Of a DNA stretch of 64,000 nt, positions 1 through 64,000 are shown piece after piece. The stretch spans positions 185,420 to 249,419 of the forward strand of contig CAZFYA010000001.1 of NCBI GenBank assembly GCA_964523705.1. Direction: 5' to 3'. The DNA comes from an uncultured Gammaproteobacteria bacterium. Lineage in GTDB: Bacteria; Patescibacteriota; Microgenomatia; Levybacterales; UBA12049. A program made the translations under genes and the position numbers. Below the pieces are notes generated by a model. The model was not told where the DNA came from. It did not search any database and saw nothing but the letters and a program-made list of their open reading frames with translations. Numbering within the stretch: position 1 is the first letter of the stretch; each line of letters opens with the position of its first letter.

Positions 1-133
1 GTCCTCTTGGCGCTTCAATAAACCAATATTTTAAAAATACAAAAGGAAGTAATAAATAAAAACTAACCATAATAAAACGGCTACCAATTCTAGTGTAGAA
101 AGTTTTAAACTAAATTGCAATCTTAATTATCTT

Positions 134-2014
134 TTATTTTGGGGTGCAAATAAGAGGGCAAAAATGAATTGATTCTTGATCAGGTGTGCAATTTGGGTCT
201 ACTCTACAATCAAAAAAGGCCATTGGCGTTGGAGTTGGAGTATTTGTTGGTGTTGGCTTTCCTCCTTCAATTGGTGCTGTTGTTGGCGTTGGAGTTGGAG
301 TAAAGGTTGGGGTCGGAGTTTGCGTATCTACAATAGGACCAGTTCCTGAAAGCAACATCCTTACTGTTATTGCCGGATATGATGGCGAAGGACCTATTGA
401 TAAAACTTTACTAAATGGGTAGTTAACTCCATTTATTAGCCAGCTTAAATTATATTCTCCCGCAGTAAGGTTATTAAATTTAAAATATCCACTTGAATTT
501 GTTTGAGTTTTTAAAGCTTGTTGTCCGGTAATTGAAGTTTCCACGTTTGAATAACCTTGATCAATTCCGTCATCAATTTTACCGTTATTGTTTGTGTCTA
601 GATATACTTTTCCGTCAATATAATAATTTTGAGAGGGTAAATTAGGATCTGAAGGATTTGATGGATCTAATGGGTTATCACCTATTGGCTCTGGTTCAAT
701 CGGTGTAAGCCCAGAACATGCATTGAGAGTTTTAAATACATTTAATCTTTTACCAATTGGCCTATCTGTTGAGATAGGGTCTGCATTATCAACTAAACAT
801 GATTTTACCTGACTTGGCGAAAGCCCTGGATTAATTGATAAAAGAAGCGCTGCTGCTCCAACTACGTGAGGCGTTGCCATACTTGTTCCCTGTAATAATC
901 TATATGAACCACCAGGGGACGTAGAAAGAATTACATTTGCAGGTGTTTTTGTTGCAGCACTATTTCCACCGGGTGCTGCAATATCAACAACAGAACCATA
1001 ATTTGAATAATATGCTCGTTCATCGTTTGGGCCTGTTGCGCCAACTGCAATGACTCCATTACATGATGCAGGACTAAAATAAGAAGCATCTGTTTTACTG
1101 TTTCCGGCTGCAACAATTACACTTGCTCCTTTGTTTAAAGCGTAATTTACTACATCTTGTTGAGTTGCCGAACAAGGACTATTTGAACCTAGACTTAAAT
1201 TGATAGCTTTTGCTCCATTATCTACCGCATAAATTATTCCTGAATTTATCGCAGTTGTTGTACCTCTTCCTTGAGAATTCATTACCCTTACAGCAATAAT
1301 ACTAATATTCCAATTAATACCAGGGATTCCAATACTATCGTTTCCTGCTGCTCCTATTGTTCCTGCAACATGGGTTCCGTGATATTGATTATCCACCGCG
1401 CTTGAGGAGACACAATTTCCTGAAAGACAATCCGCTGCTAAAACCACCCTTCCATTAAATTCAGGATGACTCCCATCAACTCCGGTATCAACTACTGCAA
1501 TTTTTGTTTGAGAAGTTCCGGTACCAAGATTCCAGGCGTTTTGCATATCAATTTTTTTAAATGCCCATAATAATGAATAATCCGGATCGCTTGGAATAGC
1601 TTGAGTAGTAAAAATGTAATTTGGCTCTGCTACTTCAATTTCTTCAAACTCTAATAATTGATTAATCAAACCTTTAACATCTGTTCCCTTTTTTAGACTT
1701 AATAAGTAATATCTTGAAAGAACTGGATTATTTGATGTTTCATATACTTTTTCTTGAGAACTTATGCCTAAATCTTTAAGTTTGTTTTGAAATTCTAAAT
1801 TATCATTAAAACCGGTTTTGTATTTTACAATTACCTGATCTTCAACAAATTGAGCTGTAAAATTTTCTGCTTTTTTAGTTCCTTTAGGAAGAAAAATAAC
1901 TAGAAATATTAAAACAACGAGAACAAAAAAGCCAATTGAAAATAATATTTTTTTTCTTTTACTTAGGTTTTTAATCTTCTCAATCAACTTGATTGATGTA
2001 ATTTTTTTCCACAT
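134..2014 (-). CDS. Subtilisin-like serine protease (peptidase S8) with N-terminal membrane anchor, I9-type propeptide and Thr/Pro-rich, Cys-containing C-terminal tail
   Basis: Catalytic triad motifs VVDTGVDGSHPEF (Asp), HGTHVAGTIG (His) and GTSMATPHVVGAAALL (Ser). An N-terminal hydrophobic segment is followed by a propeptide-like region (QVIVKYKTG...AEPNYIF). The C-terminus carries PTPTFTPTPTPT repeats and CRVDPNC...FCPLIC. Confidence 0.85.
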   Translation of the reverse strand: MWKKITSIKLIEKIKNLSKRKKILFSIGFFVLVVLIFLVIFLPKGTKKAENFTAQFVEDQVIVKYKTGFNDNLEFQNKLKDLGISSQEKVYETSNNPVLSRYYLLSLKKGTDVKGLINQLLEFEEIEVAEPNYIFTTQAIPSDPDYSLLWAFKKIDMQNAWNLGTGTSQTKIAVVDTGVDGSHPEFNGRVVLAADCLSGNCVSSSAVDNQYHGTHVAGTIGAAGNDSIGIPGINWNISIIAVRVMNSQGRGTTTAINSGIIYAVDNGAKAINLSLGSNSPCSATQQDVVNYALNKGASVIVAAGNSKTDASYFSPASCNGVIAVGATGPNDERAYYSNYGSVVDIAAPGGNSAATKTPANVILSTSPGGSYRLLQGTSMATPHVVGAAALLLSINPGLSPSQVKSCLVDNADPISTDRPIGKRLNVFKTLNACSGLTPIEPEPIGDNPLDPSNPSDPNLPSQNYYIDGKVYLDTNNNGKIDDGIDQGYSNVETSITGQQALKTQTNSSGYFKFNNLTAGEYNLSWLINGVNYPFSKVLSIGPSPSYPAITVRMLLSGTGPIVDTQTPTPTFTPTPTPTTAPIEGGKPTPTNTPTPTPMAFFDCRVDPNCTPDQESIHFCPLICTPK

Positions 2015-2546
2015 TTTCTATTTCCGGTAATTTTTTTATCTCATCTATCATACTATCTAAATTTACATCTTTTTCAAAATTAATTATATAATAATTTTTA
2101 AGTGCAGAGCTTGACGATTCATACATTTTTTCTTCAGATATCATTCCTAAATCTGCAAGAATTTTATCAATTTCTGTTTTTCTATTAATTGATACCTCAT
2201 CCGGACCCATCCCCTGTTTATACTTAACTATTAATTCTCCTTCTACAACTTCCGGCGTTGGTAAAAGCCCATCAGCAGGGGTTGGTGAATTTGTTAAATT
2301 AGTAGTCGTGGTTGTAGTTGAAATATTAATTTTAATAGATTCCCCTTTTTCTTGATATTTAAAGTATGCAAAAGCAGTAATAGCTACAGTTATTAATAAA
2401 AATAAAATAATTATGGCAAGAAACAAAAGCTTTCGTTTTTTTGGTAAAGGATTTTCCTTATTAACCACTTCTTCATTGGGCCCTTGACTTGGAACTTGTG
2501 GTTGTTGGTTTTCAATTATTGGTGGAACTTGCTGATTATCTTCCAT
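1980..2546 (-). CDS. Membrane-anchored stand-alone subtilisin propeptide / peptidase-inhibitor I9-like protein (paralog of the propeptide of the adjacent subtilase)
   Basis: Gln/Pro-rich N-terminus, one TM helix, Thr-rich stretch, then GELIVKYKQG...LADLGMISEEKMYE...KNYIN. This aligns to VIVKYKTG...LKDLGISSQEKVYE...PNYIF of the subtilase pro-region. The stop overlaps the subtilase start. Confidence 0.5.
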   Translation of the reverse strand: MEDNQQVPPIIENQQPQVPSQGPNEEVVNKENPLPKKRKLLFLAIIILFLLITVAITAFAYFKYQEKGESIKINISTTTTTTNLTNSPTPADGLLPTPEVVEGELIVKYKQGMGPDEVSINRKTEIDKILADLGMISEEKMYESSSSALKNYYIINFEKDVNLDSMIDEIKKLPEIENVEKNYINQVD

Positions 2547-2549
2547 AGT

Positions 2550-5225
2550 TTAATTATTACTTGGTGACATTTGTGTTCCATCATTTCCCATTACCGGTGG
2601 CGAAGTTTGTGGTTCATCTTGAACTACTTGACCGTTAAATGGCTGATTTACATTCTGCTGTCCTGTTTGCTGATTAGGGTTTTCCTCCTGCCCTTGATTT
2701 TGCTGTTGTTGATTTTGTGGTTGCGCTACTTTTGTAAAAGTAAATTGCTCTTTTTGTTTATCATAATCAATTTTTATCTTATCCCCTGAAACAAATGTTT
2801 TATTGATTATTAAAATTGCAATAGGGTTTTCAATTGATGTTTGGATAAGTCTTCTTAAAGGCCTTGCTCCATAAATTGGATCATAACCATCTTTAGCAAG
2901 TATTGCTAATGCTTCAGGTGTTACTTCAATATCAAACCCTTGAGTTTTTAAAAGCTTGCCGGTTGCACTAATTCCTAATTTTGCAACCTCTACCATATTT
3001 TTTTGAGTTAATGGCTCAAAAACAACTACGCCATCAAATCTATTTAAAAGTTCCGGTTTAAAGAATTTCCTAAGTTCCTCAACTAATAACTTATTTAATT
3101 CTTTAAACTTTTTAGCAACCTTATCTTCTGTTGTTTCTTCAGGCTTTACTTCCTGTGCAGGCTTTGTTTTATCACTCTTTTTATCATCTTTTCCAACTCC
3201 TAGTAATTCTTGCTGAATTAAAGCGCTTCCAATATTTGAAGTGGCAATGATAATAGTATTTTTAAAAGAAATTGTATTTCCCTTGTTATCAGTTAGTCTT
3301 CCATCCTCAAGGAGCTGAAGCATTATGTTAAAAACATCCGGATGAGCTTTTTCTATTTCATCAAGAAGCACTATTGAATATGGTTTTGTTCTAACTGCTT
3401 CTGTTAATTGTCCTCCCTCTTCATAACCAACATAACCGGGTGGTGCACCAATAAGTTTTGCAACCTCATGTTTTTCCATGTATTCACTCATATCCAGTCT
3501 TACCATGACATCTTCTCTGCCAAATAAAATCTCTGCTATGGTTTTAGCAAGTTCGGTTTTACCTACCCCCGTTGGACCAAGAAAAATAAAGGAGGAGATT
3601 GGTCGATTCATACTTGATAAACCTATTCTTCCTCTTCTGACTGCTTCTGAAACAACTGAAACAGCATTTTCCTGATTTATCAGTCTTTTATGAATTGTGT
3701 CTTCTAAGTGAAGCAGTTTTTCGCTTTCATTTTCAGTCAGTTTGGTAATTGGAATTCCGGTCCAACTGCTAACCACTTTTTCTATGTCTTCTCTTTTAAT
3801 TTGATTATCTTGTCTTTTCCCCTCGTTTAATTGAAGCCGTACTTCAGCTGCAGCCTCATCTAAAAGGTCTACTGCTTTATCCGGAAGATACCTTTCTCCT
3901 ATATATCTTTTAGAAAGCTTAACAGATTGCTTAATTGCTTCAGGAGTCATTACAACCTTATGAAAAGCTTCATATTTTGGTTTTAAAACATTTAACATTT
4001 CTATTGCATCTTCTTCCGATGGTTCTTCAACTAAAACAGGCTGAAACCGTCTTTCAAACGCCTTATCTTTTTCAAAGTGTTTTCTATATTCAGTAGTTGT
4101 AGTTGTACCAATTATTTGAAGCTGACCCCTGGCTAGAAACGGCTTTATAATATTTGAGGCATCCATTGCACCATCTGTATCACCTGCTCCAATTAAAGTG
4201 TGCACTTCGTCTATAAATAGTATGATTACTCCGCTTGAGGCTTGAGTTTCTTTAATAACACTTCTTAATCTTTCTTCAAATTCACCTCTATGAGAGGCAC
4301 CGGCAACCAAAGAGGATAAATCAAGCTGAATTATTCTTTTATTAGCTAAGTCTTTTGGTGCTTTTCCAGAAACTATATCCATTGCTAAACCCTCTACAAT
4401 AGCTGTTTTCCCAACTCCTGCTTCCCCAATGATAATCGGGTTATTCTTGGTTCTTCTAAGTAAAATGTGGATAAGTCTTTGAACTTCTCTATCTCTTTTG
4501 GTAATTGGATCTAATTTTCCATCCTTTGCCTGTTGAGTTAAGTCAATCCCGAATTGCTCAAGTGATGATTTTTTCCCGTGCATAAAACCTGATGATTTAG
4601 AAAGCTTTTCTTCAATCTTATCCTTACTTAAACCCTGGGACTGAAGCTGACTTGAAATTTGTGAGTTAGCTGAAAAAAGAATAATTAAAACATCTTCAGG
4701 GGAGATAAACTCAACTCCTCTTTTTTTAACCTGTTGATAGGCTTTTTCAAAAATTTGTTTTGAATCTTGACCTAGAGTTGGTTGTCCTGTAAAACTTCCC
4801 ATTACTTCTTTTGCTTGAATTTCTTTTGAAAGCTTTGAAACATCAACTGAAAAATCCGAAAGTAATTTATATACTTCACTGTCAAAAAGAAGAGCAAGTA
4901 ATAATTGCTCAGGCTCAATTGTTGCTTGTTGAATTCTTTTTGTCTCTGCTTGCGCTTGAGTTAAAACTTGAGACATTCTTGTATCCAAGTGGGACATAAC
5001 TGACATGTCTTGTCTTGTTTCAGGATTTATATTTGAGCCAACAATATTTGCCTGTTGAGGTTGCTGGGGTTGTTGCGGTTGTTGAACAGCTGATGGTTGG
5101 TATTGTGGACCAACATTAGGAATAGGCTGTTGGGGAACACCAAAGCTATTAACTGGCATATTAGTAGCTGTATTTTCAGCCACTTTTTCGTCTTGTTTTT
5201 TACTTGAAAATAAATTTCCAAACAT
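2550..5225 (-). CDS. Clp/Hsp100-family AAA+ chaperone with Clp_N domain and two AAA+ modules; no long M-domain (ClpA/ClpC-like architecture). It has Gln-rich low-complexity N- and C-terminal extensions
   Basis: Walker A motifs GEAGVGKTAIVEGLA and GPTGVGKTELAKT, Walker B IILFIDEVH, sensor-2 GARPLRRLIQ. Only about 20 aa separate DEAAAEV from WTGIP, where ClpB has about 125 aa. QPQQPQQPQQ sits at the N-terminus and QNQQQQNQGQ at the C-terminus. Confidence 0.85.
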   Translation of the reverse strand: MFGNLFSSKKQDEKVAENTATNMPVNSFGVPQQPIPNVGPQYQPSAVQQPQQPQQPQQANIVGSNINPETRQDMSVMSHLDTRMSQVLTQAQAETKRIQQATIEPEQLLLALLFDSEVYKLLSDFSVDVSKLSKEIQAKEVMGSFTGQPTLGQDSKQIFEKAYQQVKKRGVEFISPEDVLIILFSANSQISSQLQSQGLSKDKIEEKLSKSSGFMHGKKSSLEQFGIDLTQQAKDGKLDPITKRDREVQRLIHILLRRTKNNPIIIGEAGVGKTAIVEGLAMDIVSGKAPKDLANKRIIQLDLSSLVAGASHRGEFEERLRSVIKETQASSGVIILFIDEVHTLIGAGDTDGAMDASNIIKPFLARGQLQIIGTTTTTEYRKHFEKDKAFERRFQPVLVEEPSEEDAIEMLNVLKPKYEAFHKVVMTPEAIKQSVKLSKRYIGERYLPDKAVDLLDEAAAEVRLQLNEGKRQDNQIKREDIEKVVSSWTGIPITKLTENESEKLLHLEDTIHKRLINQENAVSVVSEAVRRGRIGLSSMNRPISSFIFLGPTGVGKTELAKTIAEILFGREDVMVRLDMSEYMEKHEVAKLIGAPPGYVGYEEGGQLTEAVRTKPYSIVLLDEIEKAHPDVFNIMLQLLEDGRLTDNKGNTISFKNTIIIATSNIGSALIQQELLGVGKDDKKSDKTKPAQEVKPEETTEDKVAKKFKELNKLLVEELRKFFKPELLNRFDGVVVFEPLTQKNMVEVAKLGISATGKLLKTQGFDIEVTPEALAILAKDGYDPIYGARPLRRLIQTSIENPIAILIINKTFVSGDKIKIDYDKQKEQFTFTKVAQPQNQQQQNQGQEENPNQQTGQQNVNQPFNGQVVQDEPQTSPPVMGNDGTQMSPSNN

Positions 5226-5258
5226 ATTTATTAGCGTACCAGTTTTTTTATAAAAATA

Positions 5259-7700
5259 CTAATTTTTTACTGTCTCTTTTTTATCCTCTTTTGGTATCTC
5301 CGCCTTTGCTTCAGCGTGCATTTTTTTAGGCTCCTCATGTTTCCTTCGAGTTGCATCAACCATGGTTTCTTCCTCTTCTTCTTTTTTGCCAAGTTCCGCA
5401 AATACTGTTTTTGCTGCTTCAAGTTTTGCTTTAAGATAAGCAATTACCTCGGTTTGAGAAAATCCTCCGATAAGAAGGAATGGCAAGATTGTTCCAACCT
5501 CCTCCATGCCTTTATTAACATTTTTATTATCAGATGAGGCTAAAAGATTAATTGTTTCATCAATTTTATCCATGTCTTCTTTTACCCATTCTTCTCTACT
5601 TCTTACTTTCCCCTCAAGAGCCTTTGGCACTTCTAGCTCATGATAATTTTCAGTCCAAATCTTTTTAACTGATTCATAGTCATCAATATTTACAGACTGT
5701 ACTCTGTTTACCACCGGGAAGGTTTCATGAGTTTCGCCAAGCTCTGTAATTCCTGCTTGTTGTAAAACCTGACTGGCAATACTACTTCCTCTTTCTTTTG
5801 CTTCTTTAAGTTTTTGCCTTAAATCCTCACTTATTTCTCCATCTCCCTTATCAACTGTTGCCAAAATGGATGTAGCCAGCGTATCCCCATTTGCTTTTGC
5901 TTTTAATAACTCCTCTTTAAGCTCGGTTGCTTTTTGCTTATCATAAGCTGAAGCGATTTTGTCCGGTTTTGCCAACTGGTTAATAACTTCTGTTAGCTTT
6001 GCATTTTCAGCTGCCTGACCAAGAACCTTTGAGGGCGAAGCACCTGAAGCAATGTTTGACGCTGTAATAACTGAATTTGCAAGATTATTTCCCTTAAGTT
6101 TTTCTGCAACCAATTGATTTTTAACCGATGAATATTTCTCTCGCTCGCTACTTGAGCTAATTCCCTTAGGATTAGCTATTTTTTCTAAAGTTTCATGCAT
6201 CTTAGCAACATTTTGTCTCCTGCTAAGGTCATGGGACATTAAAGAAGTTTCATATCTTGCAATATCTGACATTGTTGGAATACTAAGGTTTGATAAATTG
6301 GCAATACGGGCATTTGCCTGGTTTATGTTCATATTAGCTGCTTGAGACATAAAGCTTGCGGCATCTGCCTTAACTTCTGGGATCTCAATTTTTGCACCAA
6401 ACGGAAGTCTTTTAGCAAGCCCTGCACCAAACGGCTTAACTGGCAGTGGCTGCTGCGGAGGAGGAGATGAAGGATTTACTTTTGCCATTAAATTAGAGCC
6501 TCTGGCTGCTAATTGCTTAAACCAATTATCCTCTCCTTCGCTTAAGGAATTAATATAATCGAGAAATATCTGTAAAAGTAAAAAGGGAAGAATTATAACT
6601 ACCCAAAGCATAAGAAGAGCAACAATATATAGAGCAAAAGTATCTTTATTGTTAACACTATTTGTTAAAGATAAGATTTGCTGTGGTCCGCCAAGTAAGA
6701 TATTTATAGCTGTTGGGTAAATAACTTCTGTATTTTTAGGAAAGTTTAGAGGTATATTTGTGTCTGATCGCCATATTTGAACAAGACCGGCTAAAAATAT
6801 TGCAAATAATGGACCGTATAATAACCAGCGGAAAAATTCACCAACCCAAATTTTAGCTGTGTTTCGAATCGGCGAATAAAACAAAAGAAGCGGGAAAATC
6901 GGCGAGATGATAATAAAGAACCATAAGATTATTTTTCTTAAAATTAAAATTCCAGACATTACATAATACGTTAAAGCAGTTAGTTTTACCAAAAGAAGTG
7001 AGATAAAAACAGATTCATCAAATTCCGGTCCGTAAATTCTAAAACCTTGAAAATCCTTGTAATTAAAGCCGATATTTAAAAGGTTTTTTTGAGAAATACA
7101 ACTACTAACATTAGTAGTACTACAAGTTTGACTAGCTCCAGGCACTGTTAAGAAAAAGCCCTGAATAATATCCATTACTTGGTAAATAAACTGAATTAGA
7201 GCAAAGGAAAAAGTAATTAAAAGTACAATTAAAATAAATCTTGGAATAAAACGCATTACCGTAATGTTTTTACCTCTGGTAACAATCAGCACAAATGCTG
7301 TTCCTAGAATGAATAGAATTAAAAAGGCATAAGTAATATTTCTAATATTTGCCCAAAAGGCAGCAATTGGATTTTGTTGTCCTTCTCCTACATAAGACCA
7401 GTTATATCGCTGTAGTGTCCAATCCAAAAACTCTCCTGATCTGGCCCCTGCTTTTCCAACAAAAGTAACATCAGCATCTCTTATCCATTGTCCTTCAGGA
7501 CTTGTTTCATCAGCTAAAACTTCTTTTACAGGTTCTTGTTCTTCTGATAAAACAGGGGATTCAACTAAATCATAAGATTCTTCCTGTTGCTGTATATCTT
7601 GTTGAGGCATTGGTGTTTGAGCAGAAACAGAAAATGAACTAAACAGAAAGATTGTTAAAAATAAAAATGTAGTAAAAACCAGGGCAGTTAGTTTTTTCAT
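5259..7700 (-). CDS. Large polytopic membrane protein: signal peptide, about 100-aa exported domain, at least 7 TM helices, about 400-aa C-terminal charged coiled-coil domain; tentatively VirB6/TrbL-like
   Basis: Signal peptide MKKLTALVFTTFLFLTIFLFSSFSVSAQ. Multiple long hydrophobic helices fall in residues about 120-400. The C-terminal half is rich in K/E/A heptad-like sequence. It lies 5 nt downstream of the small 2-TM protein. Confidence 0.6.
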   Translation of the reverse strand: MKKLTALVFTTFLFLTIFLFSSFSVSAQTPMPQQDIQQQEESYDLVESPVLSEEQEPVKEVLADETSPEGQWIRDADVTFVGKAGARSGEFLDWTLQRYNWSYVGEGQQNPIAAFWANIRNITYAFLILFILGTAFVLIVTRGKNITVMRFIPRFILIVLLITFSFALIQFIYQVMDIIQGFFLTVPGASQTCSTTNVSSCISQKNLLNIGFNYKDFQGFRIYGPEFDESVFISLLLVKLTALTYYVMSGILILRKIILWFFIIISPIFPLLLFYSPIRNTAKIWVGEFFRWLLYGPLFAIFLAGLVQIWRSDTNIPLNFPKNTEVIYPTAINILLGGPQQILSLTNSVNNKDTFALYIVALLMLWVVIILPFLLLQIFLDYINSLSEGEDNWFKQLAARGSNLMAKVNPSSPPPQQPLPVKPFGAGLAKRLPFGAKIEIPEVKADAASFMSQAANMNINQANARIANLSNLSIPTMSDIARYETSLMSHDLSRRQNVAKMHETLEKIANPKGISSSSEREKYSSVKNQLVAEKLKGNNLANSVITASNIASGASPSKVLGQAAENAKLTEVINQLAKPDKIASAYDKQKATELKEELLKAKANGDTLATSILATVDKGDGEISEDLRQKLKEAKERGSSIASQVLQQAGITELGETHETFPVVNRVQSVNIDDYESVKKIWTENYHELEVPKALEGKVRSREEWVKEDMDKIDETINLLASSDNKNVNKGMEEVGTILPFLLIGGFSQTEVIAYLKAKLEAAKTVFAELGKKEEEEETMVDATRRKHEEPKKMHAEAKAEIPKEDKKETVKN

Positions 7701-7705
7701 AAATT

Positions 7706-7999
7706 TTAGCTAAATCCGGGAATTTGCAGTACATCAACTGCAATTACTTCAATAAAAACATAACCAAAAACCGCTAATAATAAGCCAATGATTGCATATA
7801 TAATATAGCTTTTTCCCTCTTTTAATCTATCGGGATTTCCTCTTGAGGTGGTAATTATATAACCACCATAAATAATAAAAATTAAAGCAACTCCACCAAT
7901 TAAGCCTAAGCCAATACCGTAAAACTTGGACACAAAGCCGGGAACTGTGTTTGGAATACAACCAAGCTCTGTCCAAGTCTCATTTACTTGACAGTTCAT
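7706..7999 (-). CDS. Small 97-aa two-TM membrane protein with N-terminal Cys pair; tentatively TrbC/VirB2-type pilin-like
   Basis: MNCQVNETWTELGCIPN, then helix FYGIGLGLIGGVALIFIIYGGYII, a short charged loop RGNPDRLKEGKS, and helix YIIYAIIGLLLAVFGYVFIEVIA. It lies between dnaJ and the 813-aa membrane protein with 26-nt and 5-nt gaps. Confidence 0.55.
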   Translation of the reverse strand: MNCQVNETWTELGCIPNTVPGFVSKFYGIGLGLIGGVALIFIIYGGYIITTSRGNPDRLKEGKSYIIYAIIGLLLAVFGYVFIEVIAVDVLQIPGFS

Positions 8000-8025
8000 A
8001 AATAAATCGTAGCATATTTTAGGGG

Positions 8026-8916
8026 TTAAAACCAGCTTCTTTTTTTGGTGTTTTCTTTGTCAAACTCCTCTAAAATTGACTTTTGTTTTGAGGTTAAATG
8101 TTTTGGAACAGTAACTTTAATTTTTACATAGTGGTCTCCCTTACCAGAACCTCTTACATGTTTTATGCCTTTTTGAGCAAGTCTGATAATGGTTTGCGGT
8201 TGAGTACCCGAGGGGATTCTAATTTTTACAATTCCATCAACTGTTTCAATTTCTTCCTGTCCGCCTAGAGCTGCTTTAGAAAATGGAATTTCTTTTTCCG
8301 AAACTACATCATATCCTTGTCTTTGAAATTTTTTATCCGGTCTAACCCTAACTATTACATCGTAATCTCCAAAACTTATCCTTGAACCATTATCAATGCC
8401 TTGGGGAATTTTTACAGTTTGCTCTCTCCCATCAATTGAAATTCTTTTCTGTACTCCTTTAACCGCTTCCATAAAATCAATAGTTAAAGAATAGGTTGGT
8501 TTTCTTTGTCGTCTGCCAAAAGGTGATGCTCCGCCAAAAAATTGCTCAAAAATCTCAAAAGGATCTGTAAATCCACCAAAATCAAAATCTCCGCCCTGAT
8601 TAGAAGTTGTATAGGTATAAGTAAAAGGACCATATTGTCCACCAAACGGACCGCCACCCCCAAATGGACCTTGTCCTCCTGGCCCTCCCTGTTCAAAAGC
8701 TTGATGCCCAAACTGATCGTAAGTTTGTCTTTTTTGAGGATCTGATAAAACTTCGTATGCTTTAGTTACTTCTTTAAATTTTTGCTCTGCTTCTTTTCCC
8801 TTATTTCTATCCGGATGGTACTGCAAAGCTAATTTTCGATAAGCTTTTTTTATTTCATCAGCCGTTGCTGATTTTGTAAGACCAAGTGTTTGATAATAAT
8901 CTTTTGTAGCTGCCAT
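8026..8916 (-). CDS. dnaJ: DnaJ-family J-domain co-chaperone, class II (CbpA-like; no CxxCxGxG zinc finger)
   Basis: J domain DYYQTLGL...YRKLALQYHPDRNKG with HPD motif, then a Gly/Phe-rich region and a C-terminal substrate-binding domain. It sits last in the hrcA-grpE-dnaK-dnaJ order. A TAA stop was verified. Confidence 0.8.
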   Translation of the reverse strand: MAATKDYYQTLGLTKSATADEIKKAYRKLALQYHPDRNKGKEAEQKFKEVTKAYEVLSDPQKRQTYDQFGHQAFEQGGPGGQGPFGGGGPFGGQYGPFTYTYTTSNQGGDFDFGGFTDPFEIFEQFFGGASPFGRRQRKPTYSLTIDFMEAVKGVQKRISIDGREQTVKIPQGIDNGSRISFGDYDVIVRVRPDKKFQRQGYDVVSEKEIPFSKAALGGQEEIETVDGIVKIRIPSGTQPQTIIRLAQKGIKHVRGSGKGDHYVKIKVTVPKHLTSKQKSILEEFDKENTKKRSWF

Positions 8917-8934
8917 AAACTCTATTATATTATA

Positions 8935-8959
8935 AAAGGCGCATACTCCTTGCGCCTTT
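8935..8959 (-). terminator. Intra-operon hairpin (9-bp perfect stem AAAGGCGCA/TGCGCCTTT, 7-nt loop) between the dnaK tail and dnaJ; possible attenuator/partial terminator
   Basis: The sequence aaaggcgcatactccttgcgccttt can be seen directly. It is flanked by A/T-rich sequence on both strands. Confidence 0.4.
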
Positions 8960-8985
8960 ATTAACTCAATTTTTTAATTTTTTCT

Positions 8986-9201
8986 TTAGTTAACTACTTC
9001 TCCTTCAATTGGCTCGTCTTTATCTTTTTTTGAAGTATCTTCTTTTTTCTCACCGTTTGTTTTATCATCACTTGGTGCTTCTTGTCCTTCTTGTCCTTGA
9101 GCCTGTCCTTGTTTTTGATACATTGCCTGTCCTACTTTTTGCAAAGAATCTGATAATTCTTTAGTTTTTGTTTCAATCTCTTCCTTGCTTCCCGTATCCA
9201 A
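8986..9201 (-). other. dnaK: C-terminal 71 codons of DnaK (lid helices and acidic/Gln-rich tail), in the same frame as dnaK but separated from it by an in-frame TAG plus one codon
   Basis: Translation ILDTGSKEEIETKTKELSDSLQKVGQAMYQKQGQAQGQEG...EGEVVN matches the canonical DnaK C-terminus (cf. E. coli ...[23 protein letters not shown]...). Both ORF end coordinates are congruent mod 3. Confidence 0.7.
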
Positions 9202-9204
9202 AAT

Positions 9205-10902
9205 CTATTTTAGCTCCTCTATCTTTTCTTCGACTTCTTTTTTAAGGTTTTCATCGACTTTTCCTTCTCCTTCTCTTAGGGTTTTTTCAGCGGTAAAAAT
9301 AAGTGAGTCTGCCTGGTTTCTTATCTCTACTTTTTCCTTTTTCTCTAAGTCCTCTGTAGCATGAGCTTCAGCTTCCTTAGTCATTCGGTCAATCTCATCC
9401 TTATTTAAACCTGTTGAGCCGGTAATTTTAATACTTTGTTCTTTTCCGGTTGCCTTATCCTGTGCTTTAACATTTAAAATACCATTAGCATCAATATCAA
9501 AAGTAACTTCAATTTGAGGAACTCCTCTTGGTGCCGGTGGAATTCCGTCTAAAACAAATCTTCCCAAAGACTTATTATCATTTGCCATTGGTCTTTCTCC
9601 TTGTAATACGTTTATTTCAACTTGGGTTTGATTATCCGCAGCTGTTGAAAATACTTGGGATTTTGAAGTAGGAATAGTTGTATTTCTGTTAATTAAAGGT
9701 GTTGAAACACCACCTAGGGTTTCAAGTCCTAAAGTTAGAGGAGTTACATCTAAAAGCAATACGTCTTTTACTTCTCCGCCTAAAACTCCTGCCTGAACTG
9801 CTGCGCCAATTGCTACTACTTCATCAGGATTAACTGACTTATTAGGTTCTTTGCCAAAAAACTTAGTGACTGCTTCAATTACTTTTGGCATTCTGGTCAT
9901 TCCACCGACTAAAATTACCTCATCAATGTCTGAATTTTTCTTTTTTGCGTCTTTTAGAGCAAGTTCAACCGGTTTTAAGGTTTTTTGAATTAAAGGATCA
10001 ACAATTTTTTCAAGATTAGCTCTTGTCATCGTCATGGTTAAATGAAGCGGGCCGTCTTTTCCTTGAGTTATAAAAGGCTGATTAATCTGAGCTTCCTGGG
10101 CAGTTGAAAGCTCAATTTTTGCCTTTTCCGCTGCTTCTCTAAGTCTTTGCAAAGCTTGTGGGTCTTTTCTTAAATCAACATTGTTTTCTTTTTTAAACTC
10201 TTCAGCAAGGTAGTCAATTATTTCCTGGTCAAAATCATCTCCTCCTAAGTGTGTATCTCCATTGGTTGATTTTACTTCATAAACTCCCTCACCTAATTCA
10301 AGAATTGAAATATCAAAGGTTCCACCACCTAAATCATAAACTGCAATTGTGTGGGCGTTTTTTTTGTCTAAACCATAGGCAAGTGCTGCTGCTGTTGGTT
10401 CGTTAATAATTCTTAATACTTCAAGTCCGGCAATTTCTCCTGCTTGTTTAGTTGCTTGTCTTTGTGAGTCATCAAAATATGCAGGAACTGTAATAACAGC
10501 CTGAGTTACTTTTCCACCTAAATAGCTCTCCGCATCGCTTTTAATTTTTTGTAAAATTTTAGCCGATAATTCTTGTGGAGTAAAAGTTCTTCCCTCAACT
10601 TCAACAATTGCCATACCGTCTCTTCCGGATTTAATTGCATAAGGAAGCCACTTAGCATCTCTTTGTACTGATTCATCAGTAAACTTTTTACCCATTAGTC
10701 TTTTTATTGAAAAGATTGTAGTTTTTGGTTTTAAAACCATTTGTCTTTTAGCAACTTCTCCTACAACGTGAGTAATCGGATCAACAACCGATGGAATTAC
10801 ATTTCTACCTTCTCTTGAGTGAATAACCTTAGGATTACCACCCTCCATTACGGCAACACATGAATTTGTTGTACCTAAATCAATTCCTATTATTTTTCCC
10901 AT
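9205..10902 (-). CDS. dnaK: Molecular chaperone DnaK (Hsp70), terminated at residue 565 by TAG
   Basis: [36 protein letters not shown] and the substrate-binding domain. It ends ...[11 protein letters not shown] where full-length DnaK continues. Confidence 0.9.
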
Positions 10903-10979
10903 ATTTTTATTTCTCCTTTTTTAACTTTTAATTAGTTAATAATAAAAAATTAGTCATCTAATTTCAAGTTATTAACAAA

Positions 10980-11438
10980 TTACATTGCTTTTCCAACTAT
11001 AACTTGTGCAACTCTTAAAACTCTATCGTTTAACATATATCCTGCTTTTACTTCCTCAACTACTTTTCCGTCTTCTCCCTCAACCGTTTGGACACATTCC
11101 ATTGTTTCAGGGTTAAAATCTTTTCCTAAAACATCCATTTTTTTAACTCCTTCATTTTCAAATGATAGTAAAAGCTGGTTTATACTCATAATTACTCCTT
11201 CGTCTTGAGTATGTTTTTCAGCCAGCATTAAATTATCAAGAGCAGGTAAGATTCGAAGGAGAAGCTGCTTATTTGCAAGTCTTATCCATTCATTTTTATC
11301 TTTTGCTACTCTTTTTTCTAAATTTTGATAATCTGCCAATGTACGTTTTAATTGATGTCTTAATTTATTTAACTCTTCTTCTGTTTTTTCTGTTTCTTTT
11401 TTTGTTTCTCTTGTCTCTTTTGATTTATCCTTTTTCAT
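10980..11438 (-). CDS. grpE: Nucleotide exchange factor GrpE
   Basis: Lys/Glu-rich N-terminus, coiled-coil (LADYQNLEKRVAKDK) and a C-terminal beta-domain. It sits between hrcA and dnaK. Confidence 0.85.
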   Translation of the reverse strand: MKKDKSKETRETKKETEKTEEELNKLRHQLKRTLADYQNLEKRVAKDKNEWIRLANKQLLLRILPALDNLMLAEKHTQDEGVIMSINQLLLSFENEGVKKMDVLGKDFNPETMECVQTVEGEDGKVVEEVKAGYMLNDRVLRVAQVIVGKAM

Positions 11439-11450
11439 TTGTTTTTTTAT

Positions 11451-12182
11451 TTACCAACCCCTGGCAATTTCTGAAATTAAATTTTTAAAATACCTGACTG
11501 TTGGTATAACGTAATTATAATTTAACCTGTTTGGTCCTAAAACTCCAATCTCCCCTGATAAATGCATTGGTGTTTCATAATGTGTAAACACAAATCCATA
11601 TGGTCCTTGAAGTTTTGGCCCCAGTTCTTCTCCTAAAAGAACATGGACATCTCCATCATCTATTTGACTATTAAATATACTGTTAAAGTACTCAAACTCG
11701 TCTAAAACTGATAATAAGTTTTTTGTTATATCTATGTCAAAAAACTCCGGTAAATCTAAAATATTTGCGTATCCTGAGCAGAAAAAATCTCCTTCATTAG
11801 TCGTTGCAATTGCTAACGATCTGGTTTTTTCTGCCAAAGATCTTGTTAATTGTTTTAAAAACTTATCTTCTCTGTCTCTTAAGTCCCAAACTTTTTCTTT
11901 TAGTAAAACTTCTTCTGCTGTTGAAAGTTCTTTTTCCTTCATCAGCTGGTTTACGTAAAACTTCATCCCCTCTGGCGTTGGAACTCTTCCGGCTGAAATG
12001 TGTGGTTTTTTTAAATATCCAAGTTTAGTTAACTTAACCATCTCATTTCGAATTGTTGCCGGAGAAGCCGACAAATTATGTTTTTTCTCTAAAGTCTCTG
12101 AACCAACTGCTTCTGCAGTTGCAATATATTCCTCAATAAGACTTTTTAAAATTTCTACCTGCCTTTGTGTTAAATCATGCAT
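11451..12182 (-). CDS. hrcA: Heat-inducible transcription repressor HrcA (short form)
   Basis: N-terminal winged-helix region LTQRQVEILKSLIEEYIATAEAVGSETL. It is the first gene of the grpE-dnaK-dnaJ operon, with a CIRCE-like inverted repeat upstream. Confidence 0.8.
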   Translation of the reverse strand: MHDLTQRQVEILKSLIEEYIATAEAVGSETLEKKHNLSASPATIRNEMVKLTKLGYLKKPHISAGRVPTPEGMKFYVNQLMKEKELSTAEEVLLKEKVWDLRDREDKFLKQLTRSLAEKTRSLAIATTNEGDFFCSGYANILDLPEFFDIDITKNLLSVLDEFEYFNSIFNSQIDDGDVHVLLGEELGPKLQGPYGFVFTHYETPMHLSGEIGVLGPNRLNYNYVIPTVRYFKNLISEIARGW

Positions 12183-12223
12183 GATTTAAGTCAAATAAAT
12201 CACAAAATAGTTTAAATTTTGGA

Positions 12224-12250
12224 TTAGCAGTACTATACCACGACTGCCAA
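12224..12250 (-). promoter_or_regulatory. CIRCE-like HrcA operator (minus-strand reading TTGGCAGTC-N9-TACTGCTAA) overlapping a sigma70-type promoter (TTGACA-N18-TATAGT) for hrcA
   Basis: The 9-N9-9 inverted repeat matches the CIRCE consensus TTAGCACTC-N9-GAGTGCTAA at 7/9 in each arm. The -35 TGTCAA is at 12256-12261 (revcomp) and the -10 ACTATA at 12232-12237 (revcomp). Confidence 0.5.
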
Positions 12251-12320
12251 TTTCTTGTCAAGGGGGTAATTTTATGCTTTTTTTATTTAAAAAAATTCTC
12301 TACAATAGGGAAAGATAAAT

Positions 12321-14372
12321 ATGCAAGCTAAGTTTAAAAAAATTAATCTTTTTCTAAAAGAATATCAAGAATTTATTATAACTGCCCTTTGTTTTATTTT
12401 TTCTTATGTTTTTATTTTTACAACTCTTGATACAAGCTTTTTAATAACAAATACCACTGTTACCGGTGGCGATACAGGCTCTCATGTTTATATTCCCTAT
12501 TACTTAAAAGAGATTTTCCCACTAATAAAATGGTGGTCACCGGATTGGTACAGCGGGTTTCCCTTTTTCTACTTTTATCCTCCCTTATTTTACGTATTAA
12601 CAGTTATTTTAAGTTTTGTAATTTCACTTAATATTTCTTTTAAGCTTGTTATCTTTTCTGTTATCCTCCTATACCCTCTTTCTTTTTATTTAACCTTAAA
12701 ATGGCTAGGTTTAAAAACACCAATTCCTCAATTAGGAATGCTTTTTAGTCTATTTATAATTTTTCTTGAAAAGTTTTCAATTTACGGAGGAAATCTTCCA
12801 AGTCTTTTATCAGGGCAGTTTTCGCACACCGCAAGTATTGCTTTTCTGTTTATGTTTTTAGGATTAATGTATAAAGGTTTAAAAGAGAAAAAATATCTTA
12901 TTCTAAATATTCTTTTAGGGTCGGCCATTATTCTTTCTCACCCAACTTCAGGTCTTCTTTTAATTATCCTCTCACCCTTTTTTATTTTTCAAAAAAGAAA
13001 TTTTAAAGAAAATCTATTTTTTGTTTTTTATGTTTATTTGGGGATATTTTTAATTACATCTTTTTGGACATTAAGTCTTGTCTATTATCAAGGATATGCC
13101 GGTGTAATGAGGTGGACAAAAGAAATCCGCTTAGATTATTTATTCCCAAATCATTGGCTTTTGCTAAATGCTTCAGCTTTGTTTGGATTCTTACTGGCAA
13201 TTATTAAAAAAGAGACAAGGTTTTTAGTAGCAATTGCACTTACTGCTATTTGTCTACTTGCTTACTTTTTTCTTGATAATTTTGGGGTTTGGAATACACG
13301 CTTTTTACCCTACATTTTGTTTGCTAATCTTTTATTTGCCGCTTATTTTATCGGGTATCTAATTTTATTTTTTAAAAAGGGCTTTATTATATTTTCCTAT
13401 TTAATTGTGCTTTTGATTATTTTCTTTTCTCTTTTTTCCTTAAAGGAGAATATAAACTACAGTCCTTATTGGTTTAAGTGGAATTTTGAAGGTTATCAGG
13501 CAAAGTCAGTATATAAGGAGTTGGATAATTTATTTTCATATTTAAAAACTTTACCTCAAGGAAGAGTAATGTGGGAATATCATCCTGATTTTAATAAATA
13601 TGGCACCCCAAGGGTTTTAGAAACATTAACAGTGTTTACAAACCATCCAACTTTTGAAGGACTATTAATTGAATCAGGCCTAAGCGGTTCTTTTCACTTT
13701 ATTAATCAAACCGAAACTTCAGAAAACCCAACTGCTGCAATTGCCGGTTTTTCTTATCCTCCTTTTAATTTTGAAAGGGGCATTACTCATCTTCAAATGT
13801 CTGGGGCAAAATATTTTATTGCTTATTCTCAAAAAATTAAAACTGAGGCAGATAAAACCCAAAAAATTATTAAGCTAAAAACAATTACTCCATTTAGCAT
13901 TTATGAAATACCTAACTCTGAACTTGTTGAGAAAATAAATAATTTCTCTATTCAGAAAAAAGGAAAAGATTGGCTAAGTAAATCAATTGAGTGGTATAAG
14001 GGGAATGACTTAGAGCAACCAATTGTTTTTGTAGAAAACGAAGAACAAAAAGAAGAGCTTACAAAAATTCAAAATAGTATAACTAATACAGTAGTTAAAA
14101 ACATAAAAACAACTAATGATTCTATTGAATTTGATGTAGATAAGATTAATCAACCATACATTGTAAAGATTTCCTACTTTCCAACCTGGAAGGCAGAAGG
14201 TGCTAAAGGGCCATTTTTAATTTCTCCTGCTTACATGATGGTTATCCCAAATCAAAATCATGTAAAACTATATTTTTCTTATGGTTTTATTGATTACTTG
14301 GGAATAATATTAACTATTTTTGGAGTCGGATATTTGTTTTTAATTAAGCGGATTTACAAGGAAAAACAATAA
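12321..14372 (+). CDS. 683-aa polytopic membrane protein with large C-terminal soluble domain; GT-C-fold glycosyltransferase-like
   Basis: About 12 hydrophobic helices in the N-terminal 360 residues with Trp/Tyr/Phe-rich loops (GGDTGSHVYIPYY, WWSPDWYSGFPFFYFYPP), then a 300-aa hydrophilic domain. Confidence 0.4.
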   Translation: MQAKFKKINLFLKEYQEFIITALCFIFSYVFIFTTLDTSFLITNTTVTGGDTGSHVYIPYYLKEIFPLIKWWSPDWYSGFPFFYFYPPLFYVLTVILSFVISLNISFKLVIFSVILLYPLSFYLTLKWLGLKTPIPQLGMLFSLFIIFLEKFSIYGGNLPSLLSGQFSHTASIAFLFMFLGLMYKGLKEKKYLILNILLGSAIILSHPTSGLLLIILSPFFIFQKRNFKENLFFVFYVYLGIFLITSFWTLSLVYYQGYAGVMRWTKEIRLDYLFPNHWLLLNASALFGFLLAIIKKETRFLVAIALTAICLLAYFFLDNFGVWNTRFLPYILFANLLFAAYFIGYLILFFKKGFIIFSYLIVLLIIFFSLFSLKENINYSPYWFKWNFEGYQAKSVYKELDNLFSYLKTLPQGRVMWEYHPDFNKYGTPRVLETLTVFTNHPTFEGLLIESGLSGSFHFINQTETSENPTAAIAGFSYPPFNFERGITHLQMSGAKYFIAYSQKIKTEADKTQKIIKLKTITPFSIYEIPNSELVEKINNFSIQKKGKDWLSKSIEWYKGNDLEQPIVFVENEEQKEELTKIQNSITNTVVKNIKTTNDSIEFDVDKINQPYIVKISYFPTWKAEGAKGPFLISPAYMMVIPNQNHVKLYFSYGFIDYLGIILTIFGVGYLFLIKRIYKEKQ

Positions 14373-14374
14373 TC

Positions 14375-14710
14375 ATGAGGAAGAAAAAAACATATTATTG
14401 GTTTTTATTACCAAGTATCTTATCTTTAATAGGAATCGCCTATTTAATTATTTTTACTTCTCCTGAAAAAGGTTTTGATTTTCTAAGCTTTACAATTCCA
14501 AGCTTAATTAGTTTTTTTGCTTTAGTTTTTCTTTTTTTCTTTTCCTTAGTTTCATTTTTGTTTAAGAAAATAAAACATGGAATTTTTACTGGTCTTTTAA
14601 TAACTTCAATTTTACTTTTATTTTTATACAAACTGGCTCATGTTTATTTTATTCTTCTTCTGATTGCCCTTTTTATACTCTTGGAGTTTTTGTTCAAAAA
14701 AGATGTTTAA
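14375..14710 (+). CDS. Small three-TM membrane protein, unknown function
   Basis: Three long hydrophobic segments. It starts 3 nt after the preceding membrane gene. Confidence 0.45.
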   Translation: MRKKKTYYWFLLPSILSLIGIAYLIIFTSPEKGFDFLSFTIPSLISFFALVFLFFFSLVSFLFKKIKHGIFTGLLITSILLLFLYKLAHVYFILLLIALFILLEFLFKKDV

Positions 14711-14715
14711 AATGT

Positions 14716-15192
14716 TTAACTAAAAACAGTTGCTATCCAACTACCTACAAAACGGGTAATTAACACAACGACTAGAGCTATTAGCAAATGTTCTCCTACT
14801 ACTTTCCAGGCTTTTTCTTTGTTTTGCTTAGCAATAAAATAGCTAAAAATACCCAGTATTAAAAATCCCCAGACAACACTTACTAAAATTGCTTCTTGTA
14901 ATTCAAGAAGTAAAATAGGGACTATAAAAGTTGAAGCAAAAATTAATTTTGAGAGAAAAGTTGATATTGTTGATTCCCAAATTGATTTAGCAGAGTGTTT
15001 ACTTTGCGATTCTTGAGAAATATGAATACCTAAGGCATCTGAAAAACTATCAGCAATGGCAATTGTTAAAATTCCACCTATAATTACAAGCTTTGAATGA
15101 GTACTGGCATCAAGTCCTACAATTAAACCAAGAGTAGTAATTATTCCCGAGGTTAATCCAAAACTAAAACCGGTTATTACTGAAAGCTTCAT
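14716..15192 (-). CDS. VIT1/CCC1-family (DUF125)-like small membrane protein, putative Fe/Mn transporter
   Basis: Five TM helices. The G-F-S-F-G-L-T-S-G-I-I-T-T-L-G glycine-rich first helix resembles the VIT family. Confidence 0.35.
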   Translation of the reverse strand: MKLSVITGFSFGLTSGIITTLGLIVGLDASTHSKLVIIGGILTIAIADSFSDALGIHISQESQSKHSAKSIWESTISTFLSKLIFASTFIVPILLLELQEAILVSVVWGFLILGIFSYFIAKQNKEKAWKVVGEHLLIALVVVLITRFVGSWIATVFS

Positions 15193-15250
15193 AAATAAAT
15201 TATAACAAATACACTATTGCTCTAAGGAATAAATGATATTAGAACTTATT

Positions 15251-15697
15251 TTATAAATTTATTTCACTAATTAATTGTTGCTTCAGAGCTTTCAATTCTT
15301 TTCCCCTAGACTTACTATCTTTTCCAAATATAATTTTTTCATCCATCGCCCAAATAGGTTTAGTTGGATTTGGATCATTAAAGTATCTCGGAATTATCCA
15401 CCAGTGCAAATGACAATCCTTATTCCCTAATAATTCATAATTTATTTTTTGAGGCTTAAATGCCTTAAAAACAGACTCTGCTACATCAGCCATTTCTGTT
15501 AAAAAAACATCACGAAATTTTTTATCTAATTCACAAAGCTCCCTTTTGTGAACTTTTGACAAAAAAAGAGTTAATCCTTTATAAAACTGGTTATCTGCAA
15601 GTACAACATAACCCGTAGAAAGCTCTTTAATAAAGTAAGGGTTAGCGTTTTTTTTAATCAGCTGAATACGCTCACAAATGAGACAATTATTTCCCAT
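15251..15697 (-). CDS. HIT (histidine triad) superfamily hydrolase-like protein with variant H-L-H-W-W motif
   Basis: N-terminal CLICERI (CxxC-like). Central ADNQFYKGLTLFLSKVH, and C-terminal NKDCHLHWWIIPRY where canonical HIT has HxHxHxx. Confidence 0.5.
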   Translation of the reverse strand: MGNNCLICERIQLIKKNANPYFIKELSTGYVVLADNQFYKGLTLFLSKVHKRELCELDKKFRDVFLTEMADVAESVFKAFKPQKINYELLGNKDCHLHWWIIPRYFNDPNPTKPIWAMDEKIIFGKDSKSRGKELKALKQQLISEINL

Positions 15698-15836
15698 GCC
15701 ACCTAATTATATCAGACTTTTGAACCTAAATACCGTGTTTCGGGGAGTGTTGAGCGCTAGCGAAATCCTGAAGTTTTTTGAAGGGGATGCTCGAGTCTAC
15801 TTTAGGAAAAATTATTAGATATGTTATTATTATTTA

Positions 15837-16118
15837 ATGAGACCTAATCCTATTTATTATGTTTACATCGTTGAATGTTCGGACGGAAGCTATTACATTG
15901 GTCAAACTAATAATTTAAAATTAAGACTACAAGAACATAATACAGACACCCCAAAAGATGGAGCAAAATATACAAGAGCTAAAAGACCGGTAACCCTTCA
16001 ACATTTTGAAACCTTTCAAACCAGAAGTGAAGCAATGAAAAGAGAATATGAGCTAAAACAATTAAAACATATTGAGAAAAAAGTTATTTGCGCTAATGGA
16101 AATAAAATTGGTTATTAA
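15837..16118 (+). CDS. GIY-YIG nuclease superfamily protein (YhbQ/UPF0213-like)
   Basis: YYVYIVECSDGSYYIGQTNNLKLRLQEHN gives the GIY-YIG core. Confidence 0.8.
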   Translation: MRPNPIYYVYIVECSDGSYYIGQTNNLKLRLQEHNTDTPKDGAKYTRAKRPVTLQHFETFQTRSEAMKREYELKQLKHIEKKVICANGNKIGY

Positions 16119-16531
16119 ACTATCTTAAACAAGTTATTTTTTAATTTTCCGATGTTTTCCGGGGTTTTATCTGCATATTCCCTGCCGACCACTTGGCAGA
16201 ACCCAAAATAAAAATCTATATTTCCATCCTTTTTGAGTAAATTAACAAATCTTTCGTTAAATTTCTTTTCCTTAATTGTCTTTTGTATGAAACGATTTTT
16301 GATCTTTGGCATTATTTCTAAATTATTGTTTAGCTTTGCAATATAAGTTTCTTTTGCAATATTTAAGCCGATATTTAAAATTTCATAAATATCTTCTTTA
16401 AGAATTTTATCTCTAGAGGCTTCTAATAAGTAAGTTAAATCTTCTACCTCTTTATTTATGCTTGTTTGAATATTCGCATTTATCTTCTTGTCAAATTTAT
16501 TAGCAAATTTCTTAAGTAAATTATTATTCAT
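16115..16531 (-). CDS. Hypothetical protein, 138 aa, Lys/Asn-rich
   Basis: Open frame only; no recognisable motif. Confidence 0.4.
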   Translation of the reverse strand: MNNNLLKKFANKFDKKINANIQTSINKEVEDLTYLLEASRDKILKEDIYEILNIGLNIAKETYIAKLNNNLEIMPKIKNRFIQKTIKEKKFNERFVNLLKKDGNIDFYFGFCQVVGREYADKTPENIGKLKNNLFKIV

Positions 16532-16618
16532 AAAGAGATTATAACAAACTTACTCTTATTAGTTACTTTATAATAGTCTGGGAGATGGCTTGAAGCTTAA
16601 GGGAGTTGCGAGAAACTA

Positions 16619-16646
16619 CCGAGGATTTTCCCGCCCCTCGGTTTTT
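16619..16646 (+). terminator. Rho-independent terminator-like hairpin (ACCGAGG-loop-CCTCGGT followed by TTTTT)
   Basis: A 7-bp GC-rich stem with an 11-nt loop and a T-run, in the 16532-16663 spacer. Confidence 0.4.
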
Positions 16647-16663
16647 GTGTTTATAATGTAATT

Positions 16664-16930
16664 ATGAAGTTATATAACTTTGAAAAACATTATCTTTACC
16701 TTGCAAGATATAAAGGTTTTATGTTTTTGAAAAAAGTTTTAAGCACTGATGCTGGAGTATTTATTTTTGCAATCGTATTATTCTTCATATTACTATTCAT
16801 TATCTGTTTTATCTTAGATTATTTTCTAATAGGCGTGGATGTATTTTTAATAAAAACCCACTTAAAAGAACCGTTGATGCAAAAAGTTTCTCTTATAAAA
16901 CCCTATATAGATTCTTTTATCGCTGAATAA
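16664..16930 (+). CDS. Hypothetical 88-aa membrane protein
   Basis: One long hydrophobic segment (VFIFAIVLFFILLFIICFILDYFLIGV). Confidence 0.4.
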   Translation: MKLYNFEKHYLYLARYKGFMFLKKVLSTDAGVFIFAIVLFFILLFIICFILDYFLIGVDVFLIKTHLKEPLMQKVSLIKPYIDSFIAE

Positions 16931-17067
16931 TTTTTGTTACCCAATATGACTGTTTTTTTTCGTCAATAAGTTTTAATTTAAAATTGTAATTTGCCTTATC
17001 ACCCTTATATTTCAAACTAATTACACCAAAACCTATAACTTTTTGCTTGAAATTTCCATAATTCTCT

Positions 17068-17247
17068 TTTTTATATCCCTTAAGCGAAAATGTCTTCTCG
17101 TCTTTAGAAAATTTAAGAGAATACTGTATGAAATTTAATCATAAATACAATTACCAAAGACTACATAAAGCGCTTGATTACAAGACACCCAAAGAAGCTA
17201 TATTAGAATACCTTAAAGAGAAAGGAGAAACTGTACGGTATCTATAG
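17068..17247 (+). mobile_element. Degraded insertion-sequence relic: C-terminal fragment of a DDE/rve-type transposase
   Basis: The frame reads ...MKFNHKYNYQRLHKALDYKTPKEAILEYLKEKGETVRYL*, matching the conserved integrase-core C-terminal motif YNxxRxHxALxYKTPxE of IS3/IS481/IS30-type transposases. There is no intact upstream ORF. Confidence 0.5.
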
Positions 17248-17261
17248 GTCCCACACAATGT

Positions 17262-17290
17262 TTGACAAATTATTAAGGTAGACTTATAAT
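17262..17290 (+). promoter_or_regulatory. Consensus sigma70 promoter TTGACA-N17-TATAAT, followed by strong RBS GGAGGGAGGTG, for the RiPP precursor gene
   Basis: TTGACA is at 17262-17267, a 17-nt spacer follows, and TATAAT is at 17285-17290. The RBS is at 17303-17313, 7 nt before the ATG at 17321. Confidence 0.6.
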
Positions 17291-17320
17291 CACCCAAAGT
17301 ACGGAGGGAGGTGAATAAGA

Positions 17321-17506
17321 ATGTCAAATTTAGAAATTCAAAGAAACGCAAGGAACTTAATGGCTGACTCTAAAGAGTTTACAGCTTATTCCAGAAACAA
17401 GAAAGACAAGACTGATTTAACTCCGAATTGTTCAGTTCCGAATTGCGCATTGCCTTGTAAACCACCACCATCACCACCTGGTTGTAAGGCATGTAGAAAA
17501 TCATAG
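17321..17506 (+). CDS. TOMM/LAP-type RiPP precursor peptide (61 aa): hydrophilic leader plus Cys/Ser/Thr/Pro-rich core TPNCSVPNCALPCKPPPSPPGCKACRKS
   Basis: Small ORF with a perfect promoter and RBS, immediately upstream of the YcaO, SagB-dehydrogenase and M16-peptidase genes. It has 5 Cys and 5 Ser/Thr in its last 28 residues. Confidence 0.7.
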   Translation: MSNLEIQRNARNLMADSKEFTAYSRNKKDKTDLTPNCSVPNCALPCKPPPSPPGCKACRKS

Positions 17507-17520
17507 GTTACAAATCTAGA

Positions 17521-17543
17521 TAAGTAATAATTTTTATTACTTA
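17521..17543 (+). terminator. AT-rich perfect hairpin (TAAGTAATAA-TTT-TTATTACTTA) between precursor and modification genes; likely partial terminator/attenuator
   Basis: A 10-bp perfect inverted repeat, 14 nt after the precursor stop and 16 nt before the YcaO start. Confidence 0.4.
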
Positions 17544-17558
17544 GTATTCAATTGATGT

Positions 17559-18884
17559 TTGTTACATATGAAAAACTCTAAATTAGAGAAAGATATGTTG
17601 GCAAATTCTCTAGAAAGAGCTGCTAAATTTGCAAACAATAGTAATTTTATTACAAATATTTATAAGGTTCCCCTATATAATGATGACCCTAAAATATTCG
17701 CCTATTCAGCAACGTACAAACTTAAGTATAAAAATAACGAAGATGTAGCGAATGGATTTTCTTTCTTTAAAAATATTGCCTTGATGAGAGTACTGGGAGA
17801 AGGAGTAGAACGCTATTGCCTAGATCATTTTTCTCCTAAAAACACCTGTTTTTGTAAGGAAAGTGAAGTTAAAACCTATCATTTAAACCCACTTAAAATA
17901 ATTGCTTTTTCATCTAAGCAACTTAAGAACAATAATTTTAATAAGTTTAGAATAGATGATACGTCTCTGTTTGGATGGACTAAAGGAGTATCTCTTACTA
18001 AGAAAAAAGATGTCCTTGTACCTTCTCAACTAGTTATCTTTAACTATGTAACGTTAAAAAATGAACCAAGAATCTTATCCTCAATCTCTACAGGCGCTGC
18101 ATCTGGATTATCGCTAGAAGATGCTTTATATAGGGCAATCTGTGAAATCGTTGAAAGGGATGCATTTATGATAAGCTACCTCAATAAACTTAATTCTCCA
18201 CGATTAGATCTGTTATCAATTGGTGATCCTGCAATCAATAAAATTCTTAATACCTATGCTCGGTATAAACTAGAACTGGCTGTAATTGACATTACAACTA
18301 ATTTACAAATTCCAGCATTTGTCGCCATCACTTTGGACAGAACCGGTATAGGACCTGCTACATCCGTAGGACTTAAAGCAGGATTTAATATTAAAGATGC
18401 TATAATTGGAGCAATTGAAGAATCTCTAATGACTAGGTCTTGGCAACGAGACAACCATACATATAATAATCTTAGGGAACGAAAGCAAAAAAAAGAGATC
18501 CTTCAAGAATTAACAGAAAAAGCTTGTTTCTGGTTTTCTATAGATAAAATCAAGCACCTTGATTTTTGGCTAAATAATAAAAATGTTAAAAAAATTAATA
18601 TCAAAAAATATAAATACTCGAATAGCAATCTAAAAAAAGCGGTTCAAAAATTAACAGCAAAAAAAATGGAAATTATATATGTAGATATAACAACTGATAA
18701 GATTAAACAGTATGGCTTTACTACGGTAAAGGTAATTATCCCTGGATTACATCCTCTACATTTGGACGAAAAACATCCTTATTGGGGAGGAGAACGATTA
18801 TATAATGCTCCTATTGAGATGGGCTTGTTAAAAACAACTAAACATGAAAATGAATTAAATAAAATTCCTCACCCATTCTTATGA
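17559..18884 (+). CDS. YcaO-domain cyclodehydratase (SagD-like, TOMM D-protein)
   Basis: YcaO signature SISTGAASGLSLEDALYRAICEIVERDAF (GxAxG...ExxERD), 441 aa. It has a TTG start with an ATG 3 codons later, and a 4-nt ATGA overlap with the next gene. Confidence 0.8.
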   Translation: MLHMKNSKLEKDMLANSLERAAKFANNSNFITNIYKVPLYNDDPKIFAYSATYKLKYKNNEDVANGFSFFKNIALMRVLGEGVERYCLDHFSPKNTCFCKESEVKTYHLNPLKIIAFSSKQLKNNNFNKFRIDDTSLFGWTKGVSLTKKKDVLVPSQLVIFNYVTLKNEPRILSSISTGAASGLSLEDALYRAICEIVERDAFMISYLNKLNSPRLDLLSIGDPAINKILNTYARYKLELAVIDITTNLQIPAFVAITLDRTGIGPATSVGLKAGFNIKDAIIGAIEESLMTRSWQRDNHTYNNLRERKQKKEILQELTEKACFWFSIDKIKHLDFWLNNKNVKKINIKKYKYSNSNLKKAVQKLTAKKMEIIYVDITTDKIKQYGFTTVKVIIPGLHPLHLDEKHPYWGGERLYNAPIEMGLLKTTKHENELNKIPHPFL

Positions 18885-19666
18885 AAACAAATAACACTAA
18901 GATATTATTGGAAAAAATTGAAGGCAAACAATCTGTTTCAGACAAATTTCATTCTTTTACAAATAACAAAATTTTAGGTGTTAAAATAAACAGAAAATAC
19001 GCTCCCCCTCAATCATGGATAAAAATTCATTTTAAGACTTATCCCCGTCTAAACAGAATTAAACTTAATAGTAAGATAGAAAAAAATAAAACAGGTAAAT
19101 TATCCAACATAATTGAGCAAAGAAAATCTTTTAGAAAGTTTTCAGGTCTATCTATCACAAAAAACGATCTTTCTTATCTATTACTTTATTCATGCGGATT
19201 GATAAGGTTGGGAAAATCATTCGATGATTCCAGAAGGCCTTATCCATCTGCAGGGGCGAGATACCCTTTGGAAATATACCCACTTATACTAAAGTGTGAA
19301 GAAATAGAAAATGGTCTATATCATTACAATGTTAAGGAACATTCATTAGAATTATTGTTAAAAGAAAACTTAAGCAATTGGCTTCTCAAAACTACTGGCG
19401 GAGAAAATTGGATGACAAAAGCTTCTGTGATATTTATAATTACAGGCGTTCTAGATAGAACAAGAGTAAAATATGGAGACCGAGGATATAGATATGTTTT
19501 AATTGAAGCAGGTCATGTGGGACAAAATATTTGTCTTTTATCAACAGACTTGGGATTAGGAAGTTGCGCCATAGGAGGATATATAGATCAGGAGGTAAAT
19601 AAACTATTAGATATTAATTTACAAAAAGAAAATACGTTATATATGTTTGCTGTTGGTAAATTATGA
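18881..19666 (+). CDS. SagB-type FMN-dependent dehydrogenase (McbC-like, nitroreductase fold) for azoline-to-azole oxidation
   Basis: RRPYPSAGARYPLEIYP, GLYHYN, and KYGDRGYRYVLIEAGHVGQNICLLSTDLGLGSCAIGGY. There are ATGA overlaps on both sides. Confidence 0.8.
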   Translation: MKTNNTKILLEKIEGKQSVSDKFHSFTNNKILGVKINRKYAPPQSWIKIHFKTYPRLNRIKLNSKIEKNKTGKLSNIIEQRKSFRKFSGLSITKNDLSYLLLYSCGLIRLGKSFDDSRRPYPSAGARYPLEIYPLILKCEEIENGLYHYNVKEHSLELLLKENLSNWLLKTTGGENWMTKASVIFIITGVLDRTRVKYGDRGYRYVLIEAGHVGQNICLLSTDLGLGSCAIGGYIDQEVNKLLDINLQKENTLYMFAVGKL

Positions 19667-20955
19667 AAATTTCTTATAATAAATACAATCTTCCAAACGG
19701 ACTTACTGTGATTCTTCAGCCCATGCCCTTTGTAAATTCAGTAGTTGTAAATGTTGTAGTGGGAGCAGGTCCACGTTTTGAAACTAAAAAATCTGCTGGT
19801 CTTGCTCATTTTCTCGAACACATGCTTTTTGAAGGGACAAAAAGGTTTCCTACAGCAAAGGACGTTGCCAGAAGAATAGAAAAAATCGGAGGCACTAGCA
19901 GGGCTTTTACTGAAAAGGAATACGTCTCCTATTATACAAAAATCCCAAAACAACATCTTAATGTAGCATTTGATTATTTGTCTGATATTCTATTCAATTC
20001 CTTATTAGAAAGCGACGTAATTGAAAAGGAAAAAAGAATTGTAATAGAGGAGTTGAGAAGATCTGAAGATAATCCAGAAGTAAATATATGGAATTTATGG
20101 CTAGAGTGGATATGGGGCAAGAATCAATCACTTGGTCGTTCTACTATGGGCGACGAAGTAACAATAAAAAAAATAACTAAACAAAAACTGCAAGATTATC
20201 TAGATATGCTTTATCATCCCTCAAATATGGCAATCGTAGTTACAGGAAACTTTTCCATAAAAGAAGCAAAAGAATATATTTTGAAATACTTTGGGAAAAC
20301 TCGATCAAAAAGTGTTCCACTCTTTAAAAGAGTAAGGTTTAATCACAAAAAAATACATACTAAAATTGTCCAATCAGATACAAAACAGGCACAACTGATT
20401 CTTGGATTTGTAACAGATATTTCTTATCATCACAAAGATCGTTTCTCAATACGGGCTATTGCAGATGTTTTAAGTGGAGGAATAAGCTCGCGACTTTCCA
20501 ATAAGCTTATTTATGAATTGGGAATCGCATATTCAGCGTGGGCATACACGTGGATTTTTTCTGATAACGGATTATTCTGTATTTCTGGTGGGTTTTCTCC
20601 TCGAAACTTAAAAAATGCAATAAAAGTGATCTTGGAAGAATTAAATAAATTAAAAAAGCGAAAGGTTGCAGAAACAGAATTAAAAGAAGCAAAAGAAAAA
20701 AACATAGCAGAACTCTTTTTTTCTTTGGAAACACCAGATGCAATGGCAAGTTTATATTCATCACAACAAATTACAGAAAAACAAATCATGACTCCAGAAA
20801 AAATTTCAACAAAAATAGATAAGGTAACAACAGAAGATATGTTGAGAGTGGCTAGAAAATATTTTAATCTTGAAAATTTAAGATTAATAATACATGGTCC
20901 TTTAAAAGAAAAGGAGATAATTTCTATAGAAAAGTTATTAAAACAAATGTCTTAA
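19663..20955 (+). CDS. M16-family (pitrilysin/insulinase-like) zinc metallopeptidase, candidate leader peptidase
   Basis: Inverted zinc motif HFLEHMLFEGT plus the downstream Glu in SRAFTEKEYVSYY, 430 aa. Confidence 0.8.
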   Translation: MKISYNKYNLPNGLTVILQPMPFVNSVVVNVVVGAGPRFETKKSAGLAHFLEHMLFEGTKRFPTAKDVARRIEKIGGTSRAFTEKEYVSYYTKIPKQHLNVAFDYLSDILFNSLLESDVIEKEKRIVIEELRRSEDNPEVNIWNLWLEWIWGKNQSLGRSTMGDEVTIKKITKQKLQDYLDMLYHPSNMAIVVTGNFSIKEAKEYILKYFGKTRSKSVPLFKRVRFNHKKIHTKIVQSDTKQAQLILGFVTDISYHHKDRFSIRAIADVLSGGISSRLSNKLIYELGIAYSAWAYTWIFSDNGLFCISGGFSPRNLKNAIKVILEELNKLKKRKVAETELKEAKEKNIAELFFSLETPDAMASLYSSQQITEKQIMTPEKISTKIDKVTTEDMLRVARKYFNLENLRLIIHGPLKEKEIISIEKLLKQMS

Positions 20956-21104
20956 GTCGTGGTTTTTTTGAAAATAATCTTAAATTACAATGGCGTCTTA
21001 CTAGACATTTGACCATTATGCAAAGACTAAACTGGGCTCCCCCGCGAGGACTCGAGCTAATTATTGTCCTATTTATCCAGCTTTGGTAAAATTGCCTTAG
21101 CTTT

Positions 21105-22517
21105 ATGAATAAATTCTATATTACTACTGCGATTGATTATGTAAACGACACTATTCACCTTGGACATGCATTCCAAAAAATAGCGGCGGATGTTCTAACG
21201 CGTTTTAAAAGAGAAAACTTGGGAAAAGAAAATGTTTTTTTTCTAACCGGAACTGATGAATATGGACAAAAAGCAGAGAAAGCTGCCAAAGAAGCAAAAA
21301 TATTCCCTTTAGAATTTGTTGAAAAAATATCTAAATCTGACCAAAAAGAACAGGATAGTTTAAATATTTCATATAACCGTTTTATTAGAACAACCGATAA
21401 AGACCATGCAAAAACAGTTTTTGAAATCTGGCAAAGAGTTAATAAATCAGGAGATATTTATAAAAGTAATTATTCCGGTCTTTATTGTGAAGGATGTGAA
21501 GCATACTATACTGAAAACGATTTAGAAAACGGCAAGTGTCCCCTTCATCCAAATTTAGAAATTAAAAAAATAACCGAAGAAAATTATTTTTTCAAATGGA
21601 GCAAATATAAAGATTTTTTAATTGATCACATTAAAAACAATCCTGATTTTATTTTTCCAAAACACCGTAGTCATGAAATGCTTGAATTTGCAAAAAACAT
21701 AAAAGATATTCCAATCTCAAGAACTAATTTTTCCTGGGGAATTCCTGTGCCAAATGACAAAAACCAAGTGATTTATGTCTGGTTTGATGCATTAATTAAT
21801 TACTTAACCGGAATTGGTTTTTCAAACGATAAAAAACTTTTTGAAAAATTCTGGCCAGCTGATGTACATATTTTAGGAAAAGATAATCTTCGTTGGCATG
21901 CTCTTTTATGGCCGGCAATATTAAAATCCGCGGGAATTCCCTTACCAAAAACAATTTTAGTTAATGGATTTTTAACAATAAACGGAGAAAAAATAAGTAA
22001 GTCCCAAGGAAATATTATTAGACCAACTGACTGGGTTGAAAAATATGGAGCAGATGCCGTTAGATATTATTTACTTCGCTATGCCGGTTTAACCGAAGAT
22101 TCTGATATTTCCGAAGAGAAACTAAAACAAGCATATAATTCAGATTTAGCAAATGGACTTGGAAACTTAATTTCAAGAGTTGCAAAACTTTGCGAGAGGG
22201 TATCGTTAGGAAAAATTAATTCTCCAAATAATTTTTCAGAAAAGTTTTCTAATCTTGTTAATAAATATTATTTCGATGAAGCGTTAATCAACGTATGGAC
22301 AAGAATTTATCATTTAAATCAACAAATAAATAAAGTTGAACCATGGAAAATTGAAGATAAAGATAAACTTGAGAAATTTTTAAAAAATATTGCTCAAGAA
22401 ATTCTAAAAATAGCATTTGACTTAAAACCTTTTCTGCCGAAAACTGCGGAAAAAATTCTTAATCAATTTTCAAAACCGGAAATTAAAAGTGAGCCACCAT
22501 TATTCCCAAGAATTTAA
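21105..22517 (+). CDS. metG: Methionyl-tRNA synthetase (short form)
   Basis: YITTAIDYVNDTIHLGHAFQKIAADVLTRFKR (HIGH-class motif HLGH), a zinc knuckle CEGCE...CPLH, and KMSKS-like KISKSQGN. Confidence 0.85.
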   Translation: MNKFYITTAIDYVNDTIHLGHAFQKIAADVLTRFKRENLGKENVFFLTGTDEYGQKAEKAAKEAKIFPLEFVEKISKSDQKEQDSLNISYNRFIRTTDKDHAKTVFEIWQRVNKSGDIYKSNYSGLYCEGCEAYYTENDLENGKCPLHPNLEIKKITEENYFFKWSKYKDFLIDHIKNNPDFIFPKHRSHEMLEFAKNIKDIPISRTNFSWGIPVPNDKNQVIYVWFDALINYLTGIGFSNDKKLFEKFWPADVHILGKDNLRWHALLWPAILKSAGIPLPKTILVNGFLTINGEKISKSQGNIIRPTDWVEKYGADAVRYYLLRYAGLTEDSDISEEKLKQAYNSDLANGLGNLISRVAKLCERVSLGKINSPNNFSEKFSNLVNKYYFDEALINVWTRIYHLNQQINKVEPWKIEDKDKLEKFLKNIAQEILKIAFDLKPFLPKTAEKILNQFSKPEIKSEPPLFPRI

Positions 22518-22520
22518 TTT

Positions 22521-23315
22521 ATGGTAGATGTACATTGTCACTTAAATTTTAAAGCTTTTGAAGAAGACTTAGATGAAGTTATAAAACGGGCTTTAAAAAA
22601 TGGTGTTGAAAAAATATTAAATGTTGGATCAAGTATTGAAACAAGTATTGCTGCTGTTAAACTTTCTGAAAAATATAATAATCTTTTTGCAACTGTTGGA
22701 ATTCATCCTCATCATGCGGATAAACTTGAAAAAAACTGGGATGAAAAATTAGAAAATTTAGCAAAGAGTAAAAAAGTAGTTGCAATTGGTGAAACGGGAA
22801 TGGATTTTTATCCTTATGAATCAAATGGAATAACAGATGAAAAATTACAAAAAGAACTTTTTATAAAACAAATTGAAATTGCCAACAAATTAAAACTTCC
22901 ACTTCAAATACACAACAGACAAGCAGGAGAAAAAATATTAGATATTTTAAAAGCAAATAAAAATTTATTAAAAAACCCTCCTGGTCTTTTTCATTGTTTT
23001 TCAGGCGATATTGATTTTTTAAAAAAAGTTTTAGAACTTAATTTTTATGTAGGCTTTGACGGAAACATTTCATATAAAGGAATTGCTAAAGGAGAAAATA
23101 CATTGCTTTCTGATTTAGTAAACTATGCTCCGCTTGACAGAATTATCACCGAAACTGATGCTCCTTATCTAACTCCTGTTCCTCACAGAGGTAGCAGAAA
23201 TGAACCCTCTTATGTTATAATTGTGGCTGAATTTATTGCTAAAATTAAGAAAGAAAAATTAGAAACAGTTATTAAAAAAACTACTAAGAATGCTCATACT
23301 GTTTTTAACTTCTAA
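22521..23315 (+). CDS. tatD: TatD-family metal-dependent DNase/hydrolase
   Basis: MVDVHCHLNF, GIHPHHA, GETGMDFY, FHCFSGD, ETDAPYL. Confidence 0.8.
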   Translation: MVDVHCHLNFKAFEEDLDEVIKRALKNGVEKILNVGSSIETSIAAVKLSEKYNNLFATVGIHPHHADKLEKNWDEKLENLAKSKKVVAIGETGMDFYPYESNGITDEKLQKELFIKQIEIANKLKLPLQIHNRQAGEKILDILKANKNLLKNPPGLFHCFSGDIDFLKKVLELNFYVGFDGNISYKGIAKGENTLLSDLVNYAPLDRIITETDAPYLTPVPHRGSRNEPSYVIIVAEFIAKIKKEKLETVIKKTTKNAHTVFNF

Positions 23316-23346
23316 TTCTTGATTTTATTTTTTTATTAAGAGCATT

Positions 23347-24843
23347 ATGCAAAAATTTTTAGATAAAATTTTTACACGCTATCCTGTTAAGACCAAAAGG
23401 GCTTTAGAAATCTTACCGGGTTTTTTCTCGTGGTCTTTAATTACATTTCCCGTCTGGGGTTCTTTTATCGTTCCTTATCAACTTGCCTACTTTATTTTAT
23501 TTTTTGATATTTACTGGTTCTATAAATCTTTTTCCCTAGCAATAACTTCATATATTTCCTCAAGAAAAATTAATAAAACTGAAAAAATAGATTGGAATAA
23601 AAAAGCTAAAGAGCTTAAAAACTATGAAAAAATGACTCATATCGCCATAATCCCAAACTATACAGAAAGAGTGGATAAACTAAGAATAACCGTTGATTCT
23701 ATCGCTAAGCAAACTTTTCCAACTAAAAGAATTTTTGTAGTTTTAGCAATGGAAAAAAGAGAAAAAGATGCTAAGAAAAAAGCAAATGAATTAATAAATG
23801 AGTTTAAAAATGTCTTTGGAGGAATCTTTGCTGCCTATCATCCGGATATTGAAGGAGAAGTAAAAGGAAAATCATCTAATGAAGCGTTTGCCGGAAAATT
23901 AGCTTATAAAAAATTAGTGGGTGAAGGAATTATTGATCCTAATTTTGCAACAATTTCATCTGTTGATGCTGATTCAATTTTTGATAAACAATATTTTGCT
24001 TATCTTACCAACAGTTTTTTATCTGATGAGAAAAAATATAATAAGTTTTGGCAATCAGCAAATGTTTATTATTCAAACATTTGGAAAGTTCCTGCACCAA
24101 CCAGAGTTGTTTCTTTTTTTGGGAGCCTTTGGAATACTGCGGTTTTAATTCATAAAAATAGACTGATTACAAATGCAACATATTCTACCTCTTTAAAATT
24201 AATGAAAGAAATTGGATTTTGGGATACAGATGTAATTCCTGAAGACTACAGAATTTTCTTTAAAGCATTTTATAAAAAAAGCGGTAATGTCTGGGCAGAT
24301 CCGATCTTTTTAAGAACATCCATGGATGCTGCACAATCTCCAGGTTATATAAACAGTTTAAAAAATAAATATGAGCAGGAAAAACGCTGGGCATGGGGAG
24401 CAAGTGATGATTATTTGTTTATCAAGTGGTGGTTAACAGTTCCAAATGTTCCATTTATTAGAAAAACTTTAATGCTTTTTCCGGTTGTAAGAGATCATTT
24501 TCTTTGGCCGACAAATTGGTTTATAATAACAATAGCAGCAAACATTATGCCTTTAATTAATCCGGTTTTCTCAAGAACAACACTTGGCTACAACTTACCT
24601 AAATTAGCAGGATTTATTTTAACTTCATGCATGCTTTCTCTTTTAGCAATGCTTATTGTTGACATTAAAAATAGACCAAAAAATCTTCCGGGTCCAAGCA
24701 AAAAAACTCAGGCTCTTTTCCCAATTGAGTTTGTTTTGCTTCCAATTGTAGGCTTTTTCTTCTCTTCCTTACCTGCTCTTGTTTCACATACTCAACTTTT
24801 ACTCGGAAAAAGGTTAGAATATAAAGTAACGGAAAAAATATGA
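23347..24843 (+). CDS. Membrane-embedded family-2 glycosyltransferase of the processive (cellulose/chitin-synthase-like) type
   Basis: N- and C-terminal TM helices. IIPNYTE, a DAD (DxD) motif in SSVDADSIF, and QEKRW (QxxRW). Confidence 0.6.
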   Translation: MQKFLDKIFTRYPVKTKRALEILPGFFSWSLITFPVWGSFIVPYQLAYFILFFDIYWFYKSFSLAITSYISSRKINKTEKIDWNKKAKELKNYEKMTHIAIIPNYTERVDKLRITVDSIAKQTFPTKRIFVVLAMEKREKDAKKKANELINEFKNVFGGIFAAYHPDIEGEVKGKSSNEAFAGKLAYKKLVGEGIIDPNFATISSVDADSIFDKQYFAYLTNSFLSDEKKYNKFWQSANVYYSNIWKVPAPTRVVSFFGSLWNTAVLIHKNRLITNATYSTSLKLMKEIGFWDTDVIPEDYRIFFKAFYKKSGNVWADPIFLRTSMDAAQSPGYINSLKNKYEQEKRWAWGASDDYLFIKWWLTVPNVPFIRKTLMLFPVVRDHFLWPTNWFIITIAANIMPLINPVFSRTTLGYNLPKLAGFILTSCMLSLLAMLIVDIKNRPKNLPGPSKKTQALFPIEFVLLPIVGFFFSSLPALVSHTQLLLGKRLEYKVTEKI

Positions 24844-26312
24844 AGACCTTAAAGGTTCTTGAAAAAAGCAAGAGTTTTTGGCTTCTCTTAAGTAGTCTTG
24901 TCTTATTCTTCTTTTTAAGACTTCCTTCTCTTTTTGAACCCTATTGGTATGGAGATGAGGGTATATATCAAACACTTGGAATGGGAATAAATAAAGGAAG
25001 AATTTTATATCAGGGAATTTTTGATAACAAACCTCCTCTTTTATATGTTTTTTATAGTCTTTTTAACGGTGATCAATTTTATTTAAGACTTTTCTCCTTA
25101 ATTTTTGGTCTTTTAGCAATTGCTACTTTTTTCTATCTTGCAAAAAAGCTTTTTAAAAAAAACACGGCTATTTATGTCTCTACTTTTATTTTTGCAATTA
25201 TTTTTGGCCTGCCAATAATTGAGGGAAACATAGCTAATGCTGAAAACTTTATGCTCTTTTTTATTCTTTCGGCGTTTTACTTAGCAATTGATCATTTTAA
25301 AACAAAATGGGAAAACAAAATGTTTTTTTGGGCCGGAATAGTTTTGGGGATTGCTTTTCTTTTTAAAATTGTAGCAATTTTTGATTTTGCAGCATTAGTG
25401 GCATTTCTTTTTGTTGTTAAAACTCCAAAAGATTTTTCAGGAAATCTTTATAAAAAACTAACAAGTGGGCTTAAAGATTTATATTGGCTTATTGTTGGTT
25501 TTATAATTCCTATTTTAGCAACTGCCACTTTTTTCTTTACTCAAGGAGCGTTTCAGGAATTTATAACAGCAACTTTTTACTCAAACGTTGGCTACGTTGG
25601 CTATCATAATAAATTAATAATTCCGCAAGGATTTTTAATTCTAAAACTAGTTTTACTTTTTCTTTTTATTGCTTTTATTTATCTAAGAAGACATAAATTA
25701 ACTACGCAAACTATTTTAATCTGGGTTTGGCTTTCCTTTTCGGTTTTTAACGCTCTTTTTTCGCAGCGCCCCTATACTCACTACCTTCTTGTTTTACTTC
25801 CAAGCTTTTGTCTTTTAATTGGTCTTTTCTTTGAAGAGAAAAAGCTTAGAATAATTAATCTTTTATTTATTGTACTTTTATTAATTATGTCATTTAAGTG
25901 TTTTTGGATTTATACAAAAGTTATTCCTTACTACGAAAACTTTATTAATTTTGCAACAAATAACAAAAGCGTTGCTGATTACCAAAGATTTTTTGATAAA
26001 AAGACACCAATTGATTATCAAATTGCTCAATATATAAATAAAAATACGACTGAAGAGGATAATATTTTTATCTGGGGAAATAATTCTCAACTTTATAAAC
26101 TAACAGGCAAACTTCCCCCCGGTAGATATACTGTTGCTTATCATATGAATAATTATAAAAATGGGCTTAAGGAAACTGCTGAAGCAATTGAAAAAACAAA
26201 ACCTAAGTATATTATTATGATGTCTTATATGAATAACTATCCGTTTCCGCTTTTACACTACAAGCCCACGGTAGTAATTGATAAGATTTCAATTTATGAA
26301 AGAGTTCTTTAA
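24840..26312 (+). CDS. GT-C-fold glycosyltransferase, PMT/ArnT (GT39/GT83)-like polytopic membrane protein
   Basis: First extracytoplasmic loop EPYWYGDEGIYQTLGMGINKG (DE motif). At least 11 TM helices and a hydrophilic C-terminal domain. Confidence 0.5.
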   Translation: MKTLKVLEKSKSFWLLLSSLVLFFFLRLPSLFEPYWYGDEGIYQTLGMGINKGRILYQGIFDNKPPLLYVFYSLFNGDQFYLRLFSLIFGLLAIATFFYLAKKLFKKNTAIYVSTFIFAIIFGLPIIEGNIANAENFMLFFILSAFYLAIDHFKTKWENKMFFWAGIVLGIAFLFKIVAIFDFAALVAFLFVVKTPKDFSGNLYKKLTSGLKDLYWLIVGFIIPILATATFFFTQGAFQEFITATFYSNVGYVGYHNKLIIPQGFLILKLVLLFLFIAFIYLRRHKLTTQTILIWVWLSFSVFNALFSQRPYTHYLLVLLPSFCLLIGLFFEEKKLRIINLLFIVLLLIMSFKCFWIYTKVIPYYENFINFATNNKSVADYQRFFDKKTPIDYQIAQYINKNTTEEDNIFIWGNNSQLYKLTGKLPPGRYTVAYHMNNYKNGLKETAEAIEKTKPKYIIMMSYMNNYPFPLLHYKPTVVIDKISIYERVL

Positions 26313-26649
26313 GGATTTAAAAAATGACCGTATTATTTCAAGAGGGTATCTACTTTCTTTTCTGTTTTTAATAATAACTGTTGTTTATATATTTTTATAT
26401 TATTCAAGCTTACCCCCGTTTATTCCTCTTTTTAATCAACTACCATGGGGAGAAATGCGCTTAGTTGAAACTATTGGAATTTTTTTACCAATTAGTATTG
26501 CTATTGCTATTACGATTTTTAACTTTTTCCTTTCCGCATCAATTTACAAAAGAAATCCCTTGGTACCAAGAATTTTAACTTTAACTAATTTATTAATTTC
26601 ACTTTTAACACTTCTTTTTATAATAAGAACTATTCAAATTGTTTTATAA
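26278..26649 (+). CDS. Small membrane protein (3-4 TM), unknown; possible accessory subunit of neighbouring glycosyltransferases
   Basis: Hydrophobic helices throughout. It abuts the next gene. Confidence 0.4.
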   Translation: MIRFQFMKEFFKDLKNDRIISRGYLLSFLFLIITVVYIFLYYSSLPPFIPLFNQLPWGEMRLVETIGIFLPISIAIAITIFNFFLSASIYKRNPLVPRILTLTNLLISLLTLLFIIRTIQIVL

Positions 26650-27717
26650 ATGTTAAATATTTTAAATTCCATATTTTTTCCTTTTTTAACTGCTTTTTTA
26701 GCAACTATTGTTTTTGTTCCCCTATCTTTAATTCTTATTAAAAAATACAAATTAATCGATGATCCTAAAAAAAGAAAACACCCGGCAATACTGCATAAAA
26801 AACCTATTCCAAGAGGCGGAGGAATTCCTTTATTTTTAGGTTGTCTTTTAGCCGGAATTTTTTTTCTTCCTTTAACTAAAATAACAATTGTTTTGTTTCT
26901 AGCTTCTTTTGTCTCTCTTGTTATAGGAGTAATGGATGATAAATTTGACATCTCTCCTTACTTTAGATTTTTAATAAACATCGTTGTTGCAGTTGCTGTT
27001 GTTTATGCAGGAGTAAACATTGCCTTTATTACTAATCCCTTAGGAGGAATTCTGCACTTAGATAAAATCGCAATTCCTTTTTTAGATACTTCTCTTTCCT
27101 ATATTATTGCTGTTATCTGGATTGTTTGGATTATGAACATGCTTAATTGGAGTAAAGGCGTTGATGGACAAATGCCGGGTATTGTTGCAATTTCTGCCAT
27201 TATAATCGGCCTTTTAAGTCTTCGCTTTAATGCAACTGATCCATCAACAATGATTAGCACCACTCTTTCTTTTATTGTTGCCGGGGCGTCGCTAGGATTT
27301 TTAATTTTTAATTTTTATCCTGCAAAAATATTTCCAGGATATGGAGCAACATCAATTTATCTTTTGCTTGCTGTTGCTTCAATTCTGTCTTCTGCAAAAT
27401 TAGCAACTGCAATTTTGGTTATGGGAATTCCAATGATTGATGGTTTATTTACCATTTTTAGAAGAATAATAAGTGGAAAATCTCCTTTTAGACATGATAA
27501 CAAACACCTTCATCACCTACTTTTGAAAAGGCACTGGGGACAGCGAAGAATTGCGTTGTTTTATTGGTTAATTTCTGCTATGCTTGGAGCAATTTCTTTG
27601 CTTCTGTCTAGCAAGGGTAAAATATTTGCCATAATAATGCTAGCAATTATTGTAGGAGGAGGAATTTTATTTCTTCAGCTTACAATAAAGCATAATGAAG
27701 ATGAAAATGGCGTTTAA
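26650..27717 (+). CDS. Polyprenyl-phosphate N-acetylhexosamine-1-phosphate transferase (WecA/MraY family, GT4-like PNPT)
   Basis: VIGVMDDKFDISP (DDxxD), NMLNWSKGVDGQMPG, and 10-11 TM helices. Confidence 0.7.
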   Translation: MLNILNSIFFPFLTAFLATIVFVPLSLILIKKYKLIDDPKKRKHPAILHKKPIPRGGGIPLFLGCLLAGIFFLPLTKITIVLFLASFVSLVIGVMDDKFDISPYFRFLINIVVAVAVVYAGVNIAFITNPLGGILHLDKIAIPFLDTSLSYIIAVIWIVWIMNMLNWSKGVDGQMPGIVAISAIIIGLLSLRFNATDPSTMISTTLSFIVAGASLGFLIFNFYPAKIFPGYGATSIYLLLAVASILSSAKLATAILVMGIPMIDGLFTIFRRIISGKSPFRHDNKHLHHLLLKRHWGQRRIALFYWLISAMLGAISLLLSSKGKIFAIIMLAIIVGGGILFLQLTIKHNEDENGV

Positions 27718-28642
27718 TATTTTAAGGCTCTTAAGACCAAGACAATGGATTAAAAACTTGGCAATTTTTACAGCAATTATTTTTGCCGGTGTACTTTTTG
27801 AAAAATCCATATTTGATAAAGTTTTTTTAGGCTTTATTGCCTTTTGTGGTTTATCTTCAGCAACCTATGTAATTAATGATTTATTTGATATTAAAAAAGA
27901 TAGACTTCACCCTTTTAAAAAATTTCGACCTTTAGCAAAAGGCGATGTTCCAATTCCGCTTGCAGTTATTATTGCAGTAATTTTAATTGTTGGCTCATTT
28001 TTATTAAGTCTTTCCATTACCCCAACATTTACCATAGTTGCTGTTGTTTATCTTGCACTTCAATTTCTTTATTCGCTTAAGTTTAAAATGGTTGCGGCCT
28101 TAGATATTTTAATAATTGCTCTAGGTTATATTTTAAGAGTATACGCAGGAGAGTTTGCCAGCGGATACCATATTTCCGTATGGATGTTATTAACTACTGT
28201 TTCTTTTTCTCTGTTTTTAGCTGTTGGTAAAAGAAGATCTGAGCTTACTCTTCTTTCCAATAGTAAAGTCTCAAATATTACAACTGTTAGACAATCGCTT
28301 TCTCGTTATTCAGAAAAGCTTTTAGATATTTATGCTTCTATGTTTGCTACATCAACTTTTATTACTTATTCTCTTTTTACTTTCTTAGAAAATCCAAAAG
28401 GAATAAAATTAGCACTTGGCGTTTTTATGCCGGATTTCCTACCTGTTTTTTTCCAGCGAAAATGGTTAATGATAACCATAATTCCTGTTATTTATGGAAT
28501 AATGCGTTATCTTCAAGATATTTATGAAAAAAATGAAGGAGAAAGTCCAGATAGAGTTTTGCTTTCCGATAAACCACTTTTAACAACAGTTATTATTTGG
28601 TTATTGCTGGTTATTTTTATAATCTACCTTATCGGCCCTTAG
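27695..28642 (+). CDS. UbiA-superfamily prenyl-phosphate phosphoribosyltransferase homolog (decaprenyl-phosphate 5-phosphoribosyltransferase-like)
   Basis: N-terminal RPRQWIKNLAIFTA, Asp-rich NDLFDIKKDRLHP, a second motif at YILRVYAGE, and 8-9 TM helices. A TAG stop was verified. Confidence 0.55.
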   Translation: MKMKMAFNILRLLRPRQWIKNLAIFTAIIFAGVLFEKSIFDKVFLGFIAFCGLSSATYVINDLFDIKKDRLHPFKKFRPLAKGDVPIPLAVIIAVILIVGSFLLSLSITPTFTIVAVVYLALQFLYSLKFKMVAALDILIIALGYILRVYAGEFASGYHISVWMLLTTVSFSLFLAVGKRRSELTLLSNSKVSNITTVRQSLSRYSEKLLDIYASMFATSTFITYSLFTFLENPKGIKLALGVFMPDFLPVFFQRKWLMITIIPVIYGIMRYLQDIYEKNEGESPDRVLLSDKPLLTTVIIWLLLVIFIIYLIGP

Positions 28643-28695
28643 TTTTTTATTCCGAGGGAGTGGAGGAATTTCAAATTTATTTTCTTTAAAAAAGA

Positions 28696-28944
28696 CTACT
28701 TATATACAGCTTGCCGATGGGCAATCTTAAGAACCTCTACTCGCTTTTCCTTCTCATTTATTTCATAAAGAATTCTATATGGCCATACACGAAGTGAATA
28801 GATGCCTTTTAACTCTCCTGTGAGTTTTTTTCCAGAATATGGAAACTTTTCTAAAGCATAGAGTTTTTTGCGAAGCTTTATTTGTTCATTTTTTGGAATT
28901 CTTTTATATTGCCTCTGAGAATCTTTAGAAAGAATAACATGCAT
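28696..28944 (-). CDS. Type II toxin, RelE/ParE superfamily
   Basis: 82 aa. ...LRVWPYRILYEINEKEKRVEVLKIAHRQ; begins 3 nt after the antitoxin gene. Confidence 0.7.
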   Translation of the reverse strand: MHVILSKDSQRQYKRIPKNEQIKLRKKLYALEKFPYSGKKLTGELKGIYSLRVWPYRILYEINEKEKRVEVLKIAHRQAVYK

Positions 28945-28947
28945 AGA

Positions 28948-29232
28948 TTATTTAAGATCAGCAAGAGGAACGAATTCTCCTTTTTTAATTTGTCTTTTGC
29001 TTTTTATGATATCTTTTTTAATTCCAGAAATAGTAAGCACCTCTGCGGTTTCTTCTAAAGACTCTAGTTCCTCCATGCTTACCATTACTACTTTTGGCTT
29101 CCCATTAACAGTGATAACCACCCTTTCGAGGTTTTCGTTTACTTGATCAACTAAATCTGGTAGAGTTGCTCTGACATCTGATATAGAAATAAGATTACTC
29201 ATAATGTAAATATTGTACAATAACTTGTACAT
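28948..29232 (-). CDS. Type II antitoxin, Phd/YefM family
   Basis: ISISDVRATLPDLVDQVNENLERVVITVNGKPKVVMVSMEELESLEETAEVL. Confidence 0.7.
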   Translation of the reverse strand: MYKLLYNIYIMSNLISISDVRATLPDLVDQVNENLERVVITVNGKPKVVMVSMEELESLEETAEVLTISGIKKDIIKSKRQIKKGEFVPLADLK

Positions 29233-29288
29233 CTTGTCAATATTTTGAGGCTAAGAATGGAGCTTCGAGGGGTAGACGATACTAGAAC

Positions 29289-30143
29289 CTATTCTTTAGT
29301 AGTGTATTGTCCGCTAACCCAACCTTCTTCACTATCATTTAGCTTAATTTTATACCAACCGTTTTTCTCATCTAAAAACTCATATTCTTCTCCAGGATTA
29401 ACCCTTGTAATTTCAGTTGATGCTGTAGTTGCATCTTCTCTTACCCTTAGAAAACCTGTTGGAGTTTGAAGTATAGTTACTTTAGCAGATGGACTTGCCT
29501 CCTCAACTGGTGTTTCAGTTGGGGAAATTTCAGGAAAGGCAGAGCTTGATGAAACATCAGGGAGTACTGAAAGAGTAACTGTTGCTTCAAGCCTATATCC
29601 TTTAATAGTTCTAATTCTTAAAACCTTATCAATATATCCCTCTTTTGAAACTTTTAATTCATGATCTGACTCTGTTAAGTCTTTTAATAAAAGCGGACTA
29701 ACTCCGGATGGGGATTGACTGTTATCCAAAGTTAAAATTGCTTTATCAGGAAAAGTAACTACGGAAAGCTCTGTTTCATCTTTTTCATTTAATTTAACTA
29801 AGCTAATAATGCTTCCTGAAGAAAATGCTCCTTCACCAAAAGTTCTATCAACTACTGTTAAAACAGATGAAGAAATAGTAATTTTTTCCTCAAAGCTCCT
29901 AAAGTTTCCCTGTACTGGAATTAGTTTTATTGTATAAGACCCTGCTTGAATTGTCTGATCCGCATCACACTTACAAAGAGGAGTTTCTCCGATTAATTTA
30001 CCGTCTAAATATACCTTGCTTTTTGGATTTGAAGTAACCTGAAGCGCACCTCTTCCCGCATCTTTACTGAAAAAATAGACTATTAAAATAAAAATGCCAA
30101 TTGTTGTTATTAATAGACCTAAAATAAAAAGAAATCTTTTCAT
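29289..30143 (-). CDS. Membrane-anchored PEGA-domain protein with C-terminal SH3b-like domain
   Basis: N-terminal TM helix. PEGA motif KVYLDGKLIGETP, and C-terminal GWYKIKLNDSEEGWVSGQY. Confidence 0.5.
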   Translation of the reverse strand: MKRFLFILGLLITTIGIFILIVYFFSKDAGRGALQVTSNPKSKVYLDGKLIGETPLCKCDADQTIQAGSYTIKLIPVQGNFRSFEEKITISSSVLTVVDRTFGEGAFSSGSIISLVKLNEKDETELSVVTFPDKAILTLDNSQSPSGVSPLLLKDLTESDHELKVSKEGYIDKVLRIRTIKGYRLEATVTLSVLPDVSSSSAFPEISPTETPVEEASPSAKVTILQTPTGFLRVREDATTASTEITRVNPGEEYEFLDEKNGWYKIKLNDSEEGWVSGQYTTKE

Positions 30144-30232
30144 AAAACTTATTGCGATTATACATTATACTTTAAAATTAATTATTTTGACACAAAAAAA
30201 CCGTTTTTTAAGTAGATTAATAATAAATTCTT

Positions 30233-32189
<1,957 letters not shown>

Positions 32190-32204
32190 AAAATTAGTCA
32201 AAAA

Positions 32205-32231
32205 ATATCACTTGACATAAGTGATTGCTAA
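32205..32231 (-). promoter_or_regulatory. CIRCE-like operator upstream of groES (minus-strand TTAGCAATC-N9-AAGTGATAT; core perfect IR ATCACTT-N5-AAGTGAT)
   Basis: An inverted repeat can be seen directly. It matches the CIRCE consensus at 8/9 and 6/9. Confidence 0.45.
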
Positions 32232-32232
32232 A

Positions 32233-32261
32233 TTTATACACCAAAAGTATTTTTCTGTCAA
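32233..32261 (-). promoter_or_regulatory. Sigma70-type promoter for groESL (minus-strand TTGACA-N17-TATAAA) immediately upstream of the CIRCE-like element
   Basis: The revcomp of 32233-32261 reads TTGACAgaaaaatacttttggtgTATAAA. Confidence 0.45.
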
Positions 32262-32341
32262 GTAGTTTTTTACGAAAAAATATAGGATTAATACTTGACA
32301 CACGCCTATTTATTCTCTACGATTAAACTTAGATTTCATTT

Positions 32342-33457
32342 ATGTTTTCTGGTAAAAAACTCTTACTGCTTGGCTTTATTATTGTACTTTTGGTTGCTAT
32401 TCCAATAACTGTTTATTTAGTGCAACAGCAACAAAAAACTGAAATTAAAGCAGCTCCCTCAACTATTCTTTCTGTTGTTGATGCTGATACCGGAAATTCC
32501 TCAAAAACAATGTCTGTTGGAGAAAGTGCAACTTTTAAAGTAATGGTAAATCCTGGAAGTAATCAGATTTCTTTTGTTAAATTTACCCTAACTTATGACT
32601 CAACCAAATTAGACGTACAGGCAAACGGCTTTACTCCAAATGAGTCAACTTTTCCCTCAATCCTTCAGGGGCCAACCTATGCTGCGGGAACCGTATCAGT
32701 GACAATGTCTATTGGCGGAAGTTTAGATAAGGTTATTCAAACACCTAAAGAAGCAGGAACAATAACCGTAACTGCAATTGCCTCAACAAACGGAGCAACC
32801 ACAAAAATAGATTTTGGAACACCTCAAGTCTTATCAGTTGGAGCAACAGATACTTTTAATGAAAACGTTTTCTCCTCATCTGTCCCGGCCATAATTACAA
32901 TTGGCGGAGAAGAAACAACAACTACTACAACAACCGTTCCGCCAACAGCAACACCAACACCAGGGCCAACAGCAACCCCAACGGTTACCCCAGGACCAAC
33001 CGGAACACCATCTGCTAATCAATTACCAACCTGTGAAAGCTTAGCGCTTGATAATTCTTCAACTGGGACAGCACCATATGCCTTAATGTTTACTGCAAAC
33101 GGAAGCGATAGTGATGGAACAATTACTAAAGTTACTTTTAATTTTGGTGATGGACAAGTTCAGGATGTTACTGATGGATTAAATACCGGAAGTGTTAGTG
33201 CACAAACATCTCACACCTATGCCAGTGCCGGAACATTTACAGCAACTGCTGCTATGACTGATAATAGTGGTGGAGTAAGTAGTACCGAATCCTGTACACA
33301 AGTAATAAATATTAGTGGAGCAGCAGTAACAGCTGCACCAACAAATACTCCAACTCCAACCTTAGCGCCAACCGGTCCCGGAAGCACAATAATGACTTTT
33401 GGAGCAATAGGAGCTATTCTTTCGGTTGTTGGAATCTTACTTTTCCTCGCTCTTTAA
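32342..33457 (+). CDS. Secreted cell-surface protein with PKD domain, Thr/Pro-rich linkers and a C-terminal LAPTG + hydrophobic anchor
   Basis: N-terminal TM/signal, PKD signature VTFNFGDGQVQDV, TTTTTTTVPPTATPTPGPTATPTVTPGPTGTP, and C-terminus TLAPTGPGSTIMTFGAIGAILSVVGILLFLAL. Confidence 0.6.
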   Translation: MFSGKKLLLLGFIIVLLVAIPITVYLVQQQQKTEIKAAPSTILSVVDADTGNSSKTMSVGESATFKVMVNPGSNQISFVKFTLTYDSTKLDVQANGFTPNESTFPSILQGPTYAAGTVSVTMSIGGSLDKVIQTPKEAGTITVTAIASTNGATTKIDFGTPQVLSVGATDTFNENVFSSSVPAIITIGGEETTTTTTTVPPTATPTPGPTATPTVTPGPTGTPSANQLPTCESLALDNSSTGTAPYALMFTANGSDSDGTITKVTFNFGDGQVQDVTDGLNTGSVSAQTSHTYASAGTFTATAAMTDNSGGVSSTESCTQVINISGAAVTAAPTNTPTPTLAPTGPGSTIMTFGAIGAILSVVGILLFLAL

Positions 33458-35184
33458 TTCTTTGAAATCAAAGAGATTAATGAATCTTCAGGAAGAATTA
33501 TTTTAGCTTTAACTAAAAGCTTACCTTTTCCCTTTTTTTGTTTTTCCAAAAGCTTATCTTTTCTAGTTCTGTCTCCTCCTGACATTTTTTGCAATACGTC
33601 TTTTCTAAAGGGTGGAATCTCTGTTCTGGCCAAAACCCGTTGATTGATTTTTGCCTGAATTATTTGCCTGAATTGCTGACGAGGAAGCACTTCTTTAAGC
33701 TTATTAGTTTTTTCTCTTGCAACATAATCTGCCTCTTCCTTGTATACCAGTTCCGATAAGACATCTACTTCATAATCATTAATAACTATGTCTAGTTTCT
33801 CAAGGTCTGCTTTTTTGTATTCGGTTAATTCATAATCAAGACTGGCAAAACCTGAAGAAATAGATTTAACCTCTGAAGCAAGTCCTCTAATAAACATGCT
33901 GTAAGGCATTTCATATTTTAAAACTGCGTTATTTTCATGATAAGAAACATCTACCATTTTTCCTTTTCTTTTTTGACACAAAGTCATAATCCCTCCGACG
34001 TAATTTGAGGGAGTATATATTGTTAAATTCATATATGGTTCAAGAAAAAAACCGTCTTTATCTTTTTTGTATAAAACCTTTGGCATGGTTAGAATCGGAC
34101 TTACTTTTTCTTCTTGCTTTAGTTTTTCTTTAATAATTTCAGCGTGTAAAAGGCCTAAAAAACCGACCCTAAAACCACTGCCAAGATAGGCTGAATATTC
34201 TTCCTCAATACTTAATGATGAATCATTCAAGCTTATCTTGTTTAAGGCTTCTTTTAGATGTATTAATTCATTTTTATTGTGTGGATATATTCCAAAAAAG
34301 ACCATTGGTTTGGGCGGATTGTATCCTGAAAGCGGAGTAATTTTTTTATTTACATTTGTAATCGTATCACCAACTCGACAATCCTTAATATTTTTAATTC
34401 CGGTAACTACATAGCCGATTTCCCCTGCTTCTAAACTATCAAGTGGAGTTAAAAACGGAGAGAAAAAACCAACCTCTCCAGCTTCAGATTCAACAGAGCT
34501 TTGAAAAAGCTTTATTTTATCTCCCTTTTTAATTTTTCCATCAATTATTCTTACAAAAGCAATAACGCCCCTGTGCTGATCATAAACTGCATCAAAAATT
34601 AAAGCTTTAAGTGCTAAGTTTAAATCTCCTTTTGGAGGAGGAATTTTTTTTATAACTTCATCTAAAAGTTCTTTTACGTTTTCTCCGTTTTTAGCAGAAA
34701 TATATATTATTTCTTCTTTTGAAAAACCAAAAAAATCATAAAGTTCGCTTACTACTGAATCCACTTTTGCGGTTTGTAAATCAATTTTGTTGATAACCGG
34801 TATTATTTTAAGATTTTGTTTCTTAGCAACGTTTAAATGAGCAACTGTTTGTGCCTGAACACCTTGAGTTGCATCAACTAATAATATTGCGCCTTCACAA
34901 GCAGCCAGCGTTCTTGATACTTCGTAGGAAAAATCAATATGCCCAGGAGTATCAATGAGGTTTAAAATATGTGAATTATTATCTAATTCATATTTCATCC
35001 TAACCGGCGCAAGCTTAATGGTTATCCCTCTTTCCCTGCTGATTGGACTTTGATCTAAAAATTGCTCTTTTAACTTATCCTTTGGAATAGTTTTTGTTAT
35101 TTCCAAAAACCTATCCGCTAAGGTTGATTTTCCGTGGTCAATATGGGCAATAATTGCAAAGTTTCGAATGTTTTTATTTTGCAT
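33454..35184 (-). CDS. lepA: Translation elongation factor 4 (LepA)
   Basis: IRNFAIIAHIDHGKSTLADRFLE, DTPGHIDFSYEVSR, NKIDL; 576 aa. Confidence 0.9.
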   Translation of the reverse strand: MQNKNIRNFAIIAHIDHGKSTLADRFLEITKTIPKDKLKEQFLDQSPISRERGITIKLAPVRMKYELDNNSHILNLIDTPGHIDFSYEVSRTLAACEGAILLVDATQGVQAQTVAHLNVAKKQNLKIIPVINKIDLQTAKVDSVVSELYDFFGFSKEEIIYISAKNGENVKELLDEVIKKIPPPKGDLNLALKALIFDAVYDQHRGVIAFVRIIDGKIKKGDKIKLFQSSVESEAGEVGFFSPFLTPLDSLEAGEIGYVVTGIKNIKDCRVGDTITNVNKKITPLSGYNPPKPMVFFGIYPHNKNELIHLKEALNKISLNDSSLSIEEEYSAYLGSGFRVGFLGLLHAEIIKEKLKQEEKVSPILTMPKVLYKKDKDGFFLEPYMNLTIYTPSNYVGGIMTLCQKRKGKMVDVSYHENNAVLKYEMPYSMFIRGLASEVKSISSGFASLDYELTEYKKADLEKLDIVINDYEVDVLSELVYKEEADYVAREKTNKLKEVLPRQQFRQIIQAKINQRVLARTEIPPFRKDVLQKMSGGDRTRKDKLLEKQKKGKGKLLVKAKIILPEDSLISLISKN

Positions 35185-35231
35185 AACACTTACGAAGTAT
35201 ACGTGGAATCAAGGCTAAAAGCAACTTACCT

Positions 35232-35540
35232 TTATAATACTGGTTCTAATCTTCTTTTACCGGAAGCAATAAAAATAGTTTCTTCTCCTGTTAAGCCTTT
35301 AAAAGGAACCCCTAGCTCTTCATCTTTCCCTTTAACTATGGCTACGGGAATTTCTTCTGAATTTCTTCCTTTAATAACTCCTTCACAAACTACATGATAA
35401 ATCACTGCATCTCTTTTTCTAAGAGGTCTTTCCGAGGCTAGCGAACATGACTTGGGCAGAGGGTATCCTATTTTATTTTGTATATCACAGCTTGCTCCTG
35501 GTGCTAATCTTCCTATTGCTTCAACTATACTCCCAGCCAT
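35232..35540 (-). CDS. Hypothetical 102-aa protein
   Basis: Open frame with a reasonable codon pattern; no recognised motif. Confidence 0.35.
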   Translation of the reverse strand: MAGSIVEAIGRLAPGASCDIQNKIGYPLPKSCSLASERPLRKRDAVIYHVVCEGVIKGRNSEEIPVAIVKGKDEELGVPFKGLTGEETIFIASGKRRLEPVL

Positions 35541-35602
35541 AGTAAATTACTATATAACTCTATATAAAACCTTTTTTCTTTTTTTGTCAAATTTAATAAA
35601 AT

Positions 35603-37285
35603 TTAAACTTTTGTTGTTGTTCCGTCAATTGTCTCTTCACTGGTTTTAAGTATTTGTCTCCAGTCACCTACTTTTTTGAAAAGCATAATAAACATTGATG
35701 CTTCTTTAACATTAAAAAGCCAGGTAAGAAAAATATAAAGCGATAATCCTGCAAAGGATGAAATTCCGGTTAAGAATAAAAGGTTTATTGTTCTGGTAGT
35801 ATCAAAAACCAACTGGTCTAATAATTTAATTGGAACATATAAGGCAAAACCGGTAAAAACTGTAGCCACTACAATTTTTAATAACGAATAACTTAGATGA
35901 AGTTTTTCAAAACCACCAACTTTTCTATCCAAACAGATAAATAAAATAAAGATATTAACAATGCTGGCAATGGAAAACGAGGCGGCAATTGCCCAGATTT
36001 TTAAATCTAATACAAAAATTGCAACTACTCCTAAAGCAACCATTAAGGCAGTAGTTAAAATACCAACAACAAGTGGTGTTTTAGTATCGTGAAGTGCATA
36101 AAACCCTCTTGAAAGTAAATAGTTTAATGCTTGAGAGAAAATTGAAATACTAAAAAAAGCTAGAGTTGTTCCGGTTAAAACTGTTGCCTGCCAGTCAAAT
36201 TGCGCTGCTCCATAAATTAAACGTACGATTGGAATTCGAAGCACTATAAATAAAACAGAAAATGGTAAAACTAAATAAATCATCTGTTTTAAGCTTGTAA
36301 TTATGGTTATTTTAAAATCATTTAATCTATCCTTTTCTCTTGCTAGAACAGGAAACGCTGCTTGGGCAATTGCTTGTCCAAAAAGAACAACCGGCGCAAA
36401 AAATAATGTTTGTGCATAGTCAAAAATTACGTAATTTCTACCAGGGGATGGCAAAAAGGAAATAAGCGTAATTGTAATTATCCCGCCAAGTTGAAAAACA
36501 GCAATTGAAATAGTTCTTGGCCACATTAATTTTAAAACCTGAATAACACCACTGTTTTTTATCGCAACCGAGGGCCTAAAATTAAAGCCAAGTTTTTTAG
36601 TAAGCGGGAGTTGTGCAATTATAAAAATAAAAGCGCCCATAATTACTCCATAAGCAGCTGAGTAAATGCCAAAATAAGGAGAAAGGAAGAAAATTCCGGC
36701 AATAATCCCCAAGTTATATAAGGCTGCGGCAAAACCGGGGACAAAAAAATGATTGTAAGATTGAAGAACTGATGATAAAAAGCTTCCGATTATAAAAAGA
36801 ATTTCGCCAAAAACAATTATTCTCATTAAGCTTGCCATTAAAACAATTTGTTGCTGTGAAAATCCCGGGGCGATTAAGCTTGAAGCTTGCTCTGCAAAAA
36901 TAAATAGAAAAACAGAAAGACCACAAAAAATAATTAAGCTAACTGTAAGAAGCGTTGAGCCTAAAAAGTGCGCTTCTTTTTCCTTATTTTTACCTAAGTA
37001 ATCGGAAAAAATAGGAATAAAAGCAGAAGATAAAGCTCCGGCAATAATTAATTGAAATAAAAAGTCAGGCAGCTTTGAAGAGGCAAGATACACTCCAAGG
37101 GTATCTGATGCTCCAAATATTGACACTAAAAGTCTTTGTCTTACCAAGCCTAAGACTTGAGAAAAAATTACTGTTCCCATGATTACGAAGGCTGCGGACA
37201 AGATGTTTGTTTGGCGCTTTAGCAAAAGACTAAGCCCCCTTTGAAAAAGCTTCTTGGGCATATGTTGTTTTTTACAGTATAGCAT
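35603..37285 (-). CDS. murJ: Lipid II flippase MurJ (MviN)
   Basis: N-terminus ...LSAAFVIMGTVIFSQVLGLVRQRLLVSIFGASDTLGVYLASSKLPDFLFQLIIAGALSSAFIPIFS; 14 TM helices; 560 aa. Confidence 0.8.
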   Translation of the reverse strand: MLYCKKQHMPKKLFQRGLSLLLKRQTNILSAAFVIMGTVIFSQVLGLVRQRLLVSIFGASDTLGVYLASSKLPDFLFQLIIAGALSSAFIPIFSDYLGKNKEKEAHFLGSTLLTVSLIIFCGLSVFLFIFAEQASSLIAPGFSQQQIVLMASLMRIIVFGEILFIIGSFLSSVLQSYNHFFVPGFAAALYNLGIIAGIFFLSPYFGIYSAAYGVIMGAFIFIIAQLPLTKKLGFNFRPSVAIKNSGVIQVLKLMWPRTISIAVFQLGGIITITLISFLPSPGRNYVIFDYAQTLFFAPVVLFGQAIAQAAFPVLAREKDRLNDFKITIITSLKQMIYLVLPFSVLFIVLRIPIVRLIYGAAQFDWQATVLTGTTLAFFSISIFSQALNYLLSRGFYALHDTKTPLVVGILTTALMVALGVVAIFVLDLKIWAIAASFSIASIVNIFILFICLDRKVGGFEKLHLSYSLLKIVVATVFTGFALYVPIKLLDQLVFDTTRTINLLFLTGISSFAGLSLYIFLTWLFNVKEASMFIMLFKKVGDWRQILKTSEETIDGTTTKV

Positions 37286-37299
37286 GCTAAAATAGCCAG

Positions 37300-37611
37300 A
37301 TGCCAGTAATAAAATCAGCCAAGAAAAAACTAAGAAAAGATAAAAAACGAACTGCCCAAAATGACAGTCTAAAAAAGGAGTTTAAAAAACTTTTAAAAGA
37401 GGCTTCTAAAAAACCATCTGTTGATAATATAAAAAAAGCTACCAAAGCTATTGATAAAGCTGCTAAAAAAGGTATTCTTCATAAAAATAAAGCTGCAAGA
37501 TTAAAATCAAAATTAGCAAAAATAGCTTTAGGAAAATTAAAAGTTGTAAAAGTAAAAAAAGCCACAAAAAAGGCAAAGGCAAAGACCTCAAAAAGAAAAA
37601 CAAAAAAATAA
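37300..37611 (+). CDS. rpsT: Ribosomal protein bS20 with Lys-rich C-terminal extension
   Basis: MPVIKSAKKKLRKDKKRTAQNDSLKKEFKKLLKEA... Confidence 0.8.
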   Translation: MPVIKSAKKKLRKDKKRTAQNDSLKKEFKKLLKEASKKPSVDNIKKATKAIDKAAKKGILHKNKAARLKSKLAKIALGKLKVVKVKKATKKAKAKTSKRKTKK

Positions 37612-37668
37612 AATTTGCCTCAAATATCCTTTGACAAAAATACCAAAAAACCCTAGACTAAGTTTAGT

Positions 37669-38223
37669 ATGGCAAAGAAAACGCCTGATATAAATTTATT
37701 GAAAACAGGTAAGGTTAATGTTGTTGATGAAGTTATTAAATGGTCTATAACTATTGGCAGGGTACTTATTATAGCAGTTGAGGTTATTGCCCTATCTGCC
37801 TTTTTATATAGATTTACTCTAGACAGACAACTTATTGACTTACATTCAAAAATTAAACAAGAACAGGCAATTGTAGATTTTTTCAAAGAAAATGAGCAAA
37901 TGTATCTTAATCTTCAAGACCGCCTAGACGTTGCTTCAACTTACTCTAATCAATCCAGTGAAAAATTTAAAATATTTAACGACATTATTGGCTTTGCGCC
38001 CTCTGGAATTATCTTTAATAATTTCTCTCTTTACGAAGATAAAATCAGAATTAATGCCACTACGGATTCCATAAGCGCATTAAGCACTTTTGTTAATGAG
38101 CTTAAAAACTATTCTTTAATTAGTACTTTAAGCGTAGATAAAATAGAAAATAAACCATCAACTTCGCTTATTACTTTTGGAATTTCAGCAGGCATAAAAC
38201 AAGAAAAAACTAAAAAGAAATAA
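37669..38223 (+). CDS. Type IV pilus assembly protein PilN-like
   Basis: N-terminal cytoplasmic INLL motif (TPDINLLKTGK), a single TM helix, then a coiled-coil/periplasmic-type domain; 184 aa. Confidence 0.5.
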   Translation: MAKKTPDINLLKTGKVNVVDEVIKWSITIGRVLIIAVEVIALSAFLYRFTLDRQLIDLHSKIKQEQAIVDFFKENEQMYLNLQDRLDVASTYSNQSSEKFKIFNDIIGFAPSGIIFNNFSLYEDKIRINATTDSISALSTFVNELKNYSLISTLSVDKIENKPSTSLITFGISAGIKQEKTKKK

Positions 38224-38224
38224 T

Positions 38225-38848
38225 ATGCAATTACTTAAAAAAGATTGGCTTAAAAACTTACAGAAAAATAAATACTTACAGCTTTTACCTGATTTTAAAG
38301 AAGAAAAAAATAAAAGATTTATTACCCTTGCCTTAACGTTGTTTGCTCTTTGTTTCTTTGGGCTTTTTGCAATAGGTCCTACTTTATCAACTATTTCTAA
38401 GCTTCAAAAGGAATTAAAAGATAATCAAAAAATAGAAGATCAATTAAAACAAAAAATTAATAATCTTTCTATACTTCAGGATAAATATGCCAATCTTCAA
38501 GGAGATTTACCTGATGTTTACGCTGCTGTTCCTAAAACCCCTGAAACCGCAGTACTTATGGGTCAAATTGAAGCACTTGCAAGAAATAGCGGTGTAAATA
38601 TAACCAGCGCACAGACTCTTCAAGTTGAGGCGGTATCTGAAAGCAAAACTACTAAGAAAAATTCAAGCTTTAATTTTAGTATAGCTATTGAAGGAGATTA
38701 TGCTAATATTGCTAAATTTATAAACTCTTTAACTAATATGCAAAGAATTGTCTCGCTTGATGTAATAACAATTAATAATGTTACCAGTCGTCAAAAAGGA
38801 AACATTTTAAAATTAAGTATAAAAGGGACAGCGTATTTTAAAAGTTAA
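38225..38848 (+). CDS. Type IV pilus assembly protein PilO-like
   Basis: Short cytoplasmic N-terminus, one TM helix, coiled coil (LQKELKDNQKIEDQLKQKINNLS), 207 aa. It starts 2 nt after the pilN-like gene. Confidence 0.45.
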   Translation: MQLLKKDWLKNLQKNKYLQLLPDFKEEKNKRFITLALTLFALCFFGLFAIGPTLSTISKLQKELKDNQKIEDQLKQKINNLSILQDKYANLQGDLPDVYAAVPKTPETAVLMGQIEALARNSGVNITSAQTLQVEAVSESKTTKKNSSFNFSIAIEGDYANIAKFINSLTNMQRIVSLDVITINNVTSRQKGNILKLSIKGTAYFKS

Positions 38849-38849
38849 T

Positions 38850-39167
38850 ATGAAACAAAAGGATATTATTTTTATTTTAGGTTCATCGTTTTTTGTAATT
38901 TTTGCCTGGATTGTTTTTAATATTTATCATGGTTCAGTACAGTCAACTATTCCTGAAAAAACAATTCGAAAAATTACTCCAATAAAAGCGGAGTTTGATT
39001 TAAAAACTGTTGAGAATATAAAAGGAAGAAATAAGATAGAACCCTTGTATAATATAACGAGTGAACCATCTAGCCCTTCAACAACCCCAAGTGCTATTCC
39101 TACTCCAACAATTGGGCAACAAACAGAAGAAGGTCAAGCTTCAGCGGGAGGAGCGCTATCGCTGTGA
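38850..39167 (+). CDS. Small membrane-anchored Pro/Thr/Ser-rich protein (PilP-like position)
   Basis: One TM helix; C-terminus SEPSSPSTTPSAIPTPTIGQQTEEGQ. Confidence 0.35.
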   Translation: MKQKDIIFILGSSFFVIFAWIVFNIYHGSVQSTIPEKTIRKITPIKAEFDLKTVENIKGRNKIEPLYNITSEPSSPSTTPSAIPTPTIGQQTEEGQASAGGALSL

Positions 39168-40624
39168 AAAAAGGTTTTTGGAATAAAAGAATACCAACTA
39201 TTTTAGGGCTGCTTCTTATAACAATTGGAATTGGAGTAACATCGTACTTTGTTAATCAGGGAGTTTTTTACATTATAAAAGCAACTCCAACTGACAATCC
39301 TCAAGAGGTTAGAATCACCAATATTACCGACTCAACTGCAACTGTTTCTTTTTCAACAAACGGAGAAGCAATTGGCTCTATAAATCTTGGTGAAAACAAG
39401 GAGGCTTTGCAAAAAATTCTTGATGATAAAGACCAAGCTTCAGGAGAAATTAATCCAAAAAAAATTCATAGTATTACAGCTAGAAACTTAAAACCTCAAA
39501 CAAAATATTATTTTTCAATTACCAGCGGTGAGGAAACTTATTTAAATGAAGAGTCTTTTTATGAACTAACCACAGGAGCAGAAATTATTAGTGAACCACC
39601 AAAACAAGAACCAATTACCGGAAAAATTCTTTTACCAGATGGTGAGAAACCAAATGAAGCAATTATTTATGCAACCATAAATGACGCACAAATAATTTCA
39701 ACCGTTGTAAAAGAGGACGGAACATATATTCTTCCTCTTAATTCATTAAGAAACAAAGATTTGTCTTCATATTTTGAATTTAAAGAAAATACAAATATAA
39801 AAATGACTATTACAGGAGACGGTTACTCATCAAATGTTTTACTTTCTATTGGACAAATTAATCCTGTTCCGCCAATTACTCTTTCAAAAGATTATGATTT
39901 CACAACCAGTCTTGAACCTGAAGCATCTTCTTCTGCAAAACTTGAAAAACTCCCTTCATTTCCAGCAAGCTCTACTGGTAAAAGTGTCACTTCTTCTCTT
40001 TCAATAACCTCGCCTGAAGATGATCAAACTTTTTCCGATTTAAAACCTGAATTTAAAGGAAAAGCACTGCCTGATGAAAAAGTTAAAATAATTATAAATT
40101 CTGAAAATCAAATCGAAACAGAAGTAACTACTGATAAATATGGAAATTGGTCTTATCGACCGGATATTGAATTATCACCCGGAGAACATACGATTACTAT
40201 AATTTCAACAGATACTCAAGGAATCCTTAGAACAATTACAAAATCTTTTACTGTTTATGCTTCAGGAAGTTTGTTTTCTGATACCTTATCCCCCACACCA
40301 ACAATAACTTCTTCAATTACACCAACTATTACCCAATCACCAACTATTACACCAACTCCAACAACAGAGCCGGAAACTACTATTAGCCCAACTATTACCA
40401 TTACTCCAACAATTGCTCTTTCGCCTACAATTACTCCCGCGCCCACTCAAATTGTTATTCAAACTCCTACTCCAACTGTAATAAACGCTACTCCTTCTGC
40501 AATTCCGGCTCCGCCTGATGTAGGAAGCTCTTCCTTGCTAAATCTTTTAATTATTGGTATAACAACAACAATTCTGGGCGTAATTTTACTTCTATTAAGC
40601 CGCGGAAGCATGTCATTCTTATGA
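39164..40624 (+). CDS. Cell-surface protein with fibronectin-III-like and Ig-like domains, Thr/Pro/Ile-rich linker and C-terminal TM anchor
   Basis: N-terminal TM, VRITNITDSTATVSFSTNGEA, KGKALPDEKVKIII (Big-like), TPTITSSITPTITQSPTITPTPTTEPETTISPTITITPTIALSPTITPAPT, and a C-terminal hydrophobic helix. Confidence 0.5.
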   Translation: MKKGFWNKRIPTILGLLLITIGIGVTSYFVNQGVFYIIKATPTDNPQEVRITNITDSTATVSFSTNGEAIGSINLGENKEALQKILDDKDQASGEINPKKIHSITARNLKPQTKYYFSITSGEETYLNEESFYELTTGAEIISEPPKQEPITGKILLPDGEKPNEAIIYATINDAQIISTVVKEDGTYILPLNSLRNKDLSSYFEFKENTNIKMTITGDGYSSNVLLSIGQINPVPPITLSKDYDFTTSLEPEASSSAKLEKLPSFPASSTGKSVTSSLSITSPEDDQTFSDLKPEFKGKALPDEKVKIIINSENQIETEVTTDKYGNWSYRPDIELSPGEHTITIISTDTQGILRTITKSFTVYASGSLFSDTLSPTPTITSSITPTITQSPTITPTPTTEPETTISPTITITPTIALSPTITPAPTQIVIQTPTPTVINATPSAIPAPPDVGSSSLLNLLIIGITTTILGVILLLLSRGSMSFL

Positions 40625-41901
40625 GAATTGCAGTTTTAGGCGCAGGTTTTACAGGACTTTCAGCTGCTTATGAACTTACTAAAAGCGGTCATGAAGTTGT
40701 GCTTTTTGAAAAAAAATCTTTCCTGGGTGGACTTGCTTCAGGTTTTAAAGAAAGCAATTGGCAATGGCCATTAGAAAAATACTATCACCATTGTTTTGCA
40801 AATGATGACTCAATTCTTAAATTAGCAAAAGAGATTAACTTTCAGTTTTTAAAAACTAGACCAAAAACCTCAACGTATATAAAGGGGAAGTCATACCAGT
40901 TAGACTCTCCCTTAACGCTTTTATTTTTCCCACTACTTTCAATTTCACAAAGGCTTCGAATGGGCTTTGTAATTTTATACTTAAAATTAAATTCTAATTG
41001 GAAAAATTTAGAAAAAACAAAAGCCTCTGAATTTTTACCAAAGTTTATGGGCAAAAAAGCTTATAAAATGGTATGGGAACCTCTTTTTAAAAATAAATTT
41101 GGTGTTTATGCAAAAGAGATATCTTTAACCTGGTTTTGGGCCAGAATAAAAAAAAGAACTTCCTTTTTAACTTATCCTAAGGGAGGATTTCAAAACTTTA
41201 TTAATCACCTTTCTTCTGAAATTAAAAAAAACAAAGGTATTGTTTTTTTAGAAAATGAAGTCATTGAAATAAAGGAAAATAAAAAAGTATTGATTAAAGT
41301 AAAAGATAAATCTAGAAGGCAAAAAAATTATGAATTTGACAAGGTAATTTGCACAATTCCCTCAAGATCTTTTCTTAAAATTTCTACCTCATTACCAAAA
41401 GCTTATAAAGAGAAAATTTTAAAATTTAAGTATTTATGCGTACATAATCTCATTTTAAGACTAAAAAAACCATTATTAAAAAATGGTGTTTATTGGTTAA
41501 ATATTTGTGATTCAAAATCTCCAATTACTGGAATTGTTGAGCACACAAATTTTATAGATAAGAAGCACTATAATAATGAGCATATTGTCTACTTATTAAA
41601 CTATCTTAAAAAAGATGATAAAAAATATCAGATGGATGAAGAATTACTTCTTAAATTTTATGATCCATATTTAAAAAAAATAAAAAAAGACTATAAAAAT
41701 GATTTAATTAATACAAAATTATTTAAAGATGAGTTTGTGCAAACGATAATTTCTACAAATTATTCAAAAAATATCTTGCCATTCAAAACTCCTTTTAAGA
41801 ATGTTTTTTTGGCAAACATGGATCAAGTTTATCCTTGGGATAGAGGTACAAATTACGCAGTTGAGTTAGGAAAAAAAGTTGCAAAAATTTGCTGTGAATA
41901 A
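40621..41901 (+). CDS. FAD/NAD(P)-binding oxidoreductase (amine-oxidase / UDP-galactopyranose-mutase-like Rossmann fold)
   Basis: MRIAVLGAGFTGLSAAYELTKSGHEVVLFEKKSFLGGLASGF gives a dinucleotide-binding GxGxxG...E...GG pattern. Confidence 0.55.
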   Translation: MRIAVLGAGFTGLSAAYELTKSGHEVVLFEKKSFLGGLASGFKESNWQWPLEKYYHHCFANDDSILKLAKEINFQFLKTRPKTSTYIKGKSYQLDSPLTLLFFPLLSISQRLRMGFVILYLKLNSNWKNLEKTKASEFLPKFMGKKAYKMVWEPLFKNKFGVYAKEISLTWFWARIKKRTSFLTYPKGGFQNFINHLSSEIKKNKGIVFLENEVIEIKENKKVLIKVKDKSRRQKNYEFDKVICTIPSRSFLKISTSLPKAYKEKILKFKYLCVHNLILRLKKPLLKNGVYWLNICDSKSPITGIVEHTNFIDKKHYNNEHIVYLLNYLKKDDKKYQMDEELLLKFYDPYLKKIKKDYKNDLINTKLFKDEFVQTIISTNYSKNILPFKTPFKNVFLANMDQVYPWDRGTNYAVELGKKVAKICCE

Positions 41902-43549
41902 TTTATTTAAAAAATTATTAAAAATTATTAAAAAAAATAAAGTTGAAACTGTTCTTTTATTATTCTCATTAATTTTTAGCTCCTGGTTAATGTTTTCTTC
42001 TTTTTCCTATAAAGATGGCTCAATGTTGATATCAACTAAATCCTGGAGTGATTTTGCAAGTCATATTCCGCTTATTCGCTCTTTTTCTTTTGGCTGTAAT
42101 TTCTTACTACCTGAGTACCCACTTTTTTCAGGGGAACCAATTAGATATCATTTTCTTTTTTATTTATTTTCCGGACTCTTAGAAAAAATGGGTCTTAGAA
42201 TTGATTATGCTTTAAATATCCCCTCAATTATTGGTTTTTTAGGATTAATAATAGCTATCTATTTACTTGCTAAGCTTATTTTTAAATCAAAAGCTGTTGG
42301 AGTTTTAAGCGCTTTATTTTTTCTTTTTAATGGAAGCTTAAGTTTTATTTATTTTTTTAAAAACCATCTTCCTTTTTCAAATAATATTTTACTTGATATT
42401 ATTTCTAATAAAAACTTCTCCTCTTTTGCTCCCTACTATGGAGATGGCATAGTTTCTGCTTTTTGGAATTTAAACATTTATACAAACCAAAGACATTTAG
42501 CGTTTTCTTACGCCCTGTCGTTATTTTTAATTTATGTCTTGCTTAAAAAAATCTTAAATAATAAAAAGATTTCACTAAAACTTAGCATTACTCTTGGATT
42601 TGTTTTGGGAATTTCTTTCCTTTTGAATATGGCCGTATACGCCATGACATTGCTAATAGCAATTATCTTTTTAGTGTTGTTTAAAAAAAATCGAAGCTCA
42701 TTATTAACTTTTATTATTACCGGAGGAGTTATCGCCCTACCTTTTTATTTATATTTACAATCAAACTCTTTTTCCTCAAGCTTTATATTTAATCCTGGTT
42801 ATTTAATCTCTGATAATTTAAGCTTTTATTCAATTTTTCATTATTGGTTTTATAATCTAGGCTTCCATATTATTTTAATTCCACTTGGATTCTTAATTGC
42901 TTCAAAACCACAAAGAAAAATATTTTTATCTTTTTTTATCTTATTTATACTCGCTAATTTTTTTCAATTTTCAGTTGAAATGGCTGCTAATCATAAATTT
43001 ATTAATTTTTTTATGATTATCGGCGCTATGTTTTCATCATATTTTTTAGTATGGCTTTGGAAAAAAAGAAAAGCTTTAAAACCAATTGTCTTAATTTTTG
43101 TTTTTCTTTTAATCTTTTCAGGAATAATTGACTTTTTCCCAATTTATAATGATGGGAAAATTAAATTGGCTGATTATCCAATTAACAAAGATATAAATTG
43201 GATTATGAAAAATACCAAAAGTAAAGATGTTTTTCTTAATTCTTCCTATTTATATAATCCTGCCTCTCTTGCCGGAAGAAAAATATTTTTAGGCTGGCCC
43301 TACTTTGCTTGGTCACAGGGTTATGACACAACTAAAAGAGATGGAATTAGAAAAGAAATTTTAGAAGGTTCAAATCTTAATGATGTGTGTACAAAATTAA
43401 AAAAGTATAATTTAAAATACATTGAATTTATTAAAGATAACGATAGTAAAAATTTTAATTTTGGCTTTTTTGACTCAAACTTTGAAAAGGTTTATGAAAA
43501 TAATTTAAATCAATATTATATTTATGAAATTAGTAGCTCTTGTAAATAA
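41879..43549 (+). CDS. 556-aa polytopic membrane protein, GT-C-fold glycosyltransferase-like
   Basis: About 12 TM helices and a hydrophilic C-terminal domain. It overlaps the preceding gene by 23 nt. Confidence 0.4.
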   Translation: MQKFAVNNLFKKLLKIIKKNKVETVLLLFSLIFSSWLMFSSFSYKDGSMLISTKSWSDFASHIPLIRSFSFGCNFLLPEYPLFSGEPIRYHFLFYLFSGLLEKMGLRIDYALNIPSIIGFLGLIIAIYLLAKLIFKSKAVGVLSALFFLFNGSLSFIYFFKNHLPFSNNILLDIISNKNFSSFAPYYGDGIVSAFWNLNIYTNQRHLAFSYALSLFLIYVLLKKILNNKKISLKLSITLGFVLGISFLLNMAVYAMTLLIAIIFLVLFKKNRSSLLTFIITGGVIALPFYLYLQSNSFSSSFIFNPGYLISDNLSFYSIFHYWFYNLGFHIILIPLGFLIASKPQRKIFLSFFILFILANFFQFSVEMAANHKFINFFMIIGAMFSSYFLVWLWKKRKALKPIVLIFVFLLIFSGIIDFFPIYNDGKIKLADYPINKDINWIMKNTKSKDVFLNSSYLYNPASLAGRKIFLGWPYFAWSQGYDTTKRDGIRKEILEGSNLNDVCTKLKKYNLKYIEFIKDNDSKNFNFGFFDSNFEKVYENNLNQYYIYEISSSCK

Positions 43550-43569
43550 AGTGTTTAAAAAGTAATATA

Positions 43570-45762
43570 ATGCAGTTTATGTTATCTGATTTATCTTATA
43601 TTTTTCTTTGGTGGATAATAATTTTTATTAGCGGTATTATTTTTTTACCCCTAACTACTTCTATTTTTAAAAGTTTTTTTGATAAGGGTTATGTTTTTTC
43701 TAAAATTTTAAGCATAATAATAATTTCCTACGCTTTATTGGTCCTTGGAACAATAAAAATTCTACTATTTACACAAATTGGTATTATTTTTCTTTTAATT
43801 GTTGCTTTTGTTGCAAATTATTTTTTTGTTATAAAAAATAAAAAAGCTCTTACAGTAAAAATAATTGGGAAGTTTTTTAAGACTTTTTTAAAACCAAATT
43901 GGAAAATTTATTTAATCGAAGAGGTTCTTTTTTTAGCTACATTTGTTTTTTGGTCATACGTAAAAATGTTTCAGCCAAGTATTAATGGGCTTGAGAAGTT
44001 CATGGATTTTGGCATAATAAATTCTATTTTAAGAACTGATTATTTTCCTGCAAAAGATATTTGGTTTACTCCGTTAAATATTAACTACTATTACTTTGGC
44101 CATTTAACAACTGCCATGTTAACAAAACTCTCATCAATTCCCTCAAGTATTACTTTTAACTTAATGCAAGCATTGATCTTTGCTTTTTGTTTTGTATCTT
44201 CTTTTTCTATCGGGTCAAATTTATATTTTTTAACCAAAGATAAGCTTAAAAAGAAAATAAGTTATCTTCGCTTAATAATTGCAGGTTTATTAACTTCTTT
44301 TCTGGTAACTCTTTCGGGAAACTTACATATTCTTTATTCATTTTTTAAAGCTTATCCAAACGAAAGCCCAGTTCCCTTATGGCAACTTGCCTTTTTACCT
44401 TTTTCTTTTCCTAATTCATATTGGTACCCAAATGCAACCAGATTTATCTACAACACTATTCATGAATTTCCAATGTACTCTTGGGTAGTATCTGATTTAC
44501 ATGGTCATGTTTTAGATATTCCTTTTGTGCTTTTAACAATTGCAGTTTTACTACTAATTACTGTAAGCAAAAAATTAAATATCATAAAAATTATTTTACT
44601 TTCGTTTTTAACTTCTGTCCTTTATATGACAAATGCCTGGGATGGAATAATCTATTTAATTCTTTCAATAATTTTAATTTTTTATATTACTTTTTCCAAC
44701 AAAAAAACTAAAGAAAATAGATTTTATAAAGCTGGGTTTTTCTCTATAATACTTTTTCTTGGTTATTTTATTTTTTCCCTTCCTTTTAATTTGTTTTTTA
44801 AGCCCTTTGTTTCAGGAATTGGTCTTATCTGCTCACCAAAAGTCTTAGTAAATATTGAAAAAATTGGGCCTTTTTTATTTGAGGAGAATCATTGTCAAAG
44901 ATCACCTTTCTGGCAACTTTTAGTTCTGCATGGCTTTTTTTATTTTTGGGTAATTTCTTTTTTTATATTTTTATTTAGAAAAATTAAACAAAAAGTTTTT
45001 AACTTTTTAGAGGTAGATAAATTTATCATTATTTTAATAATATTTTCCACCATTTTAATTATTGTTCCCGAGTTTTTATACATGAAAGATATTTATCCGG
45101 CGCATTACAGAGCAAATACAATGTTTAAACTTGTTTACCAAGCATTTATTATGCTTTCAATTTGTTCTTCTTATATTGTTATTCGTGTCTTTTCAGGGCT
45201 TAGAAAAAGCCTGGATAGTTTTATAAAGCGAATTTTATTTATATTTTATTTTATTGTTTCCTTGTGCTTAATATCTGTTGTTTTAATCTATCCCTATCTT
45301 TCAATCACCTCATATTATGGCAATTTTACAAACATACAGGAACTTAACGGAATTAAATACTTAAAAAGTTCTTATCCAGATGACTATAATGCAATTCTCT
45401 ATTTAAACAAAAATATAAAAAACCAAATTGTGATTTTGGAAGCACAAGGAGATTCCTATACAGATTATGCTCGGGTTTCTTCAAACACCGGTCTTTCAAC
45501 AATTTTAGGTTGGACTGTTCATGAGTGGCTTTGGAGAGGAACTTATGATATACCGGCTCCAAGAATTAATGAAGTTAAAACGCTTTATGAAACAAATGAT
45601 TTAACAAAAACAAAAGAATTGATAAAAAAATATGATATAGAACTGGTTTTTATTGGAAGCTTGGAAAGGGAGAAATATAAAGAAATCAATGAGGAAAAAT
45701 TTGAAACAATTGGAGAAATTATTTACCAAAGTAATGACACAAAAATATATAAAATAAATTAA
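43570..45762 (+). CDS. 730-aa polytopic membrane protein, GT-C-fold glycosyltransferase-like (YfhO/DUF2298-like)
   Basis: At least 14 TM helices, a loop motif HEFPMYSWVVSDLHGHVLDIP, and a C-terminal soluble domain. Confidence 0.4.
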   Translation: MQFMLSDLSYIFLWWIIIFISGIIFLPLTTSIFKSFFDKGYVFSKILSIIIISYALLVLGTIKILLFTQIGIIFLLIVAFVANYFFVIKNKKALTVKIIGKFFKTFLKPNWKIYLIEEVLFLATFVFWSYVKMFQPSINGLEKFMDFGIINSILRTDYFPAKDIWFTPLNINYYYFGHLTTAMLTKLSSIPSSITFNLMQALIFAFCFVSSFSIGSNLYFLTKDKLKKKISYLRLIIAGLLTSFLVTLSGNLHILYSFFKAYPNESPVPLWQLAFLPFSFPNSYWYPNATRFIYNTIHEFPMYSWVVSDLHGHVLDIPFVLLTIAVLLLITVSKKLNIIKIILLSFLTSVLYMTNAWDGIIYLILSIILIFYITFSNKKTKENRFYKAGFFSIILFLGYFIFSLPFNLFFKPFVSGIGLICSPKVLVNIEKIGPFLFEENHCQRSPFWQLLVLHGFFYFWVISFFIFLFRKIKQKVFNFLEVDKFIIILIIFSTILIIVPEFLYMKDIYPAHYRANTMFKLVYQAFIMLSICSSYIVIRVFSGLRKSLDSFIKRILFIFYFIVSLCLISVVLIYPYLSITSYYGNFTNIQELNGIKYLKSSYPDDYNAILYLNKNIKNQIVILEAQGDSYTDYARVSSNTGLSTILGWTVHEWLWRGTYDIPAPRINEVKTLYETNDLTKTKELIKKYDIELVFIGSLEREKYKEINEEKFETIGEIIYQSNDTKIYKIN

Positions 45763-46847
45763 GGATTTTTGGGAATCTTACAATCTCCTTTGGTAAGCTC
45801 ACAGTTTATATAATTTTTAATTTCTTCGTAATTACCATTTCCTGCTTTTGGAATAACTACCCATTTAAAATCGTATTCCTCACTTATTTCAGGATTTATT
45901 AAAAGTCCTTCTCTTTCTTTTGTTTCATCTCCTACATCAATTGCTATACTTATTATTTCTGCTTTTTGAAGTTTTTGCATAAGCCTTATAAAATCATCAA
46001 ACTCATCCTCTTTTATATTTGTATCTATGCTTTCTTTCAAAACATCATAAAGGTCTAAAAACTTTCCAGGGTTTAAAAACATCTGAAGAGAAAAAGCTTT
46101 ATCTTTAAACGCTTTTATTACTTTTTCCTGTCTTTTACTTCTGGCAAAATCAGAACCTTCATCTCCCTTAGCATGTCTTGACCTAACAAACTTTAAGGCT
46201 GTTGAACCATCCATATGTTGAATACCTTTATCAAAATGAATGTGTTCGTACCTACAAGGAAATGCTTCAAGTTGTGATGAAGCAGTAGCTAAGGCTTCTA
46301 ATTCTTCTTCCTCATGTCCACATGGATCGTTTTCCATGCCGTCAATGGGGTATTCATAATCATCAAAGGCTTTTTCAACATCTACATCAAGCCCCCCTAA
46401 TAAATCAACTGCCTGAACAAATCCTGAAAAATCAATTTTTAAAGTATAATCAATTGGTAAACCGGTAATTTTTTTTATAACTGCTTGAATAAGAGTTATT
46501 CCTCCTCCTTCTTTTTTCTCTTCACCATAAGTGTAGGCGGTGTTTATTCTTGCTCTTAAGTCAGGAACCCAAAAATCCCTTGGTAGAGAAATTAAAGTTA
46601 CTTTATCGTTTTGAGGACTTATACTGGCAACAATAATTGTATCTGTTAAGTTTGGTCCATCATGGTTTTCACCACCAACGCCTAAAAGAAGGATATTTAA
46701 TCTTTTATTTTCCGTTTTAACTTTTATATCTTTTTTAAAAGTAAGTTCATATAAAAAGGGGATAAAATTTGCGATTCTTAAGGCATTTCTACCAACAAAA
46801 ATAACAACTATTAATAAGATGATAACTGGAATTATTTTTTTATACAT
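45759..46847 (-). CDS. LytR-CpsA-Psr (LCP) family cell-wall glycopolymer phosphotransferase
   Basis: N-terminal TM. LNILLLGVGGENHDGPNLTDTIIVASISPQNDKVTLISLPRDFWVP. Confidence 0.8.
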   Translation of the reverse strand: MYKKIIPVIILLIVVIFVGRNALRIANFIPFLYELTFKKDIKVKTENKRLNILLLGVGGENHDGPNLTDTIIVASISPQNDKVTLISLPRDFWVPDLRARINTAYTYGEEKKEGGGITLIQAVIKKITGLPIDYTLKIDFSGFVQAVDLLGGLDVDVEKAFDDYEYPIDGMENDPCGHEEEELEALATASSQLEAFPCRYEHIHFDKGIQHMDGSTALKFVRSRHAKGDEGSDFARSKRQEKVIKAFKDKAFSLQMFLNPGKFLDLYDVLKESIDTNIKEDEFDDFIRLMQKLQKAEIISIAIDVGDETKEREGLLINPEISEEYDFKWVVIPKAGNGNYEEIKNYINCELTKGDCKIPKNP

Positions 46848-47511
46848 TGTTTATTATTTTAATAAATTCCCGGGGATCAAGACTTGCTCCTCCAACTAAC
46901 ACTCCGCTTATCATATCTTTTTTTGTAAAACTATTAACATTTTCCGAGTTAACACTTCCACCATAAATTACTTTTTCTACATTACTATTCTTTTCCATTA
47001 TTTTTTCTGCTACTTCATTAGCGTTTTTAGGAGTATCGGGTTTCCCGCTTCCGATTGCAAAAACAGGTTCATAAGCAACTATCTTTACCTCTTTTGGAAC
47101 AAAATCCTGTGCATCTTGAACGCAAAATATTGGTTTAAGACTATTTTTAATCGCCTTTTCTACTTTTTGCAAAAGAGCATCATCTTCTTCACCAAAGTTT
47201 TCTCTTCTTTCCGAATGACCAATAATGACAAATTCTGCAAATTCTCTAATTTGCTCCGCATTAATTTCTCCCGTATATGCTCCTTTATCAAACTGGGAAA
47301 CATTTTGTGCCCCTAGTTTAAATGGAAAATTATTTTTCTCCAAAGATGATTTAAAGCATGACAAAAGCGTAAAAGAGGGACAAATAATTATTTCTTTGTC
47401 TTTTAAACCCTCAAGCTCTTTCTTAAAATCAAAAACGTCTTTAAGCCAGTTATTGGCTTCTTTTTTTGTTTTGTTTGATTTCCAATTAGCTATAATTAAT
47501 AATTGCCCCAT
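46840..47511 (-). CDS. tpiA: Triosephosphate isomerase
   Basis: IIANWKSN, VIIGHSERR, AYEPVFAIGSG, GGSV. Confidence 0.85.
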   Translation of the reverse strand: MGQLLIIANWKSNKTKKEANNWLKDVFDFKKELEGLKDKEIIICPSFTLLSCFKSSLEKNNFPFKLGAQNVSQFDKGAYTGEINAEQIREFAEFVIIGHSERRENFGEEDDALLQKVEKAIKNSLKPIFCVQDAQDFVPKEVKIVAYEPVFAIGSGKPDTPKNANEVAEKIMEKNSNVEKVIYGGSVNSENVNSFTKKDMISGVLVGGASLDPREFIKIINNV

Positions 47512-49380
47512 GTGATATCATTATACGGTATGAATAAAGACTTTCTCAACAACCTAAATCAAGAGCAAAAACAAGCAGTTTTAAATACAACCGGCCCAAT
47601 GATTATACTCGCAGGAGCCGGATCCGGAAAAACAAGAGTTTTAACTTATAAAGTTGTTTGGTTAATTTCTCAAAACATCACCAACCCTGAAAACATTCTT
47701 ATGATAACTTTTACCAATAAAGCTGCTAATGAAATGAAAGAAAGAGTTGAAAAATTTCTTAATAAAAACAGTTTAAGCGTAAGATCAAAGCCACTAATCT
47801 CAACCTTTCATTCCCTTTGTGCAAAGTTGCTTAGAATTGAAGGAAAATATGTTGGTCTTGATTCAAATTATTTAATTTATGATGAGCAAGATCAAAAAGA
47901 AGCAATAAAAGAAGTACTAAATTTATTAAACATTTCAAATAAAGAATTTAAGCCTGCTTCAATTTTAGCAACAATTTCACAAGCTAAAAATGAGCTGATT
48001 TCAGAAAACGAGTATCCAAATTATGCCAGAGGACATTTTCAACAAATAGTTGCTAAGGTTTATCATGCTTATCAAAACCTTTTAAAAGAAAACAATGCTT
48101 TAGATTTTGACGATTTACTTTTAAAAACAATTGAGCTTTTTAAAAATAACCCTGATGTTTTGGAAAAATATCAAAATAAATTTAAGTATATTTTAGTTGA
48201 TGAATACCAAGATACTAATCATGCTCAATACGTGCTAACAAAAATGCTGTCTTTGAAATGGAACAATCTTTGTGTTGTCGGTGATTTTTCTCAAAGCATA
48301 TATAGCTGGAGAGGGGCTGATTTTCAAAACTTAGTAAAATTTAATAAAGATTTTAAAAACGTTAAAACTTTTAACCTATCACAAAACTATCGCTCCACAC
48401 AAAAAATACTGGATGCATCTTTTTCAGTAATTTCTAAAAACAGCAGTCACCCGATTCTAAAGCTTTGGACCGAAAACAAAAGCGGAGATGAAATTATGCT
48501 TTTTGAAGCAAGAAATGAACATAATGAAGCAGAATTTATTATTGAACAAGTTGCTTACTTAAAATATCAGCAAAAAGAACTTAAGTTTTCAGATATCGCA
48601 ATTCTTTACAGAACAAATGCTCAATCAAGAGTTATTGAGGAGGTTTTTTTGCATCATGGAATTCCTTACGTTTTAATTGGAGGAACAAGATTTTATGAAA
48701 GAAAGGAAATTAAAGATATACTTGCTTATTTAAGATTAATAGCAAATCCAAAAGATTCAGTTTCAAAAAAAAGAATTGAAAAACTAGGTAAAAAAAGATT
48801 TGATAAATTCTTAGAATTTAAAGATAAAAATTATGAAATGGATGAAACTATAAAAATTATGGATAAAGTAATTAAAGCAACTGATTATTTATCTTTTTAT
48901 GACGAAAAAGATGAGGAAGACTTACAAAGATTGGAAAATATTAAAGAATTAAGATCAGTAGCAATTGAATTTCCCAAAATTAATGAATTTTTAGAAAACG
49001 TTTCACTAGTTGAACAAGAACAACTTCCAGATCATCCTCAAAAAGATAAAAAGAAAAAAAATGCCGTAAATTTAATGACACTTCACGCGGCAAAAGGATT
49101 AGAGTTTTCAATTGTTTTTATAATCGGAATGGAAGAAGGACTTTTTCCGCACAGTAGATCCTTAATGAATAAGGACGAACTTGAAGAAGAAAGAAGACTT
49201 TGTTATGTTGGAATGACAAGAGCAAAACAAAAACTCTATTTAACTTATTCTAAAAAGAGATTGTTTTTTGGACAAAGAACAAATAATATGGTTTCAAGGT
49301 TTATTTTTGACTTACCGGAAGAAATTCTATCAAATAATCTTTCCTTTTCGCAAAAGGAAGATGTTCCTGAATTTTTATGA
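47503..49380 (+). CDS. UvrD/PcrA-family ATP-dependent DNA helicase
   Basis: Walker A AGAGSGKTRVLTYKV, motif II VDEYQDTN, and C-terminal helicase motifs (LHAAKGLEF, VGMTRAK). Confidence 0.85.
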   Translation: MPHVISLYGMNKDFLNNLNQEQKQAVLNTTGPMIILAGAGSGKTRVLTYKVVWLISQNITNPENILMITFTNKAANEMKERVEKFLNKNSLSVRSKPLISTFHSLCAKLLRIEGKYVGLDSNYLIYDEQDQKEAIKEVLNLLNISNKEFKPASILATISQAKNELISENEYPNYARGHFQQIVAKVYHAYQNLLKENNALDFDDLLLKTIELFKNNPDVLEKYQNKFKYILVDEYQDTNHAQYVLTKMLSLKWNNLCVVGDFSQSIYSWRGADFQNLVKFNKDFKNVKTFNLSQNYRSTQKILDASFSVISKNSSHPILKLWTENKSGDEIMLFEARNEHNEAEFIIEQVAYLKYQQKELKFSDIAILYRTNAQSRVIEEVFLHHGIPYVLIGGTRFYERKEIKDILAYLRLIANPKDSVSKKRIEKLGKKRFDKFLEFKDKNYEMDETIKIMDKVIKATDYLSFYDEKDEEDLQRLENIKELRSVAIEFPKINEFLENVSLVEQEQLPDHPQKDKKKKNAVNLMTLHAAKGLEFSIVFIIGMEEGLFPHSRSLMNKDELEEERRLCYVGMTRAKQKLYLTYSKKRLFFGQRTNNMVSRFIFDLPEEILSNNLSFSQKEDVPEFL

Positions 49381-50348
49381 AGAAGAATAATTTAAATAAT
49401 TTTGCCACTCACCCACTTCAGTCATTTGAATGGGGAGAATTTAGAGAAAAAAGCGGTATTAGAGTAATAAGAGAAGACGGTTTTCAACTAACAATTCATA
49501 AAATTCCAAAAACTAATTGGACAATAGGATATTTGCCAAAAGGCGAAATGCCCAATGAAAAACTTCTTAAAAATTTAAAAACAATTGCTAAAAAAGAAAA
49601 ATGCGTATTTATCCAACTGGAGCCAAATGTTGAAAAAAATGAACAAAGCGAGAAAAAACTAAAAAATTTAGGACTTATTCCATCAACACATCCGCTTTTT
49701 ACCCGTTTTACTTTTCAGCTTGATCTCACTAAAAACGAAGACGAACTTTTAAAAAACATGCATCATAAAACAAGATACAACATAAGAGTTGCTCAAAAAC
49801 ATAATGTTAAAGTTGTTGAGGATAATTCAGATAAGGCTTTTGAAAAATATTTAAAATTAACAAGAGAAACAACAACTAGGCAAAAGTTTTATGCGCATAC
49901 TGAAAAATACCATCGTTTAATGTGGCAGTGTTTAAAAGATAAAAAAGATCAAAAAGATGGTTTATCCTTGCACTTGCTGTTAGCAAAACACAATAATGAT
50001 GTTTTGGCTACCTGGGTGCTGTTTGTTTTTAAAGACACTCTTTATTATCCATATGGGGCTTCAAGCACTAAAAACCGTGAGTTAATGGCCTCTAATTTAA
50101 TGATGTGGGAAGCAATTCGTTTAGGTAAAAAATTAGGTCTTAAAAAATTTGACATGTGGGGTGCGCTTGGTCCAAACCCCAACCCAAAAGACCCCTGGTT
50201 TGGTTTTCATCGTTTTAAACAAGGCTATGGAGCAAGACTGGTAGAATTTGTAGGAAGTTATGATTTAGTTACTAATCCTTTTCTTTATAAGCTTTACGTT
50301 TTAGCCGATAAGGTTCGCTGGGCATATTTAAAGCTTAAATTTTTTTAA
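49377..50348 (+). CDS. FemAB-family peptidoglycan interpeptide aminoacyltransferase-like protein
   Basis: N-terminal QSFEWGEFREKSG, 323 aa. It has a 4-nt overlap with the helicase gene. Confidence 0.55.
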   Translation: MKKNNLNNFATHPLQSFEWGEFREKSGIRVIREDGFQLTIHKIPKTNWTIGYLPKGEMPNEKLLKNLKTIAKKEKCVFIQLEPNVEKNEQSEKKLKNLGLIPSTHPLFTRFTFQLDLTKNEDELLKNMHHKTRYNIRVAQKHNVKVVEDNSDKAFEKYLKLTRETTTRQKFYAHTEKYHRLMWQCLKDKKDQKDGLSLHLLLAKHNNDVLATWVLFVFKDTLYYPYGASSTKNRELMASNLMMWEAIRLGKKLGLKKFDMWGALGPNPNPKDPWFGFHRFKQGYGARLVEFVGSYDLVTNPFLYKLYVLADKVRWAYLKLKFF

Positions 50349-50394
50349 ACTTTTATTGTATTCATAAGCTTATTCTGCTAATATCGAACTTAAG

Positions 50395-51384
50395 ATGAAC
50401 AATTCTTTTTTGAAGTATTTTTGGCAAAACCATTTTTTAGCCACAATAATTTTCTTATTTGCTGTGTATTTTATTTTTCTTGTCAAAGACGTACTTATCT
50501 TAGTTTTTATTTCGTTCATAATTATGGCCACACTCTCTCCGGCAGTAAATTTTTTGCAAAAGAGAAAAATCCCTAAAGTAATAGCAGCTTTAATTTCGTA
50601 TCTTGTTGTTTTATTAATTTTGTTTTCTTTAATTTTCCCAATTGTCCCATTCTTTGTTTCACAAATACAAGCTCTTTTTAGTAGTTTCCCTAAATACTTA
50701 GATCAAGTAGCCAGAATTTTATATTTACCAACTGATATTAATCAAATTAATCAATTCTTAGGAAATGAATTAAGTTCAATTGGGGAAAATGCTTACTCTT
50801 TAACAAGCAAACTGTTTGGTGGGCTTTTTTCAACACTTACTGTTTTTGTTGTTAGTTTTTACATGTTAATTGATAAAGAAAGAATAAAAAGAGGTTTTGT
50901 TTCTCTTTTTCCAAAAAATAATCAAGAAAAAGCAAAAGAAACCCTAACACTTGTTGAAGAAAAATTAGGAGCATGGTTTAGAGGACAAGTTTTACTTTGT
51001 TTTTCAATTGGTCTTTTAACCTGGATTGTTCTAACAATTTTAGGCTTAAAGTTTGCCCTACCTTTAGCTGTAGTTGCAGGACTTTTAGAAATTATCCCAA
51101 CTATTGGACCAATAATCTCTGCTATTCCTGCTATTATTGTTGCTCTGGCTATTTCCCCGACAATGGCAATTATTGTTGCTCTTTCCTATGTTGTAATTCA
51201 GGCCTTAGAGAATAATCTTTTGGTTCCAAAAATTATGCAAAAAGCAGTTGGACTAAATCCGATTATAATTATTCTAGCTGTTGTAACCGGCGCAAGATTA
51301 ATTGGAATAATTGGAGCACTTTTGGCAATTCCTTTTATTTCTATGTTGATAATAATTTTTAGAAGCCTTAAAACACAAAATTAA
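50395..51384 (+). CDS. AI-2E family transporter (PerM/UPF0118)
   Basis: 8 TM helices; LAVVAGLLEIIPTIGPIISAIPAIIVAL. Confidence 0.7.
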   Translation: MNNSFLKYFWQNHFLATIIFLFAVYFIFLVKDVLILVFISFIIMATLSPAVNFLQKRKIPKVIAALISYLVVLLILFSLIFPIVPFFVSQIQALFSSFPKYLDQVARILYLPTDINQINQFLGNELSSIGENAYSLTSKLFGGLFSTLTVFVVSFYMLIDKERIKRGFVSLFPKNNQEKAKETLTLVEEKLGAWFRGQVLLCFSIGLLTWIVLTILGLKFALPLAVVAGLLEIIPTIGPIISAIPAIIVALAISPTMAIIVALSYVVIQALENNLLVPKIMQKAVGLNPIIIILAVVTGARLIGIIGALLAIPFISMLIIIFRSLKTQN

Positions 51385-51385
51385 A

Positions 51386-51877
51386 ATGTATAAATATATT
51401 TTACCGTTAATTATTGTTGTTGGCTTAGTAGTAATTATTATTTATCCTAAAATAACTGAAAATCAAAGCGAAAACAAAAATTTAACCTCAACTACTACCA
51501 CTTCCTCTACTCCCTTACCAAAAGAGGAAGATCTTATTAATACTTTTTTTAATTTAATTAATGAAAAAAGAATTCCTGATGCAATTAACATGATGACTTT
51601 GGAAATGATTGGCAGCGAATCTGAAAAACAAACTTGGGGTGTCCATTTTAATAATATTGATAAAATTATTGTTAAAAATATTGAGCCTTCTTTAGAAAAA
51701 GATTGGACAAAGTCTAAGAAGAGCTATAAAGTTCTCCTAGATGTTAAAATGAACCCTAGTTCCTTAAACGCTCCTATTCCTTATTATGGATGGGATAATG
51801 GAGAAAACTTACGCTTTGTAGAAATCAGAAAGATAAATGAGGTTTGGCAAATAGCCTCGTTAAACACCGGTCCTTAA
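51386..51877 (+). CDS. Hypothetical membrane-anchored protein, 163 aa
   Basis: N-terminal TM and a Thr-rich linker. Confidence 0.4.
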   Translation: MYKYILPLIIVVGLVVIIIYPKITENQSENKNLTSTTTTSSTPLPKEEDLINTFFNLINEKRIPDAINMMTLEMIGSESEKQTWGVHFNNIDKIIVKNIEPSLEKDWTKSKKSYKVLLDVKMNPSSLNAPIPYYGWDNGENLRFVEIRKINEVWQIASLNTGP

Positions 51878-51878
51878 T

Positions 51879-53354
51879 TTATTTAAAAATAAGCCTTTGC
51901 TTAAAATCGCCAATAATGTTTTGATGATTTCTAAAATATTCTTCTAAAACATCTTGTCCTGAAGTTGATATCACTTTATGCTCTCCGCTTTTTTTAAGTT
52001 CTTTATCAGTTAAACTAAGATATGCTTTAGCGTTATTTGCATGATATCCCTGCATACAAACTCTGTATAATTTTTCATCTGAAACTTCTTCTTCTCTTAT
52101 CTTCAAAGAGGTTAATTTTTTATTTTTCTCACTATATATAACCTCAACTTCTTTATTAATTTGATAACATTCTCCTTCCCCTGTTCTGTTTTCTTTTCTT
52201 AGAATATAAGAAAAAACTTTTCTTAAATCTTTTCCTGTTATTTGGTATCTAACCAAAATATCATCATATGGAAAACAGGCCATTAAGTCTCCTAGAGTTA
52301 CTTTTGGGCCAATTTCTTTTACTCTTATTGATCCTGAACCAACCAGCATCACATCACATTCTGAAGCTTCTGCAAAAATATCTGCAATTAAGTTTCCAAG
52401 CGGTGTTGATATTTCTCTTTTTGGATGAATTAATTTTTTATTAATTTTTGTAATTTGAGTATTATACTTTTGATCAATTATTTTTTTGTAATCATCTATA
52501 TATTTTAAAAGTTCTATATCCGGCTTTGCTATTTTTTCGTTAATATCAACAGTTTTCCATTTGTATTCAATAATCGAATTTGTGTCATCGTCAACAACAA
52601 TATCAAATCTTCCAATTTGATCTGTTCCTACTCCTGCTTGAGCAATTAAAATATTATTTTCTTTAACTGGTTTTTTTAAATATGAATGAGAGTGACCACC
52701 GATTATTAAATCCACTCCCCATTCAGGCTTTAACATTTTGGCAAGCTTAATATCTGAATCAAGACCAATGTGAGTTAAAAGAATTGTTAAATCGATATCA
52801 TCCTTTTTATATGCATTAGTTATTTTCCCAACTTCTTTGCTTGCCTCCTCAAGAGTTACAAAACTTCCGATTAATTTATCTTGAGATAGGGCATCCATTA
52901 TCTTTTCTGTAATTATTCCCGTAAACAAAATATCCATTCCTGCCATTTTTTTAATATAAAAGGGTCGCATTAGTCTTTTATAATATTTTTTAATATATAA
53001 ATTAGCATTTACAATTGGAAAGTTAGCCATTTTTTCTAAAAATAAAAGGTGTGGAAGTCCGTAATCAAATTCATGGTTTCCTAAAGCCACAACATCAGGA
53101 GCTAAATAATTAATTATCTCAATTGTTGAAATCCCTTTATATTCTGAATCTATTAATGAACCCTGAAGCATGTCTCCTGCAATAATAAATAAAACATTTT
53201 CCTCTTCTTTTCTTACTTTGTTTATATATCCTGATAAAAGCGCAAGTCCTCCAATTAATTCTTTTTTTCCTTCTCTAACTTCTGCTAGAAAATCTCCGTG
53301 CATGTCATTTGAATGAAGAATTGTAAATTTTTTCGTTTTTTTTGAAGTAGTCAT
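51879..53354 (-). CDS. Bifunctional metallophosphoesterase / 5'-nucleotidase (UshA/CpdB-like)
   Basis: ILHSNDMHGDF, GNHEFDYG, and a C-terminal 5'-nucleotidase substrate domain. Confidence 0.75.
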   Translation of the reverse strand: MTTSKKTKKFTILHSNDMHGDFLAEVREGKKELIGGLALLSGYINKVRKEEENVLFIIAGDMLQGSLIDSEYKGISTIEIINYLAPDVVALGNHEFDYGLPHLLFLEKMANFPIVNANLYIKKYYKRLMRPFYIKKMAGMDILFTGIITEKIMDALSQDKLIGSFVTLEEASKEVGKITNAYKKDDIDLTILLTHIGLDSDIKLAKMLKPEWGVDLIIGGHSHSYLKKPVKENNILIAQAGVGTDQIGRFDIVVDDDTNSIIEYKWKTVDINEKIAKPDIELLKYIDDYKKIIDQKYNTQITKINKKLIHPKREISTPLGNLIADIFAEASECDVMLVGSGSIRVKEIGPKVTLGDLMACFPYDDILVRYQITGKDLRKVFSYILRKENRTGEGECYQINKEVEVIYSEKNKKLTSLKIREEEVSDEKLYRVCMQGYHANNAKAYLSLTDKELKKSGEHKVISTSGQDVLEEYFRNHQNIIGDFKQRLIFK

Positions 53355-53380
53355 TTAAGAGGTAACAAAATTTTTTATTT

Positions 53381-53959
53381 TTATTCTTCCTCAACAGGCA
53401 TTTCAGGAAGACCGGTAATACCGTCTAATCCTTTCATCATTTCTTCTTGAAGATTGTTTAGGTTTCTAAAACTAACATCTGAAGGTGGATTAAACATTGA
53501 GTCTTGTACAACCGCTGCTGAACATTTATCTTTGTATTGCTCTAGTTCATCAATTACCTCTTCTTTATTTGCTTGATTGGGCATTTCTTCTTGCTCACTT
53601 GCACTTTGCTCATCTATTTCAAATATGTATCCTTCTTTTTCTCCGTTGTTCCAAATCCACATTTTATTATCTTTAAAGATTAAGTTTGCAATTGTGGCTT
53701 CTGTTCCTGTTGTTTCGGTTATTACCCTAACCTTTTCTCCTTTAACATAAGTTATAGTTTTACCCTCAACACTTTGATATTCACACTTTAGACTTAAAGA
53801 CTTTGACATTGCATCTTTAATTGAGGAGAAAACATTGTTACCCCCTGTTTTCACCTGTTCTGTTGAACCACCTTGTTTACTCGAATTATTAAAATAAACA
53901 AAGGCTCCAATAACAACTAATACTATGATTACTATAATTATGGATAAATATTTCTTCAT
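53381..53959 (-). CDS. Hypothetical membrane-anchored secreted protein, 192 aa
   Basis: N-terminal TM helix and an acidic C-terminus. Confidence 0.4.
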   Translation of the reverse strand: MKKYLSIIIVIIVLVVIGAFVYFNNSSKQGGSTEQVKTGGNNVFSSIKDAMSKSLSLKCEYQSVEGKTITYVKGEKVRVITETTGTEATIANLIFKDNKMWIWNNGEKEGYIFEIDEQSASEQEEMPNQANKEEVIDELEQYKDKCSAAVVQDSMFNPPSDVSFRNLNNLQEEMMKGLDGITGLPEMPVEEE

Positions 53960-54061
53960 AAACTATTTCTTTATATAAGTATACTACTTTTTATTAATAT
54001 TACAAGTTTTTGTTGTTGACAGATTAAACATATCCTTTTACCATAAAAATAGCAAGGGTTT

Positions 54062-55819
54062 ATGAGTACAGTAAAGAGAGTAAACATTAATGAAAAAACA
54101 TCCACTAAAATAAAGAGAGTAAGAATTCCGCCCCCAATATACGCAGGAATAAAATTTGAAAAAAATAAGCTAACAATTGCTGAAATTTGTAAAAACATCT
54201 CATTAACAAACAAAGAGGTATTTAATGAATTAGATATTAATAAAGATCTAATTAAATATTTAAAAGATAAAAGCGTTGATAAAAAATGTAAATTTATTGC
54301 CCTGTCCCTTGCCGGTAAAATCAAAAACACTTGGGAGATTACTTCAAGAGCCTGGCTTGAAGAAGACATTGTTTGTTTTGCTAATCAACAGGAAAACTTA
54401 AATGCTCAAACATTAGCCCAAAATACATTTAAGAAATTTGATGACAACAACATTGCCATTGAAAGCTTGTCAAAAAAAAACGAAGTTATAACACCTCATT
54501 TGGTTACTTTAGATGATTATAAAAAAATCACTCCTCCAGAAGACTTTTCCACCCTTTTAAAGCTTGTTAAAAAGTTTAGGAGAAAAAAGATAGTCTTTAT
54601 TAATGCAACTTCTAAAGGCGGGGGCGTTGCCTTAATGAGACATGCACTATTAAGATTTTTTAAGCTTTTAAATGTTAATGCTCACTGGTTTGTAATGAAA
54701 CCAAGAGATGATATTTTTCAAATAACAAAAACGAAATTTCATAATGTCTTACAAGACGTAGTTGGAAAAGATACAAAACTAACTACAAAAGACAAGAAAC
54801 TTTATAACGCCTGGATAAAAAATAATTTTGAAAGCTTAAGAGATGAATTAAAAGATGCCAGTATTGTTGTTATTGACGATCCTCAACCATCCGGATTAAT
54901 TCCTCATATTAAAAAACTAAATCCTGAAATTAAAATTGTCTTTAGATCTCATATTCATCTTTGCAAAAATTTATTAGAAAAAAAGGGCTCTTCGCAAAAA
55001 GAAACCTGGGATTTTATTTGGGAAAACATAAAACTAGCTGATAAATTTGTCAGTCATCCAACAATGGAATTTGTTCCTGATTGCCTAAATCAGGAAAAAT
55101 TGGTTTTCATGCCTGCTTCAACTGATTTACTTGATGGCTTAAATAAAAACTTAACAAAACAGCAAACAAATTATTATTTTAAACTTTTTAATAGCTTTTT
55201 AGCTGAGACTAAGCAAACGCCCCTAGATTTAAAAAGGCCTTATTTAATTCAAGTCTCAAGATTTGACCCATCTAAAGGCATACCTGATTTAATTGAAGCA
55301 TTTTGTCTTTTAAGAGAAAAATTAGGCAAAAAAGTCCGGCCGCAATTAGTTATTGTTGGTAATGGATCTATTGATGATCCGGATGGATTGCCTGTATTAA
55401 GTCTTATTGTAGAAATGCTTAAAAAAGAAAAATATAAAAAATATAAAGATGATATAAAAACAATTAGAATCCCACATGTTGATCAACTTTTAAATACGCT
55501 TTTAAGAAAAAGCAAGATTTGTCTTCAGCTTTCAATAAAAGAGGGATTTGAAATAAAAGTTACAGAAGCTCTGCTTAAAGGAATTCCTGTAATTGCCTAT
55601 AACACGGGTGGTATTCCACTTCAAATAAAACATGGACTAACCGGTTATCTGGTAAAAACAGGAGACATTAAAAAAGTTTCGGATTATCTTTATTATCTTT
55701 TCAACAAAAAAGAGGCATATAAAGGCTTAAGCAGTAACGCCTTATTTCATGCGGATAAAAGATATACCACTTTTTACAATGCTTTAAATTGGCTTTCTTT
55801 AGGAATTGAAATTACTTAA
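54062..55819 (+). CDS. GT4-family retaining glycosyltransferase (trehalose-synthase TreT-like core) with about 150-aa N-terminal extension
   Basis: IVFINATSKGGGVALMRHALL (cf. TreT NSTAFGGGVAEIL). C-terminal EGFEIKVTEALLKGIPVIAYNTGGIPLQI gives the GT4 E-x7-E region. Confidence 0.6.
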   Translation: MSTVKRVNINEKTSTKIKRVRIPPPIYAGIKFEKNKLTIAEICKNISLTNKEVFNELDINKDLIKYLKDKSVDKKCKFIALSLAGKIKNTWEITSRAWLEEDIVCFANQQENLNAQTLAQNTFKKFDDNNIAIESLSKKNEVITPHLVTLDDYKKITPPEDFSTLLKLVKKFRRKKIVFINATSKGGGVALMRHALLRFFKLLNVNAHWFVMKPRDDIFQITKTKFHNVLQDVVGKDTKLTTKDKKLYNAWIKNNFESLRDELKDASIVVIDDPQPSGLIPHIKKLNPEIKIVFRSHIHLCKNLLEKKGSSQKETWDFIWENIKLADKFVSHPTMEFVPDCLNQEKLVFMPASTDLLDGLNKNLTKQQTNYYFKLFNSFLAETKQTPLDLKRPYLIQVSRFDPSKGIPDLIEAFCLLREKLGKKVRPQLVIVGNGSIDDPDGLPVLSLIVEMLKKEKYKKYKDDIKTIRIPHVDQLLNTLLRKSKICLQLSIKEGFEIKVTEALLKGIPVIAYNTGGIPLQIKHGLTGYLVKTGDIKKVSDYLYYLFNKKEAYKGLSSNALFHADKRYTTFYNALNWLSLGIEIT

Positions 55820-57372
55820 TCTTTTCTCTCAAATAACAAAACCTCGTCTTCTCTTATTTTAATTGGCGGAAATTGTCTGTTGAAAATATCGATATCGTTT
55901 ACTACTCTGGTATCTTCTTTAAAATTTAGTTTTACTAATTTATAATTTTTTTCTAAATCTTTTAGGTTTTTAAAGCCTATGCAGGGAAAATTATAATTTT
56001 TATCGCCAAATGGAAAAATTAATATCCAACGGATTTTATCTTTATTGGTAATTTCCCTTGGCCCTAAAAATTTATTATTCTTGCTATCACAAATCCTTGA
56101 AATTGATGGCACGTTTGAGTAAAGGTAAATAGTCCAGGGATAACCGTTACTTAAAAATAAATCTCCTTTTTTGTATCGATTATTTAAATATTGGCCAAGT
56201 TGGGGCATTATAGTGTCATATTTTTTAGTTAATTCTAAATAATATTTTTGCGGATAAAAATCAAAAACTACTTTTTCTTTAGAAATTAAAGAATAAGGTA
56301 ATACATTTAATATGTTTGTAAAACAAATAAAGAAAAACAAAAGAAAAAAGCAAATTACATTTTTCTTTGTTAAAAGATAATCATAAAAATAACCTATGAT
56401 TAAAATGAAAACTGCAAATAAATCAATTAAATACCTTCCGTGTGGAATAAGAAAAATTGAATAAATACAAACTTTTATTGCAATTAAAAGAAAAAAAATT
56501 AAAAGAAATTTTTTGTTTATTTTTTTGAATAAAAACAAAAAAGGTATAAGAATTAAAGGAAAAATAAAAGCATTAAGATAAGATAAATTTTTTAAGATAT
56601 TAATTGGTAAATTTTGCAATTGATTAAAAAATAAAACGTTTTGGGAGTACGGTTTAAAAATCAAAAACCATATAAGCGCTATAAATATTTGAAAAATTGA
56701 AATATAAAAAATAAACTTGTTTTTCTTAAAAAGAAGCGTAATTAAAACAAAGATTGTACTTGTTAACCAAACAAGATAATTACTGAAAAATAATAATAAA
56801 TTAATAAAGAAAAAAACCACACTATGGTTTTTGGTCCATTTATTTTTAAGATTTAAGATTATTAGATAAAGTATAAAAATAGAAAAAAACGAAGAAGGAG
56901 AATAATATCTGGCGGTTCTTGCATAAAGAAAAAATGGTAATAAAAAAATTAACTGAAAAGAAATAATAAATGGAATAAACTTACTTTTAAATAATTCTTT
57001 GCTTGTAAAAAAACAAAGTAATATTGTTCCAATTCCTAATAAGGCAAAGAAAAACCTTTGGCCAAAAATATTATCACCAAAAATATTTATTCCAAAAAAC
57101 ACTAAGTAATGCTGAAGCCATGGTTGCCATTGCCAAAAATAATTACCGTTTAAAAGAATAACATCTTTTCCATTGTTTGTAGTTACTAAATTTTGCCCAT
57201 CAAAGGGGGATGGAAAACCATATTTAAAAATTGATTTTGATAAAACTATAGTTTCCGGTTCGTCTAAAGAATAATCTTGTCCAGAAAGATTGGTGAAAAA
57301 AACTATTGAGGAAATAAGTATTATAAGGATTAATAAAAAATGTTTTTTTATAAAAAAACTAAACTTTTTCAT
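55816..57372 (-). CDS. 518-aa polytopic membrane protein, GT-C-fold PMT/ArnT-like glycosyltransferase
   Basis: First loop SGQDYSLDEPETIV (DE motif) and at least 11 TM helices. Confidence 0.45.
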   Translation of the reverse strand: MKKFSFFIKKHFLLILIILISSIVFFTNLSGQDYSLDEPETIVLSKSIFKYGFPSPFDGQNLVTTNNGKDVILLNGNYFWQWQPWLQHYLVFFGINIFGDNIFGQRFFFALLGIGTILLCFFTSKELFKSKFIPFIISFQLIFLLPFFLYARTARYYSPSSFFSIFILYLIILNLKNKWTKNHSVVFFFINLLLFFSNYLVWLTSTIFVLITLLFKKNKFIFYISIFQIFIALIWFLIFKPYSQNVLFFNQLQNLPINILKNLSYLNAFIFPLILIPFLFLFKKINKKFLLIFFLLIAIKVCIYSIFLIPHGRYLIDLFAVFILIIGYFYDYLLTKKNVICFFLLFFFICFTNILNVLPYSLISKEKVVFDFYPQKYYLELTKKYDTIMPQLGQYLNNRYKKGDLFLSNGYPWTIYLYSNVPSISRICDSKNNKFLGPREITNKDKIRWILIFPFGDKNYNFPCIGFKNLKDLEKNYKLVKLNFKEDTRVVNDIDIFNRQFPPIKIREDEVLLFERKD

Positions 57373-57424
57373 CTTAGAAGAAATTATAATAAATTATTAA
57401 TTAAAAAAGAAGTTTTTTAAAAAA

Positions 57425-57931
57425 TTAATTTAATAAGACGATAGATAGGTTTAAAATCGTGGCAAAACTTACCCATAATATATATGGAATCAAAAGATAA
57501 CCTGCTGTTTTTGATATTTTCAAAAACCTAAGAATTGTTATCAGCAAAACTACCCAAAGAGCAACCAGCTCTAAAAAGGCAAGGCTGGGGTTTTTAAATC
57601 CGAAAAATATAAAAGACCAAAGAAAATTTAAGCCTAATTGAATTAAAAATAAATTTATTGCTTCTTTATTTTTCTTAATTTTTGTTCCTTTTGTCCAAAC
57701 TAAATACAAAGAAATTCCCATTAATATATAAAGAGTTGTCCAAACAGGTGCAAAAAGCCAATTAGGAGGACTAAAGGGAGGCTTATTTAAAGTTGCATAC
57801 CAGGTTGGAATCGCAGGAGTAGTGGCAAAAGAGCCAATATAACCAACCATTAAACAAAGAATAACTGCTACTATTAATTTCCACCAATCTTTCACTTCCT
57901 TAATAATGACAATTTTAAAATTAATTGTCAA
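57425..57931 (-). CDS. TspO/MBR-family tryptophan-rich sensory protein
   Basis: WYATLNKPPFSPPNWLFAPVWTTLYILMGISLYLVW; five TM helices. Confidence 0.8.
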   Translation of the reverse strand: MTINFKIVIIKEVKDWWKLIVAVILCLMVGYIGSFATTPAIPTWYATLNKPPFSPPNWLFAPVWTTLYILMGISLYLVWTKGTKIKKNKEAINLFLIQLGLNFLWSFIFFGFKNPSLAFLELVALWVVLLITILRFLKISKTAGYLLIPYILWVSFATILNLSIVLLN

Positions 57932-58338
57932 TTATATAAATCATCGCTTCTCCAAAAAACACCAGTTATGTTTGTTCCTCCTTCACAGAGAGCTATTGCT
58001 TTTTTAAGTTCATATTGGCTAATCATTTTATTAAGCGGTTCTCTTTCAGGAATATTGCCTGTATAGTATTTTTTCAAAACTGGTAGTGCTTTTCTATCTC
58101 CAAGTTCACCAAGTGCCCAAATTGCTGAATTTCTTTCCCTAAAAGAATTATTTTCATCATCTAAAAGAGCACTTAATGCATAAACGCAATTCCCGCCATA
58201 TTTAGCTGTTGCATCTTTGCATTGTGCTTTTACATCATGTCCTATCCAAGTTACACCAATAAGAAATAAAAAAACAATAATACTTATTCCGATAACAACA
58301 ACATAAAATATTTTGTTTTTAATTTTATTAACTTTCAT
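57928..58338 (-). CDS. Membrane-anchored HEAT/PBS-lyase-like repeat protein
   Basis: N-terminal TM. ERNSAIWALGELGDRKALPVLKKY. Confidence 0.5.
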   Translation of the reverse strand: MKVNKIKNKIFYVVVIGISIIVFLFLIGVTWIGHDVKAQCKDATAKYGGNCVYALSALLDDENNSFRERNSAIWALGELGDRKALPVLKKYYTGNIPEREPLNKMISQYELKKAIALCEGGTNITGVFWRSDDLYN

Positions 58339-58551
58339 TTACAAGTCTTCACCCCCGTTTTCTTCGTAAATAAAGATTTTATCTATGTCCTCCTTAAAAA
58401 GCTTAGCAATTTTAAAAGCTAATCCTAATGATGGAAGGTATTTATTGCTCTCAATGGCAATAACAGTTTGCCTTGTGACTCCGATTTTATCTGCTAATTC
58501 TTCTTGTGTTAAATCATGCATGGCTCGATAAACTTTTAATTTATTCTTCAT
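58339..58551 (-). CDS. XRE-family helix-turn-helix transcriptional regulator
   Basis: MKNKLKVYRAMHDLTQEELADKIGVTRQTVIAIESNKYLPSLGLAFKIAKLF. The start is assigned to the internal ATG; the track ORF extends to 58608. Confidence 0.7.
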   Translation of the reverse strand: MKNKLKVYRAMHDLTQEELADKIGVTRQTVIAIESNKYLPSLGLAFKIAKLFKEDIDKIFIYEENGGEDL

Positions 58552-58963
58552 TATTACCGCCCCCAAGCTCTCTATTGAAAAAATGATAGGAGATGGCATA
58601 AACAACAATTAAAAATAAAGCGAAATAGGCCAATATCATTCCCAAGGCTTCGGTAAACAACCATTCGCCGTTTCTAAATACAAAAAATCCGCTCTTAGAA
58701 GGAAGAAGTAGAAAAAAAGCCGTAATTCCGATGGTCGGAGCAAAAATTGCATATGCCATCCTGGCTGCTTTTTCCTGAATTGTTGATTCTCGCTCATCTG
58801 TTCTTATCTTAGCTTTTGAACGAACAAATATCATAAAAATCATTCCTGTTAAAACAGCAACTGTTGCTAAGACAAAACTGCCAATTTCAACTGAAACACC
58901 AACAATTGCAGCAATAAAAAGAGCTATAACTATTCTTATCTTCCTATAACTTTTCCTGTTCAT
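58541..58963 (-). CDS. Four-TM membrane protein paired with the XRE regulator (DUF2178-like arrangement)
   Basis: Hydrophobic helices; an 11-nt overlap with the regulator start. Confidence 0.5.
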   Translation of the reverse strand: MNRKSYRKIRIVIALFIAAIVGVSVEIGSFVLATVAVLTGMIFMIFVRSKAKIRTDERESTIQEKAARMAYAIFAPTIGITAFFLLLPSKSGFFVFRNGEWLFTEALGMILAYFALFLIVVYAISYHFFNRELGGGNNEE

Positions 58964-59077
58964 AAAAAGACTGTATCATATACTTTACAAAATGTCAAGT
59001 TTTATATACTTTTTGTGGGTAAGGTTTTGTCTCATAAACTTATTTTAGATATGCTAAAATAAACTAAAGGAGGTATT

Positions 59078-59164
59078 ATGGCAAAATCCAAAAGAAAAAG
59101 ACTTGGTAAAGGAAACGTTGCAAAAAGAAAAAAGGGCTTAAGACGCGGAACCCAACATAATTAA
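59078..59164 (+). CDS. Candidate 27-aa highly basic small protein MAKSKRKRLGKGNVAKRKKGLRRGTQHN
   Basis: A perfect Shine-Dalgarno AAAGGAGGT lies 5 nt upstream of the ATG. It is not in the ORF track because of length. Confidence 0.3.
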   Translation: MAKSKRKRLGKGNVAKRKKGLRRGTQHN

Positions 59165-59211
59165 TTTTCTTTTTAAACTTATCGACATAAAGCTTATTTA
59201 TATGCTATAAC

Positions 59212-60168
59212 TTGCATGATATGGCTTTAGAAACTAGTTTTTATTCAAGAAGAAAAGAAAAAAGAAACAGAAAAACAAAATTATTTCTTTTTATTGTTTT
59301 TCTGTTAATTATTATTTATTTTTTACTTTCCAATTTTGTTTTTAAATCTTTAAAAAATAACGATATTATTCTTAGTCCCCTTTCAAACAGCATTGACATG
59401 ATAAAAGAAAGTATGAAAAGCCCACTTTATGAAATATCGGAAAAAGAATTATTTATGGATAATACTACTTATGGAATTTATATTAAAAACTTAAAAACAG
59501 GAGAAGCTTTCTCTTATAATGGAAATCAAAAATTTCCAACAGCAAGTCTATATAAACTCTGGGCAATGGTAGCTGCTTTTGAAAAAATTGAAGAAGGAAA
59601 ACTAAAAGAAAATGAAGTTTTAGAAGAAGAAATTGCTGTTCTTAATGAAAAATTTGAAATCGCATCAGAAGAGGCTGAACTAACAGAAGGGGTGGCTAAA
59701 AAAACAGTAAAAGAAGCAATTGAGAAAATGATTACTATTTCAGATAATTACTCCGCCTATCTTCTTATTTCAAGAATCGGCATTTCCAGTTTAAACAATT
59801 TCCTAAAAGAATATGGCTTAAGTGATTCAAAAACAGGTTCTCCTCCTCAAACAACCGCTAAAGATACTGCACTTTTTTTTGAAAAATTATATAACAAGGA
59901 ATTTATTAATGAAAAATATTCTGATGAAATGCTTGCTTTGTTAAAATTACAAACTTTAAATGATAGAATTCCTAAATTCCTGCCGGAAAACACTCAAGTA
60001 GCACATAAAACAGGAGAACTGGAAGGAGTAAAACACGACGTCGGAATTGTCTTTGGGAAAAACCAAGATTACATAATTGTTATTTTATCTGAAGGACAAA
60101 ACCCCGCTATTACAGCTGAGAAAATCGCTAGCTTCTCAAAAGCAGTTTTTGATTATTTTAATAAATAA
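59212..60168 (+). CDS. Membrane-anchored class A beta-lactamase-family serine hydrolase
   Basis: SLYK (SxxK), ISDNYSAYLL (SDN), HKTGEL (KTG); N-terminal TM. Confidence 0.7.
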   Translation: MHDMALETSFYSRRKEKRNRKTKLFLFIVFLLIIIYFLLSNFVFKSLKNNDIILSPLSNSIDMIKESMKSPLYEISEKELFMDNTTYGIYIKNLKTGEAFSYNGNQKFPTASLYKLWAMVAAFEKIEEGKLKENEVLEEEIAVLNEKFEIASEEAELTEGVAKKTVKEAIEKMITISDNYSAYLLISRIGISSLNNFLKEYGLSDSKTGSPPQTTAKDTALFFEKLYNKEFINEKYSDEMLALLKLQTLNDRIPKFLPENTQVAHKTGELEGVKHDVGIVFGKNQDYIIVILSEGQNPAITAEKIASFSKAVFDYFNK

Positions 60169-60169
60169 G

Positions 60170-60568
60170 CTATTTTTGAGGAAGAGCTTCGCAGGCTATG
60201 CCATCTTTATCGCCATCAAGTCTATATAAATCGTTTTCTACTCCACCAACTTTTGTAAAAAAGTTTTGTGCCTCTGTCTGGGTTTTAAAATCATCACAAT
60301 TATAATCTCCTGCTTTTTTACCCTCTGTAGAATTAGTTACAATATTTCCCAATTTATCGTAAAGCACATTACCCTTTTCATCTCTTAAAACTTTAGATTC
60401 CTGAAGCGAAGAACCGCTGAACAATTTACCAAGATCAAAATCATTATTTGATGCTTCAAGGCCGAACGCTCCAAGTAAAATAACAATTATTCCGATTAAA
60501 ACGGGTTTTAAAACCTTTTTTGTACCGCTACTTGCTTCTGCTAATGGTTTAAGTTTTGGAATTGCCAT
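60170..60568 (-). CDS. Secreted Excalibur calcium-binding domain protein
   Basis: DYNCDDF...[15 protein letters not shown] (DxDxDGxxCE). Confidence 0.7.
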
Positions 60569-60707
60569 AATTTACCAAATAGAATAAAGTAAATAAACTG
60601 CTATTAAAATAAGGACGATAATAATAACCAAACGAAATATTTTATTTCCTCTTAATTTCATTATATATTTAGTATAGCATTTAGTTATTTAAAGACAAGT
60701 AATTTAA

Positions 60708-61163
60708 TTAGATTGTTTTTACCCATAAAGAAATCAAATAAATAGATACTATTATTGAAATTATCAATATACACTGCCATAAAACCTGATACATAAACCA
60801 AATAGAATCTTTTTTAATATATCTATACCCTACTAGTTTTTCCGCAGGATTTCTAATAATTAGTGAAAACTGCTGATTAAACCAGTAAGTTGCTTCTCCA
60901 TAACTTCTTACAGTCCAAAAAACAGCTATTATTAATAAAAATAATAAAAAATCATTAAGTAATAAGGAAATAATTGACGAGATTGTCCAAAATGCTCCGA
61001 TAATTATTCCGTCTCCCCAAACAAAAATTCCCAAAGGGTATAAAAAATGAGTATCGCCGTATGAATTTTTATTATTTTTAATTGACTCAAAAAGACTTCT
61101 TAAAAAAACAATAAAAGAAACAACAGCGTATATTATAATTATAATTAGTTGAATAAAAGTCAT
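60708..61163 (-). CDS. Hypothetical four-TM membrane protein
   Basis: Hydrophobic helices only. Confidence 0.4.
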   Translation of the reverse strand: MTFIQLIIIIIYAVVSFIVFLRSLFESIKNNKNSYGDTHFLYPLGIFVWGDGIIIGAFWTISSIISLLLNDFLLFLLIIAVFWTVRSYGEATYWFNQQFSLIIRNPAEKLVGYRYIKKDSIWFMYQVLWQCILIISIIVSIYLISLWVKTI

Positions 61164-61173
61164 AATTTAATTT

Positions 61174-61473
61174 TTATGCTTTCTTTTTATCCAGTTTATC
61201 AAGTTTTAACCACTTAACTCCAAAATATACCACTAGAGCAACAATTAGAAAATCAATTAATACGCTTATAAAATCTCCCCACATAAATTTAGTCCCGGAA
61301 ACTTCTAGATAAGCTTTTTTAAGATTTAATCCTCCGATTAATATTCCAATAAAAGGATTAATAATATCAGTAACTAAAGCTGCTACTGTTTTTGAAACAG
61401 CACCTCCTAAAATAAAACCGACTGCTAAACCGACTACCCCTTGTTCTCTTACAAAATTAATAAAACCTTTCAT
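61174..61473 (-). CDS. mscL: Large-conductance mechanosensitive channel MscL (short, 99 aa)
   Basis: FINFVREQGVVGLAVGFILGGAVSKTVAALVTDIINPFIGILIGG. Confidence 0.8.
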   Translation of the reverse strand: MKGFINFVREQGVVGLAVGFILGGAVSKTVAALVTDIINPFIGILIGGLNLKKAYLEVSGTKFMWGDFISVLIDFLIVALVVYFGVKWLKLDKLDKKKA

Positions 61474-61490
61474 GCTATCACCTCCTTTTT

Positions 61491-62054
61491 TTATTTAATA
61501 AAAGTGATTGTATTTTCTCTTCGTGATTTTCGCTCTCTTAAGCCAGTTTTATCTTCATATCCAATTGCTAAAGCATAAAGAGGCGTATAATTTTTGGGAA
61601 TTTTTAATTCATCTAAAAGATAATGACCTGATGGATCATCTAAAAAAACCTTGAAAGAGGCAAGATAACAACTGCCAAGTCCTAAAGAATATGCGGCAAT
61701 TGCCATGTTTTCAACCGCATTTGCACAATCTGCTAAAGCGTATTTTGCGTTATTTTCTCCTGAAACTATAATTGCCATTGGCGCTCCCCTGAAGTTATCA
61801 AAATCTTTTTCGCTAGCAATTTTTTTCTCTTTTTCACTTTCTGATTTAAGTAGTATTCTTTTATTTTCAGCTGAAATCTTATCCAATACTTTTCTATTTG
61901 TAACAACTGTAAAATGCCAAGGCTGACAATTCATGCCTGATGGAGCATATTGACCACACTTTAAAATTAAATCAATTTTTTTCCTCTCAATTGGTGTTTT
62001 TTTATAACACCTAACACTTCTTCTTTTTAAAATGCTTTTTATTGTTTCGTTCAT
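61491..62054 (-). CDS. Nitroreductase-family oxidoreductase
   Basis: RRSVRCYKKTPIERKKIDLILKCGQYAPSGMNCQPWHFTVV. Confidence 0.8.
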   Translation of the reverse strand: MNETIKSILKRRSVRCYKKTPIERKKIDLILKCGQYAPSGMNCQPWHFTVVTNRKVLDKISAENKRILLKSESEKEKKIASEKDFDNFRGAPMAIIVSGENNAKYALADCANAVENMAIAAYSLGLGSCYLASFKVFLDDPSGHYLLDELKIPKNYTPLYALAIGYEDKTGLRERKSRRENTITFIK

Positions 62055-62081
62055 ACAGTAATTAAATTATAAATAAAATAT

Positions 62082-63032
62082 TTAAACAAATCCTCTCCAA
62101 AGTTCATATACTACGAAAAGAAAGTAAAGAAATAAAAGAGTATAACCTTCTTTTACAGAAATATCTTTTTTTGATTGAGAAAAATAAAAGAATAATCCAA
62201 GACCTAAAACAACAAAGATAAACATCGGAAGAAAATTATTTATAGTTAAAACTTCTCCTCCATTTGTTAGAGTTAGTAAACCAAACAGCAACACATTGGC
62301 TGCTCCTGAACCTAAATAATCACCAAAAGCAACGTCTTTTTTATTTGACAAAACTGCTCTTATCGCAATTGACATTTCAGGTAAATTTGTTCCAAGTCCT
62401 AAAGCAAGAAGACTGATATAAAAAGGTGGCATATTTAAAAGATTTGAGAAGACAAGTGTTTGTTCAAAAATAAAATTGCTGGATATAAAAACAACCACAA
62501 GCCCAAAGATTACTTTTAGTAAATCTATAAAAGAATATGCCTTAAGCTGCATCAGCTCGACATTTTCCTTGTCAAATATACCGTGTTTTTTTTGAATAAC
62601 GTAGAACAACACGAGATAAAAAAATATTAAAAGTAATCCTTCTATATTTGTAATCCTATGATCAATTACCAATAAACTTGGAAGAGTTATAATACTTAAG
62701 GCAAGTAAAAGTGTTTTTTTATCTAAATCGTGGTTTATTTTTATTCCTTTTCCCAAAATTGCTAAGATAGGAATAATAAAAAGAAAAATAACCACAATTC
62801 CTCCTAATAAATTTCCTACAAAAATAGACGGTTTGTTTTCAGATATTGCTCTTATACCAACTGCCATTTCAGGAATGGTAGTTAAAATTCCAAGCACAAA
62901 AAAAGACATTGCAAAAGAGGATAACTTTAGTCTTCTTGCTGCTTTATCAATTGCTTTAACAATTAATCCGGCTCCCCACCAAATTGCAATAAAAGAGGCA
63001 ATGTATAGTAATATGTTTGCAATAATTCCCAT
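62082..63032 (-). CDS. Ca2+/cation antiporter (CaCA family, YrbG-like)
   Basis: Two alpha-repeat regions (GNLLGGIVVIF; GDYLGSGAANVLLFG); 10 TM helices. Confidence 0.7.
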   Translation of the reverse strand: MGIIANILLYIASFIAIWWGAGLIVKAIDKAARRLKLSSFAMSFFVLGILTTIPEMAVGIRAISENKPSIFVGNLLGGIVVIFLFIIPILAILGKGIKINHDLDKKTLLLALSIITLPSLLVIDHRITNIEGLLLIFFYLVLFYVIQKKHGIFDKENVELMQLKAYSFIDLLKVIFGLVVVFISSNFIFEQTLVFSNLLNMPPFYISLLALGLGTNLPEMSIAIRAVLSNKKDVAFGDYLGSGAANVLLFGLLTLTNGGEVLTINNFLPMFIFVVLGLGLFFYFSQSKKDISVKEGYTLLFLYFLFVVYELWRGFV

Positions 63033-63088
63033 TTTTTCCCTTTAAAAGATACTTTTATAATATCGGCTTTCAGCCTGATAAGCAATTT

Positions 63089-64000
63089 TTAGCCCAAAGC
63101 AAAGAATCTATCGTAAACAACGTAGGCACTAAACCCTCCGTAGAAAAGAAAGGCCAAAAGCATAATCCCAATTCTTAAAAAAGAAGGCCTGATTTTTTTA
63201 TCAAGAGAGGATAAATTAAGATAAAGAGTAAGACCGGTATGCACAAACATTGCAACTGCATTTAATACCGCTGCTATGATTACTAATTGTAAAGGTTCTG
63301 TAAAACCCAAAAGCATTATTAAAATACCAGCCAGTATTTGAAGCCATAAGACAAGATAATAAAACAAGCGGATGTTTTTTTCTTTTAGCTTCCCAAAAGA
63401 ACTTAAAATAACGTTTTCAGATAAAATTCTACTGGTTGCATCAAAAACACCAAGTTGTGTTCCAAATAAGGTAAGACTGACTATTATTAAAAAAAGCGTA
63501 CCAACAAATGGAAAAATCATTTGTCCAATGTGTTTTGCTTCTTTAATAACAAAAATTACCCCCTGTTCATTTCCGCTCTGACCAAAAATCGAAGAATAAG
63601 AAAGAAGAGATAAAAGAAGTATTGTAATGGAGCCTGTTAACCAAAAAACAATAAAATGCTCAAGGTTAATGTTTTTCCACCATTTTTTAAAAATAAAAAC
63701 ATTTTCATCGGTTGGCAAAAACTTACTTCCTGTAATTGAAACATTCTCTGCTTTTCCTGTTAAAAGACTTGTAATTTTTCCGGCATATTTTCCCATCCCA
63801 TAACCTTTTTCTTTAATATAAAAAGATTGAGCTAAATTAAGGTTTCCTCCTGCACCTGCATATGCTAAAGCGGCTAAGAATGAAGCAATAGCAATCCCCT
63901 CGGGAAGAAACATAAATCCTTCTCCAATTCCAACAGTTCCTTTAAAAAGAGCTGTCCAGTCATTCTGCTTTGCTAATAAAATACTTAGAAGAAAAATAAC
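63089..64000 (-). CDS. Nramp-family (NRMT-like) cation transporter, N-terminus beyond window edge
   Basis: The reading frame stays open through position 64000 (...VIFLLSILLAKQNDWTALFKGTVGIGEGFMFLPEG...). The TM6-like segment ALAYAGAGGNLNLAQS resembles Nramp GAxxMPHNLYLHS but lacks Met-Pro-His. Confidence 0.4.
   Translation of the reverse strand, partial: VIFLLSILLAKQNDWTALFKGTVGIGEGFMFLPEGIAIASFLAALAYAGAGGNLNLAQSFYIKEKGYGMGKYAGKITSLLTGKAENVSITGSKFLPTDENVFIFKKWWKNINLEHFIVFWLTGSITILLLSLLSYSSIFGQSGNEQGVIFVIKEAKHIGQMIFPFVGTLFLIIVSLTLFGTQLGVFDATSRILSENVILSSFGKLKEKNIRLFYYLVLWLQILAGILIMLLGFTEPLQLVIIAAVLNAVAMFVHTGLTLYLNLSSLDKKIRPSFLRIGIMLLAFLFYGGFSAYVVYDRFFALG

What the first reader, a model, noticed from the sequence alone, without database searches (positions are those of the whole stretch)
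5259..7999. Two membrane proteins (VirB2/TrbC-like small 2-TM protein and an 813-aa polytopic protein with giant coiled-coil tail) embedded inside the HrcA heat-shock operon
Seen: on the minus strand the order is hrcA-grpE-dnaK-dnaJ-[97-aa 2-TM protein]-[813-aa membrane protein]-Clp/Hsp100. The gaps are 26, 5 and 33 nt, so these are almost certainly co-transcribed. The 97-aa protein has an N-terminal Cys pair (C3...C14, CIPN) and two hydrophobic helices separated by a short charged loop, the architecture of TrbC/VirB2-type pilins. The 813-aa protein has a signal peptide, at least 7 TM helices and a 400-aa K/E-rich coiled coil, which is reminiscent of VirB6/TrbL. Inference: either a T4SS-like or pilus-like surface module co-regulated with chaperones, or a novel membrane stress factor. 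Insertion of non-chaperone genes between dnaJ and a Clp ATPase is unusual either way.
Basis: partly seen in the sequence, partly recalled or inferred. Interest (0 to 1): 0.6.

Follow-up and report, generated by a model that had tools for sequence, protein, structure and literature searches.

The report
T4SS pilin, VirB6-like protein, odd Clp
Next to the heat-shock chaperone genes of an uncultured Levybacteria (Patescibacteria) genome sit a type IV secretion pilin gene, a very divergent VirB6-like membrane-platform gene and an unusual Clp/Hsp100 ATPase gene. The three stay together across this bacterial group, which suggests a secretion or pilus machine served by its own protein-unfolding motor.

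Summary
On the minus strand the order is hrcA-grpE-dnaK-dnaJ-[97 aa]-[813 aa]-Clp, with gaps of 26, 5 and 33 nt.

- **97-aa protein:** it passes Pfam's T4SS_pilin threshold (PF18895).
- **813-aa protein:** it gives only sub-threshold but recurrent TrbL/VirB6 matches. Its predicted layout is that of an "extended VirB6": signal peptide, about 5 membrane helices, then a conserved ~430-aa helical repeat domain that is probably cytoplasmic. It is not a giant coiled coil.
- **Conservation:** in 83 related loci, mostly Levybacteria, the pilin lies just upstream in 79/81 and the Clp just downstream in 70/72. dnaK lies upstream in 58/62.
- **Linkage without chaperones:** the pilin, VirB6-like and Clp genes also stay together in four rearranged loci that lack dnaK upstream. 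One non-Levybacteria locus has VirB6-like–Clp–pilin beside TrsD-like and coupling-protein-like T4SS genes.
- **The Clp is atypical:** it has no M domain, a His replaces the pore-loop Tyr in D1, and it starts with a conserved MFGNLF peptide.
- **Co-transcription with the HrcA operon is not secure:** the CIRCE-like operator occurs only at hrcA, a conserved terminator-like hairpin follows dnaK, and the pilin has its own conserved promoter-like box.

No VirB4 lies in the window. Published tables list VirB4 as absent from about half of Levybacteria assemblies.

Verdict: a new variant of the Patescibacteria T4SS, of moderate to high interest.

The parts
7706..7999 (-). 97-aa VirB2-like T4SS pilin (PF18895). 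It has an N-terminal Cys pair (C3, C14), two TM helices, a basic cytoplasmic loop and an invariant C-terminal IPGF motif. It has no signal peptide.
   Evidence: Pfam 33.1 bits against GA 26.6. NCBIfam NF045849 E 2.7e-9. Hydropathy. Family alignment A5. 184 homologues, nearly all PF18895.
5259..7700 (-). 813-aa 'extended VirB6-like' polytopic membrane protein. It has a signal peptide (aa 1-27), an outside N-domain, about 5 TM helices plus a re-entrant segment (aa 111-380), and a conserved C-terminal helical repeat domain (aa ~421-790).
   Evidence: TrbL/VirB6 sub-threshold match. hhalign against TrwI gives P=0.003, and TrwI is the top ORF hit. AF2 secondary structure. Positive-inside analysis. 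The family has 813 representatives.
6561..7370 (-). Membrane core of the 813-aa protein (aa 111-380). It includes the invariant motif SPIRNTAKIWxGEFFRWLLY and an outside loop (aa 175-229) with a Cys pair.
   Evidence: Alignments A1, A2 and A7. The TrbL match covers aa 137-308. The core is 40-74% identical across 150 representatives.
5262..6440 (-). C-terminal hydrophilic domain (aa 421-813), probably cytoplasmic. It has three (E/K)xxxGNxLAxSIL repeats at aa 533, 602 and 635, and a conserved ILPFLLIGGFSQTEVIAYLKAKLEAAK motif.
   Evidence: No Pfam, PDB or fold match.
2550..5225 (-). 891-aa atypical class-I Hsp100/Clp ATPase. In order: N-terminal MFGNLF..KK peptide, Q/P-rich linker, Clp_N domain, D1 with pore loop AGASHRGEFE, no M domain, D2, and a low-complexity tail.
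   Evidence: Pfam. Scores fall below the ClpB and ClpA cut-offs and the M-domain positions are missing. The N-terminal motif is present in 73/74 relatives. Pore loop and spacing. No conserved ClpP-binding loop.
8006..8014 (-). Promoter-like extended -10 box TGCTACGAT, 6 nt before the pilin ATG. A -35-like TGGTTT lies at 8034-8029. The mRNA is probably leaderless.
   Evidence: The motif is present in 58/82 related loci, against about 3.5% expected. Other first genes in the window show the same layout.
5233..5241 (-). Weaker promoter-like box TGGTACGCT, 7 nt before the Clp ATG.
   Evidence: The strict motif is found in only 20/75 relatives.
8934..8959 (-). GC-rich hairpin plus T-run between dnaK and dnaJ (terminator-like). 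It is followed by TATAAT boxes at 8934-8924.
   Evidence: Folding energy -15.5 kcal/mol, z-score -3.8. Conserved in L001, L008 and L003, with changes that keep the stem.
12224..12261 (-). hrcA promoter (TTGACA-N18-TGgTATAGT) overlapped by the CIRCE-like inverted repeat TTGGCAGTC-N9-TACTGCTAA.
   Evidence: Conserved upstream of hrcA in 56/64 loci and absent upstream of the pilin and Clp genes.
8026..12182 (-). The chaperone genes hrcA, grpE, dnaK (with an in-frame TAG at 9204-9202) and dnaJ. They are the usual upstream neighbours of the triad.
   Evidence: Synteny counts.
134..2546 (-). A 188-aa membrane-anchored prodomain-like protein and a secreted S8 subtilase. They are packed directly behind the Clp gene (3-nt gap, then a 35-nt overlap). 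In relatives the protease type varies (S8, M4 or M64).

Best explanation
**What it is**
- The 97-aa gene encodes a VirB2-like pilin of the Patescibacteria-type (monoderm, MPF_FATA-related) type IV secretion system.
- The 813-aa gene encodes a very divergent 'extended VirB6': a membrane platform or channel subunit with a large C-terminal domain.
- Together with the next gene, an atypical Hsp100/Clp ATPase, they form a triad. The triad is conserved across Levybacteria and recurs in at least one other Microgenomatia lineage beside other T4SS genes.

**How it most likely works (inferred)**
- The pilin inserts with both termini outside and its basic loop inside.
- The VirB6-like protein, predicted N-out and C-in, oligomerises as the site where pilins are recruited or a conduit is formed.
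- Its ~430-aa cytoplasmic repeat domain recruits cytosolic partners.
- The adjacent Clp has no M domain and no conserved ClpP-binding loop, and carries a conserved N-terminal MFGNLF peptide on a flexible linker. It most likely acts at this platform as an unfoldase or extractor.

**Relation to the chaperone genes**
- In Levybacteria the triad lies just downstream of hrcA-grpE-dnaK(-dnaJ).
- It has its own promoter-like element and no CIRCE-like operator.
- It is therefore a conserved neighbour of the HrcA operon rather than a demonstrated part of it.
For: **Shown**
- The pilin passes the PF18895 cut-off and matches the Mycoplasma ICE pilin-like family.
- TrbL/VirB6 is the only recurrent family match for the large protein. 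It appears in 20 of 51 close and 1 of 21 distant members. TrwI/VirB6 is the top ORF hit, and hhalign gives P=0.003 over 167 columns.
- Synteny across 83 loci: pilin upstream in 79/81, Clp downstream in 70/72.
- The pilin-VirB6-like-Clp unit persists without hrcA/dnaK in L047, L074 and L081.
- VirB6-like and Clp genes are adjacent in the distant locus L090.
- L095 has VirB6-like-Clp-pilin, with a TrsD-like gene and a TrwB_AAD_bind/TraG-D_C ATPase nearby.
- The Clp has family-wide peculiarities.
- The promoter and operator pattern is documented.

**From the literature**
- PMC12102498 reports VirB6 homologues as 'scarce' in Microgenomatia, 'suggesting extreme sequence divergence'. It also reports dispersed T4SS genes there.
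- PMC12857230 describes extended VirB6 proteins.

**Inferred**
- The topology, from the positive-inside rule.
- Any physical or functional link between the Clp and the VirB6-like protein.
Against: - The VirB6 assignment rests on sub-threshold profile matches: 19.6 bits against 25.9, only 1 of 21 distant members matching, and no NCBIfam hit.
- Two AlphaFold models (pLDDT 66-68) gave no Foldseek match to any solved structure, including T4SS entries.
- No VirB4 or VirD4 lies in the window or in any flank of a Levybacteria-type locus.
- The published table lists VirB4 as absent from 24 of the 44 Levybacteria assemblies in the part I read. These are draft MAGs.
- Some distant family members have no Clp next to them (L092, L093, L094).
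- The whole region is syntenic across Levybacteria, so adjacency there may partly reflect slow rearrangement.
Confidence: 0.55

Rival explanations
1. Neighbours by inheritance only. The pilin and VirB6-like genes are ordinary, dispersed T4SS parts that work with a VirB4 encoded elsewhere. The Clp is simply the lineage's general disaggregase, belonging with DnaK/DnaJ/GrpE. The adjacency has no functional meaning.
For: - The flanks are syntenic across Levybacteria: MetRS, TatD and a glycosyltransferase lie upstream in L001, L003 and L004.
- Separate promoter-like boxes lie before the pilin and Clp genes.
- dnaK-clpB operons are known in other bacteria (my own knowledge, for example Thermus).
- T4SS genes are reported as dispersed in Microgenomatia (PMC12102498).
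- Some distant relatives lack an adjacent Clp.
Against: - The pilin-VirB6-like-Clp unit moves as a block away from hrcA/dnaK in L047, L074 and L081.
- L090 keeps VirB6-like and Clp adjacent, and L095 places the Clp between the VirB6-like and pilin genes.
- The Clp lacks the M domain that ClpB uses to cooperate with DnaK.
- The Clp also has a non-canonical D1 pore loop and a conserved N-terminal peptide.
Confidence: 0.25
2. Not T4SS at all. The two membrane proteins form a lineage-specific envelope or membrane stress module, for example a membrane-protein quality-control station. It would use the Clp ATPase and downstream proteases, and be expressed with the heat-shock genes.
For: - It lies among hrcA-grpE-dnaK-dnaJ, a Clp ATPase and secreted proteases. 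In relatives a membrane-anchored AAA+ protein follows.
- The VirB6 similarity is sub-threshold and there is no structural match.
- VirB4 is reported absent from many Levybacteria assemblies.
Against: - The small protein passes the curated T4SS_pilin threshold.
- A distant locus carries TrsD-like and coupling-protein-like genes next to the same proteins.
- No CIRCE-like operator lies before the pilin or Clp genes.
Confidence: 0.15
3. A remnant of an integrated conjugative element inserted between dnaJ and clpB.
For: T4SS-type genes interrupt a chaperone gene row. The pilin resembles a Mycoplasma ICE pilin-like protein.
Against: - There is no integrase, relaxase, VirB4/VirD4, repeats or tRNA in the region.
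- GC content resembles that of the neighbouring genes.
- The locus is conserved at the same place in about 80 species, with 38-91% protein identity. That indicates vertical inheritance under selection.
Confidence: 0.03

Closest known systems
Patescibacteria (CPR) type IV secretion system, MPF_FATA-related (Quinonero-Coronel et al. 2025, PMC12102498; Wang et al. 2023, as cited in PMC12857230)
   Same: Both have VirB2-like PF18895 pilins in a monoderm lineage. Both are chromosomal and vertically inherited, with no relaxase, and both include a VirB6-like polytopic protein.
   Different: - Here the pilin and VirB6-like genes are far from any virB4. They lie downstream of hrcA-grpE-dnaK-dnaJ and are tightly linked to an Hsp100 ATPase.
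- The VirB6-like family scores below the TrbL threshold. That fits the paper's report that VirB6 homologues are scarce in Microgenomatia.
- The paper's main text contains no occurrence of 'chaperone' or 'DnaK'.
Extended VirB6 proteins (Alvarez-Martinez and Christie 2009, as summarised in PMC12857230). My own recall of examples: F-plasmid TraG, Rickettsiales VirB6 paralogues, Tn916 Orf15
   Same: Both have 5 or more hydrophobic helices plus a large C-proximal hydrophilic domain of variable length. In this family, lengths range from 350 to 2790 aa around a conserved core.
   Different: - The C-terminal domain here is a novel helical repeat with no detectable relatives.
- It is predicted to be cytoplasmic.
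- The sequence link to TrbL/VirB6 is weak.
R388 TrwL/TrwI (VirB2/VirB6) pilus-assembly platform
   Same: Both pair a two-helix pilin with a polytopic VirB6 partner. TrwI is the best R388 match to the family HMM.
   Different: - No PF04956 (TrbC/VirB2) match.
- The pilin has no signal peptide.
- There is no structural match to any solved T4SS entry.
- There is no adjacent VirB3, VirB4, VirB5 or VirB8.
ClpB/Hsp104 and ClpA/ClpC Hsp100 ATPases
   Same: All have a Clp_N domain and two AAA+ rings with intact Walker motifs. All have the canonical D2 pore loop PPGYVGY.
   Different: - No M domain, unlike ClpB and ClpC.
- No conserved ClpP-binding tripeptide, unlike ClpA and ClpC.
- The D1 pore-loop Tyr is replaced by His.
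- It has a conserved N-terminal MFGNLF peptide and low-complexity extensions.
- Scores fall below all NCBIfam equivalog cut-offs.
Hsp100-driven membrane translocons: Plasmodium PTEX (HSP101 with the EXP2 pore) and chloroplast ClpC/Hsp93 at the TIC complex. These are functional analogies recalled from general knowledge, not tested here
   Same: Both pair an Hsp100 unfoldase with a membrane channel.
   Different: There is no homology between the membrane parts, and no evidence here of a physical complex. This is an analogy only.

Membership tests
Pfam PF18895 T4SS_pilin | Profile score at or above the curated gathering threshold | tested here: met
   33.1 bits against 26.6, E 6e-8. Most of the 120 listed homologues carry PF18895.
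Pfam PF18895 T4SS_pilin | Small protein with two hydrophobic helices joined by a short basic loop | tested here: met
   Helices at 31-49 and 70-88, loop TSRGNPDRLKEGKS.
Pfam PF18895 T4SS_pilin | Encoded next to T4SS machinery (VirB4 and others) | tested here: not met
   No VirB4 or VirD4 lies in the 64-kb window or in related flanks. Only the distant locus L095 has TrsD-like and coupling-protein-like genes nearby.
Pfam PF18895 T4SS_pilin | Polymerises into a pilus | not testable with these tools
   This needs microscopy or biochemistry.
Pfam PF04956 TrbC/VirB2 | Profile match | tested here: not met
   Not listed at E up to 1.
Pfam PF04956 TrbC/VirB2 | Long cleaved N-terminal leader peptide | tested here: not met
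   The ORF starts 26 nt after the dnaJ stop with MNC... and has no upstream in-frame start. Only a few homologues have a leader.
Pfam PF04610 TrbL/VirB6 | Profile score at or above the gathering threshold | tested here: not met
   19.6 bits against 25.9. 20 of 51 close and 1 of 21 distant members match at E<0.01, best 4.4e-6.
Pfam PF04610 TrbL/VirB6 | Reciprocal similarity to a bona fide VirB6 | tested here: inconclusive
   The family HMM ranks the TrwI ORF first among all R388 and pCF10 ORFs, but at E 0.012. hhalign gives P=0.003 over 167 columns. PrgH gives no signal.
Pfam PF04610 TrbL/VirB6 | Polytopic topology: N-terminus outside, about 5 TM helices, central outside loop, C-terminus inside | tested here: met
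   Hydropathy, AF2 helices and positive-inside counts over 51 sequences support it. This is a prediction only.
Pfam PF04610 TrbL/VirB6 | Fold similar to a solved VirB6 | tested here: inconclusive
Pfam PF04610 TrbL/VirB6 | Gene neighbourhood with other T4SS genes | tested here: inconclusive
   It is adjacent to a PF18895 pilin in 79/81 loci. TrsD-like and coupling-protein-like genes appear only in L095 and L091. There is no VirB4.
ClpB (TIGR03346 / NF008118) | Equivalog score cut-off and presence of the coiled-coil M domain | tested here: not met
   891 bits against 1232. Profile positions ~415-526 are unmatched. The spacing from D1 Walker B to D2 Walker A is 211 aa, which is ClpA-like.
ClpA/ClpC (TIGR02639 and related) | Equivalog cut-off and a ClpP-binding hydrophobic-Gly-hydrophobic loop | tested here: not met
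   719 bits against 993. The tripeptide is present in only 3 of 59 relatives.
HrcA/CIRCE regulon (for the pilin, VirB6-like and Clp genes) | CIRCE-type operator at the promoter that drives the genes | tested here: not met
   The CIRCE-like repeat is found upstream of hrcA in 56/64 loci, before the pilin in 0/80 and before the Clp in 0/75. Read-through from hrcA past the dnaK hairpin cannot be excluded.

The most novel reading that the evidence does not exclude
In Levybacteria and related Microgenomatia, a T4SS-derived membrane machine is powered by a dedicated Hsp100 unfoldase rather than, or in addition to, VirB4. The machine consists of the VirB2-like pilin and the extended VirB6-like platform. 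The unfoldase docks on the VirB6-like cytoplasmic repeat domain through its N-terminal MFGNLF peptide. It then threads protein substrates, or extracts pilins, through the platform. That would identify a T4SS-associated unfoldase, a component that T4SS reviews list as unknown (PMC6362355).
Probability: 0.15. Interest if true: 0.85.

Novelty: new variant of a known kind. Interest (0 to 1): 0.58.

Why it matters
- **A candidate for the missing VirB6.** Patescibacteria T4SS genes are reported as essential for epibiotic growth in the one cultivated model studied, as cited in PMC12102498 and PMC12857230. VirB6 homologues were reported as scarce in Microgenomatia. This family has 813 representative clusters and is conserved across Levybacteria, Gottesmanbacteria and Shapirobacteria. 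It is a strong candidate for the missing, highly diverged VirB6.
- **A testable unfoldase.** Its constant linkage to an atypical Hsp100 gives a concrete candidate for the ATP-driven unfoldase or extractor of a T4SS-type machine. Reviews list this as an open question (PMC6362355).
- **Possible VirB4-independent function.** It may also explain how these parts could work in genomes where VirB4 is not detected.
- **A caution about operon calls.** Tight, co-directional gene packing in these genomes does not prove a single operon, because leaderless promoters sit only 6-8 nt before start codons.

Tried and rejected
- **Source contig.** An exact-sequence look-up of the 813-aa protein found nothing. 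The identical pilin is on record only on a 1.2-kb contig.
- **Sequence search of solved structures.** A profile search of PDB sequences with the family alignment found nothing below E 0.1.
- **Plasmid search.** tblastn of the membrane core against 72,556 plasmids gave only noise.
- **Canonical CIRCE.** The canonical sequence with up to 3 mismatches gave no hit. A relaxed pattern then found the lineage variant.
- **Extra genes in relatives.** Genes inserted between dnaJ or dnaK and the pilin in some loci are variable secreted or membrane proteins, not T4SS parts.
- **ICE remnant reading.** Rejected: no integrase, relaxase or tRNA, and the locus is vertically conserved.
- **ClpP-dependent protease reading of the Clp.** Rejected: the LGV tripeptide in the window protein is not conserved in the family.
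- **Giant coiled coil.** Rejected: the model shows many short helices and internal repeats.
- **VirB4 in the same genome.** I could not test this.


Full report
**1. What is in the window**

The window is AT-rich (about 31% GC). Its gene content is typical of Patescibacteria. The closest relatives of its proteins come from Levybacteria (class Microgenomatia) metagenome-assembled genomes.

The minus strand carries these genes:

| Gene | Coordinates |
|---|---|
| hrcA | 12182-11451 |
| grpE | 11438-10980 |
| dnaK | 10902-9205, interrupted by an in-frame TAG at 9204-9202 |
| dnaJ | 8916-8026 |
| 97-aa ORF | 7999-7706 |
| 813-aa ORF | 7700-5259 |
| 891-aa Clp/Hsp100 | 5225-2550 |
| 188-aa prodomain-like protein | 2546-1980 |
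| S8 subtilase | 2014-134 |

**2. The small protein**

- It scores 33.1 bits on Pfam PF18895 (T4SS_pilin), above the curated cut-off of 26.6.
- It scores 36.6 bits on NCBIfam NF045849, the Mycoplasma ICE 'pilin-like conjugal transfer protein'. That is just under the cut-off of 40.
- It gives no match to PF04956 (TrbC/VirB2) at E up to 1.
- It has two hydrophobic helices and a basic connecting loop. Family-wide it has conserved C3 and C14 (GCIPxxP) and a C-terminal IPGF.
- It has no signal peptide, because the ORF cannot start earlier.
- By the positive-inside rule both termini face outward, as in VirB2. This is an inference.

**3. The large protein**

- A signal peptide is followed by an acidic N-domain of about 85 aa, then five long helices with one extra hydrophobic segment (aa 111-380).
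- After these comes a hydrophilic region of about 430 aa.
- That region is conserved along its whole length in 60 homologues.
- AlphaFold2 models it as many short helices, not one long coiled coil.
- It contains three copies of (E/K)xxxGNxLAxSIL. The copy number rises with protein length across the family.
- K+R counts over 51 sequences place aa 28-110, 175-229 (which holds a Cys pair) and 311-356 outside. They place 141-151, 253-288 and the C-terminal domain inside.
- From my own knowledge, that is the topology reported for Agrobacterium VirB6.

**4. Is the large protein a VirB6?**

Evidence in favour:
- TrbL/VirB6 (PF04610) is the only Pfam family that recurs across the family.
- The window protein scores 19.6 bits, below the cut-off of 25.9.
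- 20 of 51 close family members match at E<0.01, the best at 4.4e-6. Only 1 of 21 distant members does.
- An HMM of the membrane core was searched against every six-frame ORF of plasmids R388 and pCF10. It ranks the TrwI/VirB6 ORF first, at E 0.012.
- hhalign aligns 167 columns to TrwI with P=0.003. VirB5, VirB8, PrgH, PrgK and PrgL give no signal.

Evidence lacking:
- Neither the full model (pLDDT 67.7) nor a core-only model (pLDDT 65.8) matched any solved structure by Foldseek.
- A profile search of PDB sequences found nothing.
- tblastn against plasmids found nothing.

An exhaustive search of 1.84 billion cluster representatives with the core gave these counts:

| E-value threshold | Representatives |
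|---|---|
| below 1e-3 | 813 |
| below 1e-30 | 234 |

Lengths run from 350 to 2790 aa around a core that is 40-74% identical. This conserved core with a variable hydrophilic tail is the 'extended VirB6' pattern described in PMC12857230. I conclude it is a probable, very divergent VirB6 relative. Membership by the curated threshold is not met.

**5. Conservation of the neighbourhood**

A scan of one genome per species found 149 genomes with a relative, and 80 loci were fetched. tblastn mapping gave:

| Neighbour of the VirB6-like gene | Loci with it / loci with enough flank |
|---|---|
| Pilin within 1 kb upstream | 79/81 |
| Clp downstream | 70/72 |
| dnaK within 6 kb upstream | 58/62 |
| hrcA upstream | 53/57 |
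| dnaJ upstream | 37/62 |

- In the remaining clade the order is hrcA-grpE-dnaK-pilin-VirB6like-Clp-protease-dnaJ.
- Four loci (L047, L074, L079, L080) lack hrcA/dnaK upstream. L047 and L074 keep pilin-VirB6like-Clp as a unit, as does L081. L080 keeps all three genes nearby, with the Clp upstream. L079 lacks both the pilin and the Clp.
- The family extends to Gottesmanbacteria, Shapirobacteria and other Microgenomates.
- Distant locus L090 has LGT-VirB6like-Clp.
- Distant locus L095 has VirB6like-Clp-PF18895 pilin.
  - A TrsD-like gene lies divergently upstream.
  - A 782-aa ATPase lies 3.5 kb away. It matches TrwB_AAD_bind (32.5 bits) and TraG-D_C (24.7 bits), both above their cut-offs.
- Other distant members (L092, L093, L094) have no adjacent Clp.

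The most persistent linkage is therefore pilin, VirB6-like protein and Clp, rather than the chaperone genes.

**6. The Clp partner**

- It has a Clp_N domain and two AAA+ modules with intact Walker motifs.
- It falls below all NCBIfam equivalog cut-offs.
- Alignments to ClpB and ClpC structures and profiles skip the M domain.
- The spacing from D1 Walker B to D2 Walker A is 211 aa, the ClpA-type spacing. The E. coli reference spacings come from my own memory.
- The D1 pore loop reads AGASHRGEFE in 63 of 69 relatives and none has a Tyr there. Canonical Hsp100s have KYR at this position. The D2 loop PPGYVGY is canonical in 69/69.
- There is no conserved ClpP-binding tripeptide.
- 73 of 74 relatives begin with M[FL]GNLFxxKK, followed by a Q/P-rich linker of variable length. 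L095 begins with MPGQLF.

These are not the features of a standard DnaK-cooperating ClpB.

**7. Transcription signals**

- The best sigma-70-like promoter lies upstream of hrcA. A degenerate CIRCE-like repeat (12224-12250) overlaps it.
- That repeat occurs upstream of hrcA in 56/64 loci. It occurs in 0/80 before the pilin, 0/75 before the Clp and 0/67 before dnaK.
- Between dnaK and dnaJ lies a GC hairpin plus T-run (-15.5 kcal/mol, z -3.8). It is conserved in L001, L008 and L003, with changes that keep the stem. TATAAT boxes follow it.
- The box TGCTACGAT lies six nt before the pilin ATG. The motif TGNTANNWT occurs within 40 nt upstream in 58/82 loci, against about 3.5% expected. It most often lies 6-9 nt from the ATG, with a TTGnnT box about 17 nt further up.
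- The same layout precedes many first genes in the window, such as rpsT. It is absent before grpE, dnaK, the VirB6-like gene and the protease genes.
- A weaker box precedes the Clp gene.

The genes are therefore co-directional and tightly packed, and no terminator separates dnaJ, the pilin, the VirB6-like gene and the Clp gene. However, the pilin/VirB6-like pair probably has its own, likely leaderless, promoter. HrcA control would require read-through past the dnaK hairpin. All of this is inferred from sequence, because no expression data were available.

**8. VirB4**

- No VirB4- or VirD4-like ORF is present in the 64-kb window.
- None is present in the ±10-kb flanks of the Levybacteria-type loci.
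- Table S1 of PMC12102498 lists VirB4 as present in 20 and absent in 24 of the 44 Levybacteria assemblies in the part I read.
- Among five listed genomes that carry this locus, three are 'No' (L015, L018, L023) and two are 'Yes' (L025, L039). These are draft MAGs, so absence is not proven.
- The same paper reports VirB6 homologues as scarce in Microgenomatia and T4SS genes as dispersed there. Its main text has no occurrence of 'chaperone' or 'DnaK'.
- Literature searches found no paper linking Patescibacteria T4SS parts to a Clp ATPase or to the dnaK operon.

**9. Interpretation**

- **Best-supported reading (confidence about 0.55).** This is a T4SS pilin plus an extended, highly diverged VirB6-like platform. 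Both are functionally tied to an atypical Hsp100. The triad sits next to, but is not demonstrably part of, the HrcA operon.
- **Main rival (about 0.25).** The adjacency is inherited synteny without functional coupling, and the Clp is just the lineage's disaggregase.
- **Non-T4SS membrane stress module (about 0.15).** This is disfavoured by the curated pilin match and by the L095 context.
- **ICE remnant (about 0.03).** This is very unlikely.
- **Most novel reading not excluded (about 0.15).** The Hsp100 is the unfoldase or extractor motor of this machine. Waksman's review lists the ATP-driven unfoldase of T4SSs as unknown (PMC6362355).

**10. Verdict**

- The co-transcription claim and the 'coiled coil' description need correction.
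- The feature is a new variant of a known kind of system, and of moderate to high interest.

Noticed in passing
window 9202-9204 (minus strand, inside dnaK): dnaK has an in-frame TAG stop. Close relatives have AAG (Lys) at this codon and an intact 635-aa DnaK. The reading frame continues for 71 more codons (9201-8986). This is either a sequencing error or a real nonsense mutation that truncates the lid.
   Followed up: partly
window 12224-12261 and about 32205-32260 (minus strand): A lineage-specific degenerate CIRCE operator, TTGGCAGTC-N9-TACTGCTAA, overlaps the -10 box of the hrcA promoter. It is conserved in 56/64 related loci. The groES promoter is followed by a different repeat, TTAGCAATCACTTATGTCAAGTGATA.
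   Followed up: partly
whole window, for example 14716-15192, 15251-15697, 16115-16531, 37300-37611, 58541-58963: Many first genes have an extended -10 box (TGnTAnnnT) exactly 6-8 nt before the ATG and no Shine-Dalgarno sequence. Leaderless mRNAs seem to be the rule. dnaK is an exception, with a GGAG.
   Followed up: partly
window 17559-20955 (+): A YcaO cyclodehydratase, a nitroreductase-fold protein and an M16 peptidase lie in a row. This looks like an azoline-type RiPP maturation trio. I did not look for a precursor peptide.
   Followed up: no
window 37669-38848 (+): PilN and PilO type IV pilus assembly genes lie next to rpsT. This is a pilus system separate from the T4SS-type pilin.
   Followed up: no
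L001 17623-20338 (also L003 and L074); beyond the left end of the window: Downstream of the protease, relatives encode a ~110-aa multi-TM protein followed by an N-terminally membrane-anchored Clp-like AAA+ protein (764-803 aa). This pair also travels with the cluster in the rearranged locus L074.
   Followed up: partly
window 134-2546 (minus strand) and the equivalent position in relatives: The gene behind the Clp is always a secreted protease with a separate prodomain-like protein. The protease family differs between lineages: S8 here, M4 in L003, M64-like in L004.
   Followed up: no
loci L007-L086 (record titles): Many species-representative MAGs that carry this Levybacteria-type locus are titled 'uncultured Gammaproteobacteria'. 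A few are titled Limnocylindrales, Lysobacterales or Sulfotelmatobacter. These are probably mislabelled or mis-binned records.
   Followed up: no
window 12321-14372 (+): A 683-aa polytopic membrane protein is divergently transcribed from hrcA. It has no Pfam match here, although its L001 orthologue is tagged PTPS_related. It is followed by glycosyltransferase, PMT and DUF2298 genes further along, which suggests a surface glycosylation region.
   Followed up: no

Follow-up and report, generated by a model that had tools for sequence, protein, structure and literature searches.

An in-frame TAG codon in the lid-coding region of an otherwise intact Levybacteria-type dnaK gene

The dnaK gene and its operon

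The gene described here occupies positions 8986..10902 on the minus strand of the window (the whole 64-kb stretch of DNA that was analysed) and carries an in-frame TAG codon at 9205-9207. Judged from its sequence, it is a dnaK gene (Hsp70, PF00012), with the ATPase domain, linker, beta-sandwich and helical lid predicted in colinear order. When the TAG is read as a sense codon, residues 1-607 of the resulting 638-aa protein are colinear with residues 1-615 of E. coli DnaK (E ~1e-216); query residue 503 corresponds to E. coli residue 511, and the alignment is gap-free up to the stop, with a constant offset of +8. The domain order, colinear over 1-607, is that of the canonical E. coli protein (PDB 2KHO, 4B9Q, 7KZI), from which the window differs in having TAG rather than a sense codon at codon 566 (E. 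coli 574).

Among the matches listed, 119 full-length Levybacteria DnaKs are 83-95% identical to the 638-aa reading over 92-100% of the query. Their lengths of 630-653 aa bear out the view of the initial annotation that a total of 638 aa is normal for DnaK. The named best-matching full-length proteins are annotated as Candidatus Levybacteria/Levyibacteriota or Patescibacteria (CPR), and the nearest of them, a protein of 635 aa (P0001), is 95% identical to the 638-aa window reading.

The surrounding operon is intact and has the order hrcA-grpE-dnaK-dnaJ, which is also that of Levybacteria relatives. Upstream of dnaK, all on the minus strand, lie grpE (10980..11438; 152 aa) and hrcA (11451..12182; 243 aa); downstream lies dnaJ (8026..8916, minus strand; 296 aa). 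Each of the three has an ortholog of the same length on the contig of the closest relative, a 74-kb JGI contig (L001) that shares the gene order, with 85.5% identity at the DNA level and 95% amino acid identity in DnaK; these orthologs carry the Pfam domains GrpE, HrcA, and DnaJ with DnaJ_C, respectively. Downstream of the operon are genes for a T4SS-type pilin, an 813-aa TrbL-like protein and ClpB. A search for the CIRCE operator with up to 3 mismatches found none.

Between dnaK and dnaJ, about 30 nt past the natural TAA stop of dnaK, a G+C-rich hairpin (AAGGCGCA-N7-UGCGCCUU) followed by a U-rich stretch is present at 8935..8959 on the minus strand. It has a predicted folding energy of -15.5 kcal/mol (z = -3.55) and is also conserved in L001 and in an ENA contig (L003); a simple terminator scan did not list it. 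To judge from its sequence, the hairpin looks like an intrinsic terminator or attenuator. It follows the full-length open reading frame and not the TAG, so that the transcript has the architecture of an uninterrupted dnaK gene.

The internal TAG and the frame beyond it

The complete frame (8986..10902, minus strand) comprises 638 codons, including the internal TAG, followed by the natural TAA; that is, 565 codons, a stop, 72 codons and a second stop make up 639 positions, with the TAG as codon 566 of 638. Thus, the uninterrupted frame of about 630-650 codons expected for DnaK is absent from this locus. On the minus strand the stop lies in the context GAG GAG CTA AAA TAG ATT TTG GAT ACG, with the TAG at 9207..9205; on the plus strand it reads CTA, and the diagnostic base is 9207, which is A here and would restore AAG (Lys) if it were T.

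Codons 1-565 (9208..10902, minus strand) encode the nucleotide-binding domain, the linker and the beta-sandwich substrate-binding domain; of the lid, they include helices A and B together with most of helix C. The open reading frame that ends at the TAG (9205..10902, minus strand) yields 565 aa ending in VEEKIEELK, exactly as initially annotated, and a database protein (P0003, NCBI), encoded on a contig of 252,136 bp, represents the same 565-aa DnaK. The post-TAG frame (8989..9204, minus strand) completes helix C and goes on through helices D and E and a low-complexity Q/G/E-rich linker to the sequence DEPIEGEVVN; it terminates at a natural TAA (8986-8988, minus strand) whose position is shared with relatives. 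Its translation runs I-L-D-T-G-S-K..., ILDTGSKEEIETKTKELSDSLQKVGQAMYQKQ...DEPIEGEVVN, the terminal motif being conserved. The initial annotation had described this same-frame continuation correctly but had counted 71 codons to EGEVVN, whereas there are 72 sense codons.

No second stop and no frameshift occur past the TAG. Stops make up 6.6% of codons over all frames of the window, which gives a probability of about 0.007 for an open stretch of 72 codons; moreover, 59 of 69 tail residues, including the terminal DKDEPIEGEVVN, are identical to those of P0001. For both reasons the stretch is not open by chance. As initially annotated, the codons after the TAG encode the conserved DnaK lid and tail.

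The ancestral codon and the age of the lesion

The codon that the TAG replaced can be read from relatives. DNA alignment places AAG (Lys) at this position in L001 and L003, which have CTAAAAAAGATTTT where the window has CTAAAATAGATTTT, and a Logan contig (L002) encodes the identical 635-aa protein, with Lys at the TAG position. Comparison with related genomes, which the initial annotation had proposed for this codon, thus gives AAG in the nearest relative, and the lesion is therefore a single A>T transversion, CTAAAAAAG -> CTAAAATAG. Lys is present at codon 566 in all nine of the closest homologs inspected (P0001, P0002 and P0004-P0010). More widely the column is variable, with G in 49, A in 23, K in 16, S in 15, E in 8, D in 6 and T and N in one each of the 119 homologs. 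On this sequence comparison, the ancestral codon 566 is AAG (Lys).

None of the 119 full-length Levybacteria homologs (630-653 aa) ends at the TAG position. The initial annotation had considered that orthologs might naturally end here and that the downstream codons might not be conserved; the data show the opposite on both counts. Ten residues beyond the stop (L583, S584, L587, K589, G591, E630, P631, E633, G634 and E635) are invariant in the 119 homologs and present in the window, whose tail thus retains the core of the terminal motif, E-P-x-E-G-E.

The downstream codons also show no sign of relaxed constraint. Relative to L001, dS is about 0.5-0.6 throughout dnaK, while dN/dS is 0.039 upstream of the TAG and 0.126 downstream of it; the downstream value divides into 0.062 for the helical part and 0.28 for the hypervariable linker. 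The helical segment past the TAG carries residues that are common among relatives, and the sole indel relative to L001 is an in-frame one of 9 nt in the low-complexity Q/G/E-rich linker. A decaying pseudogene was considered and rejected: there are no multiple lesions, dN/dS downstream is 0.126, and the invariant residues of the tail are all kept. Since constraint is not relaxed past the stop, there are three readings: a TAG that is very recent compared with the split from the nearest sampled relative, a TAG that is not real, or a tail that continues to be translated.

It should be noted that the A>T change turns AAAAAAGATTTT into AAAATAGATTTT, whereby a short inverted repeat grows from 4 to 5 bp. 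This quasi-palindrome would fit templated mutation, but at such a length, and in AT-rich DNA, it bears no weight.

TAG as a stop codon in the window

If the tail were still translated, one way would be a genome-wide reassignment of TAG, either as a sense codon or through pyrrolysine-type decoding. The lone in-frame TAG in dnaK is the only observation that speaks for it. The 62 natural ends of open reading frames in the window comprise 50 TAA, 8 TGA and 4 TAG, which agrees with the statements of the initial annotation that TGA and TAA are also used and that TAG is a genuine stop elsewhere. The example given there, a UbiA-family gene (27695..28642), does end in GGC CCT TAG, and three further genes also end in TAG; no in-frame back-up stop is found in the 78 nt shown downstream of the UbiA TAG. 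Two of the TAG-ended genes encode a Pfam domain, SH3_3 or Excalibur, whose end lies 3-5 residues ahead of the stop, and a TAG-ended gene of 813 aa has the same length as its ortholog.

A six-frame scan of the 64 kb for coding sequence on both sides of a TAG revealed no other interrupted gene; the other TAG cases that it returned are antisense frames, or two neighbouring genes that share a frame by chance. The window contains no tRNA genes. Because TAG ends four other genes, and in the UbiA case does so with no back-up stop, it must terminate efficiently in this organism. Reassignment of TAG is thus effectively refuted within the window, and the initial judgement that global recoding is unlikely stands, given four TAG-ended genes and no other interrupted gene.

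Readthrough, restart and frameshifting

Translation of the tail could alternatively depend on readthrough confined to this site, programmed or leaky, or on a suppressor tRNA, either of which would give full-length DnaK, possibly together with a short isoform. The downstream frame is indeed intact and conserved, as if it were still translated, and the stop lies between an AAA Lys codon and an A; according to the E. coli literature, a stop with these neighbours is not among the strongest termination contexts. However, a recent origin of the lesion explains the intact frame equally well, and the TAG that would have to be read through terminates four other genes in the window. No tRNA gene, and hence no suppressor tRNA gene, is present in the window. 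In programmed stop-codon readthrough, relatives share the stop, and its context is usually a defined one. The dnaK stop is conserved in 0 of 119 homologs. A readthrough-promoting downstream context, which the initial annotation had suggested looking for, was not borne out: for the 111 nt from the stop onwards, the predicted folding energy is -13.6 kcal/mol (z = -1.66), which 12 of 200 shuffled sequences match, so that nothing in this structure is notable.

The resemblance to a system such as the A1 protein of phage Q-beta lies in an in-frame stop followed by a conserved and intact coding extension; the dnaK stop differs from programmed readthrough of this kind in being unique to one genome and in having no stimulatory structure. 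With TAG ordinary elsewhere, all other genes uninterrupted, no tRNA gene in the window and an unremarkable RNA fold after the stop, recoding or programmed readthrough is unsupported, and we regard site-specific readthrough as very unlikely. The initial annotation had left three options open, namely an error, a nonsense allele and readthrough; this framing was sound, the last option being the one that receives no support.

A split gene would require termination at the TAG and a restart at the TTG two codons on, so that DnaK(1-565) and a 71-aa C-terminal peptide would be made and might associate. A hypothetical and otherwise unsupported restart signal can be pointed out at 9199..9219 (minus strand), where a Shine-Dalgarno-like GAGGAG (9214-9219) is separated by 12 nt from the TTG (9199-9201), a spacing like that at the start of dnaK itself (GGAG, 10 nt, ATG). 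These elements, however, merely encode E-E and L of a conserved protein, and L001 has GGAGGA at the same place but TTA for the Leu codon. Exact-product look-up found no record of a 71-aa or 45-aa downstream product, and we know of no precedent for a two-piece Hsp70 lid. This arrangement seems to us scarcely credible.

A -1 frameshift site was also considered. Relatives carry A_AAA_AAG in frame at the TAG codon (L001 11692-11698), the same heptamer as in E. coli dnaX. The candidate was rejected: most Levybacteria have G, A or S here, so the heptamer is not conserved, and homology continues in the zero frame. Taken together, no new decoding mechanism is involved, and the lesion is one of two things: a truncating mutation of very recent date, or a base-call error in the consensus.

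A real allele or an error

We favour, with a probability of roughly 0.55, an authentic and very recent nonsense substitution (AAG Lys -> TAG) in the main dnaK gene, either fixed or still polymorphic. The competing reading is that the TAG is an error of sequencing, consensus or assembly and that the organism has AAG (Lys) and a normal 638-aa DnaK; in our opinion this is possible but rather doubtful.

The quality of the surrounding sequence favours the real allele, because the TAG stands as a lone substitution of one base and the sequence around it is clean. Coding sequence makes up 94% of the window when dnaK is counted as read through, the other 61 open reading frames are all uninterrupted, and just one long stretch, the remnant of a mobile element, is non-coding. 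Moreover, the 17 orthologs shared with the syntenic L001 contig have the same or nearly the same lengths. An error-prone sequence would be hard to reconcile with this coding density and with the lack of frameshifts in the rest of the 64 kb, which contains many homopolymer runs. An indel artefact of long reads was rejected, as the frame is unchanged across the TAG and the neighbouring genes are intact. On the other hand, an erroneous call would also be expected to leave a lesion of only one base.

The position of the stop points in the same direction. The TAG lies past helix B, within the final 11% of the protein, where truncation is tolerated, as in the viable Pseudomonas putida alleles described below, and this favours a real allele. 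Only 5.6% of the possible substitutions in dnaK create a stop. The chance that a random error strikes this far distally is about 1 in 9, whereas real alleles that survive should be distal.

The state of the 72 downstream codons is ambiguous in this respect. Their lack of decay fits a real allele that is young; it is, however, equally predicted by a base-call or consensus error, under which they would be intact and constrained like the rest of the gene, and to this extent it counts against the real allele. Conservation of dnaK is high, and the tail with its invariant residues is present in every one of the 119 full-length homologs, so that loss of the tail should carry a cost; this weighs against a real allele and for an error. 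The harm that intermediate lid truncations can do (see below) also counts against a real allele.

The TAG is confirmed by no second record of the strain, which also speaks for an error. The same strain is present in SRR10812148, where a Logan contig (L004) matches window positions 7187..8415 with 100% identity over 1229 bp. This contig was found through the 97-aa pilin, the sole exact-product match, and it ends 790 bp short of the TAG; none of the other records searched for this strain reaches the codon. Exact-product look-ups with the 565-aa DnaK, P0003, GrpE, DnaJ and the 71-aa and 45-aa open reading frames retrieved no second copy of the strain. A 28-mer with N at the mutated base had no matches in genome_contigs, metagenome_contigs or viral_contigs. 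A codon-degenerate 47-mer likewise had none in genome_contigs and metagenome_contigs. As this degenerate pattern should have matched at least P0005 (JGI), both of these negative results carry little weight. Protein searches for same-strain fragments with the C-terminal 129 and 217 residues gave best matches that were at most 82% identical.

Levybacteria-type dnaK genes called in pieces on long contigs occur in three ENA assemblies (ERZ25039527, ERZ25039549 and ERZ25039477; L005-L007), which to this extent resemble the window. They differ from it in that dnaK is in 4-5 pieces, whereas the window has a single substitution with intact neighbours; in two of the three (L005 and L006), grpE and dnaJ have likewise been shortened or broken up. 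Such fragmentation is typical of indel-rich long-read assemblies. Recurrent in-frame stops in Levybacteria dnaK were accordingly rejected, the short pieces (P0139, P0146 and P0281) being products of frameshift-ridden assemblies and not of a TAG.

The predicted product

The TAG maps by alignment to residue 574 of E. coli DnaK, in lid helix C. Of the structural landmarks of the E. coli protein, Asp561 belongs to helix C and Lys581 to the C-D loop, while residues 585-595 lie in helix D up to the D/E junction (PMC3709807). If the stop is real, ribosomes would terminate at codon 566 and release DnaK(1-565). In this protein the ATPase domain, the interdomain linker and the beta-sandwich substrate pocket would be followed by a lid of helices A and B plus most of helix C, and helices D-E and the conserved tail would be missing. 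Helices A and B are the part of the lid that covers the substrate cleft. Full-length protein would arise only from the usual trace of near-cognate readthrough. DnaK(1-565) would be expected to be a partly active Hsp70, with ATP hydrolysis and substrate binding kept, substrate kinetics altered and refolding weakened. That the reads carry this base, and that the shortened DnaK would have this activity, are inferences.

The dnaK gene is among the most conserved, and published work gives a mixed picture of what its truncation does. Lid-truncation constructs of E. coli DnaK were reportedly made by Slepenkov et al. in 2003 and Buczynski et al. in 2001. In Pseudomonas putida, dnaK could not be deleted, yet cells with a DnaK lacking its last 41 or 66 residues were viable; these transposon-derived alleles were recovered as suppressors of a toxin, and mutation of the DnaK tail motif lowered competitive fitness and thermotolerance (PMC7918210). 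Truncations of the DnaK lid change mainly substrate binding and refolding and affect ATP hydrolysis weakly, intermediate truncations behave abnormally, and a C. elegans Hsc70 truncated in the lid lost all folding activity (PMC3315512).

The truncated DnaKs of P. putida and E. coli are similar to the one predicted here in that the distal lid and tail are lost while the ATPase and substrate-binding core is kept. They differ in origin: those proteins were made or selected in the laboratory, whereas the truncation in the window (73 positions including the stop) comes from an environmental genome and is known from sequence alone. By analogy, a truncation of 73 residues would plausibly be tolerated but would probably be costly.

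Biological significance

The event is of an ordinary kind, with one conserved gene of a metagenome-assembled genome carrying a single premature stop, and the genetic code is unaffected, with no recoding implied, under the real-allele and the error outcomes alike. Should the base be an error, the consequence would concern annotation only, and the gene would encode a normal 638-aa DnaK instead of the 565-aa protein found in the database.

A more far-reaching reading is that a CPR bacterium naturally runs on a lid-shortened Hsp70, which might be fixed or might exist as two isoforms, abundant DnaK(1-565) and a little full-length protein made through a leaky UAG. We consider this very unlikely; if true, it would amount to a natural experiment on the dispensability of the Hsp70 lid and tail in an ultra-small cell.

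If the base is real, as we favour, an organism whose chaperone set is minimal would have a natural dnaK allele whose product lacks helices D-E and the conserved tail. It would then say something, on a modest scale, about which parts of Hsp70 nature can do without, and it matches the viable laboratory truncations of P. putida.

Sequence surrounding the dnaK stop codon

In the closest relative, represented by a syntenic 74-kb JGI contig (L001) and by an ENA locus (L003), the Leu-Lys-Lys codons read CTA AAA AAG, the last seven bases of which (L001 11692..11698; same site in L003) reproduce, in frame, the classic -1 slippery heptamer, A AAA AAG, of E. coli dnaX. The heptamer of the relative coincides exactly with the codon that reads TAG in the window. 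Because it is not conserved across Levybacteria, the heptamer is taken to be coincidental, a by-product of codon usage that is AT-rich. The single-base A>T change (AAG to TAG) at this codon converts AAAAAAGATTTT to AAAATAGATTTT (window 9196..9213, minus strand). A short inverted repeat thereby grows from 4 bp to 5 bp, as it would after quasi-palindrome templated mutation, but at this length it is no more than a curiosity.

Fragmented dnaK genes in ENA assemblies

In three ENA assemblies, Levybacteria-type dnaK is broken into 4–5 ORFs: ERZ25039527 (L005 1585..3331), ERZ25039549 (L006 978..2920), and ERZ25039477 (L007 950..2851). In the first two of these loci, grpE and/or dnaJ are likewise shortened or fragmented. 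The broken dnaK genes have the look of indel errors left uncorrected in long-read assemblies, and their pieces are one source of spurious short Hsp70 entries in the protein collection.

The dnaK operon and its neighborhood

The first gene of the operon is hrcA, yet a search for the CIRCE element (TTAGCACTC-N9-GAGTGCTAA, allowing up to 3 mismatches) returned no match in the whole window, including 12183..12320. The HrcA operator of this lineage may be divergent. Directly 3′ of dnaJ and 5′ of clpB lie genes for a 97-aa T4SS-type pilin (PF18895) and for an 813-aa protein that weakly matches TrbL/VirB6 (window 5259..7999, minus strand), a layout that is kept in L001 (12894..15634). The identical 97-aa pilin is encoded by a contig from SRR10812148, a run containing the same strain.

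The sole Rfam match at gathering score in the window is RF03531 (n00280; 69.7 bits; 49159..49256, plus strand), which Rfam describes as a Clostridioides difficile sRNA that is part of a helicase gene. The match sits within an ORF (47503..49380) and probably stems from conservation of the coding sequence, not from an sRNA.

An insertion carrying RiPP-like genes

Window segment 15251..21000 is missing in L001 and is therefore an insertion. Within it, on the plus strand, a precursor-like ORF of 61 aa (17321..17506) with a Cys/Pro-rich C-terminus (...CSVPNCALPCKPPPSPPGCKACRKS) lies immediately 5′ of a YcaO cyclodehydratase gene (17559..18884; E 1.6e-55), followed by genes for a nitroreductase-family protein (18881..19666) and an M16 peptidase (19663..20955). 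Together, these genes of the insertion look like a small cluster for an azol(in)e RiPP. This putative cluster is adjoined by a transposase remnant, an rve_3 integrase fragment (17128..17247, plus strand). The RiPP clusters of CPR genomes may be worth a separate study.

Follow-up and report, generated by a model that had tools for sequence, protein, structure and literature searches.

Introduction

The closest described systems come from Sharrar et al. (2020), who found a precursor-YcaO-nitroreductase-peptidase layout in Microgenomates_ANG_785, interpreted it as a LAP cluster and reported 110 LAP clusters in 93 CPR genomes (PMC7298704). Their study makes no mention of a missing E1-like or RRE partner, a leader motif, a Pro/Cys bias or an accessory-island location.

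The canonical TOMM/LAP systems of streptolysin S (SagBCD), microcin B17 (McbBCD) and klebsazolicin/phazolicin have a YcaO D protein and a SagB/McbC-type FMN dehydrogenase with a KY motif. A precursor, with a leader and a Cys-rich core, is encoded beside the enzymes. The proteases are of the CAAX type (SagE) or are the host TldD/E. The LAP synthetases that have been characterised as forming azoles depend 'in most cases' on an E1-like or ThiF-like protein, but such a partner is not obligatory (PMC7136475). The stand-alone YcaOs of bottromycin (BotC/BotCD) have no E1-like/ThiF partner, and one makes a thiazoline (PMC7136475, PMC8442711). Bottromycin can be likened to the locus studied here by description; it differs in having a follower peptide, in forming a macroamidine and just one thiazoline, and in lacking such a SagB-type dehydrogenase. 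To our knowledge, no other characterised system makes azolines without a partner.

Here, we analysed a locus in a 64-kb stretch of DNA, hereafter the window. It has the precursor-YcaO-nitroreductase-peptidase operon described by Sharrar and co-workers, and shares with their CPR clusters the gene set and order, the Microgenomates/Patescibacteria host group and the predicted chemistry. The peptide differs in sequence from that of Microgenomates_ANG_785 (61 aa here, 84 aa there). This kind of cassette is already known from bioinformatic work, and its occurrence in CPR has been on record since 2020. A first-pass annotation thought such a cluster unexpected in a genome that looks metabolically minimal; the published layout and count have overtaken this view. 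Our additions are the absence of a partner and RRE from the window and from CPR-type loci, conservation that extends to four genes only, and relatives that keep the synteny but lack the cassette.

Results

The cassette is very compact (3.7 kb). Intact open reading frames (ORFs) for a precursor, a YcaO protein, a dehydrogenase and an M16 peptidase follow one another in that order, all on the forward strand. Both the YcaO/dehydrogenase and the dehydrogenase/M16 junctions are 4-nt ATGA overlaps. The four co-directional genes and both overlaps of the first-pass annotation were found in the window sequence, and the four signatures that it quoted are each present in the translations.

A predicted σ70-type promoter, TTGACA-17-TATAAT, is located 5' of the precursor gene (17262..17290, + strand). 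It matches the consensus at 12/12 positions, and is the only perfect match to this sequence between positions 16900 and 21200. A Shine-Dalgarno sequence, GGAGGGAGGTG (17305..17315, +), can be read ~6 nt upstream of the precursor ATG. The two are the strongest promoter and Shine-Dalgarno sequence of the region. The cluster had previously been drawn from position 17259. This is near the promoter but is not an ORF start; the precursor gene begins at 17321.

The next gene (17568..18884, +) encodes the predicted YcaO cyclodehydratase (D protein), 438 aa in length from the ATG. An in-frame TTG at position 17559 would give 441 aa, and the public gene call (P0001) has 438 aa. The protein scored 271.5 bits with the TOMM SagD model TIGR03604 (cut-off 219.25), which places it in the azole-forming family, and 189 bits with PF02624. 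It carries an E-x-V-E-R-D motif. The C-terminus (...NKIPHPFL) is Pro-rich, with Leu rather than Pro as the final residue; P434, H435, P436, F437 and L438 vary little or not at all across 22 homologues. A Pro-rich C-terminus is characteristic of azoline-forming YcaOs (PMC8442711). By sequence, the closest solved structures are LynD (4v1t), TruD (4bs9) and MusD (7u58), with E-values of 2e-21 to 7e-19. The terminal IPHPFL aligns with the extreme C-terminus of LynD (...NPTPMPF) and MusD, and an AF2 model (pLDDT 81.7) matches the YcaO domains of LynD and MusD over its full length (TMq 0.75-0.79). The three relatives, also the closest solved structures by fold, resemble our protein in sequence, fold and Pro-rich end. 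Conversely, they are fusions of ~780 aa with N-terminal RRE and E1-like domains, whereas the window YcaO corresponds to the C-terminal YcaO domain only.

The third gene (18881..19666, +) encodes a 261 aa SagB-type FMN-dependent azoline dehydrogenase (B protein; PF00881) that scored 155.6 bits with TIGR03605 (cut-off 78.4). The Lys-Tyr catalytic dyad of SagB/McbC-type enzymes is present as K197-Y198 and is conserved in 92 and 100%, respectively, of 78 dehydrogenase homologues. The RxxPSAG motif is also conserved, and relatives in the PDB are 3eo7, CyaGox and McbC.

The fourth gene (19663..20955, +) encodes a 430 aa M16B zinc peptidase, the predicted leader peptidase, with matches to PF00675 (113 bits) and PF05193 (140 bits). 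It has the active and inactive halves of M16B proteins. The inverted zinc motif, HFLEH, spans residues 49-53 and a conserved EKEK..IEE follows at residues 121-130; HxxEH and the downstream EE are kept in 22/22 loci. The best PDB matches are 3hdi (1.2e-53; residues 6-402 against 3-393) and mitochondrial processing peptidase beta. The profile comparisons proposed in the first-pass annotation therefore bore out its assignments of all three enzymes.

The precursor gene (17321..17506, +), which public data already annotate, encodes 61 aa. Residues 1-33 form the leader and residues 34-61 the predicted core (TPNCSVPNCALPCKPPPSPPGCKACRKS), which contains 8 Pro, 5 Cys, 3 Ser and 1 Thr. Alignment of 14 precursors identified a leader motif, D16-S-K-E-F20 in the window peptide (17366..17380, +), with the family consensus D-[A/S/T]-[K/R]-[E/D]-F. 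The first Cys is 16 residues downstream; the spacing across the family is 11-18 residues. When a leader HMM was trained on 13 homologous upstream ORFs, leaving out the window's sequence, the 61 aa ORF was its sole significant non-training match (E = 7e-4; 9,700 six-frame ORFs). The precursor homologue of locus L002 was matched by phmmer (3e-09). The cores are hypervariable, with 4-8 Cys each, and Cys is their one constant feature. Over its Cys span, the window core is 32% Pro and 23% Cys, and the family is 35% Pro, 22% Cys and about 8% Ser plus Thr. Thus, the 'Cys/Ser/Thr/Pro-rich' core described earlier is better called Pro/Cys-rich than broadly rich in Cys, Ser and Thr. Half of the Cys residues are preceded by Pro, a context that some cyclodehydratases may accept poorly. 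Cyanobactin and muscoride heterocyclases accept Pro-Cys and Pro-Thr contexts (aeruginosamide, muscoride).

YcaO and SagB genes are adjacent in about 78/80 related loci. In most CPR-type loci M16 is the next gene, overlapping (usually by 4 nt) or abutting the dehydrogenase gene. A Cys-rich small ORF adjoins YcaO in about 28 homologous loci, 13 of which have the leader motif found in the window. Hence, the suggestion that relatives might lack such a peptide did not hold. Homologues of the window's YcaO are from organisms named Roizman-, Gottesman-, Davies-, Levy-, Woese- and Shapirobacteria. Across loci, conservation stops at the precursor, YcaO, dehydrogenase and M16 genes. Each genome has different flanks, and no exporter or immunity gene is conserved among the neighbours. 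The window's host is a Levybacteria-like patescibacterium, the named relatives of its LepA and MetRS being Levybacteria/Patescibacteria. Its cassette occupies a variable island flanked by hrcA and metG. In the closest relatives, whose MetRS is 74-78% identical, the synteny on either side is preserved but the cassette is lacking.

No E1-like, ThiF-like or RRE partner, fused or separate, was found anywhere in the 64-kb window by Pfam scans or an iterative six-frame search. The scans covered 44 ORFs, 40 of them among the 61 ORFs of at least 100 aa; the iterative search covered all six-frame ORFs. In more than 30 CPR/DPANN-type loci, the iterative search found no E1-like homologue within about 6 kb of YcaO. 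Alignment with the C-protein profile (hhalign) gave no sign of a hidden RRE. The full-length fold alignment identified the YcaO protein as a YcaO domain alone, with no fused E1 or RRE, and the dehydrogenase has only about 55 residues beyond the nitroreductase fold. By domain accounting, using the YcaO model and the dehydrogenase and M16 alignments, none of the three enzymes has space for a hidden RRE. Thus, the YcaO and SagB of the proposed enzyme set are present, but the canonical E1-like/SagC partner is absent from the window, a point on which the first-pass annotation did not remark. That characterised synthetases mostly need one (PMC7136475) weighs against azole activity without a partner.

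It could be that a LAP system is completed in trans by an E1-like/ThiF-like or discrete RRE protein encoded outside the window. Almost every azole-forming YcaO characterised to date works with a partner (PMC7136475), and the cryptic AmiB of streptamidine was recognised only through fold prediction (PMC8442711). Our search covered 64 kb of the genome, and two archaeal loci nested within the C-less clade, L019 and L025, keep a C protein. However, the window and the more than 30 CPR/DPANN-type loci, searched to about 6 kb from YcaO, offer neither an E1-like homologue nor any other conserved neighbour that could serve as a cryptic partner. Conversely, sister clades always have the C gene immediately 5' of YcaO (40 loci of distant relatives; TIGR03882 above cut-off). 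Furthermore, the four genes travel as a unit that the closest relatives lack, a pattern that speaks against reliance on a gene encoded far away. We therefore consider a partner in trans unlikely.

Formation of something other than azoles, either another backbone change (thioamide, amidine) or MusD-like ATP-dependent peptidase activity, is a good deal less probable. YcaOs perform several chemistries, and partner-independent methanogen YcaOs form thioamides. The second NCBIfam match of our YcaO was the McrA thioamidation model TIGR03266, and its best PDB sequence match, MusD, is an entry titled for ATP-dependent peptidase activity. However, the TIGR03266 score (93.6 bits) is far under the cut-off of 365, and TIGR03604 is the only model whose cut-off was exceeded. 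TfuA-associated thioamide-forming systems have an adjacent TfuA gene, but neither TfuA nor a sulfur-transfer gene was found in the window or among the conserved neighbours. The conserved Pro-rich C-terminus, and Cys as the sole constant of the cores, also speak for azoline formation. Finally, a SagB-type KY dehydrogenase adjoins YcaO in almost every locus, and would be useful only if azolines form.

The substrates of some YcaOs are proteins (McrA, ribosomal proteins), and in haloarchaea, where every genome has the related ycaO, knocking it out had no clear effect on antagonism (PMC9953058). Nonetheless, it is very improbable that the enzymes modify a cellular protein, with the small ORF incidental, or that the cassette is a decaying relic: absence from the closest relatives means that it is not housekeeping, the leader and position of the small ORF are conserved among loci with YcaOs only 40-60% identical, the precursor owns the region's strongest promoter and Shine-Dalgarno sequence, and no ORF is disrupted, the catalytic residues being conserved and the starts and stops coupled by overlaps.

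Discussion

Taken together, HMM scores above curated cut-offs, conserved catalytic motifs and a precursor family conserved 5' of homologous YcaOs support the TOMM/LAP reading of this locus. We think it probable that the four genes are a functional, self-contained LAP/TOMM RiPP cassette, of the group already reported from genome mining in CPR/Patescibacteria.

Family membership suggests how such a cassette would work. The 61 aa precursor would be transcribed from its own strong promoter, with the conserved D-[A/S/T]-[K/R]-E-F motif of the leader as the recognition handle. YcaO, with ATP, would convert the five core Cys residues to thiazolines, many of them in Pro-Cys units, and possibly some Ser/Thr too. 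The SagB-type FMN dehydrogenase would then oxidise these rings to thiazoles. Removal of the leader would fall to the M16B peptidase, which is translationally coupled, much as mitochondrial processing peptidase acts on presequences. Because there is no E1-like/ThiF-like partner and no RRE, one of the three enzymes, whether the YcaO domain, the dehydrogenase or the peptidase, would have to read the leader. We regard the cassette as an accessory insertion in the variable hrcA-metG island of a Levybacteria-like genome.

Compared with canonical TOMM/LAPs, the cassette differs in having no RRE-bearing E1-like C protein, fused or discrete, no ABC exporter or immunity gene, and a dedicated protease of the M16B type. 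An antibiotic without an exporter or immunity gene is unusual. Since neither is conserved with the cassette, the 'antimicrobial or cytolytic' product suggested at first pass has no specific support. A secreted or contact-delivered bioactive peptide is a plausible but speculative product.

In a genome scan, the next-nearest YcaO-SagB pairs (28-31% identity) were from Nostocales and haloarchaea. These are the source organisms of the uncharacterised 'anabaenasin' and 'haloazolisin' TOMM groups, to which the pairs are likened by host; those groups have Gly/Cys- or Ser-rich precursors and a 'unique C protein' or truncated CD fusion (Cox et al., 2015; PMC4603692). Unlike our cassette, the Nostocales and haloarchaeal loci have a discrete C protein directly 5' of YcaO and no M16 gene in the operon.

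More tentatively, the YcaO-SagB clade of CPR/DPANN could be a minimal, partner-independent, RRE-free azole synthetase in which a bare YcaO domain (or else the dehydrogenase or peptidase) reads the short linear D-x-K/R-E-F motif of the leader. It would make poly(prolyl-thiazole) peptides, be carried on mobile accessory cassettes of ultra-small episymbionts and possibly act on hosts or competitors. If so, no smaller complete LAP pathway is known, and its YcaO would be the first to form azoles in a leader-dependent way with no need of an E1/ThiF partner.

As both the class and its occurrence in CPR were published in 2020, the cassette is of moderate value as a discovery. If it works as encoded, it would be a compact LAP pathway, easy to synthesise and free of the RRE/E1 partner, useful for understanding YcaO substrate recognition and as a minimal engineering scaffold. 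Its products, rich in Pro and thiazole, would add a new chemotype to the LAPs. The genomes of CPR/Patescibacteria are tiny and encode few biosynthetic pathways. Hence, a natural-product cassette that is retained probably matters to their episymbiotic lifestyle.

The cassette and its expression signals

The first-pass annotation proposed a TOMM/LAP cluster of four co-directional genes at 17259-20955. All four ORFs, with every quoted motif, are present in translations of the forward strand, where they form a 3.7 kb cassette. The precursor gene (17321-17506) encodes 61 aa. The YcaO gene ends at 18884 and can start at 17559 (TTG, 441 aa) or 17568 (ATG, 438 aa); the public gene call is the 438-aa form. 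The genes for the SagB-like dehydrogenase (18881-19666, 261 aa) and the M16 peptidase (19663-20955, 430 aa) follow, and we verified the claimed 4-nt ATGA overlap at both enzyme-enzyme junctions. The proposed start, position 17259, marks the predicted promoter and not the first ORF, which begins at 17321. This promoter, TTGACA-17-TATAAT (17262-17290, forward strand), matches the consensus at 12 of 12 positions and is the sole perfect match within 16900-21200. Reading the sequence between promoter and precursor gene, we identified a ribosome-binding site, GGAGGGAGGTG, on the same strand.

A perfect 10-bp inverted repeat, TAAGTAATAA-TTT-TTATTACTTA, lies at 17521-17543, between the precursor stop codon and the YcaO start. 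We considered an attenuator or terminator hairpin here and rejected it; stability did not exceed that of shuffled sequences (z = -0.68) and the element was not conserved in other loci. An Rfam scan returned no match related to the cassette.

The enzymes match TOMM and M16 family models

The enzyme assignments were borne out by HMM searches, including those suggested in the first-pass annotation. The YcaO protein scored 271.5 bits with TIGR03604 (SagD-family TOMM cyclodehydratase), against a cut-off of 219.25, and 189 bits with PF02624. For the dehydrogenase, TIGR03605 (SagB) gave 155.6 bits (cut-off 78.4), and both PF00675 and PF05193 were found in the peptidase. The nearest solved structures to the YcaO protein were the YcaO domains of MusD, LynD and TruD. 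Those nearest to the dehydrogenase were 3eo7, CyaGox and McbC; for the peptidase they were the mitochondrial processing peptidase beta subunit and the M16B protein 3hdi, with which it aligns end to end.

Residues of functional interest are also retained. In our alignment, the YcaO E-x-V-E-R-D region is kept throughout the family, and the Pro-rich C-terminus aligns to the last residues of LynD. Dehydrogenase residues K197 and Y198 are conserved in 92 and 100%, respectively, of 78 homologues; KY is the catalytic dyad of McbC (PMC8442711). The M16 HxxEH motif and downstream acidic pair are kept in all 22 cassette-linked M16 proteins. Taken together, the observation of the cassette is confirmed and its TOMM/LAP interpretation is supported.

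A precursor family with a common leader and variable cores

We retrieved 80 loci by scanning genomes with a YcaO alignment, using two YcaO peptide patterns, one of which was the motif YNDEPK. The YcaO gene adjoins a SagB-type gene in nearly all of them. In most loci that we call CPR-type, a label defined only by YcaO clade and gene layout, the M16 gene is next, usually with a 4-nt overlap. Almost every CPR-type locus has an ORF of 50-90 aa immediately upstream of YcaO. Fourteen such ORFs, including that of the window, have the leader motif hydrophobic-x-D-[A/S/T]-[K/R]-[E/D]-F in common. In these 14 precursors the motif is separated from the first Cys by 11-18 residues and a hypervariable core then follows. 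When a leader HMM was trained without the window sequence, the window ORF was the sole significant non-training match among 9,700 six-frame ORFs (E = 7e-4). A phmmer search with the window precursor found one homologue only, in locus L002; the family is seen only through positional inspection and the leader HMM.

Cores of the window subfamily are 35% Pro and 22% Cys, with only about 8% Ser plus Thr. Pro precedes half of all Cys residues and C-x4-C is the commonest spacing. Hence, many prolyl-thiazole units are predicted in the product, and the window peptide could carry five thiazoles. The Cys-rich cores of other subclades differ, being of Asp/Glu-Cys, Asn/Gly-Cys or DPANN type (KCSGCRSCGGGCYGC).

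The CPR-type locus L004 contains two tandem precursor genes (1451-1660 and 1733-1954) with a common D-[A/S]-R-E-F leader. Their Cys/Pro cores differ considerably, which is the expected pattern in a RiPP family that is diversifying. In the archaeal locus L023, a precursor-like ORF (7995-8168) with the leader motif LADATEF and a Cys/Gly/Asn core is downstream of the dehydrogenase gene and not upstream of YcaO. The motif therefore extends beyond bacteria.

In the subclade with Asp/Glu-Cys cores, the dehydrogenase gene is followed by a histidine-phosphatase (PGM-family) gene in place of M16 (L012:8131-8784, L016:8133-8786 and L027:3026-3685). In the DPANN archaeal loci, paralogous proteins of ~175-200 aa are encoded on either side of YcaO-SagB (L024:5378-5989 and 7991-8518; L025:4400-5011 and 7996-8601; L030:473-1021 and 3013-3531; L036:5454-6008 and 7942-8502), and these four loci have no M16 gene. 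Upstream copies carry a HELxH-like motif that is degenerate in downstream copies (e.g. LIHNL). The paralogues matched no NCBIfam family and might be a novel leader peptidase or partner protein.

No E1-like partner is encoded at CPR-type loci

In canonical azole-forming synthetases, an E1-like (C) or ThiF-like (F) partner binds the leader via an RRE 'in most cases' (PMC7136475). Neighbour clustering identified a family, F3, encoded directly upstream of YcaO in distant relatives. This is the C protein; F3 matches TIGR03882 above the cut-off, and also ThiF/E1 models. In an iterative search, 40 loci had F3 next to YcaO; they belong to Nostocales, Acidobacteria, haloarchaea, two archaeal MAGs and a small number of other bacteria. 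The same search found no C protein in any CPR-type locus or anywhere in the 64-kb window. Pfam scans covered 44 window ORFs, including 40 of the 61 that reach 100 aa or more, and found no E1-like or ThiF-like partner either. A rough neighbour-joining tree groups the C-less YcaOs in a single large clade dominated by CPR and DPANN, with two C-bearing archaeal loci nested inside.

One candidate for a replacement was the N-terminus of YcaO itself, where ~70 clade-specific residues contain the invariant YNDEPK. The YNDEPK module and a C protein encoded in cis are nearly mutually exclusive: 32 loci have only the former, 39 only the latter, 1 both and 8 neither. This anti-correlation may simply reflect phylogeny. 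The AF2 model of YcaO (pLDDT 81.7, pTM 0.87) was aligned by Foldseek, over essentially its full length, to the ordinary YcaO domains of LynD and MusD (TMq 0.75-0.79), and hhalign gave a negative result when profiles of the N-termini of YcaO and the dehydrogenase were compared with that of the C-protein family. We therefore rejected the idea of an extra module standing in for the C protein, and regard the N-terminal stretch as a standard element of the fold that bears a signature of the clade. We also rejected a cryptic RRE at the N-terminus of the dehydrogenase: the nitroreductase fold leaves only about 55 residues uncovered, and hhalign was negative. Judged from these profile and model comparisons and from the 3hdi alignment of the peptidase, there is no hidden RRE in the YcaO protein, dehydrogenase or peptidase. 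Among characterised azoline-forming YcaOs, only those of bottromycin pathways work without a partner (PMC7136475, PMC8442711).

The cassette is an accessory insertion

The window is about 30% G+C and encodes mainly chaperones, cell-envelope glycosyltransferases, pilus parts and translation factors. Host taxonomy was inferred from LepA and MetRS; where named, their relatives belong to Candidatus Levybacteria or Patescibacteria. The three nearest relatives with long contigs (MetRS 74-78% identical) keep the gene order ClpB-DnaJ-DnaK-GrpE-HrcA ... MetRS-TatD-GT2-PMT-GT4-UbiA-PEGA/SH3. The interval between HrcA and MetRS varies among these relatives, and none of the three has the cassette. Because the flanks are conserved, the interval varies and the relatives lack the cassette, we conclude that the cassette is accessory and was inserted into a variable island (about 12.3-21.0 kb). 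Consistent with its absence from the closest relatives, the best YcaO match among 5.8 billion proteins shows only 65% identity, whereas LepA relatives reach 91%. Neighbour clustering of 40 loci found no exporter, immunity or extra tailoring gene conserved in Microgenomates-type loci, and no regulatory gene conserved with the cassette.

The rest of the island (12321-17000) encodes a VIT1-family membrane protein, a HIT-family protein, two small ORFs and a 683-aa ORF, the last three without Pfam matches; two relatives have length-matched counterparts of the 683-aa ORF (687-692 aa). It also encodes a stand-alone 93-aa GIY-YIG nuclease domain protein, which might relate to island mobility.

Elsewhere in the window, three further ORFs lie in the regions 134-2546 and 5259-7700. 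One encodes an S8 subtilase of secreted type that has both a fervidolysin-like prodomain and an SdrD B-like domain; it adjoins a second, with the prodomain only, and the third, of 813 aa, lies nearby and has only a weak TrbL/VirB6-like match. All three may belong to the cell-surface or host-interaction genes that are typical of CPR. A gathering-level Rfam match to RF03531 ('C. difficile sRNA included into helicase gene') at 49159-49256 lies within a UvrD-family helicase ORF (47503-49380), and most likely reflects conserved helicase coding sequence, not an sRNA. ORFs 41879-43549 (556 aa) and 55816-57372 (518 aa) had no Pfam match at E <= 1e-4.

Relation to published clusters

This kind of cluster is already known from genome mining. 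Sharrar et al. (2020) described a Microgenomates cluster in which a precursor gene adjoins YcaO, nitroreductase and peptidase genes, and proposed the same chemistry (PMC7298704). They counted 110 LAP clusters in 93 further CPR genomes, with a nitroreductase gene adjoining YcaO in 89; an E1/ThiF partner, an RRE and a transporter go unmentioned in their text (PMC7298704). Cox et al. (2015) defined the uncharacterised 'anabaenasin' and 'haloazolisin' groups, which match our C-bearing sister loci in taxonomy (PMC4603692). Our literature search turned up no experimental study of a CPR or DPANN YcaO cluster. What the present analysis adds to the literature is the clade-wide absence of the E1/RRE component, the leader motif, the Pro/Cys core chemotype and the location of the cassette in an accessory island.

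Follow-up and report, generated by a model that had tools for sequence, protein, structure and literature searches.

A RiPP precursor gene with a consensus promoter, an extended Shine-Dalgarno site and a downstream hairpin of doubtful function in a Patescibacteria/CPR-like genome

A four-gene RiPP cassette between housekeeping genes

The stretch of DNA analyzed here, which we call the window, is 64 kb long with a G+C content of about 30%, and its host genome is Patescibacteria/CPR-like, that is, from an uncultured ultra-small bacterium. Flanked by housekeeping genes on both sides, HrcA-GrpE-DnaK upstream and MetRS-TatD downstream, it contains a cassette that encodes a precursor peptide, a SagD-type YcaO protein, a SagB-type dehydrogenase and an M16 peptidase, in this order. 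The region 17259-17545 probably acts as the expression module of this self-contained four-gene RiPP cassette. The features of the locus are the following, all on the + strand:

17262..17267, +, -35 hexamer TTGACA, read directly
17285..17290, +, -10 hexamer TATAAT, read directly, behind a 17-nt spacer (17268-17284)
17303..17313, +, extended Shine-Dalgarno site GGAGGGAGGTG, 7 nt (17314-17320) before the ATG at 17321
17321..17506, +, precursor peptide gene, 61 aa, with ATG at 17321 and TAG at 17504-17506
17521..17543, +, perfect 10-bp AT-rich hairpin with a 3-nt loop, function doubtful: TAAGTAATAA (17521-17530)-TTT-TTATTACTTA (17534-17543)
17568..18884, +, SagD-family YcaO cyclodehydratase, 438 aa (PF02624, 1.5e-55; TIGR03604, 271.5 bits at a cut-off of 219.25 bits)
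18881..19666, +, SagB-type FMN dehydrogenase, 261 aa (TIGR03605, 155.6 bits at a cut-off of 78.4 bits)
19663..20955, +, M16 (insulinase-type) peptidase, 430 aa (PF00675 and PF05193)

The last three genes are chained by ATGA overlaps, one between the YcaO stop and the SagB start and another between the SagB stop and the M16 start, and the M16 peptidase is presumed to be the leader peptidase. Relatives of the YcaO protein occur in Patescibacteria/CPR metagenome-assembled genomes and in groundwater metagenomes, none of them with a protein identity above 65% (about 48-65% in the related loci). The precursor of the window was found on one other contig only, which is base-for-base identical.

The cassette combines a SagD-family YcaO protein and a SagB-type dehydrogenase with an adjacent precursor that has a leader and a Cys-rich core, while the E1-like or Ocin-ThiF-like leader-binding partner (the SagC/McbB equivalent) is missing, both from the cassette and from its neighbours up to about 6 kb away in each direction; it is also absent from the conserved gene set of the related loci. 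Judged by its gene content, the cassette is a LAP/TOMM-type cluster of the kind already published for CPR bacteria, with a predicted azol(in)e product. Sharrar et al. 2020 (mBio; PMC7298704) described 110 LAP clusters in 93 CPR genomes. These clusters consist of the same genes, a precursor, a YcaO protein, a nitroreductase-type dehydrogenase and a peptidase, the likeness being one of gene set, and their precursor is given as about 84 aa, which compares to 84-86 aa for several of the related precursors here (PMC7298704). The closest solved YcaO structures are those of the cyanobactin heterocyclases MusD, LynD and TruD, whose YcaO domain is homologous (E-values 2e-21 to 7e-19). These enzymes are fusions of about 780 aa with an N-terminal E1-like leader-binding half, and the YcaO protein of the window (438 aa) aligns to their C-terminal halves only. 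With regard to the recognition of the leader motif described below, the usual leader-binding subunit (E1-like/Ocin-ThiF-like) was found neither in the cassette nor among its neighbours or in relatives.

The precursor itself has a leader with the sequence ADSKEF and a core, NCSVPNCALPCKPPPSPPGCKACRKS, that contains six Cys. Pfam and NCBIfam hold no family that matches it, Rfam gives no match at the locus, and searches with the single sequence returned the precursor and one relative, nothing more. A family emerges when the loci are compared: 11 family ORFs were found in 10 related loci, where they adjoin YcaO or, in a rearranged variant, M16. A profile from 12 locus-derived precursors then retrieved 20 unnamed proteins among 5.8 billion, and five further loci were added from these profile matches. 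The comparisons below cover 16 related precursor genes, or 17 with that of the window. Left out were three loci with YcaO proteins 58% identical to that of the window, namely L001, in which the presumed precursor region is N-masked, and L010 and L011, whose contigs are cut there. Across the family the leader motif D[AST][KR]EF is conserved and the C-terminal core is rich in Cys and Pro. Given this motif, this core and the adjacency to YcaO or M16 in 16 related loci, the 61-aa ORF is a genuine RiPP precursor gene.

Some further observations concern the family and its surroundings. The core region of the precursor gene carries a 15-nt tandem duplication at 17422-17451 (+), TCCGAATTGTTCAGT / TCCGAATTGCGCATT, in which the repeated unit encodes the pentapeptides PNCSV and PNCAL; this suggests that the core was expanded by copying a Cys-containing unit. 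In the rearranged cassette (L012:535-4171, L013:868-5460, L001:3848-7314) the order is precursor, M16, a GNAT-like acetyltransferase of 255-258 aa, YcaO and SagB. Upstream of the cassette in the window lies the C-terminus of a decayed transposase, FSSLENLREYCMKFNHKYNYQRLHKALDYKTPKEA (17095-17247, +; rve_3 E = 2.4e-4, below the Pfam cut-off), with degenerate pieces extending back to about 16960 and an end 15 nt upstream of the -35 hexamer. The genes next to the cassette vary by locus and include recA, SHMT, SpoU and IspD. The transposase remnant, together with neighbours that differ in every relative, suggests that the cassette is horizontally mobile.

Promoter and Shine-Dalgarno site of the precursor gene

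The initial annotation of this DNA, made from its letters, had noted a perfect sigma70 promoter (TTGACA-17-TATAAT) at 17262-17290, and both its coordinates and its 12/12 match are right. No other 12/12 match exists in the 64-kb window, in which 0.06 would be expected from shuffles, and this promoter ranks top in a consensus promoter scan of the window. Given the spacing customary between a -10 hexamer and the first transcribed base, transcription would start near 17296-17298. TTGAC[AT] is found upstream of 12 of the 17 precursor genes, 59-100 nt before the start codon, and in most related loci the distance from the -35 hexamer to the start codon is 59-66 nt. A match of at least 10/12 to the promoter consensus is present in 9/17 precursor upstream regions, as compared to 4.8% of random segments. 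These comparisons support a genuine and selected promoter, whose activity is predicted.

Between the precursor and YcaO genes, the + strand of the spacer (17507-17567) contains no promoter match of at least 9/12, so that co-transcription of the precursor with the enzyme genes would be the simplest reading. We also considered that the promoter might be the outward-facing end of the decayed transposase upstream. This was rejected, as the distance of the -35 hexamer from the start codon is the same in relatives with unrelated neighbours; since the neighbours differ between loci, promoter and Shine-Dalgarno site belong to the cassette and not to the transposase fragment. At one locus with the rearranged cassette (L013), an (AAG)7 repeat lies between the precursor promoter and the Shine-Dalgarno (SD) site.

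The SD site had been described as unusually long and placed 7 nt before the ATG, which is borne out by an 11-nt match to the canonical anti-SD. The corresponding duplex has an energy of -18.2 kcal/mol, calculated against the canonical anti-SD; the host 16S 3' end lies outside the window. By this measure the precursor ranks first among 59 genes, although every other gene was scored at whichever of its first six possible starts paired best, and the earlier view that this is the strongest translation signal in the window holds. The statement that most other genes have a weak SD or none agrees with a median of about -5 kcal/mol in the window. Next in strength come the SD sites of MscL (-16.5), then of a HEAT-repeat protein, MurJ and others, and those of DnaK and GrpE reach -9.3 and -9.1. 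The sequence GGAGGTGA is found only twice in the window, each time ahead of a gene. The predicted 5' UTR is short (about 24 nt) and unstructured, with a folding energy of no more than -2.3 kcal/mol for the initiation region 17297-17340.

This site is a constant feature of the family. RGGAGGTGA stands 5-7 nt before the start in all 17 precursor genes, with SD energies from -13.0 to -18.7 and a median of -18.1 kcal/mol. Other genes of the same loci (n = 123) have a median of -5.1 kcal/mol, and 3% of them are at -13 or lower; the difference is significant in a Mann-Whitney test (p = 3e-11), in which the loci count as separate although they are not phylogenetically independent. A genuine and selected SD site of the precursor gene is thereby supported. 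For its function another point needs to be taken into account. The anti-SD motif is missing in some CPR lineages (PMC9297842), and no rRNA gene is found in the window. With the host 16S end lying elsewhere and such losses reported for CPR bacteria, the case that the SD functions in this host draws on its conservation and on the presence of such sites before DnaK, GrpE and MscL. At one related locus (L003) two precursor genes stand in tandem, each behind a strong SD.

The hairpin between precursor and YcaO

Following the precursor stop by 14 nt (17507-17520), the perfect 10-bp hairpin is present just as first described, with the YcaO ATG another 24 nt further on. It had been interpreted as a leaky terminator, and negligible stability had been named as the finding that would speak against this. 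At 37 °C its folding energy is -6.4 kcal/mol, with z = -2.44 and pairs that form with a mean probability of 0.94; at 15 °C the energy is -10.8 kcal/mol. The hairpin can thus form; the terminator claim is weakened nonetheless, for other reasons. The stem is made of nine A-U pairs and one G-C pair. The tail behind it, GUAUUCAAUUGA, has 3 U in its first 8 nt with no run longer than 2, and there is no U-tract (GUAUUCAA). Its T-tail score, by the formula used here, is 1.2, as compared to 4.6 for a terminator-like element at 16618-16641. A terminator scan of the window, which requires at least 3 G-C pairs, does not list the hairpin at 17521-17543.

How unusual is such a structure in DNA of this composition? 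Perfect hairpins of at least 10 bp occur twice in the window, where 2.2 are expected. The energy of this one lies within the top 2.7% of 30-nt windows. A fold at least as good is seen in 13.8% of 61-nt segments overall; the share is 3.5% when only segments just as rich in A+T are counted, and 6.1% when the spacer itself is shuffled. The hairpin is statistically marginal and near chance (p about 0.04-0.06). The window contains no other copy of the palindrome, and the repeats around the locus are nothing meaningful. The 61-nt spacer as a whole folds like its shuffles (z = -0.68). A fold of 17500-17575 reaches -13.6 kcal/mol (z = -1.9) by pairing 17501-17516, around the precursor stop, with 17557-17571, around the start of YcaO; such a larger structure, joining the precursor stop to the YcaO start, was rejected, as neither z value is significant.

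No equivalent hairpin exists in the 16 related loci, where, L032 aside, spacer folds are no more stable than those of shuffled sequence. Between the precursor and the gene that follows it, these relatives have 10 to 125 nt, and the frequent gaps of 10-35 nt leave a terminator no room. Some of the loci with long gaps have hairpins of their own, namely L032 (z = -2.4) and L003 and L041, where weak stems stand beside U runs. Of what characterizes an intrinsic terminator, the hairpin of the window thus has the position, while a G+C-containing stem, a U-tract and conservation in relatives are all lacking. The interpretation as a leaky terminator loses its footing on these grounds, namely the single G-C pair, the lack of a U-tract, the silence of the terminator scan, the marginal statistics and the missing counterpart in relatives. 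The hairpin does not resemble a canonical intrinsic terminator and is most likely incidental or at most accessory. Since the relatives are distant, it may still represent a lineage-specific attenuator.

The other gene ends of the window provide some context. Among its eight convergent gene pairs, seven either abut or share 4 nt, as at 32342-33457/33454-35184 and at 43570-45762/45759-46847. Hairpin terminators would have no space there and so do not seem to be general at gene ends here, which suggests another mode of termination in this genome. At the end of the cassette, too, no stable stem was found. A canonical-looking terminator does occur at 16618-16652 (+), where the stem CCGAGG/CCTCGG is followed by TTTTTGTGTTT. 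It lies in non-coding DNA some 620 nt ahead of the promoter, with no obvious + strand gene end there, and might insulate the cassette or belong to the decayed mobile element. The sole Rfam match at gathering score in the window is RF03531, a Clostridioides difficile sRNA within a helicase gene (49159-49256, +; 69.7 bits). As this match falls within the ORF 47503-49380, it probably reflects conserved coding sequence and not an sRNA.

Setting the ratio of precursor to enzymes

RiPP operons commonly make far more precursor than enzymes, and the question is at which level this excess is set. We consider it probable that it is set mainly at translation initiation and not at termination, with the enzymes kept low and coupled. 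A single strong sigma-70-type promoter (17262-17290) would drive all four genes, with a transcript that begins some 24 nt ahead of the precursor ATG. The leader of this transcript would be short, unstructured and essentially one maximal SD, so that the 61-aa precursor would be translated very efficiently. The enzyme genes, which are without SD and chained by ATGA overlaps, would be translated at low and mutually matched levels. It is this difference between an SD-led precursor and coupled enzymes without SD that would make the excess arise at translation initiation rather than at termination. The YcaO ATG has no SD (duplex -0.2 kcal/mol), and in all loci the SD of the gene after the precursor is weaker than -8 kcal/mol, usually weaker than -4. 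Li et al. are said to have found by ribosome profiling, in Cell in 2014, that stoichiometry within operons is achieved through differential translation initiation. The arrangement seen here resembles that principle, with a predicted single transcript, a maximal SD on the precursor, enzymes without SD and ATGA coupling; the principle is a general one and its application to this cassette a prediction.

The alternatives give the hairpin a role. In a leaky terminator or attenuator, most transcripts would end after the precursor and a minority would read into YcaO, SagB and M16; as the stem begins 14 nt past the stop, a variant of this idea lets the terminating ribosome modulate it. Its position close behind the stop, on the coding strand of a spacer of 61 nt, is right for such an element. 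The structure forms with high probability at 37 °C as at 15 °C (-6.4 and -10.8 kcal/mol) and is a little less common than chance predicts in a spacer so rich in A+T. Without a separate YcaO promoter, any termination here would necessarily be partial. Two known systems bear comparison. The streptolysin S operon (sagA to sagB-I) likewise begins with the precursor gene under its own strong promoter and continues with SagB-type and SagD-type genes. Its sagA gene is reportedly followed by a canonical Rho-independent terminator, an observation attributed to Nizet et al. in 2000. In this operon the precursor transcript is far above those of the downstream genes, with some read-through from sagA into sagB (PMC2765633), which serves as a precedent. 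Compared with streptolysin S, the stem in the window has one G-C pair and no U-tract, and the cassette lacks a SagC (E1-like) gene and carries an M16 peptidase in place of the CaaX-type protease and ABC transporter. Lantibiotic structural genes of the nisA, spaS and epiA type show the same order as here, a small gene, an inverted repeat and then the modification genes. Limited read-through in these operons is the textbook route to precursor excess, and their stems contain G+C, have U-rich tails and are supported by experiment. Measured against them, the hairpin of the window fails on both features of sequence and is not conserved. With one G-C pair in ten, a 3-nt loop, no U-tract, a T-tail score of 1.2, ordinary absolute stability, no entry in the terminator scan and no equivalent in 16 related loci, many of which have gaps of 10-35 nt, a leaky terminator is unlikely.

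A stem in this place might also act after transcription. Following endonucleolytic cleavage it could keep 3'-to-5' exonucleases off the end of the short precursor mRNA, so that the precursor message would outlive that of the enzymes. Such stems need no U-tract, this one is able to form just where the precursor cistron ends, and structural-gene transcripts of differing stability have been described for several lantibiotic operons; yet a weak stem that is marginal in its statistics and not conserved in relatives makes protection improbable. Alternatively, the hairpin or the larger fold would tune YcaO translation by blocking re-initiation or by covering the AUG of YcaO. In the predicted structure of 17500-17575 (-13.6 kcal/mol) the stop-codon region does pair with this AUG, YcaO has no SD, and the 10-35 nt gaps of the relatives fit a coupling of termination and re-initiation. 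Against this stand the lack of significance of the larger fold (z = -1.9, or -0.68 for the spacer proper) and of any comparable structure in relatives, and we regard such tuning as quite improbable. Finally, the perfect 10-3-10 dyad symmetry would also suit a DNA operator, in which the 23-bp perfect palindrome is bound by a dimeric regulator. However, the heat-shock repressor HrcA is the only regulator encoded in the cassette and the 6 kb that flank it in each direction, the palindrome has no second copy in the window and is not conserved, and it is located downstream of the promoter, inside the transcription unit. An operator is therefore scarcely credible.

One could also combine a hairpin with control at translation initiation. 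The consensus promoter and the maximal SD would then form a portable module that sets the ratio through an SD-led first cistron and SD-less cistrons depending on re-initiation, with the hairpin as an added brake. If this were true, the hairpin would slow re-initiating ribosomes or act as a non-canonical attenuator, unlike a classical leaky terminator, and the cassette would carry its own high-expression module through CPR lineages in which most genes show little or no SD pairing. This full combination, brake included, is decidedly unlikely.

The comparison of loci sets the selected features apart from the others: an SD is retained in 17/17 and a strong promoter match in 9/17, and the hairpin is not retained. 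The conserved SD and the D[AST][KR]EF motif come from the present analysis; the accessible portion of the earlier CPR survey has nothing on promoters, SD sites or hairpins (PMC7298704). What is new, within the reach of sequence comparison, is evidence for a portable module of promoter and maximal SD and for the D[AST][KR]EF precursor family; the arrangement is otherwise ordinary and its cluster type already published. For heterologous expression the native design would give a simple rule, namely to translate the precursor strongly and to make the enzymes in small, coupled amounts; there would be no need to retain a terminator separating precursor from enzymes. On a more general level, genomes that are poor in SD sites would still have a full-strength SD for genes that call for very high expression, which bears on the reported loss of the anti-SD in some CPR lineages (PMC9297842).

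There is also a second, unrelated CPR precursor family with the core CxCxGGCNCVGRC, which lies beside more distant YcaO genes (L005:5748-5972, L019:1136-1294 and L023:1141-1332; also in L024 and L025). None of these precursors has a Shine-Dalgarno site, and their 5' leaders are AU-rich. The maximal SD is thus a trait of the D[AST][KR]EF family or of its hosts, and not of all CPR LAP precursors. Upstream of two members of the second family (L005 and L023), TTGACA and TATAAT are present at non-standard spacings of 15 and 20 nt.
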